Assembly (NCBI GenBank): GCA_902767365.1
Contig: CACXGX010000089.1
Span: 1 to 51,176 of the forward strand
From: an uncultured Erysipelotrichaceae bacterium
GTDB lineage: Bacteria > Bacillota_I > Bacilli_A > RF39 > UBA660
Direction of reading: 5' to 3'
Length of the DNA stretch: 51,176 nt
Both the position numbers and the translations under genes were made by a program. Below, in pieces: positions 1 to 51,176 of the stretch. Under the pieces are notes generated by a model. That model was not told where the DNA came from. It searched no databases and saw nothing but the letters and a program-made list of their open reading frames with translations. Positions within the stretch are counted from its first letter, which is position 1. Each line of letters opens with the position of its first letter.

Positions 1-2
1 AA

Positions 3-95
3 GATATAGTGGCATATAAAGAAGTATTTAAAATTTATGATGCTTTACAAAATAAACGTGATAGTTGGAAGAATAAATTATTTAAGGCAGTTTAG
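3..95 (+). CDS. 3' end of an unidentified CDS entering from the left window edge
   Basis: Frame open from window edge to TAG at 93-95 (..KEVFKIYDALQNKRDSWKNKLFKAV*); too short to assign a family. Confidence 0.3.
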   Translation, partial: DIVAYKEVFKIYDALQNKRDSWKNKLFKAV

Positions 96-100
96 TTATT

Positions 101-376
101 ATGAATAATAGTTTAAAAGTTGATGAAAATGGACATATTATAATTGATGAGTCAATGTCAGAAGAATTAAAAGCTAAGATTATGTCATATAATTCATATT
201 GTAATGGTGGAGAAGATGAAGATAGAGAATTATCTGATGAGGAAGTAGATGCTTTCCAAGATGATTATGTAGAAGGCCTTGAAGATTATGATGATGATGA
301 ATCAAGTGAAAATAATATTGAAGAAGTAGCTGCAGACCAAGAAACATTAAATAATTTAAATGATATATTTATGTAG
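101..376 (+). CDS. small highly acidic hypothetical protein (91 aa)
   Basis: ORF track; Asp/Glu-rich (DDYVEGLEDYDDDESSENNIEE); followed by hairpin plus T-run. Confidence 0.5.
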   Translation: MNNSLKVDENGHIIIDESMSEELKAKIMSYNSYCNGGEDEDRELSDEEVDAFQDDYVEGLEDYDDDESSENNIEEVAADQETLNNLNDIFM

Positions 377-383
377 TTTAAAA

Positions 384-410
384 ATATAGGATTATTCCTA
401 TATTTTTTTT
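384..410 (+). terminator. rho-independent terminator
   Basis: ATATAGGA-ttat-TCCTATAT stem followed by a T7 run. Confidence 0.6.
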
Positions 411-484
411 AAATATATTTATTTAAAATATTAGACTTTTGTTATATTGGTTGATATAATAATCATAGAATAGGGAGTGGGGCT

Positions 485-3400
485 ATGTTAATATATATTA
501 TTCATAGTGATAATATATCTACTTTTAGACTACCTAAAGATGTATCTGGAAACTATATGTTAACAGATACTGATTCTAATGGAAAAAATAGAAGTTTGAT
601 AAATATTTCTGCTAGTGGAGGTAAATGGTTCTTTAACTCTAATTATGATGTTAAAATAGTGGAAAATGGTATCCCTTTTGAGCAAAAAGAAGTTATGCCG
701 TATTCTTTCTATGCTTTATATTATTTTGAAAGAGAATATGTTTATTTATATGTTTTACCTAGTTATGAAAATAATTATGTTTTAAGTTCGGTTAATGGTA
801 ATTGTAATTTGTTTGTTGGTAGAGATACATCTTGTGATATAGTGTATGATAACATATATTTATCACCAAAACATATGCAGCTAACTTATGAAAATGGAGT
901 TTGGAAAGCGAATCTTTTAGATGGGAAAGTCCCTTTTTATGTTAATAAAAAAAGTTTTAATGGAAATGCGTTAAATAATTTTGATTGTATCTTTTTGATG
1001 GGTTTAAGAATTGTTTTCTTAAATAATACATTAGTTATTATAGGACCATCTTCTAAATTAGGATTTAATTCTAAGTATCTATATACAAATAATGTTAAAT
1101 TATGTGTAGAAAATAAAAAATCAAAAGAAATTGTTAAAGATTTTTATTCTAAAAATGATTATTTTTATAAATCTCCAATATTTAAAAAGAAATATGATGA
1201 ATATGAGGTAACTATTACGCCACCTGAAGCAAAGCCTGAAAATACAAATGGAAATATTTTTGCTGAAGTTATTCCATCATTATTAATGGGATTAACATCA
1301 TTTGTTTCACTTTATTATGCTTTTGCTAATAAAAATGAACAAAATGAAGAAGCTTTTGTAACCAATATAGTCATGTGTGTTGTATTTTTAATTACAGGAA
1401 TTCTTTGGCCATTTGTTGAAAGAATTGCTTCTAAGATAAGATTAAAAAGAGCACAAATTAATAGAGTTAAAAATTACAAAAAATATTTAGCTAGAAAAGA
1501 AGAAGAATTAAAGACTGCTGTTGATAAAGAAAGAAGTGTTTTATATTTTAATAATATTTCTCTTGAAGAATGTCAAGAAGCTATATTATCAAAAAATGCC
1601 AATTTATATTCTAGAAGTATTGAAAATAGTTACTTTTTGAGATTGAAATGTGGTACTGGTAGAGTAAAATCTTCAGTTAAAATTGATTATTCAAAAGTAG
1701 ATGCTATTGTTCAAGAAGATTCTTTGTATGATGATATAGATAAACTTATAGAAAAGTATAGATATATAGATGATGCTGGTTTTATAGTTAATCTTAGAAA
1801 TACATCTTTGGCAGTTATAAATAGTCAAGAAAAATATGTTAGTTTTATGAATGCTTTGATATTACAACTTGCAAGTTTACATGATTATTTAAGTTTAAAG
1901 TTAGTTGTACTTACAAAGCCTGGTTCATCTTTAAATAATATTAGAAATTTAAGTCATTGTTGGAATAATGATAGATCATTTAGATATTATGCAACAAGTT
2001 TACATGAGGCTGAAGATGTTTCTTCTGAATTGATGAAAGAAATAGCTAAAATGAAAGCTAATGATAAAAATGGGATGATTGATTCTTATTATGTTATTAT
2101 CTCTGATTGTGTAGAAAATTATAAGGGATTAAAAATAATAGATTATGTTGCAAAAAATGGTAAAAATAGTAACATGTTTAGTTTGTTATTATTTGCAGAT
2201 AAAGTTACAAATATTCCAACTGGATGTAATTATTTTATTGATTATAACGAAAATGAGTCTACGTTTTTTAATTCGGAAATGGATGAAAAACAAGTTATTA
2301 AGTTTAAACCTTCTTGTATAAATAGTTCAATAAATTTTGGTAAATGCATTGAAAAATTGTCAAATATTCCAATTAAGTTAAATGCAAACGATGTATCATC
2401 TTCTATGGCTTTACCAACTAAATTTGGATTTTTGGAGATGTATGGAGTAGGTAAGATTGATCAACTTAATGTTTTAGAAAGATGGAAAAATTCTTCTATT
2501 TCTTCAACATTACAAGCTCCTGTTGGCATAGATACAAGTGGAAATATTTTATCTCTTGATTTACATGAAAAAAAACATGGACCACATGGTTTAATTGCAG
2601 GTATGACTGGTTCTGGTAAATCTGAGTTTATTGTTACATACATACTTTCCTTAGCAATTAATTATAGCCCTGATGAAGTTCAATTTGTTTTAATAGACTA
2701 TAAAGGTGGTGGACTTGCTGGGGCATTTGAAAATAGAATGAATAATATAAAACTTCCACATTTAGTTGGTACAATTACAAACTTAGATAAAGCTGAAATG
2801 AATAGAACACTAGTATCTATAAAGAGTGAATTGCAAAGAAGACAAAGGGTTTTTAATGATGCAAAAGAGAAACTTAATACTGGTTCTATTGATATATATA
2901 AATATCAGATGTTGGTAAGAGATGGATCACTTACTGAACCAATGTCACATTTATTTATAATATGTGATGAGTTTGCTGAGTTAAAAGCCCAACAACCGGA
3001 TTTCATGGATGAACTTGTATCAGCTGCTCGTATTGGGCGTTCTTTAGGTGTACATTTAATTCTTGCTACACAAAAACCAAGTGGGGTGGTTGATGATCAA
3101 ATATGGTCAAATGCTAAATTTAAAGTTTGTTGTAAGGTTCAAACTGCTGATGATAGTAATGAAATGTTAAGAAAACCTGATGCTGCTTATATTAAAGAAG
3201 CTGGAAGATTTTATTTACAGGTTGGATATGATGAATACTATGCCCTTGCTCAATCTGGTTATTCAGGTGTTCAATATATTCCTTCTGAAGTAGTTGCTTT
3301 AAATACAGATAATTCTATTTCATTTGTTGATGATAGTGGTAATATTTATAGAAATACTTCTTTAAAGAAAAATAGTAAAGATAATAATGGAGAAGAAAAA

Positions 3401-5041
3401 AAATCTTTGGGAGAAGAATTAGGAAATATTTTAAATTATATTATTAAAATAGCAAAAGATAATAATTATAAAACGCATCAGTTATGGCTTGATAATATAC
3501 CTAAACAATTATATTATGCTGATGTTGTAAAAAAATATCCTGATTTTAAGACAAGTGCATATAATATTAATCCATTAATTGGAGAATTTGATGATCCTGA
3601 AACTCAAAGTCAAGGTTATGTTAGTTTGCAATTAACTGGAGCAGGTAATACAATTATACTTGGTAACGCTGGAGCAGGAAAAACAACACTTTTATCAACT
3701 ATGTTATATTCAACAATAATTAGACACTCAAAAGATGAAATTAATTTTTATATACTTGATTTTGGAGCAGAAAAATTTAATATCTTTAGACAAGCTCCAC
3801 AAGTTGGGGATGTACTAAATATTAATGATACAAACAAAATTTCTTATTTCTTTTATATGATTGAGGGAGAACTACAAAAAAGGCAGAAATACTATTCTGA
3901 ACATGGTGGAGACTTTGTTCTTGATGTTAAAAGTAATAAACCAAAATTTCCTAATATAGTTATTATTATTCATGGATTAGAAGTATTTAAAGAAATGTTT
4001 ATGGATTTGTATGAAACATTATTTTTACCAATAATAAGAATGTCATCAAAAGTAGGTATTGAATTTGTAATTACAGCAGCAACTTCTACTGGAATGGGAT
4101 TGTCTTTAGATTCTAATATAAAACAATATGTTTTATTACATTTGCAGGATGAATCTGATTATACATATCTTATTAAAAATGGACATGTTCCATCTAATAA
4201 TCCTGGTAGAGGTTTAATGGAATTTAATGGTAAACCTGTAGAATTTCAAACTTCTCTTATTTGTGAAGAAATACAACAAAAAGATTATTTAGAAAGCATT
4301 ATTGTTCAATTAAAGAAAATTATGCCAAATCCAGCAAAAAGAGTTCCTGATGTACCTAAGAAAGTTTCGTTATCTGATTATCTATCATCTATTAATAATA
4401 TAAAAGAAGTACCATTAGGAGTTAATATTCTAACAGCTCAAGAAGTAAGAAATGATTTTTCAAGAAAAATTAGTTTATTTTCTTCCGCTTCTTCTAAAAA
4501 TACTGTTAAGTTTTTTGAAAAATATAGTTATATACTTACAAGAATACCAAAATCTAAATTAATAATATTAAATTCTGAAAGTGAAATGAATTTAAGAGTA
4601 GATCAAAATGCAAAATACTATGACAAGAGTTTTGGAGATATTGTTAAATTATTATATAACAACTGTTCTAGAATAAATAATGAACCTAATGAAAATAATT
4701 TTATAATTTTAATTATTGGCTATACAGGATTAAATAATCATCTAAGAGAATTAAAGAAGGAAGATGAATCAATTAGAACTTTAGATGACTTAGTTCTAGT
4801 ATCAACTAATGATAACTTTAAATTCTTGATATATGATAGAGAAAATAATTTTAGCAAGTTATATTATACAGAAATATCTGATCTAATTGATAATACTAAT
4901 GGTATTTGGATTGGTGTAGATTATGATGGTCAAAGTGCATTTGAAATGCAAAATATATCAAATGAAATAAATGCTAGCAATGATATGGTTGTAAAAATAG
5001 ATGATACAGTTGGTCAAATAGTTAAATATCCTATTGTATAG
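485..5041 (+). CDS. essC: type VIIb secretion system ATPase EssC/YukB (FtsK/SpoIIIE family)
   Basis: 1518 aa; FHA-like N-terminus; hydrophobic segments near residues 260-310. Repeated FtsK/SpoIIIE P-loop modules: Walker A GMTGSGKSE and GNAGAGKTT, Walker B-like ICDEFAEL. SD GGGAGTGGGG before the ATG. Confidence 0.9.
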   Translation: MLIYIIHSDNISTFRLPKDVSGNYMLTDTDSNGKNRSLINISASGGKWFFNSNYDVKIVENGIPFEQKEVMPYSFYALYYFEREYVYLYVLPSYENNYVLSSVNGNCNLFVGRDTSCDIVYDNIYLSPKHMQLTYENGVWKANLLDGKVPFYVNKKSFNGNALNNFDCIFLMGLRIVFLNNTLVIIGPSSKLGFNSKYLYTNNVKLCVENKKSKEIVKDFYSKNDYFYKSPIFKKKYDEYEVTITPPEAKPENTNGNIFAEVIPSLLMGLTSFVSLYYAFANKNEQNEEAFVTNIVMCVVFLITGILWPFVERIASKIRLKRAQINRVKNYKKYLARKEEELKTAVDKERSVLYFNNISLEECQEAILSKNANLYSRSIENSYFLRLKCGTGRVKSSVKIDYSKVDAIVQEDSLYDDIDKLIEKYRYIDDAGFIVNLRNTSLAVINSQEKYVSFMNALILQLASLHDYLSLKLVVLTKPGSSLNNIRNLSHCWNNDRSFRYYATSLHEAEDVSSELMKEIAKMKANDKNGMIDSYYVIISDCVENYKGLKIIDYVAKNGKNSNMFSLLLFADKVTNIPTGCNYFIDYNENESTFFNSEMDEKQVIKFKPSCINSSINFGKCIEKLSNIPIKLNANDVSSSMALPTKFGFLEMYGVGKIDQLNVLERWKNSSISSTLQAPVGIDTSGNILSLDLHEKKHGPHGLIAGMTGSGKSEFIVTYILSLAINYSPDEVQFVLIDYKGGGLAGAFENRMNNIKLPHLVGTITNLDKAEMNRTLVSIKSELQRRQRVFNDAKEKLNTGSIDIYKYQMLVRDGSLTEPMSHLFIICDEFAELKAQQPDFMDELVSAARIGRSLGVHLILATQKPSGVVDDQIWSNAKFKVCCKVQTADDSNEMLRKPDAAYIKEAGRFYLQVGYDEYYALAQSGYSGVQYIPSEVVALNTDNSISFVDDSGNIYRNTSLKKNSKDNNGEEKKSLGEELGNILNYIIKIAKDNNYKTHQLWLDNIPKQLYYADVVKKYPDFKTSAYNINPLIGEFDDPETQSQGYVSLQLTGAGNTIILGNAGAGKTTLLSTMLYSTIIRHSKDEINFYILDFGAEKFNIFRQAPQVGDVLNINDTNKISYFFYMIEGELQKRQKYYSEHGGDFVLDVKSNKPKFPNIVIIIHGLEVFKEMFMDLYETLFLPIIRMSSKVGIEFVITAATSTGMGLSLDSNIKQYVLLHLQDESDYTYLIKNGHVPSNNPGRGLMEFNGKPVEFQTSLICEEIQQKDYLESIIVQLKKIMPNPAKRVPDVPKKVSLSDYLSSINNIKEVPLGVNILTAQEVRNDFSRKISLFSSASSKNTVKFFEKYSYILTRIPKSKLIILNSESEMNLRVDQNAKYYDKSFGDIVKLLYNNCSRINNEPNENNFIILIIGYTGLNNHLRELKKEDESIRTLDDLVLVSTNDNFKFLIYDRENNFSKLYYTEISDLIDNTNGIWIGVDYDGQSAFEMQNISNEINASNDMVVKIDDTVGQIVKYPIV

Positions 5042-5051
5042 AGGTGATATT

Positions 5052-5300
5052 ATGGATAAAATTTTGGTTTCTATTTATGTTTTGTCAATAGATGAGAATT
5101 ATGATGTATTATTACCAATCAATTTAAAAATGATGGAAGCTCTTGATTTGATTCAGAATATAATTGTTGAATTGTCTAATAATAATTATGAAAAACATGA
5201 TAATGCGATGTTAATTAATGGAGATTCTTTGGCAATAAATAATGAAAATGTAGTTAGACTTTCTGGATTAACTAATGGATGTAAAGTTATTTTAGTATAG
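5052..5300 (+). CDS. yukD: YukD/EsaB-like ubiquitin-fold T7SS accessory protein
   Basis: About 82 aa. ATG at 5052 follows SD AGAGGTGA that overlaps the essC stop (the track start at 5034 is a TTG). The C-terminus ..LSGLTNGCKVILV resembles the YukD ending; position is directly after essC. Confidence 0.65.
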   Translation: MDKILVSIYVLSIDENYDVLLPINLKMMEALDLIQNIIVELSNNNYEKHDNAMLINGDSLAINNENVVRLSGLTNGCKVILV

Positions 5301-5337
5301 TTGAATGTAAACTTTAAAAAATAGTTTTAATTATTAT

Positions 5338-5365
5338 TGACATTAACATATATGATGTTATAATG
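5338..5365 (+). promoter_or_regulatory. near-consensus sigma-A promoter with extended -10
   Basis: TTGACA (5338-5343), 16-nt spacer, TGtTATAAT (5357-5365); no ORF follows. Confidence 0.55.
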
Positions 5366-5371
5366 ATATTA

Positions 5372-5844
5372 CATAAGCATAGCGAAAACATTAAAAAAAT
5401 GGTTTTGATATAGCTTATTAGGATATTTAAAAGATATTCTATATAGTGATTAATAAATATCTTTTGTGATATTAATTAATTTTCTATTAGGGTATTATAT
5501 GGTATTCTTTATAAAGTAAGATATTCTTGACGTTTCGAATTGTTAGTAGAAATAAATACTTAAAAGTATGAAAGAGTATACTAAACGTTGAACTTCTAAT
5601 CAAAAGTTGGTGGGTGCGCACCTCCTTGATAGAACTGAGTTGTCTATTATTGAGAAACATACGCTTTTTGGGAATATCTGAAAGTGAGAACGAACTCACA
5701 GCTTGTTGTCGCTGAATAAACGCGTAGGGTATTCAAAATAGCGCTACGAATACACCTTTAGAAAAACGATTCTATTTGGAAGTAAAATTTTGAATATGAT
5801 TTATCATTTTTTGGTGCAAGGACGATTACCTTGTGCTTTTTTTT
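5372..5844 (+). ncRNA. candidate ~470-nt non-coding transcript of unknown class
   Basis: Bounded by the 5338 promoter and the 5813-5844 terminator. No + strand ORF with an SD longer than about 7 codons. G+C-enriched core 5605-5760 holds several hairpins and interleaved complementarities. Confidence 0.35.
5813..5844 (+). terminator. rho-independent terminator (+ strand specific)
   Basis: GGTGCAAGG-acgatta-CCTTGTGC stem (two G-U pairs) followed by a T8 run; no A-run on the 5' side, so it is not bidirectional. Confidence 0.6.
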
Positions 5845-6143
5845 GCAAAAAAATAGAATTCTGTTATTTATAATGAATTCTTTAAGTTTTTTTCTTTTAT
5901 TACTTTCTTGTAGTAAATTTCTGTAGTGAATTATATTTTGATTTATTTCTATATTTTTATTAAATAAAAATTTTATTATTTTATCTTTAGATTTATTATT
6001 TTTTAGCATTTTTTCTATTTCACTTGCTTTTTTTAAACTTTTTTCCCAACTTGTGTATAAAATTTTTTGAACTTTCTGATAATAATAAATTTCTTATTTG
6101 CATATATATTTTTCCTTTTTTTGTCTCGTAATTTTTATTAATA

Positions 6144-6833
6144 TTATTCTATAGTGTCAATATTTAAATCTTTTATAATTTCATATTTTACGATTATTTG
6201 TTGATTATTTTTATTAAATTTAATTGTATATGTTCCATCTTTATCATATAAAATATATAAGTATTTTATATGATATTCGTTAGGTTTTAAGTCTTCTTCA
6301 TAGTATAGCGCTTCATCAAAATAACCAGCAACTTCATCTATTTCATTATTATTAGGACCATAAATTGTATAGTAAAAGAGATTTAAACTATGATTTTTTT
6401 CATAATTATTTTTAATACTTACTGGGATTACAATTACATCTTTACCATTATATATAGAATATTTATTTTCTAGTTTAGTAATATAATATTCTTTTTTTAT
6501 AGTTATTTCTAAATCATCAAATTCAAAAGGTGTATCTATTTCGAATTTTTTTATTGGAGTTTTTAATACTTTAATATATGGTGCATCATGAGTACCATTT
6601 TTTTCTTTGAAAAAAAAGTACCATATTCCAAAAGATGTTTCTATTAAAGTAATAAAAGATAATATTCCTAGTGTTAGTACTAACCATTTTGTTGATGGGG
6701 CTTCAATTACTTGATATATAACTCTTGTTTTTATTGGCTCGTTTATCGGTTCATTATTATTTATTTCTTTTTGACAGAAACGACATACTGTATCTTTTTT
6801 TTTGATAATTTTGTTACAATTTGGACATTTCAT
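6144..6833 (-). CDS. zinc-ribbon membrane protein with DUF4352-like extracytoplasmic domain
   Basis: N-terminal CPNC..CRFC zinc ribbon, one TM helix (WLVLTLGILSFITLI), then a beta-rich C-terminal domain; divergent from the bacteriocin ABC transporter. Confidence 0.55.
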   Translation of the reverse strand: MKCPNCNKIIKKKDTVCRFCQKEINNNEPINEPIKTRVIYQVIEAPSTKWLVLTLGILSFITLIETSFGIWYFFFKEKNGTHDAPYIKVLKTPIKKFEIDTPFEFDDLEITIKKEYYITKLENKYSIYNGKDVIVIPVSIKNNYEKNHSLNLFYYTIYGPNNNEIDEVAGYFDEALYYEEDLKPNEYHIKYLYILYDKDGTYTIKFNKNNQQIIVKYEIIKDLNIDTIE

Positions 6834-6955
6834 AACAACACCTCGCTAAATACTATATCATAAAGAGTATTCTTTTTTTTAATAATTTTATTTTTTTAAC
6901 AATTTTTTAGAAAAAATGAAATCAATGAATAATAATCATATTGAGGAGGTGAGTT

Positions 6956-9034
6956 GTGAAAAAGTATGAATGTGTAATCCAAGATGGACCAAAAGACTGT
7001 GGGGTGTGCGCACTTTTAACTATAATTAAAACTCACGGAGGCTTGGTCTCAAAAGAATATTTAAGAACTCTAACTAATACTGATTCTAATGGAGTTAATG
7101 CTTTATCTTTACTAGAAGCTGGTAAGAAAATAGGATTTTCTACTGAAGGGGTAAAAGGAGACGTATTAGATATAGAAGATAAATATCTTCCTTGCATTGC
7201 ACATGTTGTTATTGATAATAAATATAAGCATTTCGTAGTTATTCATAAAATTGATAGACGGAATGGTTATATAATTGTAGCTGATCCATCAAGAGGTATT
7301 TTAAAGATAGATATTGATAAGTTTAGAGCTATTTCTACTAATTATTATTTATTTTTTATACAAAATAAAGTTTTACCAATTATGAAAGATAATAATATGA
7401 TTAAAAATAAAATTCAAAGTTATATTATTGATAATAAAAATATTTTTATATTTATAATTATTTTATCTTTTTTATTTACAATTTTGAATGTTATTATATC
7501 ATTTAATTTTCAATTTATTATTGATAAGGCTATTGGATTAACTTCAATAAAAAATCTATATTTAATATCTTATATTTTTATATTTATTTATTCATTGAAA
7601 ATAATTAGTGAATATATAAGACAAAAATTAATGATTTTTATAAGTCATAAATTAAATTATATATTAATTAGTGACTCAATGAATCATATTTTATCACTTC
7701 CTCATTTGTTTTATAAAAATAGGACTACTGGTGAAATATTATCAAGAATATCTGATTTAGATGAACTTAAAGATATTGTATGCGAGTTTATATTGACCAT
7801 TTTTGTTGATTTAATAATTACAATATTTACTTTAATATCTATATTTAGTATTAATTTTGAACTTTCTATTTATTTTTTACTTATTATTTTAATATATTCA
7901 ATTATTATATTTTTATATAATAGAATCTTGTATGATGATATAAAAAAAATTAAAGAAGAAAATTCAAAAGTAAATTCTATTTTAATTGAATTAATCAATG
8001 CTTCTAATACAATAAAAAGTCTTAATATTTTAGAAAAAGTTAAAGAAGAATTCTCAATTATTTATAATAATTATCTACTTATAAGTTTTAATTTTACAAA
8101 GAAACTAAATAATAAAAATACGATTGATCATATCACAATAAATTTAATATCATTAATTACTTTTGTAATAGGAGGAGGCTTAGTTATTAATGGAAAATTA
8201 AATTTATCTAGCTTGATTACATTTAATAGTATCGTTTTATATAATACATCATCATTAAAAAATATTCTAAATTTCGATATTTTAGTGAAAAAAACTAAAG
8301 TAATAGTTGAAAGAATTAATGAACTATTAAACATTAAAGAAGAAAAAATTCATTTTGACCTTAATCCCTTAAAAAATATAAATGGAGATATAATAATAAA
8401 AAATCTATCATATAAGTATGGAGATAATTATGTAATAAATAATTTAAGTGTTATCTTTAAAAAATCAAGCAAAATATTAATAACAGGAGATTCTGGATGT
8501 GGAAAAAGTACACTTGCGAAAATACTATCAGGTTTCATTAGTGTAGAAAGAAACAAAATATTTATAGGTTCATACGATGTTAATGATATAAATTTATGGA
8601 ATTTAAGAGAAGAAATAACATATGTATCTCAGGATGAATATGTTTTTAATAACACATTATTTGAAAATATGAATATTAAGAAATCTCGTGATAAAAATAA
8701 AATTATTGATGTTTGTAAAATGTTTCTTTTGGAAGATATTACTAATAAAAATAAAAGCGGATATAATATGATTTTAGAAGAAAATGCTAACAATCTAAGC
8801 GGTGGAGAAAGACAAAGAGTAATACTTGCAAGGACATTTTTAAAAAATAGTAGAATTTATATTTTGGATGAGACTTTTAGTGAAATTAATATAGAAAAAG
8901 AAAGAATAATATTAAAAAATATTTTTGAAAAATATAAGGATAGGACAATAATAGTAATATCACATAGATTTGATAATAATGATTTATTTGATAATGTTTA
9001 TAGGATGACTGAAAATGGAATTAAAAGTTTTTAA
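6956..9034 (+). CDS. bacteriocin-processing ABC transporter with N-terminal C39 peptidase domain (LagD/ComA/SunT type)
   Basis: 692 aa. C39 catalytic Cys context QDGPKDCGVCAL and His HFVVIH; 6-TM region; Walker A GDSGCGKST; signature LSGGERQR; Walker B IYILDE. Confidence 0.9.
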   Translation: MKKYECVIQDGPKDCGVCALLTIIKTHGGLVSKEYLRTLTNTDSNGVNALSLLEAGKKIGFSTEGVKGDVLDIEDKYLPCIAHVVIDNKYKHFVVIHKIDRRNGYIIVADPSRGILKIDIDKFRAISTNYYLFFIQNKVLPIMKDNNMIKNKIQSYIIDNKNIFIFIIILSFLFTILNVIISFNFQFIIDKAIGLTSIKNLYLISYIFIFIYSLKIISEYIRQKLMIFISHKLNYILISDSMNHILSLPHLFYKNRTTGEILSRISDLDELKDIVCEFILTIFVDLIITIFTLISIFSINFELSIYFLLIILIYSIIIFLYNRILYDDIKKIKEENSKVNSILIELINASNTIKSLNILEKVKEEFSIIYNNYLLISFNFTKKLNNKNTIDHITINLISLITFVIGGGLVINGKLNLSSLITFNSIVLYNTSSLKNILNFDILVKKTKVIVERINELLNIKEEKIHFDLNPLKNINGDIIIKNLSYKYGDNYVINNLSVIFKKSSKILITGDSGCGKSTLAKILSGFISVERNKIFIGSYDVNDINLWNLREEITYVSQDEYVFNNTLFENMNIKKSRDKNKIIDVCKMFLLEDITNKNKSGYNMILEENANNLSGGERQRVILARTFLKNSRIYILDETFSEINIEKERIILKNIFEKYKDRTIIVISHRFDNNDLFDNVYRMTENGIKSF

Positions 9035-9440
9035 TAAATATATTAAAAATATGGATATTAGTTTAAAGCCTTATATTGCAGTAGTCTCTATTTTTATTTG
9101 TATAATTATACTTATTGTATTTTTTAATAACAGACTAGAAGAATATTATGTAACTGATTCATTAGTTGTAAAAAATGAAGTAAAAATAATTGTTAATTAT
9201 AATGACTTAGAAAAGATTACTAATAATAAAAAATTAAAAATAGAAGGAGACATATTTACTTATAAAGTTGTTAAAATCAATGATTTAGTGATAGATAATA
9301 GTTTTTATAAAGAAGTATTTTTATTAATTGAAAATATTAATGAAAAGTTGCTAATAGATAACAATGTTATTAAATTAAGAATCATTACTGATAAAACGAC
9401 AATAATAAGTTATTTTTGGAAAATAGTAAAGGGGGAATGA
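9015..9440 (+). CDS. short single-TM accessory protein of the bacteriocin exporter (HlyD/LcnD-like role inferred from position)
   Basis: 141 aa; start overlaps the ABC stop by 20 nt; N-terminal TM (AVVSIFICIIILIVFF); function assigned only from operon position. Confidence 0.4.
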   Translation: MELKVFNKYIKNMDISLKPYIAVVSIFICIIILIVFFNNRLEEYYVTDSLVVKNEVKIIVNYNDLEKITNNKKLKIEGDIFTYKVVKINDLVIDNSFYKEVFLLIENINEKLLIDNNVIKLRIITDKTTIISYFWKIVKGE

Positions 9441-9443
9441 AGT

Positions 9444-9578
9444 ATTATAAATGTAAGTAATGATGAACTAAAAGAATTAGATGGAGGGGGATTATCTTTA
9501 TTGGGTGTTGCTGGAATAGTTGCAGGTGCTATATTTTTGATAGGAGTAGTAGATGGAGTTATAGCACTCAAAGAATAA
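9444..9578 (+). CDS. double-glycine-leader class II bacteriocin/peptide precursor (44 aa), not in ORF track
   Basis: Translates to (I/M)INVSNDELKELDGG|GLSLLGVAGIVAGAIFLIGVVDGVIALKE*. Leader hydrophobics fall at -4, -7, -12 and -15 with GG at -2/-1. SD AAGGGGG lies 8-9 nt upstream of ATT 9444. Sits immediately after the C39-ABC and accessory genes. Confidence 0.7.
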   Translation: MINVSNDELKELDGGGLSLLGVAGIVAGAIFLIGVVDGVIALKE

Positions 9579-9712
9579 ATGCACCTAAATACGTTGTTAT
9601 TACTGAATTTAAAAGGATAACCTTTGATACAAATCCAAAAAAAAGACATAACTATGTCCATCAAACAGTTAGATTTGATGCATATTTTGTTATAGATTTA
9701 AAAGAATTAATG

Positions 9713-9738
9713 GATAGATAACGATCTATCTTTTTTTT
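9713..9738 (+). terminator. rho-independent terminator closing the bacteriocin operon
   Basis: GATAGAT-aacg-ATCTATC stem followed by a T8 run. Confidence 0.6.
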
Positions 9739-9750
9739 AAGGAGGGATGT

Positions 9751-10482
9751 ATGAAAGAATTTGAAATAGAAAAAGAAGATGGTTTTTTTATAGGACCATC
9801 TATAATAGGAAGAAACAAGAATTTATCTTTGACTGCTAAAGGATTGATGTATGTTTTTTTTACATTACCTCCAGAATGGGATTATTCATTCAATGGATTA
9901 GTTTCAATCTGTAAAGAAGGAAAACATTTGGTAAGAAGAACAATCAACGAATTAAAAGAGGCAGGATTCATAGAAATAAGCCAGTATAGAGACGATAAAG
10001 GACACTATCAGTATAAATACATGGTTTTTAGAAAACCTCGATTAGAGAGGCATTTATGTGAGAATTCACCGAGACCCGATTTACGGACGTCCGTAAATCA
10101 GCATCAATTAAATAATAAAAAATTAAAAGATAAAATAGATAAAACAAAAAATACAGTATTTGAGCACAATATTTTATCTATTGAATTAATTAAAACAGGT
10201 TATGTTGATGAAAAAGAAGATAACCTGTTATTTTTATTTGATGAACTATTTAAAAAAGAATTGGACAAAGGACATAGTTATAAAGAACTATTTGGAGCCA
10301 TTCATTATATAGTACCAAAGGTGATATTAAGAAACTTTTTAGATGAAGATGGAAATGAAATAGAAAATAAATATGGATATTTCAAAACATCATTAAATGA
10401 TAATTTTAAAAAATTTGAAGCAACTATTGGAGAACTATGGGAAGATGAAAAGAATATAGGTGATGAAAGGAGTGAAAGGTAA
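9751..10482 (+). CDS. winged-helix DNA-binding / replication-initiator-like protein of the conjugative element
   Basis: 243 aa; SD AAGGAGGG. The N-terminus (..LSLTAKGLMYVFFTLPPEWDYSFNGLVSICKEGKHLVRRTINELKEAGFIE) is typical of the wHTH protein preceding parAB in Firmicute ICEs. Stop overlaps the parA start. Confidence 0.45.
   Translation: MKEFEIEKEDGFFIGPSIIGRNKNLSLTAKGLMYVFFTLPPEWDYSFNGLVSICKEGKHLVRRTINELKEAGFIEISQYRDDKGHYQYKYMVFRKPRLERHLCENSPRPDLRTSVNQHQLNNKKLKDKIDKTKNTVFEHNILSIELIKTGYVDEKEDNLLFLFDELFKKELDKGHSYKELFGAIHYIVPKVILRNFLDEDGNEIENKYGYFKTSLNDNFKKFEATIGELWEDEKNIGDERSER
10078..10099. repeat. 22-bp perfect palindrome GATTTACGGACGTCCGTAAATC inside the rep-like CDS
   Basis: Verified base by base as its own reverse complement; G+C-rich centre in an AT-rich gene, within the linker between protein domains. 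Confidence 0.9.
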
Positions 10483-11312
10483 TGTCTAAATGTGAAATAA
10501 TAGCAATTGCTAATCAAAAAGGTGGAGTTGGAAAAACAACAACAACTTTTAATCTAGGTGTGGCACTTGCTCAAAATGGGAAAAAAGTATTGCTGGTTGA
10601 TGCAGATCCACAAGGAGATTTAACAACATACATTGGAATTCATAATTCAGAAAATATTGAAACAACTTTATATACACTTATGGGAAGAACAATGAATGAT
10701 GTAGATCCAAATCCTAAAGAAGCAATATTGCATCATAACGAAGGAATAGATATAATTCCGACAAATCTTGAACTTGCTTCAATGGAGATGAGTTTAGTAA
10801 ATGCTATGAGTAGAGAATTTACAATGAGAAATAGCATAAAAGATTTAAAAAAAGATTATGACTATATTTTAATTGATTGTATGCCATCTTTAGGAATGCT
10901 AACAATAAATGCTCTTGCTTGTGCTGATAAAGTAATAATTCCTGTGCAATCAGAATTTCTTGCAGCAAAAGATATGAGTCATTTGATGACTACAGTATTA
11001 AAAGTAAAAAAACAAATAAATCCTGATTTAAAAGTTGGAGGAATCCTTTTAACTATTGTTGATGATAGAAGAAATTTATCAAAAGAAATATATGAAGAAT
11101 TAAATTCAACTTATGGAAAAGTATTTAAAATGTTTGAAACAAAAATACCAAGATCTGTCAAAGCTGCCGAATCAACAAGATTAGGAAAAAGCATTTTATC
11201 TTATGATAAAAATGGAAAAGTGGCAAAAAGTTTTTTAGAACTTGCAAAGGAGGTACTTGAATATGAACGAGAATCAAAAACAAGAGATAAAGATGCCATT
11301 CAATGTAGATGA
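10482..11312 (+). CDS. parA: ParA/Soj-family partition ATPase
   Basis: Deviant Walker A NQKGGVGKTTTT, DADPQGDL, IDCMPSLG motifs; 276 aa. Confidence 0.9.
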   Translation: MSKCEIIAIANQKGGVGKTTTTFNLGVALAQNGKKVLLVDADPQGDLTTYIGIHNSENIETTLYTLMGRTMNDVDPNPKEAILHHNEGIDIIPTNLELASMEMSLVNAMSREFTMRNSIKDLKKDYDYILIDCMPSLGMLTINALACADKVIIPVQSEFLAAKDMSHLMTTVLKVKKQINPDLKVGGILLTIVDDRRNLSKEIYEELNSTYGKVFKMFETKIPRSVKAAESTRLGKSILSYDKNGKVAKSFLELAKEVLEYERESKTRDKDAIQCR

Positions 11313-12228
11313 CTTTTTTACAACACAAGAACAAAGAGATGAGGATAAAAAAGAAAAAGTTGAAGAAATTGATATAGATTTAATTGATAACTTTAAAAAC
11401 CATCCATTTAAAGTAGAAGAAAATGATGAGTTAAAGGCACTTGAAGAAAGCATAAAAGTAAGTGGTGTTTTATCGCCAGTAATTGTAAGACGAAAGGAAA
11501 ACAACAGATTTGAAATGCTTTCAGGACATAGAAGAAAACTAGCAAGTCAGTTGTTAGGACTAAATAAGTTACCTTGTATTATTAAAGATTTGTCAGATGA
11601 TGAAGCGACAATTTTTATGGTAGATAGCAATCTTCAAAGAGAAAAACTTTTACCTAGTGAAAAAGCGTTTGCTTATAAGATGAAATATGATGCTTTAAAA
11701 CATCAAAGAAAAATACCTGCGAACCAACTTGACTCATCAGTGCGACAAGTTGTCGCAGTTGTAAGAAGTGATGACTTGTTGGGGGATGAACAGGGTGATA
11801 GTGGAAGACAAGTACAACGATACATAAGATTAACATTTTTAATACCAGAATTATTAACAATGGTAGATAATAATGAGTTAGATCTAAAACCGAAAATGGC
11901 AATGTCTCCAGCTGTAGAAATATCTTTTTTAAAAGAGAATGAACAGTTATGGCTTTTAGATGTAATAGAAAAGAACGAGTCAACCCCATCACATGCACAA
12001 GCAATTACTTTTAAAGAAATGAGTAAATGTGGAACTCTTACTAAAGAAGAAATAGAAAAGCAAATGTTGCAATTAAAACCAAATCAAGTTGAAAAATTCA
12101 AAATAGATGAAAAAAAGTTATACACAGTTATTCCAAAAAATGTAAAAAGAGAAAATATTGAAGAATTTGTGTTAAAAGCTTGTGAGTTTTATTCTAAACA
12201 TATAAAGAATAGAGAACTTGAAAGATAA
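11263..12228 (+). CDS. parB: ParB/Spo0J-family partition protein
   Basis: ParB-box LSGHRRKLASQLLG; ATG 11263 is preceded by SD AAGGAGGT (the track start at 11242 is less likely). Confidence 0.85.
   Translation: MNENQKQEIKMPFNVDDFFTTQEQRDEDKKEKVEEIDIDLIDNFKNHPFKVEENDELKALEESIKVSGVLSPVIVRRKENNRFEMLSGHRRKLASQLLGLNKLPCIIKDLSDDEATIFMVDSNLQREKLLPSEKAFAYKMKYDALKHQRKIPANQLDSSVRQVVAVVRSDDLLGDEQGDSGRQVQRYIRLTFLIPELLTMVDNNELDLKPKMAMSPAVEISFLKENEQLWLLDVIEKNESTPSHAQAITFKEMSKCGTLTKEEIEKQMLQLKPNQVEKFKIDEKKLYTVIPKNVKRENIEEFVLKACEFYSKHIKNRELER
11741..11757. repeat. 17-bp palindrome TGCGACAA-G-TTGTCGCA inside parB (candidate parS)
   Basis: 8-bp perfect arms around one central base; G+C-rich in AT-rich coding sequence. 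Confidence 0.8.
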
Positions 12229-12288
12229 TCGCACATTTGTAATTTTTATCAACAGTTAATATAATGCAGTCAAAGAAGGGAAGGTAAA

Positions 12289-12969
12289 ATGAAAAAAATA
12301 TTTATATTTTTATTATCTATTCTGCTAGTATTAACAATAACAATTAACTTAAAAGAAAGGAACACAGAAAAAGATGTCAAGGAAAGAAAAATTACAACAA
12401 CTTTTAACGAAGAAGTTGAAAAGACCTATGAAGATAACGAAAGAAAAGAAACAGAAGAAATTAAAGAAGAATCTAGAGAGATAATAGACGATAAAGAAGA
12501 AGTTAAAACATCTAAATCTATAGAAGAAAATAATAATGAACATGCAGTTCAAACAAAAGAAACTGTAAAAGAACAAAAAACAAAAGAAAGTACGACAAAG
12601 AAAAGTAGTACAGAAAAGAAGAATGAAACCACAAAACCTGAACCAACACAGTCAAAAGAAGAAACTAGAAAAGAAGTAGAAAGTGGAACTGTTGATTCAA
12701 GTGGTAATTCAGTAAAAGAAGAACAAGTTAAAACGGTTGTAAAAGAGCCGTGGGAAAAACTTGGAATATCAAAAGAAGAATACGAAAATAAACCTATGTA
12801 TTCTTGGATGAGAGTAGATTATTCAGTATCAAGTTGTGGTAGTGTTCAAAATTGTGAATCACAATGTATGACTGATTCTGAAGAACTATCATATACAGAA
12901 AATGTGTCTTGCATCGAAGTATATTCACATTCGGGAAAATATTTAGGAGAAATGTTAAAAAGAAATTAA
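12289..12969 (+). CDS. membrane-anchored/secreted Lys/Glu-rich protein with Cys-containing C-terminal domain
   Basis: N-terminal hydrophobic segment IFIFLLSILLVLTITI, long KE-rich low-complexity spacer, C-terminal SSCGSVQNCESQCM..CIE. Confidence 0.5.
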   Translation: MKKIFIFLLSILLVLTITINLKERNTEKDVKERKITTTFNEEVEKTYEDNERKETEEIKEESREIIDDKEEVKTSKSIEENNNEHAVQTKETVKEQKTKESTTKKSSTEKKNETTKPEPTQSKEETRKEVESGTVDSSGNSVKEEQVKTVVKEPWEKLGISKEEYENKPMYSWMRVDYSVSSCGSVQNCESQCMTDSEELSYTENVSCIEVYSHSGKYLGEMLKRN

Positions 12970-12977
12970 CACAAATT

Positions 12978-13003
12978 GTTAGGAAAAAATCCTAACTTTT
13001 TTT
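12978..13003 (+). terminator. rho-independent terminator
   Basis: GTTAGGA-aaaaa-TCCTAAC followed by a T7 run. Confidence 0.6.
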
Positions 13004-13024
13004 ATTTAAGAAAATGGAGGAAAT

Positions 13025-15751
13025 ATGAAAAAAACGAAAATAATGTTATTAATAATGATAGCAATAATTAGTGCAATATTTGTAAATACAAATGTTAATG
13101 CACAAGAATATATTGGGGATTTTGTTTATGGTGATAATACCGAAACAAAAGTTTATATAAATAAAAAACAATCAAATGGTTATACAAAGTGGAAAAGATC
13201 ATCGACTATTGTTCAAAGAAGTACAGGTAAAATTGTATATTGTCTTGAACCAATGGTAGATATTGTAGAAGGAGAATTATATAACGTAACAAGTGAAGAT
13301 TATTTAGCAGTAGCAAACCTTACTGAAGCACAATACGATAGAATTAAACTACTTGCTTATTATGGTTATGGATATGGAAATCATACAGCTCTTGATTGGG
13401 TATCAGTAACACAAGTATTAATATGGAGAACAACAAGACCTGATTTAGACATATATTTCTCTTGGAGTTCAAATGCTCAAAATAGAGATGATTCTATATT
13501 TGCTGATAAAATATCAGAACTAAATAGTCTAGTAGCAAGTCATTATAATAGACCTAGTTTTAATACGAATACAATTAACACAACAATAGGAAAAACAGAA
13601 ACAATAATTGATACAAATAATGTATTAAATTCATATAGGATAAAATCACAAAGTAACGTAAGTGCAACTATTAGTGGAAATAACCTAGTAGTAAGTGCAA
13701 CAGGTGTTGGGAATGGGGTAATAACACTTGAAAAAGTATCAAATAGATTTGGAGCAGATCCACTAATTTTTTATGCAACTGATAGTCAAAATGTTTATAT
13801 GCCAGGAGATCCAAAACCAGTTGCAGCTAAACTAAATGTTAAGGTATTAGGTGGAAAAGTTAAAATTAATAAATTAGATTTTGAAACTGAAGATAATACA
13901 CCACAAGGAGATGCAACTTTAGAAGGAGCAGTATATGGAATCTATACCGAATCTGGAGATAAAGTATCAACGATAACTACTGATTCTAATGGACAAGCAA
14001 CTTCCGATTATCTTCCTAGTTTAGGTAACTTTTATCTAAAAGAAGATAGTGCATCAAATGGATATGAACTTGATACAAGAAAATATAATTTTACTATTAG
14101 TGAAGATAACTTAAATCCTGAAATAAATGTTTATGAAAAAGTAATTAAAATGACATATAACTTAACAAAAGTAATTGCTCAAAATGAAACTGGAGATATG
14201 CTAGTTGAAGATGGAGCAAAGTTTGCTTTTATAAATAAAAATGGTGAAACAGTACAAGAAGTTATTACTGATACTGAAGGAAAACTAACTGTAGAACTTC
14301 CTTTTGGAGTATATACAGTTAAACAATTAACTTCAAAACAAGGACATGAAAAAGTTAAAGATTATACTATTGAAGTAACAAAAACAGAAACAATTAACAA
14401 AGTAATAGCAGATGCAGAAATAACAGCAAAGTTAAGAGTTGTAAAAATTGATTCTGAAACAGGTGAAGTTATCAAAAGAAGTGGGATTAAATTTAAAATA
14501 CTGAATGTTAATACTAATGAATATGTTTGTCAAACAATTACATATCCTACCCAACAAACAATATGTGAATATGAAACTGATGCAAATGGAGAATTTACTA
14601 CTCCTAAGGCATTAAAACCAGGTAATTATAAATTAGAAGAAATGGATCAAAAGATAGAAGGATATCTATGGAATAAGGAATCACATGAATTCTCTATAGA
14701 TGAGAATTCTACCTTAAGAACAGATTCAGAGTATGGAGTTATTTTTGATACTAACTTTGAAAATAAAAGAGTCAAAGGAAAAATAATAATTAATAAAGTC
14801 GGTGAAAAAGAAAGTATAGTAGAAGATGGATTTGAATATACAAACGAACCATTAAAAGGAATTAAGTTTTGTCTTTATGATATGAATAATACTGAACTGG
14901 ACTGTGGAACAACTAATAATGAAGGCAAATTAGTATTTAATAATATAGAGTTAGGTAATTATTATGTTAAAGAAATTGAAACACTGGATAATTATGTATT
15001 AGATAATACAAAACATAATATTGAATTAAAATACAAAGATCAATATACTCCAGTTATAACTTATGAAACAATAATTGAAAATAAGTTAAAGAAAGGAACT
15101 TTAGAATTTACTAAAACTGATTTTAGTGAATCAAAGACACTACCAAATACATTAATTGAGATTTATACAAATGAAGACGAATTAATTTTTTCTAAAAGAA
15201 CAGATAAAGATGGAAGAACAGTTATAAATGAAATACCAGTTGGAAAGTATTACATTTTGGAGAAAGAAGCACCAGAGGGATATTTGTTAAACGAAGAAAG
15301 AATGTATTTTGAAATTAAAGAAAATAAAGAAGTTGTTAAATCATCAATTAAAGACGAAATAATAAAAGGAACATTAGAATTTAGTAAATTAGATTTTTCT
15401 ACCGAAGAACCACTACCAAACACTTTAATTGAAATATATAACGATAACGATGAACTAGTCTTTAGTGGAAGAACTAATGATGAGGGAAAGATTGTAGTAG
15501 AAGAATTAGAATATGGGAAATACTACATTTTAGAGAAAGAAGCACCAGATGGATACTTGCTAAATGAAGAAAGAATGTACTTTGAAATTAAAGAGGATGG
15601 TGAAATAGTAAAAGCGGTTATGATGGACGAAATAATTAAAGTACCAGATACATTAAAAAATGAATCATATGGAACAATTTATTTTGGATTGATATTAATA
15701 ATTGTAGGAATAGGAGTAATAGTTTATGAAAAAACAAAAAAGAAGAAATAA
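13025..15751 (+). CDS. cell-surface adhesin with thioester domain and Cna-B/SpaA-type repeats (TIE-type)
   Basis: Signal peptide. Thioester-domain motifs VYCLEP (Cys) and TQVLIW (Gln). Multiple repeats of type GxYxLxExxAPxGY. C-terminal VPDTL-hydrophobic-KKKK sorting-signal-like tail. Confidence 0.85.
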   Translation: MKKTKIMLLIMIAIISAIFVNTNVNAQEYIGDFVYGDNTETKVYINKKQSNGYTKWKRSSTIVQRSTGKIVYCLEPMVDIVEGELYNVTSEDYLAVANLTEAQYDRIKLLAYYGYGYGNHTALDWVSVTQVLIWRTTRPDLDIYFSWSSNAQNRDDSIFADKISELNSLVASHYNRPSFNTNTINTTIGKTETIIDTNNVLNSYRIKSQSNVSATISGNNLVVSATGVGNGVITLEKVSNRFGADPLIFYATDSQNVYMPGDPKPVAAKLNVKVLGGKVKINKLDFETEDNTPQGDATLEGAVYGIYTESGDKVSTITTDSNGQATSDYLPSLGNFYLKEDSASNGYELDTRKYNFTISEDNLNPEINVYEKVIKMTYNLTKVIAQNETGDMLVEDGAKFAFINKNGETVQEVITDTEGKLTVELPFGVYTVKQLTSKQGHEKVKDYTIEVTKTETINKVIADAEITAKLRVVKIDSETGEVIKRSGIKFKILNVNTNEYVCQTITYPTQQTICEYETDANGEFTTPKALKPGNYKLEEMDQKIEGYLWNKESHEFSIDENSTLRTDSEYGVIFDTNFENKRVKGKIIINKVGEKESIVEDGFEYTNEPLKGIKFCLYDMNNTELDCGTTNNEGKLVFNNIELGNYYVKEIETLDNYVLDNTKHNIELKYKDQYTPVITYETIIENKLKKGTLEFTKTDFSESKTLPNTLIEIYTNEDELIFSKRTDKDGRTVINEIPVGKYYILEKEAPEGYLLNEERMYFEIKENKEVVKSSIKDEIIKGTLEFSKLDFSTEEPLPNTLIEIYNDNDELVFSGRTNDEGKIVVEELEYGKYYILEKEAPDGYLLNEERMYFEIKEDGEIVKAVMMDEIIKVPDTLKNESYGTIYFGLILIIVGIGVIVYEKTKKKK
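15095..15640 (+). repeat. two tandem ~273-bp coding repeats (91-aa Cna-B-like modules) within the adhesin
   Basis: KGTLEFTKTDFSESKTLPNTLIEIY..YYILEKEAPEGYLLNEERMYFEIKE is repeated as KGTLEFSKLDFSTEEPLPNTLIEIY..YYILEKEAPDGYLLNEERMYFEIKE. Confidence 0.8.
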
Positions 15752-16361
15752 TATTCTTATGTTGATATCATTTGTTTGTATCGCTCTAGGTTCTATTTTA
15801 ATTGTATATAAAATAACTCTACCTCTTGTAAAAGAAAAGCAAGAAAAAGAAGCATTAGAAGAGTTTTATGAAAATGAAATAAAGTATGATACTCAAGTTG
15901 ATAAAAATGATAAAATTGATAAAACTTCTTCTAGCGAAGAAAAAAAATCAAAATCAAAATTAGAGTATGTAGCGGTTTTAAAAATTCCTAAAATAAAATT
16001 AGAAAAAGGAATTGCTGGTAAGGGTAGTAAATATAATAGTGTCGATTATGGAATTGAAGTATTAGATAGCTCTGATGCACCTGATGTGGAAAAAGGCAAT
16101 GTAATTCTATGTGCACACGCAGGTAATTCAAAAGTATCCTATTTTAGAGAACTAGATTTATTAAAAGTTGGTGATGTTATAATGATTATTTATAAAGGTA
16201 AAACATATCAATATGAAATAGTGGATATTTATAGTATAAAAAAGACTGGAACAGCACCAATAAGAAAAGATAGAACTAAATCAACAATTACTTTAATAAC
16301 ATGTATTCATAATACTGATAGACAAATTGTGCTAATCGGAAATTTGCAGAATTCTGAATAA
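15726..16361 (+). CDS. sortase (transpeptidase) dedicated to the adjacent adhesin
   Basis: N-terminal TM, LCAHAGN (His), TLITC (catalytic Cys), downstream Arg; start overlaps the adhesin stop. Confidence 0.85.
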   Translation: MKKQKRRNNILMLISFVCIALGSILIVYKITLPLVKEKQEKEALEEFYENEIKYDTQVDKNDKIDKTSSSEEKKSKSKLEYVAVLKIPKIKLEKGIAGKGSKYNSVDYGIEVLDSSDAPDVEKGNVILCAHAGNSKVSYFRELDLLKVGDVIMIIYKGKTYQYEIVDIYSIKKTGTAPIRKDRTKSTITLITCIHNTDRQIVLIGNLQNSE

Positions 16362-16390
16362 TAAAAACTTATGTTATATTTCATATCGAG

Positions 16391-16822
16391 GTGGAAAGTG
16401 TGTCTTTAAAAAAATATGATGGTAAAATTGATTACTCTAATAAAACAAGAATTAATTTTATAGAGAGAATGTCTAGTTTAATGGTTAATTTTGTAAGCAC
16501 GTCTGATGAAGTTAATTCTTTAATAGATTTATTATATTCCAAATTAACCAAAAATATAGTTAATGATGAAATAATACATAAAGACAAAAATAATAATAAA
16601 ATTGAAATGGACAAAGATAGAATAAAAATAGAAGTTAATGATATAGATTTATTTCTATATGGATATACAATATTACTTTATGAATACAATTCATGGACAT
16701 GTAATGATGTTTTAGATGAAATTATTAAAGATTTATATTATAAACTTTATGATTTAGTGTATCCAAAATTTTCGGATGACGATAAAGAAAAATACAAGTT
16801 TTATATTGAATATGAAAATTAG
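16391..16822 (+). CDS. hypothetical protein (143 aa), leading-region side of oriT
   Basis: ORF track; GTG start region (16391 or 16400) follows GAGGTGGA; no recognised motif. Confidence 0.45.
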   Translation: MESVSLKKYDGKIDYSNKTRINFIERMSSLMVNFVSTSDEVNSLIDLLYSKLTKNIVNDEIIHKDKNNNKIEMDKDRIKIEVNDIDLFLYGYTILLYEYNSWTCNDVLDEIIKDLYYKLYDLVYPKFSDDDKEKYKFYIEYEN

Positions 16823-16850
16823 AAAGAACATAAATAAATGTTCTTTTTTT
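16823..16850 (+). terminator. rho-independent terminator
   Basis: AAAGAACAT-aaataa-ATGTTCTTT followed by a T-run. Confidence 0.6.
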
Positions 16851-16939
16851 GTGGAGGTGATGCCTATGGGCTGTTACTAGCAACTTTATTGTTGCTTTTT
16901 TATTTATAAAATTTGATTTAAGAATGGGAGGTAATAATT

Positions 16940-17287
16940 ATGTTGAATCAAGTTGTATTAGTTGGGAGACTTGTAAGAGATCCTGAAGTAGAGGAATCAG
17001 AGAATGGAAAAAAACATTCTAAAATTACAATAGCCATTCCAAGAAGTTTTAAAAATATGGATGGTGAATATGAAACAGATTTCGTTAATTGCGTATTATG
17101 GGACAATTATGCCACTTCAACTTCAGAATACTGTAAAAAGGGAGATATAGTTGGAGTTAAAGGTAGATTACAAAGTAGTACCTATGAAAAAGATGATAAA
17201 ACTATGTATAGTATGGATGTTATAGCAGAACGAGTAACTTTCTTATCTAGTAAAGCCAAAGAAGAGCCAGAAATGGAAAAAGAATAA
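16940..17287 (+). CDS. ssb: single-stranded DNA-binding protein
   Basis: MLNQVVLVGRLVRDPE.. OB-fold N-terminus typical of SSB; 115 aa with an acidic tail (EEPEMEKE). Confidence 0.9.
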   Translation: MLNQVVLVGRLVRDPEVEESENGKKHSKITIAIPRSFKNMDGEYETDFVNCVLWDNYATSTSEYCKKGDIVGVKGRLQSSTYEKDDKTMYSMDVIAERVTFLSSKAKEEPEMEKE

Positions 17288-17337
17288 AATAAGCTACTAT
17301 TAATTTAGTAGCTTACTTTATTGAAAGGAGGAAAAAT

Positions 17338-17535
17338 ATGAAAGAATATAGTGTATATATAAAAGCAATGGTAAATAAAGAATATATAATTGATTGTTAT
17401 TCAAAAGAAGAAGCAATGGAAGAAGCATTAAGTGTTTTTAATGAGGCAATGACTGATGGTTATGTTGATTTTGATAGTGTTGAAACAGTTAGTATGCAAG
17501 TAGAAGAGTGGAAAAATGATAAAAATAACTACTAA
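17338..17535 (+). CDS. small acidic hypothetical protein (65 aa)
   Basis: SD AAAGGAGG; acidic composition; lies between ssb and the putative oriT. Confidence 0.5.
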   Translation: MKEYSVYIKAMVNKEYIIDCYSKEEAMEEALSVFNEAMTDGYVDFDSVETVSMQVEEWKNDKNNY

Positions 17536-17564
17536 TAATAATAGAATAATAGTACTAGCAAGCA

Positions 17565-17620
17565 ATGGATTTGTACTTCCAAAAGAAAAATCCATCTATG
17601 TGGACACCCCAATCCCCGCA
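17565..17620. other. candidate oriT (inverted repeat plus G+C-rich stretch upstream of mobC)
   Basis: ATGGATTT (17565-17572) pairs with AAATCCAT (17588-17595), followed by CTATGTGGACACCCCAATCCCCGC; this is the only non-coding gap directly upstream of mobC/relaxase. Confidence 0.35.
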
Positions 17621-17634
17621 TTATTTAAAATGAT

Positions 17635-17946
17635 ATGAGAAAAAGAAATATAAGAAAAAATATTTGGCTTAATGAAGAAGAATACAAAAAATTGAAAAAA
17701 AAGTCAAATCTTTGTGGTATGAATGAATCAAACTATCTTAGAAGCTTAATCTTAGATTATACTCCAAAAGAGAGCCCTTCTAAAGAATTCTTTGCTATTC
17801 TTGAAGAATTAAGAAAGATTAATACAAAATTTAGTATTATTTTGCAAAGATCACTTGAAATTGGCTATTTAACAGAAAATGAATTCAATTTTTCTATAAA
17901 TACTATTGATAATTTAGTTATGGATTTGAAAAAAAAATATTTATAG
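17635..17946 (+). CDS. mobC: MobC-type relaxosome accessory protein (ribbon-helix-helix)
   Basis: 103 aa; ..IWLNEEEYKKLKKKSNLCGMNESNYLRSLIL.. matches the MobC/RHH pattern; positioned upstream of the relaxase. Confidence 0.7.
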   Translation: MRKRNIRKNIWLNEEEYKKLKKKSNLCGMNESNYLRSLILDYTPKESPSKEFFAILEELRKINTKFSIILQRSLEIGYLTENEFNFSINTIDNLVMDLKKKYL

Positions 17947-17995
17947 CTTAATAAAAATGCTATATAATATAAAGTCAAGTGGATGGTGATTATAT

Positions 17996-19393
17996 ATGAA
18001 AATAGGATTTTCGGTTGATACAAATATTCTTCAAGGAAAGAATTCAGAAAATACTGGATTTAAAAAAAATGTTAAATTTTTTTTAGATTACATAAAAGCA
18101 TTTAAACGAAAGGATAAAAGTAATGAATTAATTTTTTATCTAACTAGTTTAGTAAAAGATGAAGTATTAAATCATAAAAAAGAAAAAATGAATGAAGAAT
18201 ATAATAAGTTCTGTCAATGTTATGGGAATATTAAGTATTTTATTGATGGTGAGATACCTAGACAAAATATAGATAAAGTAATTGAAGAGGAACTTAAATT
18301 TTTAAATAAAGTAAATATATTATCATTACCAATGACACAAGAAATATTTGATGACATATTAAAAAGGTCAATTGAAAAAATACCCCCATTTTTAAAAAAC
18401 AATGGAGATTCTGGATTTAAAGATACTTTTATATGGGAAACTATACTTAATTCTAAAGAAATAGATGATTGTGATATTTTCTATTATTTTACTTGTGATA
18501 AAGATTTCATTAATGAAAATTTACAACAAAATTTTAGGCAATATCACAAGAATACGAAATTGAATATTATTTATATTGAAAATAATGATCAAAAACGACA
18601 AAATATTTTAACAGTATTAATCAATGATAATCATTTAATCGAAACAGATATAACAACTCTATTTAATGAAGAAGTTATCTTACCTTATATAAAAGAATTA
18701 CAATTTGAAAATATTGAAATAATGACGAGTGATAATACATTTGAAAAGGCATTAATTAATTATAATATGTTTTCATGCAGTGATTTTGATATTATTGATG
18801 TAGAAAAAATTGATAATAATACATATAATATTAAAATATACATCAAGACATACAATCATAGTAAAAAAATATTAATTCCTATTTATGGTGATATGAATAT
18901 GACTTTTCATAAAACATCTACAAATAAATTTAAACCTTTATCTCATAATGTATCAAATATGAAATACGGAACTATGATGATAGATAGATATATAAAAGAC
19001 TTAAATAAACTAACAGATTCTTTTTCAATTATTACAAATTCTCCAATATTTGAATTAAGCCAAAATATAGAAATATCTAATTTTAGTAAGGTTCTTGAAT
19101 CTACAGCTATTGAACTTCATAAGTATAATGAGCCAATAAAAATAATGACAAACAGTTTAATTAGTGCAACCAATCAGTTAAGTAATTATTGGAAAAATAT
19201 AAATGATTCTTTACCACATACATATTTTTTAAATAACTATTCTAAATATTTTGAATCTTGTAAAAGTAGCGATAATATTTTTAATGAACTTAAAAATATA
19301 AATGCATTCACAGATGGAATGTCTTCCCAAAATTTATCGACAAAAATAAACGATAATCAAGAAGATAAAGAAAAAGAAAATGATGAAAGGTAA
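17996..19393 (+). CDS. PIN-like (DUF4935-type) nuclease domain protein with ~250-aa unknown C-terminal region
   Basis: 465 aa; acidic PIN-type residues in SVDTNIL, VKDEVL, GDSGFKDTFIWETIL, FTCDKDF; own extended -10 (TGcTATATA, 17958-17966) and own terminator. Confidence 0.55.
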   Translation: MKIGFSVDTNILQGKNSENTGFKKNVKFFLDYIKAFKRKDKSNELIFYLTSLVKDEVLNHKKEKMNEEYNKFCQCYGNIKYFIDGEIPRQNIDKVIEEELKFLNKVNILSLPMTQEIFDDILKRSIEKIPPFLKNNGDSGFKDTFIWETILNSKEIDDCDIFYYFTCDKDFINENLQQNFRQYHKNTKLNIIYIENNDQKRQNILTVLINDNHLIETDITTLFNEEVILPYIKELQFENIEIMTSDNTFEKALINYNMFSCSDFDIIDVEKIDNNTYNIKIYIKTYNHSKKILIPIYGDMNMTFHKTSTNKFKPLSHNVSNMKYGTMMIDRYIKDLNKLTDSFSIITNSPIFELSQNIEISNFSKVLESTAIELHKYNEPIKIMTNSLISATNQLSNYWKNINDSLPHTYFLNNYSKYFESCKSSDNIFNELKNINAFTDGMSSQNLSTKINDNQEDKEKENDER

Positions 19394-19396
19394 ATA

Positions 19397-19419
19397 AAGT
19401 AGCATATGCTACTTTTTTT
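19397..19419 (+). terminator. rho-independent terminator between the PIN-like gene and the relaxase
   Basis: Palindromic AAGTAGCATATGCTACTT followed by a T-run. Confidence 0.6.
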
Positions 19420-19425
19420 GATATT

Positions 19426-20637
19426 ATGGCAACAACAAAAATATGGAAAATTACAAATAGTATAAACAAAGTAATAAATTATGTAAAAAATAATGAAAAA
19501 ACAATGAATGATAATTTAAAAGATGTTATAGACTATGCAAGAAATTCTGACAAAACTGAGAAAGAATTATATGTTAGTGGAATTAATTGTTTTTCATCTA
19601 GTGCTTATGATGAAATGCTTATGACAAAAAAAAGATTTAATAAAAATGATGGGATTTTAGCATATCATGGCTATCAATCTTTCAAGGAAGATGAAGTAAA
19701 TCCCAAAATAGCTCATGAAATAGGAATTAAATTAGCAGAAGAAATGTGGGGTGATAAATATGAAGTATTAGTAACAACTCATTTAAATACAAAACATATT
19801 CATAATCATTTTGTAGTAAACTCAGTATCTTTTGTTGATGGTAAGAAATATAATAGTTGTAGAACAAGTACTGCTGAGTTTAGAAAATTAAATGATTTGA
19901 TATGTGATGAATATGGTTTAAGTGTGTTAGAAGAGAAAAAAACAAAAAGTGGAATCAATTTTACAAATTACCAAATAAAACTTAATAATTCTAGTTATTC
20001 AAAACAAACAAAATTGGATGTAGATTTAGCAATAGCTCTAGCATCATCATATAGCGAATTTTTAACAATTATGGAAAATATGAATTATGAGATATATGTT
20101 AGAGCAAATAAATTAAGTGTTAGAAATATGAATTATAAACGAAATATTAGAATAGAAAGACAGTTTGGTAAAGATTACACAATAGAAAATATAAAAAAAC
20201 AAATTGTAGGTATATATTTACCTGAAAAAAATAAAGTCTATAGTAATTATTTTAAAAGAGATAATACTATAGATTTTTTATTTCAAATGAATCTAAAAGG
20301 ATTAGCAAAATCTTACATAAGATATTTAAAACTTTTAGATAAATATCCAAAGTATATAAAAAAACATAAAGTATCTTACGAACTTCAAAAAGATATTTAT
20401 AAAATGGAAGAAATCAGTAAAGAAACTATTTTATTAGTAGATAATAAAATAGAAACTAAAGAAGATTTTGAAAAATATTATCATTTTATTGAACAACAAT
20501 TGACTGAGAAGAAAATAAATAGAAAAGAACTTGTTGAAAAGAAAAAAATATGTGATCGAATACGAGAAAGGTGTTCAAGAGTTGAAGATATAGTTAAAGA
20601 AACAGAAAAGGAAGTGATGATAAGTGAACTCAAGTGA
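19426..20637 (+). CDS. conjugative relaxase (relaxase/mobilisation nuclease domain)
   Basis: N-terminus MATTKIWKI.., His-triad motif HLNTKHIHNHFVVNSVS; 403 aa. Confidence 0.85.
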   Translation: MATTKIWKITNSINKVINYVKNNEKTMNDNLKDVIDYARNSDKTEKELYVSGINCFSSSAYDEMLMTKKRFNKNDGILAYHGYQSFKEDEVNPKIAHEIGIKLAEEMWGDKYEVLVTTHLNTKHIHNHFVVNSVSFVDGKKYNSCRTSTAEFRKLNDLICDEYGLSVLEEKKTKSGINFTNYQIKLNNSSYSKQTKLDVDLAIALASSYSEFLTIMENMNYEIYVRANKLSVRNMNYKRNIRIERQFGKDYTIENIKKQIVGIYLPEKNKVYSNYFKRDNTIDFLFQMNLKGLAKSYIRYLKLLDKYPKYIKKHKVSYELQKDIYKMEEISKETILLVDNKIETKEDFEKYYHFIEQQLTEKKINRKELVEKKKICDRIRERCSRVEDIVKETEKEVMISELK

Positions 20638-21322
20638 ATCAGCAGAACAAATTGTACGAATGTATTTACAGGGATTTGAAGTAGCTGCAAAAATAACAGG
20701 TAGAGGTGCAGAAAGAGTAGGAGCACTTCTTTTAGCAGTAATGAAAGATAAAAACAAAAGCAAAGGGAAAACCAGGCTCAATAGCATGCTTAAATCAGGA
20801 AAAGAATTAAAAGTTTTTTCAATTAAGAAGACAGAACTAAAGAAATTTAAAGAAGAAGCTAAAAGATATGGAGTTCTCTATAGTGCTTTAATAGATAAGA
20901 AAGACAAAGATGGAATATGCGATATCATGGTTAGAAGTGAAGATGCAGCAAAAATAAATAGAATTGTTGAAAGGTTTAAATTATCTAACTATGATGAAGT
21001 AGCTATAAGAAGTGAAATAGAGAAAACAAAAGAGGAACGAGAGAAGAAAAAGAAAAAAGAAAAAGTAGATAAGAGAATTAAAGAAGAACTTTCAAAAGGA
21101 GAAGATATAAACCCCCATTTGGCAACAACAGAAAAAAACCCTCTGTTAGAGCATTCCTTGAAAACGCAAGAAACTTTGGAAAAGGGTAGTAGGAATAAGA
21201 ATAAACCTTCAGTAAGAAAAAAGCTTGAAAAGGCTAGAATTGAAGTAAGTTTAAGAGAAAAATCCAAGGTCAAAGCCAAAGTAGAAAAACCAAAAGAAAG
21301 AAAAAAGGTAAAATCTAGGTGA
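20624..21322 (+). CDS. PcfB-family (DUF3801) conjugation protein
   Basis: N-terminus ..AEQIVRMYLQGFEVAAKITGRGAERVGALLLAV.. and ..RYGVLYSAL..D..V..EDAAKINRIVERF are typical of PcfB; K/E-rich tail. Confidence 0.7.
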   Translation: MNSSESAEQIVRMYLQGFEVAAKITGRGAERVGALLLAVMKDKNKSKGKTRLNSMLKSGKELKVFSIKKTELKKFKEEAKRYGVLYSALIDKKDKDGICDIMVRSEDAAKINRIVERFKLSNYDEVAIRSEIEKTKEEREKKKKKEKVDKRIKEELSKGEDINPHLATTEKNPLLEHSLKTQETLEKGSRNKNKPSVRKKLEKARIEVSLREKSKVKAKVEKPKERKKVKSR

Positions 21323-21522
21323 AAAAAGAATTATACAAAGTAATTGAAATGGATAGAGAAGAATATGGGATCGTAATAAATGCTCTTAATGAAATGAGAA
21401 AAAAACTATTAAAAGAAGAAAAAGAAACTGAGATTTTAGATGAACTTCTTTTAAAAGTATTAGATGCACCAGAAAAAAAGAGATATTTTAAAAGAGATGA
21501 TTATATTGAAGAAAGATCATGA
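21319..21522 (+). CDS. small hypothetical protein (67 aa) in the transfer operon
   Basis: ORF track; GTG start overlaps the pcfB stop. Confidence 0.45.
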   Translation: MKKELYKVIEMDREEYGIVINALNEMRKKLLKEEKETEILDELLLKVLDAPEKKRYFKRDDYIEERS

Positions 21523-23326
21523 TAGATTATTATATATTTTAGGTAGTATTCCAGTAGTATGGATATCTCTTTTAGTCGCACCATCAATAAACGGAGGACT
21601 TTCAAAGGTAATAAAGGATTTTTCAAAAATAATGGAAAATCCTTTTTACATTAAATGGTGTAGTGAATCAATAAAGACTATTTTTCTTTTTATTGGTGTA
21701 TATATAATTACGATTATTATTTATTTATCAACTAAAAAAAACTATAGAAAAAAAGAAGAGCATGGAAGTGCAAAATGGGGAAATAGCAAAAAGATAAATA
21801 AAAAATATAAACAACATCCATTTTCATCTAATAAAATATTAACCAAAAATGTTTGTATCGGATATAATGGTAGAATTCATAGAAGAAATCTAAATACATT
21901 AATAATTGGAGGATCTGGAGCTGGAAAAACAAGATTTTATGCAAAACCAAATGTGATGCAAGCAAACACTACATTGATTGTGTTAGATCCAAAAGGGGAA
22001 ATATTAAGAGATGAAGGATATTTGCTTGAAAAAAACGGATATTCAATTAAAGTATTGGATTTAATAAACATGGAGAAAAGTCATTGCTATAATCCTTTTG
22101 TTTATCTTCAAACTGATAATGATGTTCAAAAGTTAGTAACAAATCTATTTAAAGCTACAACACCTAAAGGTTCAACCACTCAAGATCCATTTTGGGATAC
22201 TGCTGCTGAAATGCTTTTATTATCATTGATGTTTTATCTTTGGCATGAGGCACCAGAAGAAGAACAAAATTTTCCAATGGTAATGGAGATGTTAAGATCT
22301 GGAGATGTTAAAGAAGATGATGATAGTTATATAAGTCCACTTGATTTATTATTTAATCAGCTAGAAGCAGAAACACCCAATCATATTGCACTGAAATATT
22401 ATAGATTGTATAGAAAAGGACCTGCAAAAACAATTAAGTCTATTCAAATAACTCTTGCATCAAGACTTGAGAAATTTAATCTAGAAAGTTTAATAAGTCT
22501 TACACAAACAGATGAGCTAGAACTATCAACTATTGGAGAAAAGAAAACCGCTTTATTTGCAATTATTCCAGATAATGATAGCTCATTTAATTTTCTTGTA
22601 AGTATCTTATATATTCAATTATTTCAACAACTCTTTTATATAGCTGATAACAAATATGGTGGAAGATTGCCAATGCATGTTCATTTTTTAATGGATGAGT
22701 TTGCAAATGTAAGTTTACCAGATGACTTTGACAAAATATTAAGTGTAATGAGATCTAGAGAAGTATCTGTATCAATTATTTTGCAAAACTTAGCACAATT
22801 AAAAGCACTTTTTGAAAAGCAATATGATTCAATAATTGGTAATTGTGATGAATTTTTATATTTGGGTGGCAATGAACAATCAACACATAAATATGTTTCG
22901 GAACTATTAGGAAAAGAGACAATAGATTTAAATACATATGGAAAAAGTAGTGGCCATTCTGGTAACTATTCAACTAATTATCAGATAACAGGAAGAGAAT
23001 TATTAACACCAGATGAAGTTAGAATGATAGATAATGATTATGCGCTTCTTTTTATAAGAGGAGAAAGACCTATAATGGATTTAAAATATGATATTTTAAA
23101 ACATCCAAATGTTTCATTATCACATGATGGAAATCAAAGTGTATATATTCATGGCAATACAAATGAATCGATTGCAACAATCAATTTAGATTTTTCTGAT
23201 ATTAAAAAATTAGTTAAAGAAGAAAAACCAAGTAAAAAAAGTATTTTAGATGATTATGATTTAGTATCATCAGAAGATATTGATAATTATTTTAAAGAGA
23301 AAGAAGGTAAGAATAATGAAAAATAA
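21464..23326 (+). CDS. type IV coupling protein (VirD4/TraG family)
   Basis: Two N-terminal TM segments, Walker A IGGSGAGKT, Walker B-like FLMDEFAN; the exact start is uncertain (alternative ATG 21497). Confidence 0.9.
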   Translation: MHQKKRDILKEMIILKKDHDRLLYILGSIPVVWISLLVAPSINGGLSKVIKDFSKIMENPFYIKWCSESIKTIFLFIGVYIITIIIYLSTKKNYRKKEEHGSAKWGNSKKINKKYKQHPFSSNKILTKNVCIGYNGRIHRRNLNTLIIGGSGAGKTRFYAKPNVMQANTTLIVLDPKGEILRDEGYLLEKNGYSIKVLDLINMEKSHCYNPFVYLQTDNDVQKLVTNLFKATTPKGSTTQDPFWDTAAEMLLLSLMFYLWHEAPEEEQNFPMVMEMLRSGDVKEDDDSYISPLDLLFNQLEAETPNHIALKYYRLYRKGPAKTIKSIQITLASRLEKFNLESLISLTQTDELELSTIGEKKTALFAIIPDNDSSFNFLVSILYIQLFQQLFYIADNKYGGRLPMHVHFLMDEFANVSLPDDFDKILSVMRSREVSVSIILQNLAQLKALFEKQYDSIIGNCDEFLYLGGNEQSTHKYVSELLGKETIDLNTYGKSSGHSGNYSTNYQITGRELLTPDEVRMIDNDYALLFIRGERPIMDLKYDILKHPNVSLSHDGNQSVYIHGNTNESIATINLDFSDIKKLVKEEKPSKKSILDDYDLVSSEDIDNYFKEKEGKNNEK

Positions 23327-23639
23327 TATTAATGACAAAAAGAGAAATAAAATTTTAAAGGCATTATTAATATGTCTTTTAATTTTGGGAATTATTTCAT
23401 CAAACATAATTGTATTTGCAGCAGAGGAAGATCCATTACAAGTAGTTAATAATTTATCAGATTTTATATTTGGGCTTATAAGAGCAATAGGAATGATTAT
23501 TTTAGGATTTTCAGTAGTACAAATAGGGCTTTCGATTAAGAGTCACGATGCAAGTCAAAGAGCAAACGGGTTCTTAACTTTTGCTGGAGGACTATTTATA
23601 ACATTTGCAAAAGATATTCTGGATTTTATAACTAAATAA
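23316..23639 (+). CDS. Maff2-family small membrane protein (pilin/VirB2-like position)
   Basis: 107 aa from ATG 23316 (SD GAAGG); signal/TM plus a second TM; immediately after the coupling protein, as in Tn1549/CTn-type elements. Confidence 0.6.
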   Translation: MKNNINDKKRNKILKALLICLLILGIISSNIIVFAAEEDPLQVVNNLSDFIFGLIRAIGMIILGFSVVQIGLSIKSHDASQRANGFLTFAGGLFITFAKDILDFITK

Positions 23640-23653
23640 GGAAGTGATTTTGG

Positions 23654-24490
23654 ATGAGTGATAACTGGATTGTACAAAATATTCAAAATGCACTTGATAC
23701 TTGGAACTCTAAACTTGCAGAGATTTGGAATTTAGTAACACAAACACCAGAGACATTTAAGGGAGGAACAATTTGGAAAGTAATAACAACAATACATGGT
23801 GGTGTACAAGCAATAGGACTTGCCCTTTTAGTATTATTCTTTGTAATTGGTGTAATGAAAACTTGTGGCTCTTTTGCAGAAGTAAAAAAACCAGAACATG
23901 CAGTAAAACTATTTATAAGATTTGCAATATCTAAAATAGTAGTTACTTATGGACTTAATTTAATGTTAGCTATTTTTAGTATTTCACAAGGAATAGTTAC
24001 AAAAGTAATATCTTTATCAAGTATTACTGGATCTACAAATTCTGTTATACCAACATCAATAGTAGATGCAATTGAAGATTGTGGTTTTTTTGAATCAATT
24101 CCATTATGGGCAGTTACCTTAATAGGTGGACTTGTTGTAACAGTATTATCTTTTATAATGATAATGACCGTTTATGGAAGATTTTTTAAATTATATCTTT
24201 ATACAGCACTTGCACCAGTGCCACTTTCAACATTTGCTGGAGAACCAACTCAAAGTGTTGGAAAAAGTTTTTTAAAAAGTTATTCAGCAGTATGTTTAGA
24301 AGGTGTAATAATTGTATTATCTTGTATTATTTTTTCACTCTTTGCAAGTTCTCCACCAGTTGTAAATGTAGATGCTTCAGCAGTAAATCAAGTATGGAGT
24401 TATATTGGAGAATTAGTATTTAATATGTTAGTTTTAGTTGGAACAATAAAATTGTCAGATAGAGTTGTAAGAGAGATGATGGGATTATAA
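23654..24490 (+). CDS. polytopic T4SS membrane protein (TrbL/VirB6-like, CD1112-type)
   Basis: 278 aa with about 6 hydrophobic helices; conserved position in the Firmicute T4SS operon. Confidence 0.7.
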   Translation: MSDNWIVQNIQNALDTWNSKLAEIWNLVTQTPETFKGGTIWKVITTIHGGVQAIGLALLVLFFVIGVMKTCGSFAEVKKPEHAVKLFIRFAISKIVVTYGLNLMLAIFSISQGIVTKVISLSSITGSTNSVIPTSIVDAIEDCGFFESIPLWAVTLIGGLVVTVLSFIMIMTVYGRFFKLYLYTALAPVPLSTFAGEPTQSVGKSFLKSYSAVCLEGVIIVLSCIIFSLFASSPPVVNVDASAVNQVWSYIGELVFNMLVLVGTIKLSDRVVREMMGL

Positions 24491-24526
24491 AATATGATAT
24501 AATAATATTGAGAGGAATGATTATTA

Positions 24527-25201
24527 ATGAAAAAGGAAAGAAGTAAAATAATAATAGATTTAATTAGAAATAATATTGATGTTCTGCAAGCACTTCAAAG
24601 CCTTGACTTAATGCTAGAGGATATAAACGATAAAGAAATCAAAGATTGGGTTAATAAAGAACTTAATGGATATGATGTAAAAGATAAAATACCAAAATAT
24701 AGGTGTGTAACTTGTGTGTTGAAGGGGGACATACAAATTGGATATAATATTTATTATGATATGGTAATTCCGTTGACAGATAAAAAACTATCTGAAAAAT
24801 GTAATAATTATCAAATAATTGAGCCTATTTCCATCGTTAAACAATATTCAATTGCTGAAAATGAAATAAAAAATCACTCATTGTCAATTGATACAAATGT
24901 AAGCGTAGTAGATCAATATAGTGCCACTTCTGGAGAAGTAATTAGAGCTCATAGAGAATTAAGTATGTATTCATTTAATAATGTTTTATCTATAATAAAG
25001 GATAAACTATTAAAAATTTTTAAATTGCTAGAAGATAATTATGGGAATTTAGATAATTTATATATAGATTTTTCTGATAAAGAAAAAGAGAAAAAATCAA
25101 TAAATCAAATATTTAAAATAATATATAATGATAACTCGAAAAAAATAGGAGACAATAATATAATAAAGGGTTCGGTTATAGGTGATGAGAATGAAAATTA
25201 G
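24527..25201 (+). CDS. AbiTii-domain-like protein (abortive-infection family), cargo inside the T4SS operon
   Basis: N-terminal pattern ..DWVNKELNGYDVKDKIPKYRCV.. resembles the AbiTii signature (W..ELNGY......P.YR); assigned from memory of the family, not searched. Confidence 0.4.
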   Translation: MKKERSKIIIDLIRNNIDVLQALQSLDLMLEDINDKEIKDWVNKELNGYDVKDKIPKYRCVTCVLKGDIQIGYNIYYDMVIPLTDKKLSEKCNNYQIIEPISIVKQYSIAENEIKNHSLSIDTNVSVVDQYSATSGEVIRAHRELSMYSFNNVLSIIKDKLLKIFKLLEDNYGNLDNLYIDFSDKEKEKKSINQIFKIIYNDNSKKIGDNNIIKGSVIGDENEN

Positions 25202-25346
25202 GATTGGGAATAATAATACAATAAAAAAATCAAATATTGGAAATAATAAAATTGAAGCAAAAGAGAATATTATTACATCAATTATAATTCCTATCATAAC
25301 TGGATTAATTATTGCTGGAATCGTCTTTTATTTAGGATGGAATTAG
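25191..25346 (+). CDS. 51-aa tail-anchored peptide overlapping the AbiTii-like stop (probable detached C-terminus)
   Basis: MKIRIGNNNTIKKSNIGNNK..IIIPIITGLIIAGIVFYLGWN. Its N-terminus repeats the IGDNNIIKGSVIGD motif that ends the upstream ORF; it overlaps that ORF by 11 nt in another frame. Confidence 0.4.
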   Translation: MKIRIGNNNTIKKSNIGNNKIEAKENIITSIIIPIITGLIIAGIVFYLGWN

Positions 25347-25388
25347 TTTTGACGTTAGTTGATATTTATAAAGCATCATATAAAAATG

Positions 25389-25412
25389 AAGAGTTTTTGT
25401 AAACTCTTTTTT
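25389..25412 (+). terminator. rho-independent terminator
   Basis: AAGAGTTT-ttgt-AAACTCTT followed by a T-run. Confidence 0.55.
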
Positions 25413-25427
25413 GTGGAGGTGAAATAA

Positions 25428-25805
25428 TTGAAAATTAAAGGATTACTGGTAGAACCTTATAAACTACCAAATGAAATAGAAATAGAAAATACACTTGATA
25501 ATTTGCAAAAATTAGTTGATGGATATATAGAATGTGTATATCTACCAAAAGATAATGATGTAATACTTATTTGTAATGATGAAGGTAAAATAAATAATAT
25601 GCCTTTAAATAGAGATATAGGATACGACATAATTGCCGGTCCTTTTTTAATTGTAGGAAACGATTATGAAAATGCTGATTTCAAATCATTAACAGATGAA
25701 CAAATACTTAAATATAAAATTAGATTTGATAGAAATAGTATTAAAGAAACAGAGAATAAAATAATGTCAATATTATTAAATAGTAAAAAAGAGAGAGAAA
25801 GGTAG
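25428..25805 (+). CDS. DUF3846-family conjugative-element protein
   Basis: MKIKGLLVEPYKLPNEIEIENTLDNLQKLVDGYIECVYL..ILICNDEGKINNMPLNR is the typical DUF3846 pattern. Confidence 0.65.
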   Translation: MKIKGLLVEPYKLPNEIEIENTLDNLQKLVDGYIECVYLPKDNDVILICNDEGKINNMPLNRDIGYDIIAGPFLIVGNDYENADFKSLTDEQILKYKIRFDRNSIKETENKIMSILLNSKKERER

Positions 25806-25813
25806 TGATTTAA

Positions 25814-26335
25814 TTGAGAAAACAATATGAAGATTTTACACAATTAAAATTAAAAGATATGAGTAAAAGTATAAGTGATATGACATATAAATATATTAAT
25901 CCAGAAACAGAAAAACCAACAGTAGTTCCTGCTAACCATTATGAAAAAATATTAGACCAGGTTACAGAAAAATATATGAGTGAAATAACATCAAGGCAAT
26001 TTCTAAATATTATGTACAATCAATTAAGTTCCTTAAAAAAAGAAGACGAAAAATACTTTCAAGAAGCCCTATTATGTATAGATCTAGGACTTAATCCAAA
26101 AGACTTAAGACTTGATGAACAAATAGCTCTTGATTATACATCACATTTTGTTGATGAAAAGAAAGACTTTGAAAAGAAAAATTTTCATTTTTTAGGTAAT
26201 GATATAGTTGAAGCTTTTAAAAATGCTAAAAGTGATCCGAGTTTACAAGCAGAATATATTAGAGAATCTAATGATGTTGAAGATAAGGAAAATGACGCAT
26301 TTAATCAAAAAAATTATGAAAGAAGTGAAAGATAG
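25814..26335 (+). CDS. hypothetical protein (173 aa) in the T4SS operon
   Basis: ORF track; TTG start; no recognised motif. Confidence 0.45.
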   Translation: MRKQYEDFTQLKLKDMSKSISDMTYKYINPETEKPTVVPANHYEKILDQVTEKYMSEITSRQFLNIMYNQLSSLKKEDEKYFQEALLCIDLGLNPKDLRLDEQIALDYTSHFVDEKKDFEKKNFHFLGNDIVEAFKNAKSDPSLQAEYIRESNDVEDKENDAFNQKNYERSER

Positions 26336-26706
26336 TGGAAGTTAAGATAAATAAAGAAATAAGAGACTATACAGAAAAAGTATATTTTGGACTGTCATTA
26401 AGACAGTTCATTTTTTCATTACTTGCCTGTGTAGTTGCGGTAGTAGTGTACTTCTTATTAAAATCTTATTTTGGCATAGAAACACTATCTTGGATATGTA
26501 TATTATGTGCTTTCCCATTTGCAGCTTTAGGTTTTATTAAATATAACAAAATGAACGCTGAAGACTTTGCTATAGCATTTGTAAAATCAAAAATATTAAC
26601 ACCAAAACATTTAACATTTAAATCAAAAAATCTTTATTACGAAATAATGAAGGAAGGAGATGGTAAGAAAAATGTTAAATCTAAAAAAAATACTAAAAAA
26701 GGATAA
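26335..26706 (+). CDS. PrgI-family (VirB3-like) T4SS membrane protein
   Basis: 123 aa, two TM helices, directly upstream of and overlapping virB4. Confidence 0.6.
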   Translation: MEVKINKEIRDYTEKVYFGLSLRQFIFSLLACVVAVVVYFLLKSYFGIETLSWICILCAFPFAALGFIKYNKMNAEDFAIAFVKSKILTPKHLTFKSKNLYYEIMKEGDGKKNVKSKKNTKKG

Positions 26707-29002
26707 AGAAAAGTTTATAATTCCTAAAAGTGTTCAAGACTGTATTCCTATTAAAGCAATTTATGAAGATGGGATTTTCTTATTATCTAGTAATAAGTAT
26801 AGTAAATGCTTTAGATTTACTGATATAAACTATGCAGTAGCTTCAGATGATGATAAGAAGAATCTATTTTTAAAGTATTCAGAACTTTTAAATTCATTTG
26901 ATACTGGTGCTACAACAAAAATAACTATTCTTAATAGAAAATTAAATAAAGTAGATTTTGAAAAGAATGTAATGATTCCTAAAGTTGGAGATAGTCTTGA
27001 TGAATATCGTGATGAGTATAATAAAATGTTAATGAATAAATCAATTGGAAATAATTCTATAATTCAAGAGAAATATTTAACAGTAACAGTTACAAAAAAG
27101 AATATAGAAGAAGCAAGAACATACTTTAGAAGAACAAGTACAGAATTAAACACTCATTTTAATCAATTAGGTTCTAAATGTATTGAACTTAATACTGAAG
27201 ATAGAATGAGATTAATTCATGATTTTTATAGAATTGGAGAAGAAAACATATTTACTTGGGATAGTAGAGATATATTAAAAAAAGGACATAGTTTTAAAGA
27301 TTATATATGTCCAGATACTTTTAGTTTTAATGATGACTATTTTGAAATGGGAGATAAGTTTGGAAGGATATTCTTTTTAAAAGATTATGCTAATTTTATA
27401 AGAGATGATATGGTATCAGAATTAACAGACTTAAATAGAAACTTAATATTATCCATAGATTTATTACCAATCCCAAAAGATGTTGCTATTCGTTTAGGTG
27501 AGAAAGTAAGACTAGGAGTTGAAACAAATATTACTAATTGGCAAAGAAGACAAAATAATAACAATAACTTTAGTGCAATAATTCCTTATGATATGGGGCA
27601 AGAAAGAGATGATTCGATTGACTTTTTAAATGATATGACAGCAAGAGATCAAAGAATGTTTTTATCTGTTTTGACGATGGTAATAATAGCAGATTCAAAA
27701 GAGAAACTAGATGAAGATACAGAAAGTTTATTAACTATATCAAGAAAACATTTGTGTCAGTTAGCAAAAATGAAATATCAACAACTACTGGGGTTAAATA
27801 TAACACTACCTATTGGTAATTTACTAATAGACCAAAACAGATCATTAACTACAGAATCAATTGCAGTATTTATGCCTTTTAGAGTTCAAGAAATACAACA
27901 AGAAAATGGAATATACTATGGACAAAATGTTATATCAAAAAATATGATAATAGCAGATAGAAGAAAACTATTAAATGGTAATTCGTTTATATTAGGTGTG
28001 TCAGGAAGTGGAAAATCTTTTGCAGCAAAAAATGAGATTGTATCAATTGCTTTAAGAGATAAAGATGCGGATATTATAATAATAGATCCAGAAAGGGAAT
28101 ACTTTAAATTAGTAGAAAAACTAGGTGGACAAGTAATAAGAATATCAGCAACAAGTGATAATCATATAAATCCTATGGATCTAAATGCTAATTATAGTGA
28201 TGAAGGAAATCCTGTTATATTAAAATCAGAGTTTATGTTATCTTTATGTGAAAGCTTGATAGGAGCAAATAGTTTGGGAGCAAAAGAAAAATCTATTATA
28301 GATAGATGTACAGCAAAAGTATATAGAGCATATCAACAAGGAAACTATATGGGAGTTGCACCAACTCTACAGGACTTTAGAGAAGAATTATCAAAGCAAC
28401 CTGAAAAAGAAGCAAATGATATAGCAGTAGCAATGGAATTATATACAAATGGTTCATTAAATACTTTTGCTAAGAACACAAATGTTGATATCAATAATAG
28501 AATAGTTTGTTATGATATTTTAGAACTTGATAAAAGCTTAAAAACATTTGGTATGCTAGTGGTACTTGATGCCATATTAAATAGAATAACTATAAATAGA
28601 CAAAAAGGGAAAAATACTTATATATTCATTGATGAAATATATTTATTATTTCAACAAGAATATTCTGCAAACTTCTTATTCACATTATGGAAAAGAGTAA
28701 GAAAGTATGGAGCATTTTGTACAGGTATTACACAAAATGTTGATGATTTATTACAAAGTCATACAGCTAGAACAATGTTAGCAAATTCAGAATTTTTAAT
28801 TATATTAAATCAATCAGGAACAGATGTATTTGAACTATCTAAATTATTATCTATATCAGATACACAAGAGGGCTATATTAAAAATGTTGATGTTGGAGAA
28901 GGTTTATTAAAAATAGGTAGTTCATTAATACCATTTAAAAATGAATTTCCAACTAATTTAAAACTATACAAGTTAATGACTACAAAACCTAATGAAAAAT
29001 AA
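26660..29002 (+). CDS. VirB4-like conjugal transfer ATPase (CD1110 type)
   Basis: About 780 aa; N-terminus ..IPKSVQDCIPIKAIYEDGIF.., Walker A GVSGSGKSF, Walker B YIFIDEIY; alternative start ATG 26672. Confidence 0.9.
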   Translation: MVRKMLNLKKILKKDKEKFIIPKSVQDCIPIKAIYEDGIFLLSSNKYSKCFRFTDINYAVASDDDKKNLFLKYSELLNSFDTGATTKITILNRKLNKVDFEKNVMIPKVGDSLDEYRDEYNKMLMNKSIGNNSIIQEKYLTVTVTKKNIEEARTYFRRTSTELNTHFNQLGSKCIELNTEDRMRLIHDFYRIGEENIFTWDSRDILKKGHSFKDYICPDTFSFNDDYFEMGDKFGRIFFLKDYANFIRDDMVSELTDLNRNLILSIDLLPIPKDVAIRLGEKVRLGVETNITNWQRRQNNNNNFSAIIPYDMGQERDDSIDFLNDMTARDQRMFLSVLTMVIIADSKEKLDEDTESLLTISRKHLCQLAKMKYQQLLGLNITLPIGNLLIDQNRSLTTESIAVFMPFRVQEIQQENGIYYGQNVISKNMIIADRRKLLNGNSFILGVSGSGKSFAAKNEIVSIALRDKDADIIIIDPEREYFKLVEKLGGQVIRISATSDNHINPMDLNANYSDEGNPVILKSEFMLSLCESLIGANSLGAKEKSIIDRCTAKVYRAYQQGNYMGVAPTLQDFREELSKQPEKEANDIAVAMELYTNGSLNTFAKNTNVDINNRIVCYDILELDKSLKTFGMLVVLDAILNRITINRQKGKNTYIFIDEIYLLFQQEYSANFLFTLWKRVRKYGAFCTGITQNVDDLLQSHTARTMLANSEFLIILNQSGTDVFELSKLLSISDTQEGYIKNVDVGEGLLKIGSSLIPFKNEFPTNLKLYKLMTTKPNEK

Positions 29003-29148
29003 TTTTACTAATATTATTGAAATGTTATATAATATTGATTGAGTTGTGTGAACTCAATGGAGAGGTTTATTATTCGACGATAATAAACAAGTAATGAGAA
29101 CTATTAGTAGAAATATTAGTAGTTTTTTTTTGTATTGGAGGTGAAATT

Positions 29149-30795
29149 TTGAAAGATATAAAAACAAAAGAAAATAAAATAAAAAATATTAAAACACTTG
29201 ATAAAACAAAAGCATGGACTGAAAGAATAAAAGATCCAGCTATGTATTTAAATGAAAAAGTTAAAGATAATACTACAGGAAACACTAATGCTGTAGATTA
29301 TGCAAGTGATAAATTGAAGTATGAAGCAAATAGAGCAAAGGATGAAGCAGAGTATTTAAGCAAAAAAGGAATAAATAAAACAAGAAATAGTGTTATAGAA
29401 AGAAAAGAAAAGAAGATAATTAAGGAAAAAATAGATGGTGTCAAAACAAAAGAAAAAATAGAAAAAATTGTTAAATCCGAAAACAAAAAGTTTAGTAAAA
29501 AAATAACCGAACAGGGCAAAAGATTAGCAATTTCTATAAAAGAAAAAACAATAAAAGGAAGTAAAAAAATATTTAATAGTAGTAAGAGTGCAATTAAAGG
29601 AATGATAGCAGGTTTGAAATCGTTAGTTAGTATTTTACTAGCAGGAGGATTTGTTTTAATGATTCCAATAATAATTATTTGCTTAATCGGTCTTTTAATA
29701 TATTCAATATTTGGTATTTTCTTTTCATCTGATTCAAGTAATTCAGTCAAGATGAGTGATTGTATTGTTGAATTAAATAATGAAATGGAATACAAAATAA
29801 AATCCCTAGAAAAAAGTATAGTTCATGATGAAGTTGTTATTGATTCAGATAAAGCACCATGGAAAGATGTTTTATCGGTTTATGCCGCAAGAGTTTCCAA
29901 TGGTAATGAAGAAGAAGTAATGACAATGAATCAAGAAAAGGAAAAAATACTTCGAGAAGTATTTTGGGATATGCATACAATTACTACAGAATTAAAAATA
30001 GAAAAATATACAAAAAAGACAATTGATTCAAGAGATGATTTTGAATTGACTGATGGAGGATTATCAAAGAAGCCAACATCTGCTTTAGATAAATATGAAG
30101 TAGACGTTGAAACAACTACTACAAAAAACATATTACACATTTATATAAGACGAAATAATCCTAATAGTTTGATAGAAAAATATAATTTTAATGAAGTTCA
30201 AAGAAATCAATATGAAGAATTGATGAAAGATGAACATAATAATTTATGGAGTTCTGTTATCTATGGTACATATGGTTCTAGTGGAGAATTAACAGAATGG
30301 AAGAAGAGAGGTAAAGAGTGGTCTAACATTAGAATTGGTACATCATCAAAATATATTAGTAATGCTGGGTGTTTAGTAACATCAATAGCAATATTAATTA
30401 AGAAGAGTGGAGTACCAACAAAGAATATTCAGCCATTTAATCCAGGAACCTTTGTAATAGCTTTAAATAATGTATATGGTTTTGATGGAGCAAACCTTAA
30501 GTATGATGCAGTATCAAAAGTTGTTCCTAACTTTGTTTATCAAGGAAGAGTATATTTAACTGGAAAAACGAAACAAGAAAAATATAATGAGATAAAAAAA
30601 TATTATGAAAACGGGTATTACCTTGCCATTGAAGTATTAGGAGCAACAAAAATTTCTCAACATTGGGTTGCATTAGATAAAGTAGAAAATAATATAATAT
30701 ATATGTTAGATCCAGATACATATGAAGTAGACATGTGGAAACAATATGATTTTAATAAAACAACCCAGTTTGTATTTTTTAAGACGACTATGTAA
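29149..30795 (+). CDS. conjugation-associated cell-wall hydrolase (membrane-anchored, NlpC/P60- or CHAP-like C-terminal domain)
   Basis: K-rich N-terminus, TM (LLAGGFVLMIPIIIICLIGLLIY), C-terminal Cys (NAGCLVTSIAIL) and His (QHWVALDKV) contexts; last gene of the T4SS block. Confidence 0.75.
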   Translation: MKDIKTKENKIKNIKTLDKTKAWTERIKDPAMYLNEKVKDNTTGNTNAVDYASDKLKYEANRAKDEAEYLSKKGINKTRNSVIERKEKKIIKEKIDGVKTKEKIEKIVKSENKKFSKKITEQGKRLAISIKEKTIKGSKKIFNSSKSAIKGMIAGLKSLVSILLAGGFVLMIPIIIICLIGLLIYSIFGIFFSSDSSNSVKMSDCIVELNNEMEYKIKSLEKSIVHDEVVIDSDKAPWKDVLSVYAARVSNGNEEEVMTMNQEKEKILREVFWDMHTITTELKIEKYTKKTIDSRDDFELTDGGLSKKPTSALDKYEVDVETTTTKNILHIYIRRNNPNSLIEKYNFNEVQRNQYEELMKDEHNNLWSSVIYGTYGSSGELTEWKKRGKEWSNIRIGTSSKYISNAGCLVTSIAILIKKSGVPTKNIQPFNPGTFVIALNNVYGFDGANLKYDAVSKVVPNFVYQGRVYLTGKTKQEKYNEIKKYYENGYYLAIEVLGATKISQHWVALDKVENNIIYMLDPDTYEVDMWKQYDFNKTTQFVFFKTTM

Positions 30796-31002
30796 GGCTA
30801 TTCTCTTATGAGATTGTTCTGTTTTCATTTGCAAAATAAAAAATGTTGAGAACTAAATTGTTAACAATATTTTTTATTTATCTACAATATATATCGTAGA
30901 TGATGGTATATATATGAAATATGAAGAAATATAATGAAATGTATTAATGGTAGGTGATGATATTAAATATGCAAATTAATTAATAAATGTTTTGACTATT
31001 AT

Positions 31003-32841
31003 TTATTGTAGTTTGTTAATAATATCAATTATTAAATCATTAGTTTTTTTAATAGTATCAGAAATATCTTTAACCATGTTATGACTTGCTAATAGTTTAC
31101 CATTTGCGTGACATAATGGATTTTCATTTCTTTTATTACATAAATTTTGGATATTATCAAAGTCTTGTATAGAAAAACATAAACCATCAACATAAATGTT
31201 TTTTAATTGTTTAGTAGTATAATTTATTTTTTGAGTTTTTTTTCCTAAATATTTGTATTCTATACAATTTGTGAAACAATCAAAATAATTTTTGTTATAT
31301 GATTGAGCTGCTAAATAATTCTTTTGTTTAATAGATGTTATTTCGAGATATTTGAAAAGAATTAGTTTATTCATCGAAATATCAATTTTAGTAGATAATA
31401 GAAATAGTTCACTGGTAATAGCATTGTTTCTCCAATCATTAATATAGTATTTTTCTATAAAAGAAGTAATTTCCGGATAATTAATCTTTATAGCATTTAG
31501 CAGTTTTGTTGATTTGAAGTTTCTATTTAATAAATATTGTAATGCCATAAAATTATGGTTGATATTCCAAAAATGACTTTCAGATTTTTGAAATAATCTA
31601 TATAGAAACTTTTTTATGAGATTTTCATCTTTTGTATTAGTAATAAGAGAAACCATTTTTCTTGGATCAACACTTATTACATCAATATCATTATTAATGA
31701 TGTCTGTTATTTTTGAAATGATTTTTGGTGCGTGTAACCAATCAATATTTCTATATATTAAGACATATAATATTTGATTTGCGTGAAACTTCGAATTTGG
31801 ATTTTCAAAGTATTTATTAATAAGTTCACGATAGTCCTCATAATTAAAACTTTGCTTTTCTGAGAATTTACTTAACTCGTTAAGAAATTGATAAAGTTTA
31901 ACTTGATATTCTAATGGTATAAATACATTCGTATTAAGCAAATCTGGTATTAATGAGAAACTTTTTAAATCTTCATATATATATGATGTGGGTTTAAAGG
32001 CAATCTTATTTTTATTAATTGATAGATTGTATTCAAAAATAATACTTTCATAAGTTGTAACAATTCTATTTTCTATTTTTCTTTTATTTTTTCTTCCATC
32101 AAAGTTCATAAAAATATATAAATCATCAACATATCGACATATTTCAAAAGCTGTAATATCTTCATCTTTTGTTAAAAAATTATATAATTTATTGTCTATT
32201 AAATCAAAATAAACTATAGTTGCTAAGTATACAGAAGTAGTTCCACATTCTGTTTGTGGGAAATTTCCTTTTCCAATGCTCATTAAAAATTCTTTTAAAA
32301 ACAATTGGTCCATTGGGGATAGACTCATTTTGTTTGACAACAATGATATTAGTTTATTTATATCGAGTTTATTAAAATAGTCAGAAATGTCTAATTTGCA
32401 ATAGTATTTATATTTTTTAGAAGATTTATCTACATGGTTAATGAAACTTTGATAGCTTGTATCATAATGCAAAATGTCATTTTCAAAGTCTCCACCATAT
32501 TTAACAAATATATTTTTGTTTCTTTCTTGCTTATAGTTCTTTTCAATATTTAATCCGATTGCAATATAATAAATGTAGAAGATAGGAGTGATTAGATATC
32601 TTCTTCTAAACCCGCCATCTCCTTTTTTACTATAGTTATCAATTATATCAAAGTTTGAATAGTTATTTAAAAAGAATCCATTTTTTATGCAAGAATTGAA
32701 ATATTTTTCTTCTTTTATTGTGCTTAAGTCATTCCATTTATAGAAAGGATAAAGTTGTAGGTAATACTTACCAAAGACTTTTGAATATTTTTCAATAATA
32801 TTACAAGCATTTATCCAATCTTCATATTTTAAATTAAACAT
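31003..32841 (-). CDS. defence-type reverse transcriptase with C-terminal HEPN-like motif (AbiA-like)
   Basis: 612 aa. RT motifs: GGFRRRYLITP, KLDISDYFNKL, FPQTECGTTSVYLA, RYVDDLYIF (YVDD encoded at 32122-32133). C-terminal KRNENPLCH fits Rx6H. SD GGAGGT. Confidence 0.75.
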   Translation of the reverse strand: MFNLKYEDWINACNIIEKYSKVFGKYYLQLYPFYKWNDLSTIKEEKYFNSCIKNGFFLNNYSNFDIIDNYSKKGDGGFRRRYLITPIFYIYYIAIGLNIEKNYKQERNKNIFVKYGGDFENDILHYDTSYQSFINHVDKSSKKYKYYCKLDISDYFNKLDINKLISLLSNKMSLSPMDQLFLKEFLMSIGKGNFPQTECGTTSVYLATIVYFDLIDNKLYNFLTKDEDITAFEICRYVDDLYIFMNFDGRKNKRKIENRIVTTYESIIFEYNLSINKNKIAFKPTSYIYEDLKSFSLIPDLLNTNVFIPLEYQVKLYQFLNELSKFSEKQSFNYEDYRELINKYFENPNSKFHANQILYVLIYRNIDWLHAPKIISKITDIINNDIDVISVDPRKMVSLITNTKDENLIKKFLYRLFQKSESHFWNINHNFMALQYLLNRNFKSTKLLNAIKINYPEITSFIEKYYINDWRNNAITSELFLLSTKIDISMNKLILFKYLEITSIKQKNYLAAQSYNKNYFDCFTNCIEYKYLGKKTQKINYTTKQLKNIYVDGLCFSIQDFDNIQNLCNKRNENPLCHANGKLLASHNMVKDISDTIKKTNDLIIDIINKLQ

Positions 32842-32881
32842 TTGATACCTCCTTTGAATTATTACGTGTTTAAAAATAGAA

Positions 32882-32921
32882 AAGAGTATAGTATTCCATT
32901 TTTTTGAAAAACTATACTCTT
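32882..32921 (-). promoter_or_regulatory. 11-bp perfect inverted repeat in the RT 5' leader
   Basis: AAGAGTATAGT-(18 nt)-ACTATACTCTT lies between a minus-strand extended -10 (TGTTATAAT, complement of 32934-32942) and the RT SD. Confidence 0.4.
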
Positions 32922-33066
32922 ATTATCAAACTTATTATAACATACTTTTCATTTTTTTAATAATTTCGTTATTTTTTTTAAATAATCCATTAACAAAACT
33001 ATATTTTTTTTTAACTATTATAGTAATAGTTCTTTACAACATAGTAATTTTTTTGATTCAAATGTA

Positions 33067-33095
33067 TTGACATATTAAAAAAAAAATATTATATT
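33067..33095 (+). promoter_or_regulatory. sigma-A-type promoter for the Abi_2 gene
   Basis: TTGACA (33067-33072), 17-nt spacer, TATATT (33090-33095). Confidence 0.45.
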
Positions 33096-33105
33096 ATTCT
33101 CGTGA

Positions 33106-34113
33106 TTGAGCTTTGGTTACCCGCGTGGGCCAGAGCCTTTTTCATATAAGGAAGTGATTTTTTTGAAAGATTTTAAAACTTATGCTGAACAAATTGATTT
33201 GCTTAAAACTAGAGGTTTGATTATAAATGATGAAAATTTTGCTTTGGAAAAACTTAAAGAGGAAAACTATTATAATATAATTAATGGTTATAAAGAATTG
33301 TTCATTACTCCAGGAACAACAGATAATTTTATAACTGGTACAACTTTTGAAGAAATATACTGTTTATATGATTTTGATAGAGAGCTTAGAAATATATTAT
33401 TTAAACAAATATTAAAAGTAGAAAACATTCTTCGTTCATTAATAGCATACAATTTTTCGGAATTATATGGAAATGATAATTATCTAAAATTATCAAATTT
33501 TGAAACTTTAAGAGGTAGTAATTGTAATCAAAAAAAATATCAAGAAAGAATTGAACAAATTCAAAAATTATTAACAAATTTGCAAAATGATATTTCTGGT
33601 GCCATATCAAAGAAACCATATATTAATCACTATATGTTGAATTATGGTTTTGTTCCATTATGGGTATTGGTTAATGCAATTTCATTAGGAAGGCTTAGTC
33701 AATTTTATTCTTTGATGAATCAATCTGTTAGAGTAAAAGTTGCAATGCATTGGAATATAATGGAAGAAGATTTAAATCAATATATAAAAACATTAGCTTA
33801 CTATAGAAACCAATGTGCACATGATGAGCGTATTTATAATTCAAAGTGTAATCAAGATATACCAGATTGCGATATTCATAATAGATTGAATATTCCAAAT
33901 GTAAATGGGAGATATTCGAATGGTAAAAATGATTTGTTTTCTCTAATTATTGTTTTAAAAATATTACTTCCTTCAGAAGATTTTAATAATATGTGCAACA
34001 AAATAGATGGTAGAATGAGAAGTTTAAGTCAGAAAATAACCCATATAAATTATATAGATGTATTTAATGCTATGGGGTTTCCATCTAATTGGATTCAAAT
34101 AAAAACGGCTTAG
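33106..34113 (+). CDS. AbiD/AbiF-family (Abi_2) abortive-infection protein with HEPN motif
   Basis: ..KDFKTYAEQIDLLKTRGLII.. N-terminus and YYRNQCAHDERIYN (RNxxAH, Rx4H) are typical of Abi_2. The true start is probably TTG 33163, after SD AAGGAAG. Confidence 0.8.
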   Translation: MSFGYPRGPEPFSYKEVIFLKDFKTYAEQIDLLKTRGLIINDENFALEKLKEENYYNIINGYKELFITPGTTDNFITGTTFEEIYCLYDFDRELRNILFKQILKVENILRSLIAYNFSELYGNDNYLKLSNFETLRGSNCNQKKYQERIEQIQKLLTNLQNDISGAISKKPYINHYMLNYGFVPLWVLVNAISLGRLSQFYSLMNQSVRVKVAMHWNIMEEDLNQYIKTLAYYRNQCAHDERIYNSKCNQDIPDCDIHNRLNIPNVNGRYSNGKNDLFSLIIVLKILLPSEDFNNMCNKIDGRMRSLSQKITHINYIDVFNAMGFPSNWIQIKTA

Positions 34114-34217
34114 GGCGACACGCGTATCCTAAGCTCCTTTAATATTATGCATTAATAACAAAAAATATATACATTTTAATATTTTGATAAAGTTTAATTA
34201 TCTTAATGGAGTAGAAA

Positions 34218-34568
34218 ATGGGAGATTTTGGTATAAGATTAAAAAAAATAAGAATGAGTAATAACCTAACACAACAAGATTTGGCAGATATGTTATTTTT
34301 ATCAAAAAGTATAATATGTAGCTATGAAAAAGGAACAAGAATGGCTTCTCTATATACTTTAATTAGAATATCTGAAATATTTGATTTAGATATAAATTAT
34401 TTAATAGGAAGAGAAATAAGCATAGTAAACAAAAATAGATTTATTGGAAAATCTTCATATGAAGAATATGAACTTATTAAAGAATTAAGAAAGTATAGTA
34501 AGTTATATTCTTTGTTAATTAATAATTCAAGAAGAACTTTATCATATATTAATAAAAAATTTTTTTAA
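34218..34568 (+). CDS. XRE-family helix-turn-helix transcriptional regulator
   Basis: IRLKKIRMSNNLTQQDLADMLFLSKSIICSYEKGTRMASLYTLIRISEIFDLDINYLIG is a canonical HTH_3 pattern. Confidence 0.8.
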   Translation: MGDFGIRLKKIRMSNNLTQQDLADMLFLSKSIICSYEKGTRMASLYTLIRISEIFDLDINYLIGREISIVNKNRFIGKSSYEEYELIKELRKYSKLYSLLINNSRRTLSYINKKFF

Positions 34569-34636
34569 AATAAGTAACTATTTTGGGAAGATCACTTCTT
34601 AATGGGTAATAATATAATTAGGAGGTGATGGTCAAT

Positions 34637-34723
34637 ATGTTTTTATATGAAATAAGTGAAAGTGGATTAGATATTACAGAATTAGATAATGATATATTAT
34701 TACAAATAGTTATGTTATATTAA
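34637..34723 (+). CDS. possible 28-aa acidic micropeptide (MFLYEISESGLDITELDNDILLQIVMLY)
   Basis: Strong SD TAGGAGGTGA at 34619-34628; in-frame ATGs at 34628 and 34637; followed by a 16-bp-stem terminator; no homology assessable. Confidence 0.3.
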   Translation: MFLYEISESGLDITELDNDILLQIVMLY

Positions 34724-34752
34724 TATTAGCTAATCATTGTATTTTTGCTATA

Positions 34753-34798
34753 ATCTCTTATTTGGAGAGTAAATTCTCCAAATAAGAGATTTTTTTTT
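34753..34798 (+). terminator. strong rho-independent terminator
   Basis: 16-bp perfect stem ATCTCTTATTTGGAGA/TCTCCAAATAAGAGAT followed by a T8 run. Confidence 0.8.
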
Positions 34799-34912
34799 AC
34801 TATTTCTATGTTATAAATTAATTATATGAAAAAGGAAAAATATGTTAACAACATTTTTTATAAAATGCGTACGAGTTATAATAAATGTTTGTTATAAATG
34901 ATAGGAGGAAAT

Positions 34913-36163
34913 ATGAAAAAAACAAAAACAATACTATTATTAATATTAGTACTAACTATGATTGGAATGCCGTTAGTATATGCTTCTTATGATTCAACAA
35001 AAGCAGTTGCTATGTCTGTTGGTACAGATTATAGCGGAACTTGGCCATTGGAATCAGATATAGATACTACTCAAGATGCAATAGATGCTCAAGCTGCTTT
35101 TGCAAATATGGGTTTTAATTCATATTATCAGAGTATTCCAACATATCAATACTTAAGAGGCAATAATCCATATACAGGAAGTCCAAGAATGGAGAGTAGA
35201 ATATTGTTCTTTAGTGGACATGGAAATTATCAAAGTGTAACGTATGATTATAAAAAGTATTCAGGGGATTATAAAACTGGTGTTTTTTGGTACTATAATT
35301 ATGATTCTCCCACTTCAGGATATAAATATGCAGGAATTTATTCTTATAATATGAATAAAGTTAAATTAGCAATTTTTGGCGCTTGTCAAACTGCTTTTGG
35401 AACTGATAACATAGCAAAAAGAGCAAATACAGCAGGAGCGGGAACAACTTTAGGATGGTCAGTATCGATAGGTTCTACATCTCATTCTCAATGGTTTAAT
35501 AACTTTTTTACTAAATTAAAACAATCTGGAAGAACAGTTCAATCTGCTGTTGATTATGCAAATAGTTTTTCATACTCAGATAATGGTGTAAAAAATGTTA
35601 TTGTATATGGAGACACAACTTATGTTCCTACTTGGAATACTAGTTCTTCAACATCTTCAAATAATCCATCTCAATCAGATCGAGGTAATACTACAAATAT
35701 TTTATTATCTGACATTTCAAATATAAATTCTAATAAAACTATTATAGAAGATTATATTAAAGAAAATATGAATAAAGATTTTAAAATTGATGATTATAGC
35801 CTAGAAATAAATGGAGAAGGAAATAGAAAATATTATGATCTTAAATTACTAGTAAATGGTGCAAAAACAAATAGTGCTTATACAATAGTAATTGAGAATA
35901 ATACAATTGTTGAAATAATTGATAATACAATAGAATCATTTGATTGGAAAAATGTAAAAGAAAACACAATTTCAAAAGAAGAGCAAAGTAGGATTGCAAA
36001 TGAAATAAAGGAAAAAGTTGAAAAGAATGATAACTATAAAGTGATGTCTCAAAAAATTGAAACAATTTATGATATTGATTATTCAGAATATAAAACTCTA
36101 ATTTTAACAGAAGTAAAAGAAAAATCTACAAATACATTATTTGTAATGGAAGATTTATTGTAG
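34913..36163 (+). CDS. Sec-secreted CHAT/caspase-like (clan CD-type His-Cys) protein
   Basis: Signal peptide MKKTKTILLLILVLTMIGMPLVYA. RILFFSGHG (His) and LAIFGACQTAFGTDNIAKRANTAGAGTTLGWSV (Cys) match the CHAT pattern hFaGHG / LsaCqTa.G...a...aGa....lW.v. ATG 34913 follows SD AGGAGG. Confidence 0.55.
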   Translation: MKKTKTILLLILVLTMIGMPLVYASYDSTKAVAMSVGTDYSGTWPLESDIDTTQDAIDAQAAFANMGFNSYYQSIPTYQYLRGNNPYTGSPRMESRILFFSGHGNYQSVTYDYKKYSGDYKTGVFWYYNYDSPTSGYKYAGIYSYNMNKVKLAIFGACQTAFGTDNIAKRANTAGAGTTLGWSVSIGSTSHSQWFNNFFTKLKQSGRTVQSAVDYANSFSYSDNGVKNVIVYGDTTYVPTWNTSSSTSSNNPSQSDRGNTTNILLSDISNINSNKTIIEDYIKENMNKDFKIDDYSLEINGEGNRKYYDLKLLVNGAKTNSAYTIVIENNTIVEIIDNTIESFDWKNVKENTISKEEQSRIANEIKEKVEKNDNYKVMSQKIETIYDIDYSEYKTLILTEVKEKSTNTLFVMEDLL

Positions 36164-36165
36164 AA

Positions 36166-36192
36166 AAAATGGCTCATTGCGAGCCATTTTTT
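36166..36192 (+). terminator. rho-independent terminator
   Basis: AAAATGGCTC-attgc-GAGCCATTTT followed by a T-run. Confidence 0.65.
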
Positions 36193-36262
36193 AATTCATA
36201 TTACTATTTATAAAAAATATGTTATAATTAGAGAGTAAAAATTATTTTAATTTGGTGATAAT

Positions 36263-36535
36263 ATGAAAAAGAAAATTGTAATTATAATTAGTTTACTATT
36301 AGTTATATGGCTATTTTTGTTAATTGTTAATCTTATGAAAGTAAATAATAAGCAAAAACCAGTAATGTGTTTTACTTCAAATCTAAAAAAAGATGGAGGC
36401 TCTGGACACTATATATGTTTAGGATATTCTTTTGACATTGAAGGAGATTTTAATCCAGAATCAAATAATTATGGAATAAATAAATATAGTTTTAGTTTTT
36501 TTGGAATTAAAATAGTTAAAGAAAAACATATTTAA
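36263..36535 (+). CDS. small N-terminally anchored hypothetical protein (90 aa)
   Basis: TM IVIIISLLLVIWLFLLIV; own extended -10 (TGTTATAAT, 36220-36228); followed by a hairpin plus T-run. Confidence 0.5.
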   Translation: MKKKIVIIISLLLVIWLFLLIVNLMKVNNKQKPVMCFTSNLKKDGGSGHYICLGYSFDIEGDFNPESNNYGINKYSFSFFGIKIVKEKHI

Positions 36536-36814
36536 TTATAATTGTTTAAGTATTAACAAGTATCAATAAGGTACTTGTTTTTTTTATGTAAAAATCAACT
36601 AGCAAAAAAAGAGAATTGTGTATCTAATTTAGAGATTACAAAAAGGACCAAATTTGTCCTAAAGTAGCAATTTAAGGTTATATGAGAATGATTATTATTT
36701 GTTATTTTTAAATTGTAGAAGTCTATTCTATGGATTGGATGGTGGTTTTTAATGACTTAAAATTTAATAACATTTTATAAAAAAATATGTAATGATTCAA
36801 AGGAGGTATGATTT

Positions 36815-37441
36815 ATGAATGAATATGATTACATAATAGATGCATTTACAAGAGACGGAAATAATACAAATTTAGAAGTAGATAATTTAACAGTAGGATG
36901 TATATCATCTGCAAACAACAATTTTAGTTTAGATAGTAGTGGAAATTTAACAGTAAACTCAATTACAACACAAAGTGGGCCAACTATCGATTTTGATTCA
37001 ATTTATCCAATTGGTTCAATTTATTTAACTGTTGGAAGTGTAAGCCCAGCAACATTATTTGGTGGTACATGGGAAAGAATAAAAGATTGTTTTTTATTGG
37101 CAGCGGGTGATACATATCAAGCTGGAAGTTCAGGTGGAGAAAGTACTCATGCTTTAACAATAAATGAAATGCCAAATCATAGCCATACAAATAGTGTTAC
37201 AACAAATGGTGGACATAGTCATACAGGACATACAAAAGAAGTAAGAGCTCAAGTAAGTGGACAACCATCAAGTGATTGTGCAAGAAATATCAGTTCGTCT
37301 TATGATCATAGTGGAATTACTATCACAGATGCCGCTGGTTCTCACTCACATTCTGTTACAATCAATAATGCTGGAGGTGGAGTAGCGCATAATAATATGC
37401 CACCATATTTAACAGTATATATTTGGAAAAGAACAGCATAG
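36815..37441 (+). CDS. phage tail-collar domain protein (MdpB/tail-fibre-like)
   Basis: IYPIGSIYLTV..PATLFGGTWERI...GGESTHALTINEMPNHSH..HSH..HNNMPPYLTVYIWKR is the tail-collar signature; no signal peptide; SD AAAGGAGG. Confidence 0.8.
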   Translation: MNEYDYIIDAFTRDGNNTNLEVDNLTVGCISSANNNFSLDSSGNLTVNSITTQSGPTIDFDSIYPIGSIYLTVGSVSPATLFGGTWERIKDCFLLAAGDTYQAGSSGGESTHALTINEMPNHSHTNSVTTNGGHSHTGHTKEVRAQVSGQPSSDCARNISSSYDHSGITITDAAGSHSHSVTINNAGGGVAHNNMPPYLTVYIWKRTA

Positions 37442-37450
37442 AGGTTAAAT

Positions 37451-40400
37451 ATGATAGAGTTAATTGATAAAAGGAAACCTAATGAAAAGTATTATTTAAA
37501 AGATAATGGAAATTGTGAAGTTCATATATTTAACCATAATGTACACTTTTTTAGAGATGGAAAATATGAAGAGATAAGTAACATTTTAGTTGAAAATCAA
37601 GATTTAATTGAAGTTAATAATCGTGAAATTAAAATATCATTTGATAAAAAAGATGGTTCAATAAAATATATGAAAGAGGGAAAATATTTAAAAGTAATAC
37701 CTTATACGTTTAAGCCAAATGATTATGTTATTGAACTTAATGGAAAAGAAAGTAGCAAGATTAAGTTTTTATCAGATAATGTTGATTTAGAATATATTAT
37801 ATCTTCTGGAACAGTAAAAGAAAATATAATTATAAAAAATGAAATAAAATATAATATGATTGAATATATACTAGATAGTAATCTTAATTTAGTAATAGAA
37901 AAAAACAAACTAATTGCTTTTCAAAAAAATGTTAAAATATTTGAATTTATACCACCATATATGAAAGATGCAAATGGTGTTGAAAGTAATGATACTAAAT
38001 ATGAATTGCAAAAGGAAAAATTGACTATAAATTTTGATAAAAAATGGATAAATAGCTCAAAAAGAAAATACCCAGTTGTCATAGATCCAACAATAATAGA
38101 AAAGGGAACTAATGCAGAAGACACTTATATATATGATGGAGATACATCTGATGTTAGGTATAATCGAGAATATCTAATTGCAGGAGTACAAAAAGTAAAT
38201 AATCAAGATAGAGTTAATAGAGCTCTTATAAAATTTAATTTACCTGATCTTGGAACTTGTGACGAAATAATACGAGCAGAATTAAGAATAATTGGATTTT
38301 ACAAAACCGAAACAGGAAATAATGATTATAAAACGTTAACTATTCATCAGATAACTACTGCATGGGATGAAACAACAGCGACTTGGAGTAACATGCAAAA
38401 TAATTATAATAATGAAGCTGAAGCAGTAGCATATATAATGAGAAGTATATATGATTCTTCCAATCCACAAGAATCAATTTATCAACAAAGTTTAACCCCT
38501 TGTTTAATCACTGATTTAGTCAAAAAATGGTATCAGAATACACCAAATAATGGCATTTTAATAAAACAATCTAGAGAAGAATATATTGATAATGTACCTC
38601 CAATTTTATTTTCAAGTAATTGTGGGATAAATTCTTTAAGCCCATGTTTGATAATTGAATATAGAAAAGGAAATGGTCTTTTATCTTACATGGACTATAA
38701 TACACAAAATTACACAAATGGTAAGACTAATATAAATACATTTAATGGTAATTTAAATGCAACGTTTGATGTTGCGTCTACAATAGGACTGTTTCCTGCA
38801 GTATTAGGAATAACTTACAATACAAATGATGTAGTGAATAATTATAATACACAATATGGACTTGGGTATAGTTTAACATTAGATGAAACAATAAGGAATA
38901 TAAACATATCTAATGTAAATAAGTTGGAATATAGAGATAGAACAGGGGCAATTTATTATTTTTCTTTAAATGGAGATAAATATCATGATGAGGATGGATT
39001 ATTTTTAGAAATATTATATGATGATAATAATAACAATTATATCTTAAATGATAAAAATGGTAATAAAATGACTTTTACTCAATATGGTAATACATATTAT
39101 CTAAGTAATATCAAAGATTTAAGAAATTATGAAATAAATATAATAAGAAATACCAATGGTATAGTAACAAAGGTTATAGACTACAATAATAATGAAATAA
39201 ATATTAGCTACGAATCTAATAGTATTATTTTTACATCACCAAGTGAAACTACTACATTAAATTTTCAAAATAATATTTTACAAAATATAGTGACTAAGGA
39301 TGGTATAACTTCATTTTCATATAATTCAAATAACCTTATTACAAAAATAATTGATGTAACTGGATTGTCAATTGAATATAATTACTACTTAAAAAAGCCA
39401 TATAAAATACAGAGCATAGTACATTATGGGTTAAATAATGCAGAAGGAGAAAGCTTGTACTTTGAATATAGAAATTTAAGTACAATTATAACAAATAGTA
39501 ATGGGATAATAATTACAAATATATATAATTATTATGGAAATCTAATATCATCAAATATTTTGCCTAACAATGGTAATTTAAATGAAATGTATTCTATATC
39601 AAAAACATATGGAGAAGAAAATGATAATATAAATAAGATTTTGCATAAGATTATTCCAGTGAAATTTTCAAAAAATTTCTTTAAAATTACAAATCAATTT
39701 AATATGTATAGTGTTACGGATGTTTCAAACTATATGGAATATGATGACGAAATAGATAGTAATTATACTGGTGCTGGACTAGTTAAATTTATAAGTACAA
39801 CTATTAATCAACATGCAGTGTCATCTTTTGAACTGACTAGTAATAAAACTTATACACTAAGTTTAGATATTAAATCAAGTTCAAATTCTAAAATATCATT
39901 TTATTATGATGGTAATGAGGAAAATCCATTATTTGAAAAAGATATAAATGCAAATAGTGACTATCAAAAATTATTTTTTACTTTCAATAAAACAAATATA
40001 AATAATTTGATAATGCACTTATATCATCAAAATATATGTGAAACATACATAGGTGACATTAATATTACAGAAGGAGAAATGTTAAATAATTGCAATTTAA
40101 TAGATAATTCAGATTTTTCCAATGGAACAGATGGTTGGAGTACAACAGTTTTTAGTTATGGAGATTATACTTTACCAAGTGTAAATAGTGTTTTTTCGGT
40201 AGTTGATATTGACAATTTTTCAAATAAAGCTTTAAAAGTATCTATGGATCCATATTATGGAAGCAAAATTACAAAAAATATAGATGTTTCAGGAACAAAT
40301 GATCAATTATATTATCTATCATTTTGGTACAAAAATAATGGTGTTGAGACAAGCAATATATCAGGACCTGGTAGTGCCATAGGAAATTCAGTTGGAGTGT

Positions 40401-43400
40401 ATTTTCAACCATTATATGGAGAAGCAGAATATTGTATTCAAACTTATGAGTTAAACTCAAATAAAGGGGTATGGCAATATTTTTCTCTTCCTTTTAGTCC
40501 AAGTGAATCATTTAAAAAAATAATAATCATTCTTAATCAAGGAAGACAGTCTGGTGAATTATTTATTACAAATTTTTCATTATATAAAGGCATAAAGACA
40601 AATAAATACACATATGATGAAAATCAAAATATTGTAGAAGTTAGTAGTTTGTCAAATAATAATATTTTTAGCTATGATAATGTCAATGAGCTTGTAAATA
40701 TATCAGATACAAGAGGGAAAAATTTTAAATTAGAATATGATAATAATTATCGTAATAGAATTATCAGAGCTATTTCGACATCGGGTATATCAAATAAAAT
40801 AAAATATGATAATCATGGAAATAAGGTAGAAACTAGAATTTCAAAAGAATATAGTAATGAGATTGATACAGGTTATTATAAGATTAGACAAAAAGGAGCA
40901 AGTGACTATATTAAACTTCAAGCCAATACTATTACTTTAATGCATGATTATTGTAGTAATTCAGTATTCAAAATTGAAAAGATAAATAATGATTTTAGAA
41001 TTAGAGATGCTGCAATACAAAATAGATATTTATCAGAGTTAAATGGCATGTTAGTAATAAGTAATAATGAAAATAATACATTTAAATTAGAAAAAAACAA
41101 TAATTCTAGTTATCATATATATACGGAAGACAACAATCAAAATAAAAAGTATTTAAAATGGATAAATAACCATTTTGAGTTTGTAAGTAATTACTCTGAT
41201 ATTGAAGATAATTATTTGTATGAGTATTATTTTGAAGATCAAACAAAAAAGTTTTTTTCAAATGAGGCAACATATTCAAGTGATGGTAGATTTTTAACAA
41301 GTATAAAAGATACGCTCCTAAAAGAAACTGTATTTACAACAAATTCAATTAACGGGCTTATAACAAAAATAAAAAAACCAAATAATATAGAAATAAATTA
41401 TACATATAATAATAAAGAAATGATATCCCAAATATCGTGCGGAAACAAGCAAGTAAATTATTCATATAATAATCAAAATTTATTATCAAATATAATAAGC
41501 GGAAATAAAAATTATAAGTTATTCTATGATGACTTTTTGAATATTAGTAACATTATGATTAATAACAGAAATATAATAACTAATACATATGGTCAAAATA
41601 ATGGAAGTTTATTATCTTCAACATATGGTAACAATAATGCTATAAGTTACCAATATGATTCTTTTGAAAGAATAAAAAAAATAACTAAAGAAGATAATGT
41701 CTATGAATATTTTTATAATAATAATGGTAATGTTTATAAAATTAAAGATAATATAGATGATATTAATTATGTATATGATAATGAAAACAGGGTGATTGAG
41801 TATAGAAAAGGACTTTTTTCAATAAAATATAAATATGATAATGAAAATAATATAATTCAAAAAATTGTAAAGGAAAACAATTTGTCTAAAACTATAAACA
41901 ACACATTTAGTATTGAAGGACAATTAACAGAGACAAATTTAGATGATACAAACATAAAATATACTTATGATGATCTTTTAAGATTAACTTGTAAGAAAAT
42001 AAATAATAGTTATGAAACTAAATATGATTATGTTTCAATTGGCAATAGGACTTCATCAATTATAAAATCGATGACAAATGGTCAAAATAAGTATTCATAT
42101 GAATATGACAATATGTATAATGTTACAAAAATATATTTAAATAATATATTATTATATCATTTTATCTATGATGATTATAACGAATTAATTGTTTCTGAAG
42201 ATTATAAAAATAATATTAAATATGAGTATGTATATGATAATGGTGGTAATATTTTATCAAAGACTAAAAAGAATTTAACAACAGGAGTAACAATAAGTTC
42301 AGATTCGTTTGAGTATAATGATTCAAGTTGGGAAGATTTATTAACTAAATATAATAACGAATCTATTACTTATGATACAATTGGTAATCCGGTTTCTATT
42401 GGTAATAAAGTTTTAACATGGAAAAATGGAAGACAATTAGCTTCCTATACTAACAACAATTATTCTATTTTATACAAGTATAATTTAAATGGTGTAAGAA
42501 CAGAAAAAGTTGTTAATAACGTTAAAACAGAATATTGTTTGGAAAATAACAAGATAATTTTTGAAAAAACAGGAGATATTATTATTTATTATTTATATTC
42601 AGATGAAGAGATTATTGGATTTGTTTATAATAATAACAAATATTATTATATAAAGAATTTGCAAAAAGATATAATTGGTATACTTAATTCAAGTAATGAT
42701 TTACTAGTCAGTTATGAATATGACGCATATGGAAATATTTTGAGTATAAAAGATTCAAATAATCAAAACATAGTAGATCAAACACATATTGGTATAATTA
42801 ATCCGTTTAGGTATAGAGGATACTATTATGACAAAGAAACGAATCTCTATTATCTAAATTCAAGATACTATAACCCTGAATGGGGAAGATTTCTTAATGC
42901 TGATTTTGCATTTGGAGAAAACAAAGATATTTTTTCATATAATCTATTTGCCTACGTATCTAATTCACCAATCACATATATAGATGTTGATGGATATGGA
43001 AGAACTGTTGTTATAGTTTATAATGGAGGTAAAAAGTTAACTTTACAAGCTGAATATTCAGAATATTTTGTAACAGGAGACTTAGATGTTGAAATGTATT
43101 ATGTTGTATATGTAGACGATTTTGTCGAGGTATGGAATGATTTAAAGGGTAGAGAGGACATAGATAGAATCTACTTATATTTACATGGTATTGAAGGAGC
43201 ACTTACTTTCTATGGAAAAGAAGAAATACTATATTCAAGTGAGATGAATGATCTTGAATATATTCAAGTAAATGATTTAGTTGCATTATTTAGTTGTTAT
43301 GGTGGAAAGGGAACTGATACAGAAGTAAGTGTTGCAAAAAAATTATCGACAAAAACAAATGCTCCTGTACATGCAAATACTGGAAAAGTTTCATATGGCA

Positions 43401-43570
43401 AAGAAAATGGAAGATATTATGCAAGAAGTGCAAAAAATCCATTTGTATCAGGTAATTGGATTGTAGAAAAAACAAGTAAGTTTACTGTTACGTTAGTTGA
43501 CAATATCGTAAAGACTATATATAATTTCATTAGTAAGGTTACTAAAAATATTTTGAGCCTTTTGAGGTGA
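37451..43570 (+). CDS. RHS/YD-repeat polymorphic toxin (2039 aa) with DNRLRE-like N-terminal region and CHAT-like C-terminal toxin domain
   Basis: Many YD repeats (YEYDAYGNILSIKD, YVYDNGGNILSK, KYDNHGNKVE). RHS core end is PFRYRGYYYDKETNLYYLNSRYYNPEWGRFLNAD...SPITYIDVDGYG. A 189-aa C-terminal domain follows (43001-43567). No signal peptide or LXG domain. Confidence 0.9.
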   Translation: MIELIDKRKPNEKYYLKDNGNCEVHIFNHNVHFFRDGKYEEISNILVENQDLIEVNNREIKISFDKKDGSIKYMKEGKYLKVIPYTFKPNDYVIELNGKESSKIKFLSDNVDLEYIISSGTVKENIIIKNEIKYNMIEYILDSNLNLVIEKNKLIAFQKNVKIFEFIPPYMKDANGVESNDTKYELQKEKLTINFDKKWINSSKRKYPVVIDPTIIEKGTNAEDTYIYDGDTSDVRYNREYLIAGVQKVNNQDRVNRALIKFNLPDLGTCDEIIRAELRIIGFYKTETGNNDYKTLTIHQITTAWDETTATWSNMQNNYNNEAEAVAYIMRSIYDSSNPQESIYQQSLTPCLITDLVKKWYQNTPNNGILIKQSREEYIDNVPPILFSSNCGINSLSPCLIIEYRKGNGLLSYMDYNTQNYTNGKTNINTFNGNLNATFDVASTIGLFPAVLGITYNTNDVVNNYNTQYGLGYSLTLDETIRNINISNVNKLEYRDRTGAIYYFSLNGDKYHDEDGLFLEILYDDNNNNYILNDKNGNKMTFTQYGNTYYLSNIKDLRNYEINIIRNTNGIVTKVIDYNNNEINISYESNSIIFTSPSETTTLNFQNNILQNIVTKDGITSFSYNSNNLITKIIDVTGLSIEYNYYLKKPYKIQSIVHYGLNNAEGESLYFEYRNLSTIITNSNGIIITNIYNYYGNLISSNILPNNGNLNEMYSISKTYGEENDNINKILHKIIPVKFSKNFFKITNQFNMYSVTDVSNYMEYDDEIDSNYTGAGLVKFISTTINQHAVSSFELTSNKTYTLSLDIKSSSNSKISFYYDGNEENPLFEKDINANSDYQKLFFTFNKTNINNLIMHLYHQNICETYIGDINITEGEMLNNCNLIDNSDFSNGTDGWSTTVFSYGDYTLPSVNSVFSVVDIDNFSNKALKVSMDPYYGSKITKNIDVSGTNDQLYYLSFWYKNNGVETSNISGPGSAIGNSVGVYFQPLYGEAEYCIQTYELNSNKGVWQYFSLPFSPSESFKKIIIILNQGRQSGELFITNFSLYKGIKTNKYTYDENQNIVEVSSLSNNNIFSYDNVNELVNISDTRGKNFKLEYDNNYRNRIIRAISTSGISNKIKYDNHGNKVETRISKEYSNEIDTGYYKIRQKGASDYIKLQANTITLMHDYCSNSVFKIEKINNDFRIRDAAIQNRYLSELNGMLVISNNENNTFKLEKNNNSSYHIYTEDNNQNKKYLKWINNHFEFVSNYSDIEDNYLYEYYFEDQTKKFFSNEATYSSDGRFLTSIKDTLLKETVFTTNSINGLITKIKKPNNIEINYTYNNKEMISQISCGNKQVNYSYNNQNLLSNIISGNKNYKLFYDDFLNISNIMINNRNIITNTYGQNNGSLLSSTYGNNNAISYQYDSFERIKKITKEDNVYEYFYNNNGNVYKIKDNIDDINYVYDNENRVIEYRKGLFSIKYKYDNENNIIQKIVKENNLSKTINNTFSIEGQLTETNLDDTNIKYTYDDLLRLTCKKINNSYETKYDYVSIGNRTSSIIKSMTNGQNKYSYEYDNMYNVTKIYLNNILLYHFIYDDYNELIVSEDYKNNIKYEYVYDNGGNILSKTKKNLTTGVTISSDSFEYNDSSWEDLLTKYNNESITYDTIGNPVSIGNKVLTWKNGRQLASYTNNNYSILYKYNLNGVRTEKVVNNVKTEYCLENNKIIFEKTGDIIIYYLYSDEEIIGFVYNNNKYYYIKNLQKDIIGILNSSNDLLVSYEYDAYGNILSIKDSNNQNIVDQTHIGIINPFRYRGYYYDKETNLYYLNSRYYNPEWGRFLNADFAFGENKDIFSYNLFAYVSNSPITYIDVDGYGRTVVIVYNGGKKLTLQAEYSEYFVTGDLDVEMYYVVYVDDFVEVWNDLKGREDIDRIYLYLHGIEGALTFYGKEEILYSSEMNDLEYIQVNDLVALFSCYGGKGTDTEVSVAKKLSTKTNAPVHANTGKVSYGKENGRYYARSAKNPFVSGNWIVEKTSKFTVTLVDNIVKTIYNFISKVTKNILSLLR

Positions 43571-43575
43571 TTTTT

Positions 43576-44568
43576 ATGCGTATTAGATATTTTTACATCG
43601 TTTTGTTAATCATTGTATTTTTTGTTGTTTTTGTGTTTTTTTGGGGAAAAAACACAAAAAATGTAACAATTCATAATGAAACTAATAAAGTAAATTATAT
43701 AAATACTAACAATATTGCCAATAAATCTAATTTAGCCTTCATTAATGATGATGTATTTGTCTATTATTGTGATATTTGTGAAAAAGAGGGGTTGTATTTA
43801 AGATTAAATAAAGATGAAAAAATATTAATTGATATTGGAGACATCTCTAATATAATTATACTTGATGATTGGATATATTATATTAAAACTAATTATATAA
43901 ATGATTATGGACAATATATTCTTTATAGAAGCGATTTTAATGGTGAAAATCGTAGCATTATATTAAAAGATGTTCAAGACGTTCATATTATTGATGGCAA
44001 AATATATTATAGAAAATCATATTTTGCATTGGGTGGAAGCAAAAATATAGAAATGGATGATTTAGGATATATTTATGTTTGTGACATGAATGGTGAAAAT
44101 ATTCAAAAATTGATAGAAGAGAAAACAAACATTTTATCAAATATGCTTGTTTATGAAAATTCAATATACTATGAGATAGATAATAATATAATTCAATATA
44201 ATATAAATAGTAAAAATAGAAAAGTAATATTGTCATTTAAAGATGAACTAAAGAACAAAAGATTTCTAATATGCAATGATATACTTTTAATCAAAAAAAA
44301 TAATAAATTTATTGTATATAACTTAATTACAGAAAAGGAAGAGAAATCCATAGACAATATTGGATATGTAAACTTTTTTACTTTTGATAATAATAAAGTA
44401 TATTTTTTAAAACCAGACAAAACATTGAATATTTATAACTTAGAATTGAATAATATCGAAACTTTTATATATACTGGGATTCAAAACTATATACAAACGT
44501 ATAACAGTAAGCATTATGTAGTATCAGGTGATGGTATTTTTTGCATAGAAGATATTATAAATAATTAA
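43576..44568 (+). CDS. membrane-anchored beta-propeller (DUF5050-like) protein; candidate immunity protein
   Basis: SD GAGGTGA lies within the last RHS codons. N-terminal TM YFYIVLLIIVFFVVFVFFW; repeated ..IYY.. blades (DDWIYYIK, DGKIYYRK, ENSIYYEI, NKVYFLK). Confidence 0.55.
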   Translation: MRIRYFYIVLLIIVFFVVFVFFWGKNTKNVTIHNETNKVNYINTNNIANKSNLAFINDDVFVYYCDICEKEGLYLRLNKDEKILIDIGDISNIIILDDWIYYIKTNYINDYGQYILYRSDFNGENRSIILKDVQDVHIIDGKIYYRKSYFALGGSKNIEMDDLGYIYVCDMNGENIQKLIEEKTNILSNMLVYENSIYYEIDNNIIQYNINSKNRKVILSFKDELKNKRFLICNDILLIKKNNKFIVYNLITEKEEKSIDNIGYVNFFTFDNNKVYFLKPDKTLNIYNLELNNIETFIYTGIQNYIQTYNSKHYVVSGDGIFCIEDIINN

Positions 44569-44581
44569 GTAGGAGATTTTA

Positions 44582-44899
44582 ATGAAAATAACATATATGT
44601 TAATTGTAAGTGTAGTAACATATATTTTAGGCGCTATTAATAAAATGTTTTTTGAAACTTTACCTAATAGGTTTATTCCAATACAAAATGTAATAGTAGG
44701 GTTAATCAGCGGATTTGTTTGCTATTTTGCAAATATTGAAACAAGTTTATTTAATTCAATCATTGTTTGTCTGGTTGCTGCACAAGCTGCAGGAGGTGTA
44801 TCTGATTTATTTCAAACTAATAAAGATACAACTGTAAATGCAATTGGTGATAGCAGTGAAGTATATGATGAGTTAGAAATAAAGGATAAAGATGAATAA
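44582..44899 (+). CDS. holin (phage phi-LC3-family-like)
   Basis: 105 aa, 3 hydrophobic segments, ..NRFIPIQNVIVGLISG..AAQAAGGVSDLFQ.., charged C-terminus; overlaps the endolysin start by 8 nt. Confidence 0.7.
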   Translation: MKITYMLIVSVVTYILGAINKMFFETLPNRFIPIQNVIVGLISGFVCYFANIETSLFNSIIVCLVAAQAAGGVSDLFQTNKDTTVNAIGDSSEVYDELEIKDKDE

Positions 44900-45806
44900 T
44901 ATTGAATTTGCAAACAAGGCAAGAAGTATCGCTATAAATTATAAAACATTATATATTTTAGGGTGTTTTGGAGCACCACTAAATAATAGTAATAAAAAGA
45001 GATATAGTAATAATTATGATTATAATAGAAGAAGTGTTAGAAAAGAAAAAATAATGAACGCTTCTTCTGATACCTTTGGGTTTGATTGTGTTTGTTTAAT
45101 TAAAGGCATTCTATGGGGATGGAGTGGAAATAAAAGCCATATCTACGGAGGTGCTGACTATAATATTTCAAAAATACCAGGTAAATGCCCTGATTATAAT
45201 GCTGATCAGATGATCAAACAATGTACATCAATTTCTACTGATTTTAGTAGTATTGAAATAGGAGAAATTGTTCATATACCTGGACATGTTGGAATATATG
45301 TTGGTGCCGGATTAATTGCTGAATGTACACCAATTTGGAAAGATGGTGTCCAGTTAACTGCTTTGCTTAATATTAGTTCTAAAGTAGGATATAATGGTAG
45401 AACTTGGAAAGAACATGGAAAACTAAAATACGTTGACTATGGTTCAAGTAATGAGCCTAATAAAAAGAGTATTGATGAAATAGCTAGAGAAGTTATAGAA
45501 GGCATTTGGGGAAATGGTGAAGAAAGAAAGAAAAAACTTCAAAATGCAGGATATGATTATAATGAGGTTCAAAAAAGAGTTAATGAATTATTAGGGAATA
45601 ATTCGAATTCTAGTCAAGAATACTATCCAAAATCAAATTATAAAGGTAATAGTATAGTAGATGCTTTAAAAGAGTTAGGAATAGACTCAAGTTTCAAAAA
45701 CAGAAAGATAATTGCAAATAAAAATGGAATAAGTTTTTATTTAGGTACACCTAGTCAAAATACAAAGTTATTACAGTTACTAAAAAACGGAAAATTAAAA
45801 AAATAA
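44892..45806 (+). CDS. endolysin: NlpC/P60-type endopeptidase with Cpl-7 (CW_7) and C-terminal wall-binding repeats
   Basis: Cys context FGFDCVCLIKGILWGW and His context GHVGIYVG; Cpl-7-like IAREVIEGIWGNGEERKKKLQNAGYDYNEVQKRVNELL; terminal ..NGISFYLGTPSQNTKLLQLLKNGKL. Confidence 0.8.
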   Translation: MNNIEFANKARSIAINYKTLYILGCFGAPLNNSNKKRYSNNYDYNRRSVRKEKIMNASSDTFGFDCVCLIKGILWGWSGNKSHIYGGADYNISKIPGKCPDYNADQMIKQCTSISTDFSSIEIGEIVHIPGHVGIYVGAGLIAECTPIWKDGVQLTALLNISSKVGYNGRTWKEHGKLKYVDYGSSNEPNKKSIDEIAREVIEGIWGNGEERKKKLQNAGYDYNEVQKRVNELLGNNSNSSQEYYPKSNYKGNSIVDALKELGIDSSFKNRKIIANKNGISFYLGTPSQNTKLLQLLKNGKLKK

Positions 45807-45837
45807 ATAGTTGAGATTAATTCTCAACTATTTTTTT
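45807..45837. terminator. bidirectional hairpin terminator between the endolysin (+) and the XRE gene (-)
   Basis: ATAGTTGAGA-ttaat-TCTCAACTAT flanked by an A-run (5') and a T7 run (3'). Confidence 0.7.
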
Positions 45838-46261
45838 ATCTAAATAAATTATCAATTGAAAAAGGTTCATAAATGCTTAATAAATTTACTAAATAAACTG
45901 TTTTTATAAGATTTTTTCCATTTTCATAATCACAATAAGTACTAGAAGATATATTAATTTTTTTACTAACTTGTTCAATTGTCATATTACTTTGTTTTCG
46001 TAGTTTTCTTAAATTGCATCCTATTATTTTTTTATCTATTGTAATAAATGAATAATTATTTATTCTATTAATGCCCAAAAGATTATCTATACTTATTTTG
46101 TATATGTTTGAAATGTCTACTAATCTCTTTAAAGGAATATTATCATGATTATTTATCCATCCGGATACTGTTTTATATGATATTCCTAATTCAGTAGCCA
46201 AATCTTTCTGCTTAATTTCATGTGTTTCGCAGAAATTTCTTAATTGATTCGCTATATCCAT
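45836..46261 (-). CDS. XRE-family regulator with two HTH domains
   Basis: Two HTH_3-like segments (..HEIKQKDLATELGISYKTVSGWIN.. and ..SNMTIEQVSKKINISSSTYCDYENG..). Confidence 0.75.
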   Translation of the reverse strand: MDIANQLRNFCETHEIKQKDLATELGISYKTVSGWINNHDNIPLKRLVDISNIYKISIDNLLGINRINNYSFITIDKKIIGCNLRKLRKQSNMTIEQVSKKINISSSTYCDYENGKNLIKTVYLVNLLSIYEPFSIDNLFR

Positions 46262-46420
46262 TCATATATCACCAAAAATTATTATTCCAAAAACATTATT
46301 GAATTATTTAAAAGTCTGGGAAATACGAAAGAGAATTTTTGTAATTCTCCCGATTGGAGATTTTTCAATTATCTATTTGTTTTATAATGTGTGTAATAAA
46401 TATAGCGAGGAGGTGAAAAA

Positions 46421-47146
46421 ATGAGTGGCAATAAAGCTACTATAGCTAAAATAGGAAAACATATTGCAGAATTAAGAAAAGAAAAAGGTTTCACTCAAAG
46501 AACCTTATCTGAAATGGTATATGTTGGTGAAAAAACAGTATCTAAATGGGAGAGAGGAATTGTTGCACCAGACATTGCCATGATTAAAACTCTTTCAAAT
46601 ATATTTGAAGTTAGTGTTGATGAATTATTGAGTGGAGAAAAAATAGAAAATAATAATGAAAATTGTACAGTTAATGCTATTAATGCTTATACATATCAAG
46701 CAAAACATAAAGTATTAAAAGTATCTTTGTTTATTGGGACTTTATTTTTAATAACATTTTTACTAGTATTTTTCATTAGCAGATATTATATGTGGAAAGT
46801 TGAACGATTTGAAATACAAGATCAATTATCAGTTTATGGCTATACAATAAGTAATAATTTGGATACTAAGGTAATAGTGGATAAAATAATATATGATGAT
46901 CCTTATGCTGGAACTAGTGATGAACTTAAAGCTAATTACATTAAAATGAGTTTATACTCTGAAAATGAAGAAATCTGCAGTAGTGAATTTTCATATGATA
47001 ACGATATTGCAGTATTTTCAATTATGAATAATTATATTTTTATATGCGATAATGAAAAGAGGTTTAATGATAAAGAATTGTCCTTAAGGTTTGACTTTGT
47101 TGGGAAAAATAGTTCAATGAAAAAAGAAATTTCGTTGAAAAAGTAA
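46421..47146 (+). CDS. membrane-tethered XRE-family regulator (HTH + TM + extracytoplasmic domain)
   Basis: N-terminal HTH (..KGFTQRTLSEMVYVGEKTVSKWERG..), TM VSLFIGTLFLITFLLVFFI, about 120-aa C-terminal domain; divergent from 45836-46261. Confidence 0.75.
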   Translation: MSGNKATIAKIGKHIAELRKEKGFTQRTLSEMVYVGEKTVSKWERGIVAPDIAMIKTLSNIFEVSVDELLSGEKIENNNENCTVNAINAYTYQAKHKVLKVSLFIGTLFLITFLLVFFISRYYMWKVERFEIQDQLSVYGYTISNNLDTKVIVDKIIYDDPYAGTSDELKANYIKMSLYSENEEICSSEFSYDNDIAVFSIMNNYIFICDNEKRFNDKELSLRFDFVGKNSSMKKEISLKK

Positions 47147-47233
47147 TGTAGCAAAATTGGATACTAATGTAACCATTTTTGCTACAATAAATCTTAAAAC
47201 AATAATATAAAATATTTTATGAAAGGAGGAATA

Positions 47234-47971
47234 ATGATGGTAAAGAAGATATTATTATGTTTTGTTGCAATTTTATTTTTATTTCCTGCATTGGTCTTTG
47301 CAAAAGAAGATGATTTTGTTGTATTGTCAGAAAATACAAAATATTATAAAACAGAAACATACTTGGAAGGAATTAATAAAAATAAAAGCATTACATATGA
47401 AATAACAAAAGATGAATACGATTCAGTGAATGTTGAAGAAATGTTAAGAAGTAATCCAACTACAGTTAATACTACATATAAAAGTATGACATCTTCAATA
47501 TTAGCTAATGGTAGCTACTATAGATATAAAAATGTACTTAACTGGAAAACAATGCCATCAACTAGAAGTTACGATATAATAGGAATTGGTTTTTTGCAAA
47601 GTGTTAAAGTTCATTCAAATACAACATATTTTGAGCAATACTATTGTTATACAGGTGGTTCTTGCTATTACTCATATAGTAATACTCCACAAATATTTGT
47701 TTCAGGTGCTGGAACATCTTTTGAACTTCCGTCTGGAAATTTAAATACACTTCGTCAGACATTCTATTTCGATGTTGAAAAAAATACTAATAGTACTATT
47801 TATTCACAATATGCTTATGGCGATTATTCACATGCTACGAGCACTATCTCTCAAAGTAATGCAATGAATTACTCAGTAATACAATCTGGTGGAATTGTTT
47901 TAGATAGTAGTATTATAAGTTATTATGATTCAATTTCAACTGCAACAGCATCATGGTCAGGAAGTTGGTAA
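47234..47971 (+). CDS. secreted hypothetical protein (~245 aa, Ser/Thr/Tyr/Asn-rich)
   Basis: SD AAAGGAGG, signal peptide MMVKKILLCFVAILFLFPALVFA; no recognised motif. Confidence 0.55.
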   Translation: MMVKKILLCFVAILFLFPALVFAKEDDFVVLSENTKYYKTETYLEGINKNKSITYEITKDEYDSVNVEEMLRSNPTTVNTTYKSMTSSILANGSYYRYKNVLNWKTMPSTRSYDIIGIGFLQSVKVHSNTTYFEQYYCYTGGSCYYSYSNTPQIFVSGAGTSFELPSGNLNTLRQTFYFDVEKNTNSTIYSQYAYGDYSHATSTISQSNAMNYSVIQSGGIVLDSSIISYYDSISTATASWSGSW

Positions 47972-48182
47972 AATCTCAAAATAAGTTACAAACTAGCAAA
48001 ATTGGATACTTATAATAAATTAAAATGGCTATATCATATCTTATCAAAGAAAATATATTTCTTTGATGGGGTGGTTGTATGTTAAGAAGGGTTGAATATA
48101 ATGATTTTATTCTAAAAAGAGTAACTTTGGGATTTAAACCAATTATTCTTTTATGCCAAAAATTAATCTTTATTATAAAGAA

Positions 48183-48211
48183 ACTACGCATTTGATGTGC
48201 GTAGTTTTTTT
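48183..48211 (+). terminator. rho-independent terminator
   Basis: ACTACGCA-tttgatg-TGCGTAGT followed by a T7 run. Confidence 0.6.
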
Positions 48212-48287
48212 GTGTTGAATTATTAAAGTCAAAATAAGAAGCCCAACTCCTTTCAATTTTTGAAAAAAAGTTGAAAGGAGAATACAA

Positions 48288-48749
48288 ATGGACAAACGTC
48301 CTTGTCGAAGAAAATTTAAAGACAATCCTTATACATTAACTAGTAATAAGGATGAAAACGTATATATTATAAATTTTATTGATAGCAGGGGTATATTACA
48401 AAATGTTGAAGTAAATAAAGATATTTTTGAATTGTTTGATAAAAGTGAAAAAGAGGAAAATGCACGATTTTACGAATATGCAAAACATTTAATGCATGAA
48501 GATTTCAATTCTGAAGTTATAGCTAGTGATTATTCTCTAGAAGAAGAAGTTTTTAATAATATGACAATTAAGGAATTGAAACGGGCATTAGATGAACTTC
48601 CATCAATACAAAAAAGAAGAATAATTAAATATTATTTCTATGATATGACTTTAGAAGCAATTGCCAAGGAAGAAAGATGTACAGCAAAAGCAATTCGATT
48701 CAGTATAAATATCGCTTTAGAGAAAATTTTAAAAAAATTTCAAAAATAG
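48288..48749 (+). CDS. sigma-70 region-4-like small regulator typical of conjugative transposon control modules
   Basis: C-terminus LPSIQKRRIIKYYFYDMTLEAIAKEERCTAKAIRFSINIALEKI is a region-4 HTH pattern; SD AAAGGAG. Confidence 0.65.
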   Translation: MDKRPCRRKFKDNPYTLTSNKDENVYIINFIDSRGILQNVEVNKDIFELFDKSEKEENARFYEYAKHLMHEDFNSEVIASDYSLEEEVFNNMTIKELKRALDELPSIQKRRIIKYYFYDMTLEAIAKEERCTAKAIRFSINIALEKILKKFQK

Positions 48750-48779
48750 ACTACGTTTTTATTTGATTTCACTACTAAT

Positions 48780-48810
48780 GGTGAGAGGAGAAATTCTCTC
48801 ACCAATTTTT
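48780..48810 (+). terminator. rho-independent terminator
   Basis: GGTGAGAG-gagaaatt-CTCTCACC followed by AATTTTT. Confidence 0.6.
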
Positions 48811-48990
48811 ATGAAAATTTAATAACATTTATCAAATACAGATAATGATACATATACTTAGTCGACAGTCGAGCGTGATAAAACCGTCGCAACAATCGAG
48901 AGTATCCACTTTAAATGGTGGTGGTGAGAGTCCAATGGTTACTGCTATAGTCGTTTGATAAAAATAGTTTATTTAATGAAGAGGAGGAAA

Positions 48991-49107
48991 TATGATTATT
49001 TTTTTAATAATTAGTTTTATTATATTGTTATTATTTTTGTTTTCTTGTTTAAAAATTTCAAGTGAATGTGATGGATTGGATAAAGGAAATGAAAATAAAG
49101 ACATATA
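48991..49107 (+). CDS. possible 38-aa hydrophobic peptide (MIIFLIISFIILLLFLFSCLKISSECDGLDKGNENKDI)
   Basis: Not in ORF track (too short); very strong SD GAGGAGGAAAT before the ATG; one TM helix plus a charged tail. Confidence 0.35.
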
Positions 49108-49295
49108 GAGTAACAATATTTAATAAGAAGAAAAAAATTGATTCTTATATAATTAGTGGTGAAAGTAAAAAATCAATTTATAATACTTTAAAAGAATTCT
49201 ATTATAGAACAAAGAAAATAAAATCTAAGAAAGATTTCGATTGTCATCTTGTGAGAGTTGAATTTGATGGAAACTATTATATTGAAGCTAAATAA
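49062..49295 (+). CDS. small basic hypothetical protein (start uncertain)
   Basis: ORF track; alternative ATGs at 49071/49089; upstream of the recombinase. Confidence 0.4.
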   Translation: MNVMDWIKEMKIKTYRVTIFNKKKKIDSYIISGESKKSIYNTLKEFYYRTKKIKSKKDFDCHLVRVEFDGNYYIEAK

Positions 49296-49467
49296 TAAAG
49301 AATTCATAGTTAAATGTACTGAAATTGATATTATTCTTTTGTTTAAAGATTATATTAATCAAATAAATGATTTAAGACTTATAAATTATTTGTATGAAAA
49401 TGATAAAATATCCAAAGAAGAATATGAAAAAATAAAATCTACAATAGGAGAATTTGTAGATTATTAA
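49258..49467 (+). CDS. small hypothetical protein (69 aa)
   Basis: ORF track; overlaps the previous ORF; upstream of the recombinase. Confidence 0.4.
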   Translation: MNLMETIILKLNNKEFIVKCTEIDIILLFKDYINQINDLRLINYLYENDKISKEEYEKIKSTIGEFVDY

Positions 49468-49496
49468 TTTTTTGATAAAATAATTATTATTATGAT

Positions 49497-51176
49497 ATGA
49501 AAGAGAGTGATAATTTAGTGGCATTAGTTAGAGTTATTGAGTCAAATAAAAATAATAATTTAGAACACATATCTCTAAAAAAGAAAAAAAGAGTGTGTGC
49601 ATATTGTAGAGTAAGTACTGATATGGAGGAACAAAAAAATAGTTATTATTCACAAATTAATTATTACTCAAATTATATTAAAAGTAATAAAGAATGGGAA
49701 TTTGTAGGAATATATGCTGATGAAGGAATATCTGGGACAATGATTAAGAAAAGAAACGAATTCAAAAGAATGGTTGATGATTGTAGGGCACATAGAATAG
49801 ATATTGTTATTGCAAAATCAATATCTAGATTTGCTAGAAATACAGTTGATACTTTAAACACTGTTAGAGAGTTTCGTGAATTGGGAGTAGATGTTTATTT
49901 TGAAAAAGAAAACATTCATACATTAAAGTTAGATAGTGAAATGTTTTTAACTTTATATAGTGCATTTGCCCAAGCTGAGAGTGAATCTACATCTATGAAT
50001 GTTAAACTTGGATATAAAGCAAAAATGAAAAGGGGTGAACCTTGTGGAAGTATTGCATGTTATGGTTACACATGGGATAAAACATTAAAAAAATTAATTA
50101 TAAATGAAAAAGAGTCAAAAATTGTAAAAAAAGTATTTAATATGTATTTAAAAGGTGATGGTTCTTCTGTAATTGCTAGAAAACTTACTGAAGAAAAAAT
50201 AATAGCACCTTCTGGCGGAAATACATGGCATCCTAGCGTTATAAGATCTATGATCCAAAACGTTAAATATGTTGGAGACATATGTGGGCAAAAATATTTT
50301 GTAGAGAACCCTATGACTCATAAGTTAATTAAAAATAGAGGGCAAAAAAATATGTATTATGTAACTGAACATCACGAACCTATAATTAATAAAAAGATAT
50401 TTGAAAAAGCACAAGAAATCTATAGAGCTAGAAGTATTACAATTAAAGATGGAAAAGAATATTGCCCTAAATATAGTTTAAGGCATACTTTTAGTAGTAT
50501 GATCTATTGCAATAATTGTGGAGAAACATATACAAGAAGATATGCTAAATATAAAAATAAAGATGGAATCATGCACGAACATGTATATTGGGCATGTTCC
50601 TCTATACCAAAAAAAATAAATTGTGGTAAGTCGGTTGCTATAAGAGATGATGAATTAAAATCATTGTTTGTTTCTTTATATAACAAATATCTATGTGGTT
50701 CTCAAACAACAAATTTATTAAAAAAAATAAGAGATGTCATTTATAAAGAAAATAGTGAAGAAAAGATTAATAATGTTGAAAATAAGATAGTAAAAGTTAG
50801 AGATCAAATTAATAAAATAATTGATTTAAGTTTAAATAATGAAATAAGTGATGAAATTTTTTCTTCTAAAAACAAAGAGTTAAATGAAGAACTATTAAGA
50901 TTAGAAGATGAAAAGGGGAAAATACTTAATTATAGTTCACATATGAGAACAGAAGAAAAAAGAATGCAAGAAATAGAAAAAATATTAGATAAAGCTAAAA
51001 CAATGAAAAAATTTGATGATGAGATATTTAAAAAAATCACTAATAGGGTTATCATTGGAGAATATGATGATAAAAATGCATATAATCCTAATGTAATTAA
51101 GTTTATTTTAAACATCAACAAAATCAAACAAAAATATGAAAAAGTGCATTTGTTACATGAGTTCGATGAGCGGATA
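49497..51176 (+). CDS. large serine recombinase (resolvase/invertase N-terminal domain + recombinase + zinc-ribbon), truncated by the window end
   Basis: Not in ORF track because no stop lies within the window. My translation: ..RVCAYCRVSTDMEEQKNSYYSQ..YADEGISGT..IAKSISRFARNTVDTL..FEKENI.., then recombinase domain and CNNCGE..WACS zinc ribbon. Start is ATG 49497 or GTG 49518. Confidence 0.9.
   Translation, partial: MKESDNLVALVRVIESNKNNNLEHISLKKKKRVCAYCRVSTDMEEQKNSYYSQINYYSNYIKSNKEWEFVGIYADEGISGTMIKKRNEFKRMVDDCRAHRIDIVIAKSISRFARNTVDTLNTVREFRELGVDVYFEKENIHTLKLDSEMFLTLYSAFAQAESESTSMNVKLGYKAKMKRGEPCGSIACYGYTWDKTLKKLIINEKESKIVKKVFNMYLKGDGSSVIARKLTEEKIIAPSGGNTWHPSVIRSMIQNVKYVGDICGQKYFVENPMTHKLIKNRGQKNMYYVTEHHEPIINKKIFEKAQEIYRARSITIKDGKEYCPKYSLRHTFSSMIYCNNCGETYTRRYAKYKNKDGIMHEHVYWACSSIPKKINCGKSVAIRDDELKSLFVSLYNKYLCGSQTTNLLKKIRDVIYKENSEEKINNVENKIVKVRDQINKIIDLSLNNEISDEIFSSKNKELNEELLRLEDEKGKILNYSSHMRTEEKRMQEIEKILDKAKTMKKFDDEIFKKITNRVIIGEYDDKNAYNPNVIKFILNINKIKQKYEKVHLLHEFDERI

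Follow-up and report, generated by a model that had tools for sequence, protein, structure and literature searches.

A signal-less RHS toxin gene, a phage antireceptor-like gene, and a holin/endolysin pair share an operon on an ICE, suggesting lysis-coupled toxin release

Organization of the locus

The window, the 51,176-nucleotide stretch of contig CACXGX010000089.1 from an uncultured Erysipelotrichaceae bacterium analyzed here, contains five co-directional ORFs encoding a Gp10_C protein, an RHS toxin, a DUF5050 protein, a holin, and a peptidoglycan hydrolase (Table 1). They were recovered at the coordinates (36815-45806) and spacing reported in a first-pass annotation, with gaps of 9, 5, and 13 nt followed by an 8-nt overlap; the 5-nt gap at the RHS/DUF5050 junction becomes a 4-nt overlap if the start codon is the GTG at 43567. 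A Shine-Dalgarno sequence is present at 5/5 genes. A second terminator (36164-36192) lies shortly 5' of the module besides the hairpin that bounds it, and the bidirectional terminator noted in that annotation was found at the 3' end (14 terminator-like sites versus 1.6 expected). The tight spacing, ribosome-binding sites, and flanking terminators support an operon structure for the five genes. The 17-mer upstream of the operon occurs in 2 copies versus 0.03 expected, and a weight matrix from the other loci scores the upstream site at -14.8.

Table 1. Features of the operon and its flanks in the window
Feature	Position	Strand	Remarks
Intrinsic terminator-like hairpin	36555..36579	+	Closes the preceding gene; marks the 5' limit of the module's transcription unit
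17-mer AAAATTTAATAACATTT, exact	36759..36775	+	40 nt 5' of Gp10_C start codon; repeated at 48814-48830
Gp10_C/phage antireceptor-like protein, 208 aa	36815..37441	+	Pfam Gp10_C 1.4e-22; PHROG tail and tail-fiber families
Signal-less DNRLRE-RHS polymorphic toxin, 2039 aa	37451..43570	+	RHS_repeat, DNRLRE, Rhs_assc_core domains
DNRLRE domain of RHS protein	38117..38656	+	aa 223-402
RHS-associated core (Rhs_assc_core)	42719..42994	+	aa 1757-1848
Variable C-terminal toxin domain, ~190 aa	42995..43567	+	Invariant His-Gly and Ser-Cys motifs
Sigma-70 consensus TTGACA-17-TATAAT, perfect	43497..43525	+	Within RHS 3' end, ~40 nt before DUF5050 gene
DUF5050 protein	43576..44568	+	One N-terminal TM segment; DUF5050 29.3 bits (cutoff 27)
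Holin, 105 aa	44582..44899	+	3 TM segments, acidic C-tail; overlaps lysin start by 8 nt
Signal-less peptidoglycan hydrolase	44892..45806	+	N-terminal catalytic domain, CW_7 repeat, DUF3597-like tail
Bidirectional intrinsic terminator	45805..45833	.	3' closure of operon
Double-HTH (Cro/CI-type) regulator	45836..46261	-	Convergent with operon; position conserved in L009 and L101
HTH protein with TM segment (cluster C4)	46421..47146	+	First gene of conserved C4-C13-C8 cassette
250-aa protein (cluster C13)	47219..47971	+	N-terminal hydrophobic segment; no Pfam match
Small sigma-70-like protein (cluster C8)	48288..48749	+	
Promoter-like box (48807-48840, conserved), then pemK RNA motif RF02913 (48842-48938)	48807..48938	+	
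Large serine recombinase ORF	49479..51176	+	ICE integration/excision context; runs off window 3' end

In many chromosomal relatives, the operon is preceded by its own small sigma-like factor and by a pemK-RNA leader, and C8 homologs lie directly upstream of Gp10_C-RHS at L006, L019, L022, L039, and L100. In the window, the sigma-like/pemK cassette is instead located 3' of the lysin gene, where any connection with the operon is putative. NikA, relaxase, T4CP, PrgI, and VirB4, together with the serine recombinase, which is 39% identical (2e-101) to that of the related ICE L101, confirm that the window carries an ICE. Most homologous loci are chromosomal, so the ICE location is incidental.

The Gp10_C and RHS proteins

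The first gene product, initially labeled a tail-collar protein, possesses a Gp10_C domain (T4 gp10 C-terminal/antireceptor type) but not the Collar domain PF07484 itself. This domain is 45-48% identical to the C termini of Lactobacillus delbrueckii phage antireceptors, which is consistent with the target-binding role first suggested for it, and the protein is proposed to be the receptor-binding partner of the RHS toxin. L100 encodes a second tail-collar protein of 592 aa.

The RHS assignment was upheld by its domain matches (Table 1), and the protein consists of a conserved polar N terminus, the DNRLRE domain, a YD shell, and the RHS-associated core, followed by the variable toxin domain. Domain, TM, and motif searches revealed no signal peptide, TM segment, LPXTG, or LXG domain in the RHS or Gp10_C sequence, as had been claimed for signal peptide, LXG domain, and wall anchor; a WXG100 domain is likewise absent. 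All 119 of 119 full-length homologs begin with a conserved polar motif, and the signal peptide is absent family-wide. Sec-signal relatives align to the same motif, which in them follows the signal peptide and an acidic linker; the polar N terminus thus corresponds to their post-signal-peptide region, indicating that the mature RHS protein is of an extracellular type and needs another exit route. The RHS protein has kept the architecture of its Sec-exported relatives, whereas the signal peptide has been lost.

In fold comparisons, the C-terminal toxin domain comes closest to caspases, CHAT, gingipain, and separase (E about 1e-3, TM about 0.4), and it is tentatively assigned to the clan CD (caspase-like) cysteine peptidases. 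Across the homologous loci, the first gene downstream of RHS changes in step with the toxin domain (similar in 23/35 toxin-similar pairs versus 1/1396 others), as is typical of cognate immunity genes. In the window, this gene encodes the DUF5050 protein, whose membrane anchor, noted in the first-pass annotation, corresponds to one strong N-terminal TM segment; the beta-propeller fold given in that annotation is putative, a single-sequence AlphaFold model having reached only pLDDT 38. The window's toxin/DUF5050 pair has no relative within the co-variation set, so its position makes the DUF5050 protein a candidate cognate immunity protein. The sigma-70 consensus preceding it scored 12/12, reached by 0/200 background windows, and is possibly a separate promoter for the immunity gene. 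It is not conserved in other loci, such strength being seen at the window locus only, and transcription from it would continue through the holin and lysin genes, which is awkward for constitutive immunity with induced lysis.

The holin and the peptidoglycan hydrolase

The holin call is borne out by a PHROG holin match (8.5e-7), the three TM segments, and the acidic tail; a match to Pfam holin superfamily V falls below the curated cutoff. The hydrolase, first described as an NlpC/P60 plus Cpl-7 endolysin, matches CW_7 (8e-22), the Cpl-7 structure 5i8l (1.7e-30), and PHROG endolysin families, whereas its catalytic domain matched no curated family, NlpC/P60 included, in Pfam and PDB sequence searches; the sole basis of the NlpC/P60 label is a DCVC...GHVGIYVG motif spotted by eye. 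When the window is compared with L101, no genes are better conserved than those for the holin (80% amino acid identity, dN/dS 0.12) and the lysin (73%, dN/dS 0.135), indicating purifying selection on the lysis genes between these two related ICEs.

Distribution of lysis genes among homologous loci

The comparison set comprised 63 nonredundant homologous loci, 36 with a signal-less RHS protein and 27 with a Sec signal peptide. A Gp10_C gene lies directly upstream of RHS at 31/36 signal-less and 0/27 signal-peptide loci (Fisher 5e-13), and a holin and/or peptidoglycan hydrolase gene lies nearby at 23/36 and 0/27 (Fisher 3e-8), tests that are not phylogenetically independent because the two classes coincide with two lineages, the signal-less in Bacilli/'Tenericutes' MAGs and the signal-peptide in Clostridia. 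This synteny survey, of the kind proposed with the first-pass annotation, places the Gp10_C, holin, and hydrolase genes with the signal-less clade only. The Clostridia homologs are of the Sec type and have toxin-domain families in common with the signal-less clade, and only one signal-peptide locus, L071 from Haloplasmataceae, lies near the signal-less lineage.

Both a holin and a hydrolase are present at 17 signal-less loci, as neighbors on the same strand in 17/17. The holins are of ordinary phage lysis families, with Phage_holin_4_1 and superfamily V well supported and a third, phrog_443-like family weakly so, and the hydrolases are complete enzymes of the endolysin type, equipped with wall-binding modules (M23+LysM, CW_7+LysM, GH25, Amidase_2, M15, and the window's type). 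Lysis-gene replacement across loci is nonorthologous and the pair sits upstream or downstream depending on the locus, and its association with RHS and linkage to Gp10_C-RHS persist. A lysis gene is lacking at 13/36 signal-less loci, including 7/23 with ample flanking sequence, indicating that the pair is not obligatory in cis, is unrecognized, or is located elsewhere in those genomes. In L001-L003, the lysis genes are decayed.

Phage, T7SS, and defense contexts

No ORF of at least 100 aa in the window matched a capsid, portal, terminase, or tail-tube family, in agreement with the first-pass annotation. Homologous loci are not embedded in complete prophages, contrary to the refuting outcome named with that annotation: phage structural genes, including baseplate, tube, sheath, and packaging genes, are absent in 8/8 Pfam-annotated homologous contexts, and only 9 matches were obtained in 2.9 million viral contigs versus at least 576 in reference genomes. 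Many uncultured gut bacteria carry the arrangement outside prophages. A terminase/portal module adjoins RHS at 1/36 signal-less loci (L091), and at L093 the RHS gene comes after a tail-protein/lysis cassette; these two IMG/VR contigs indicate that the phage origin is real. They, the tail-fiber-tip nature of Gp10_C, and the second tail-collar protein at L100 would fit a virion- or particle-associated toxin, in which Gp10_C-RHS is an accessory fiber of some phage or satellite whose genes lie elsewhere, with the lysis cassette serving to release that phage. We consider this very unlikely, given the lack of baseplate, tube, sheath, capsid, and packaging genes in the window and the eight annotated chromosomal or ICE contexts and the shortness of many Gp10_C proteins of the family (125-230 aa), which lack the long shaft typical of fibers.

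The phage-like genes could also be passengers, remnants of a phage that once carried RHS as a moron, with the toxin leaving through a T7SS or an unknown exporter. The T7SS ATPase EssC is encoded on the window's ICE (485-5041), making a T7SS a possible export route for the window, and the L091 and L093 contexts and the loci with absent (one third) or decayed lysis genes are in line with this explanation. Remnants, however, are not expected to be swapped for unrelated, functionally equivalent holins and hydrolases, or to switch operon side yet stay linked, and dN/dS values of about 0.12-0.14 point to constraint. In addition, LXG/WXG100 domains are absent, the RHS N terminus shows homology to the part of Sec substrates that follows the signal peptide, and none of the other loci encodes EssC within 10 kb. 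This explanation is therefore regarded as unlikely.

AbiA-type RT/HEPN, Abi_2, and AbiTii genes lie shortly upstream of the module, a placement that would be explained if toxin, holin, and lysin together killed infected hosts as an abortive-infection module. The Abi block, however, is inserted in an ICE that is collinear with L101 apart from it, other loci are flanked by housekeeping genes, and the combination of a polymorphic toxin domain and a downstream gene that co-varies with it is the signature of interbacterial toxins, making a defense role extremely improbable.

A putative lysis-coupled release system

The reading that we favor, with moderate confidence, is that the five genes make up a system of phage origin that releases a soluble antibacterial RHS toxin by coupling it to lysis; the comparative evidence supports the initial proposal of holin/endolysin export, and passage through the lysis pair itself is what we infer. 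Gp10_C and RHS would fold, and probably associate, in the cytoplasm like phage tail fibers, and the operon would be turned on in a fraction of cells. The holin would permeabilize the membrane, allowing the signal-less hydrolase to reach and cut the wall, and the cell would lyse or at least open, freeing the 230-kDa toxin and its partner. The Gp10_C domain and the carbohydrate-binding-type DNRLRE region may then bind the competitor-cell surface, and the encapsulated C-terminal domain, in the window probably a caspase-like protease, would be delivered, with the membrane-anchored DUF5050 protein protecting sibling cells.

For some toxins whose release depends on a holin, a non-lytic route has been proposed, and here holin and hydrolase might likewise create a localized, controlled opening in membrane and wall that the producer survives, in the style of type 10 secretion. 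The same linkage evidence applies to it, a lytic module looks costly on an ICE that would lose its host, and basal holin/lysin transcription from the perfect internal promoter is hard to square with an obligately lethal pair. Against it are the size of the cargo (~230 kDa, to which comes a partner that is probably trimeric), the ordinary phage lysis families of the holins, and hydrolases that are full-length with wall-binding modules rather than degenerate fragments, with no sign of attenuation in the sequences; we assign it a low probability.

The lysis-coupled arrangement suggests how giant toxins without an export signal leave the cell. We found no published description of a signal-less RHS/Gp10_C/lysis-pair arrangement in the literature.

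Relation to known systems

The Clostridioides difficile PaLoc (sigma factor TcdR, TcdB/TcdA, holin TcdE, endolysin remnant TcdL) and the Clostridium perfringens UviA/UviB-BCN5 bacteriocin locus are likewise Gram positive, with large signal-less toxins and a holin-family gene in the toxin locus. The small sigma-family factor upstream at the five loci named above is a further parallel. PaLoc and BCN5 toxins, however, are not RHS proteins and have no known tail-fiber partner, and PaLoc has no known immunity gene and only a fragment (TcdL) in place of full-length hydrolases with wall-binding modules. Phage tail-like bacteriocins (R/F pyocins, diffocin, monocin) also turn domesticated phage parts against competitors, with a receptor-binding fiber for specificity and a resident holin-endolysin cassette for release, but they kill with a tube/sheath/baseplate machine and are not known to carry a toxin domain, whereas the window lacks tail-machine genes and its module is predicted to kill through an enzymatic RHS payload.

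In Yersinia entomophaga, a specialized subpopulation releases the Tc toxin through a type 10 secretion system composed of holin, endolysin, and spanin (PMC10847048). This system shares with the window a signal-less toxin with its payload in an RHS/YD cocoon and a genetically coupled phage-type holin and endolysin outside a prophage, with controlled-lysis release that is putative in the window. The Yersinia system is Gram negative, spanin requiring, insecticidal, and tripartite (TcA translocator plus TcB/TcC), whereas the window has a Gram-positive-type module with a single-chain RHS protein that carries a polymorphic toxin domain and with a candidate immunity gene of the co-varying kind, in which a small phage antireceptor-like partner replaces TcA and the targets are presumably bacterial. 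Bacterial teneurin-like toxins of Bacillota are also polymorphic, have a YD shell, and come with immunity genes, and some members lack signal peptides, their delivery or release mechanism being stated as unknown; they differ in their TTR/FN-plug/TIP domain architecture, and neither a lysis cassette nor a tail-fiber partner is reported for them (PMC13018210). The Streptococcus suis toxin WapA-CT1, a Sec-dependent Gram-positive RHS/WapA toxin, resembles the window's toxin in its DNRLRE domain, RHS shell, polymorphic C-terminal toxin, and downstream immunity gene, but has a signal peptide, LysM wall binding, a SecF-like/sortase helper, and contact-dependent action (PMC12704120). The window's clade, without signal peptide or wall anchor, has Gp10_C, a holin, and a hydrolase instead.

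Organization of the five-gene module

The first-pass annotation had described five closely packed, co-directional genes closed by a bidirectional terminator, and ORF calling recovered the same five; the first three junctions are gaps of 9, 5, and 13 nt, and the holin and lysin genes overlap by 8 nt. A Shine-Dalgarno sequence precedes each of them. The terminator (45805 to 45833) has a 12-bp hairpin followed on either strand by a run of T, and further terminators lie at 36164 to 36192 and 36555 to 36579, just 5' of the first module gene. The Gp10_C and RHS proteins, which had been described as free of export signals, indeed have no hydrophobic N terminus, TM segment, LPXTG motif, or LXG domain, and the lysin has neither a TM segment nor a signal peptide. 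Two labels stood only in part. In the presumed NlpC/P60 plus Cpl-7 endolysin, the CW_7 repeat is of the same type as that of Cpl-7 (structure 5i8l, 1.7e-30), but the NlpC/P60 part was not independently confirmed. The supposed TM-anchored beta-propeller, now matched to DUF5050, kept its N-terminal TM segment, and its propeller fold is putative, as a PDB sequence search with this protein returned nothing meaningful and its single-sequence AlphaFold model was unusable (pLDDT 38). A PDB sequence search with Gp10_C likewise gave no meaningful match. Near-identity DNA searches with positions 36000 to 46300 against plasmid and phage collections gave no match. A perfect TTGACA-17-TATAAT sequence occurs at 43497 to 43525, within the 3' end of the RHS gene and about 40 nt 5' of the DUF5050 gene, and could be a separate promoter for this candidate immunity gene that also reads into the holin and lysin genes. 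It was rejected as a family feature, a 12/12 match being present in the window only and an 11/12 match in one other locus.

Coordinates of the module, the sigma-like cassette, and the pemK RNA/box sites (L numbers, homologous loci from other genomes or contigs)
Feature	Location	Strand	Matches and remarks
Gp10_C protein	window 36815-37441	+	Pfam Gp10_C 1.4e-22; PHROG tail and tail-fibre families
RHS protein (putative toxin)	window 37451-43570	+	RHS repeats; DNRLRE domain aa 223-402; RHS-associated core aa 1757-1848
DUF5050 protein	window 43576-44568	+	Weak match, above cutoff; one N-terminal TM segment
Holin	window 44582-44899	+	Three TM segments; PHROG holin 8.5e-7; Pfam holin superfamily V below cutoff
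Lysin	window 44892-45806	+	CW_7 repeat; PHROG endolysin matches across N-terminal 190 residues
HTH-TM gene	window 46421-47146		Sigma cassette
250-aa gene	window 47219-47971		Sigma cassette
Sigma-like gene	window 48288-48749		Sigma cassette
Box + pemK RNA	window 48807-48938		Sigma cassette
pemK RNA/box site	window 48779-48938
pemK RNA/box site	L006 9037-9246
pemK RNA/box sites	L019 7705-7915, 20926-21136
pemK RNA/box site	L022 2380-2435
pemK RNA/box site	L039 8539-8726
pemK RNA/box site	L102 1050-1239
pemK RNA/box site	L100 8343 onward
pemK RNA/box site	L101 21346 onward

RHS proteins with and without a Sec signal

The RHS/YD repeat shell was recognized by Pfam RHS_repeat (1.2e-13) and TIGR01643, its homologues carry TEN_YD-shell, and the RHS-associated core matches TIGR03696 (8.2e-18), with R1805, Y1806, Y1807, R1813, F1814, D1818, D1845, and G1848 unchanged across 20 homologues. 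With this shell, core, and a variable C-terminal domain, the protein is predicted to be an RHS/YD polymorphic toxin. It has 546 relatives at an E value of ≤1e-10, the best 120 of which are about 2030 to 2110 aa long, cover about 91% of the query, and end in varied C-terminal toxin Pfam domains. All 119 full-length members of these 120 share the polar start MKEIEL.EKRK..EKHFL.EDG, with no hydrophobic stretch. A one-genome-per-species scan returned at least 600 matching stretches, at least 576 of which encode a relative. Among the matches listed, the closest relatives come from MAGs of uncultured gut Bacilli and "Tenericutes" associated with humans, mice, chickens, rabbits, and ruminants, and more distant ones come from Clostridia. 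Distant relatives carry a classical signal peptide, followed in the alignment by an acidic linker and then by a block corresponding to the N terminus of the window clade, so the window RHS protein is of an extracellular type and has lost its Sec signal.

Gram-positive RHS toxins are known as Sec-dependent WapA proteins, whose passage through the wall is undefined (PMC12704120). For signal-less YD-shell toxins, the mechanism of delivery and release "remains to be elucidated" (PMC13018210, 2026), and how such very large signal-less Gram-positive RHS/teneurin-like proteins leave the cell is an acknowledged open question.

Linkage of signal-less RHS genes to Gp10_C, holin, and hydrolase genes

A total of 63 nonredundant loci (36 signal-less and 27 with a signal peptide) were surveyed by calling ORFs and then clustering, independently of the window, all neighbors between -4 and +8 kb. 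The Gp10_C cluster, almost always directly upstream of the RHS gene, is present in 31 of the 36 signal-less loci versus none of the 27 signal-peptide loci (Fisher 5e-13, for two classes that are themselves different lineages). Sensitive profile HMMs run over the whole fetched loci, including flanks of up to 10 kb on either side, detected a holin in 20/36 and a hydrolase in 20/36 signal-less loci, either in 23/36 and both in 17/36, and the two genes adjoin on the same strand in all 17. The same profiles gave no match in any signal-peptide locus. The linkage first proposed from the window therefore recurs (23/36 versus 0/27), and the Sec-signal sister proteins, since they lack all of the phage-derived genes, form a built-in natural control. 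A Pfam census was in accord: LysM, Peptidase_M23, CW_7, and GH25 lead downstream of signal-less RHS genes, and PT-HINT, Imm40, and orphan RHS repeats lead in the signal-peptide class. Two further neighbor clusters occur in the signal-less class only: C12 (about 106 aa, phrog_4105, L006 17116 to 17436) directly before the holin and C6 (about 170 aa, no match, L032 23525 to 24034) directly after Phage_holin_4_1. These may be accessory lysis or regulatory factors.

The Gp10_C partner varies from 125 to 655 aa across loci, and in L100 the lysin gene is followed by a gene for a second tail-collar protein. Residues 60 to 208 of the window protein are 45 to 48% identical (E values down to 2e-34) to the C termini of putative antireceptors of Lactobacillus delbrueckii siphophages, which fits a receptor-binding role. 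The best full-length phage match, L103, was set aside: it is a normal tail fibre of 636 aa, and no RHS gene follows it.

The lysis genes have been moved and nonorthologously replaced. Unrelated families supply the holins (Phage_holin_4_1, 7.5e-38; the superfamily-V type of the window; and a weak phrog_443-like type), and the hydrolases show at least five catalytic types (M23+LysM, CW_7+LysM, GH25+DUF3597, Amidase_2, M15, and that of the window). In the window, L004, L009, L019, and L101, the pair is found downstream of the presumed immunity gene; in L020, L023, L027, and L032, it comes after an array of immunity-like genes; in L011, L016, L026, L030, L036, and L093, it is upstream of Gp10_C; and in L021 and L033, it is upstream but on the other strand. 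That the linkage has outlasted both replacement and rearrangement argues for a functional tie rather than leftover synteny. Between the window and L101, a related ICE from another MAG, the holin (80% amino acid identity) and lysin (73%) are the best conserved module genes, compared with 44% for the RHS shell, and their dN/dS ratios of about 0.12 to 0.14 are approximate, with dS near saturation. Both the replacement pattern and this purifying selection speak against the phage genes being passengers of an RHS protein that exits by another route, such as a T7SS. The same parts could also serve a nonlytic release, a reading to which we give little credence.

Relationship to prophages, tailocins, and secretion systems

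No window ORF of ≥100 aa matched a capsid, portal, terminase, or tail-tube family, as the first-pass annotation had noted. The homologous loci are also not always embedded in complete prophages, the case that it had held against its own proposal: phage structural genes are absent from 8/8 Pfam-annotated contexts, seven of which lie amid housekeeping genes (rplU-rpmA-obg, mutS/mutL, uvrC, dnaK, and polysaccharide synthesis) and one of which (L101) lies on an ICE. An RHS relative was found in only 9 of 2.9 million viral contigs, at full length in 2 of the 9, L091 and L093. One of the 36 signal-less loci, L091 (IMG/VR contig, 897 to 12461), lies beside terminase and portal genes: its RHS gene is closely followed by genes for both terminase subunits and by a split portal gene. 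The two Phage_portal hits in the census are this one split gene and not separate cases, and the other phage-structural candidates proved to be housekeeping genes. In L093 (IMG/VR contig, 4076 to 16261), genes for a tail protein of 652 aa, a holin-like protein, and a lysin stand directly upstream of Gp10_C-RHS, with no structural genes in view beyond the tail protein. These two arrangements point to a phage ancestry of the module, whose parts are clearly phage derived, and residence in a prophage is the exception, seen in L091 and possibly L093.

Tube, sheath, tape-measure, and baseplate families of Pfam and PHROG are absent from the window and the annotated contexts, and we regard it as very improbable that Gp10_C-RHS is a particle-associated fibre. 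The T7SS route finds its footing in the EssC ATPase encoded by the first gene of the window, 32 kb from the module with conjugation genes between, but the RHS protein carries no LXG or WXG100-type domain (Pfam and NCBIfam), and no EssC is present within 10 kb at the other 100-plus loci. The RHS N terminus is homologous to the mature N terminus of the Sec-type relatives. Exit by this or another such route, with the phage genes as passengers, is in our judgment unlikely. The arrangement has the gene-level features of type 10 secretion, the release that depends on a holin and a peptidoglycan hydrolase, with a holin in the cargo locus, an adjoining signal-less hydrolase, a cargo without a Sec or Tat signal, and a location outside a functional prophage.

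Toxin domain and candidate immunity genes

The toxin domain comprises about the last 190 aa and is rare, with only two database relatives and one further relative, P0007; the motifs YLYLHGG and LFSCYGG are invariant. Its model is of moderate confidence (pLDDT 72), and the top matches in a PDB fold search are exclusively clan CD peptidases, namely, caspases, CHAT, gingipain K, and separase (E of about 1e-3, TM of about 0.4). The modeled fold suggests, tentatively, that the domain is likely a caspase-like protease. Toxin-domain families common to signal-less (Bacilli) and Sec-signal (Clostridia) RHS proteins occur in L019/L052 and in L026/L043/L065/L087, so payloads appear to have been exchanged across the two export types.

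Across the family, similar toxin domains are accompanied by similar first downstream genes in 23/35 pairs versus 1/1396 other pairs (Fisher 1.6e-40), a signature of cognate immunity. The window DUF5050 protein, which has no relative in this set, is a candidate immunity protein by its position. The commonest first-downstream family, C2, pairs with one toxin-domain family, and two to four paralogous C2 genes (about 230 to 350 aa) follow the RHS gene in tandem in L023 (16090 to 22022), L029 (14641 to 19413), and L041 (16805 to 18189); these look like immunity-gene arrays.

Sigma-like cassette and pemK RNA

A small sigma-70-like gene, whose family profile matches FliA regions 3 and 4 and ECF sigma region 4, precedes Gp10_C in L006, L019, L022, L039, and L100. 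Between the two genes lie a terminator, a conserved 34-nt promoter-like box (TTCTTTGAAAA-TTTAATA...ATAATCAAATAC), and a conserved leader containing the Rfam pemK RNA motif (RF02913) above the gathering score; in several loci this RNA stands directly before the Gp10_C-RHS operon. No literature on the function of the pemK motif was found. In the window and L101, the sigma cassette lies 3' of the lysin gene and points towards the recombinase. An exact 17-mer (AAAATTTAATAACATTT) occurs in the window at 36759 to 36775, 40 nt before the Gp10_C start, and at 48814 to 48830, inside the sigma-associated box, and nowhere else (0.03 expected); it may represent a recent duplication or a shared control site. 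Control of the toxin operon by the window cassette via a common box is unsupported, as the Gp10_C-proximal site scores -14.8 with a matrix from the other loci and is without the conserved flanks. In the window-type relatives, no box of this kind precedes Gp10_C.

Proposed release mechanism and its implications

We consider it reasonably probable, from gene content and order, that the module mediates lysis-coupled release: a Gp10_C-RHS complex would be assembled in the cytoplasm of the producer, holin/hydrolase lysis would free it, Gp10_C, acting as a fibre, would guide binding to competitor cells, and the downstream membrane protein (DUF5050) would give immunity. Against this model, lysis genes are absent from 7 of the 23 signal-less loci with ample flanks (profile HMMs), the two RHS classes compared are different lineages, and the route into the target cell is left unaccounted for. 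A function in abortive infection or defence, instead of competition, seems to us extremely improbable. Beyond lysis-coupled release as such, it is possible, though we hold this more doubtful, that Gp10_C and RHS together make up a minimal bacteriocin particle of phage origin, with a receptor-binding fibre tip docked on a toxin-filled YD cocoon and no tail machine. Such a particle would assemble in the cytoplasm and leave through the programmed lysis of a subpopulation, under the control of the dedicated sigma-like factor and the pemK RNA leader. If so, gut Bacilli would possess a separate and widespread class of delivery for polymorphic toxins, and the orphan pemK RNA motif would gain a first functional context.

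Lysis-coupled release is established for large clostridial toxins, colicins, and tailocins. It is likewise established for Tc toxins (PMC10847048). Literature searches brought up no account of an RHS clade that lacks signal peptides and is paired with both a phage antireceptor-like protein and a holin-hydrolase cassette. The family offers a specific, testable answer to the question of toxin exit, and type-10-like, lysis-coupled export would reach beyond insect and human pathogens into the competition between bacteria among uncultured gut Bacilli. Through its phage antireceptor domain, the system points to a path to retargetable protein antibacterials.

Integrative and conjugative element carrying the module

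The window is an ICE, with a relaxase, a coupling protein, a VirB4-type ATPase, and a large serine recombinase whose ORF extends past the window 3' end. It also encodes ParA/ParB, a thioester adhesin, a sortase, SSB, NikA, and TrbL-like and PrgI proteins. The L101 ICE is collinear with it at 64 to 80% nucleotide identity through the conjugation genes, Gp10_C, RHS, holin/lysin, regulators, and recombinase, with a different toxin tip and downstream gene; in this ICE family the module is therefore stable cargo, and its carriage there shows that the weapon is horizontally mobile. The Abi/RT block of the window (about 30.8 to 36.8 kb) is an insertion, because it is missing from L101. Defence genes within 24527 to 25201 and 31003 to 34113 encode AbiTii, Abi_2, and, on the minus strand, an AbiA-type reverse transcriptase whose C-terminal domain is of the HEPN type.

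In both elements, the gene after VirB4 encodes a conserved protein of about 550 aa that matches no family (window 29149 to 30795; L101 7426 to 9111); Gram-positive conjugation systems often encode their wall hydrolase at this position. A 421-aa protein (34898 to 36163) has a hydrophobic segment at its N terminus, matches nothing in Pfam, PHROG, or NCBIfam, and contains motifs (ILFFSGHG and LAIFGAC) that resemble the clan CD peptidase dyad. Kinship of the RHS toxin domain with this upstream secreted protein was dropped (E = 0.53), despite similar-looking His/Cys motifs. At the window 5' edge, the first gene (485 to 5041) encodes a T7SS EssC ATPase (TIGR03928, 861 bits) that is full length and includes an FHA domain; any remaining T7SS cluster genes would fall beyond the window. 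Positions 6956 to 9034 encode a C39-peptidase ABC bacteriocin exporter, and the element may therefore carry several competition systems.
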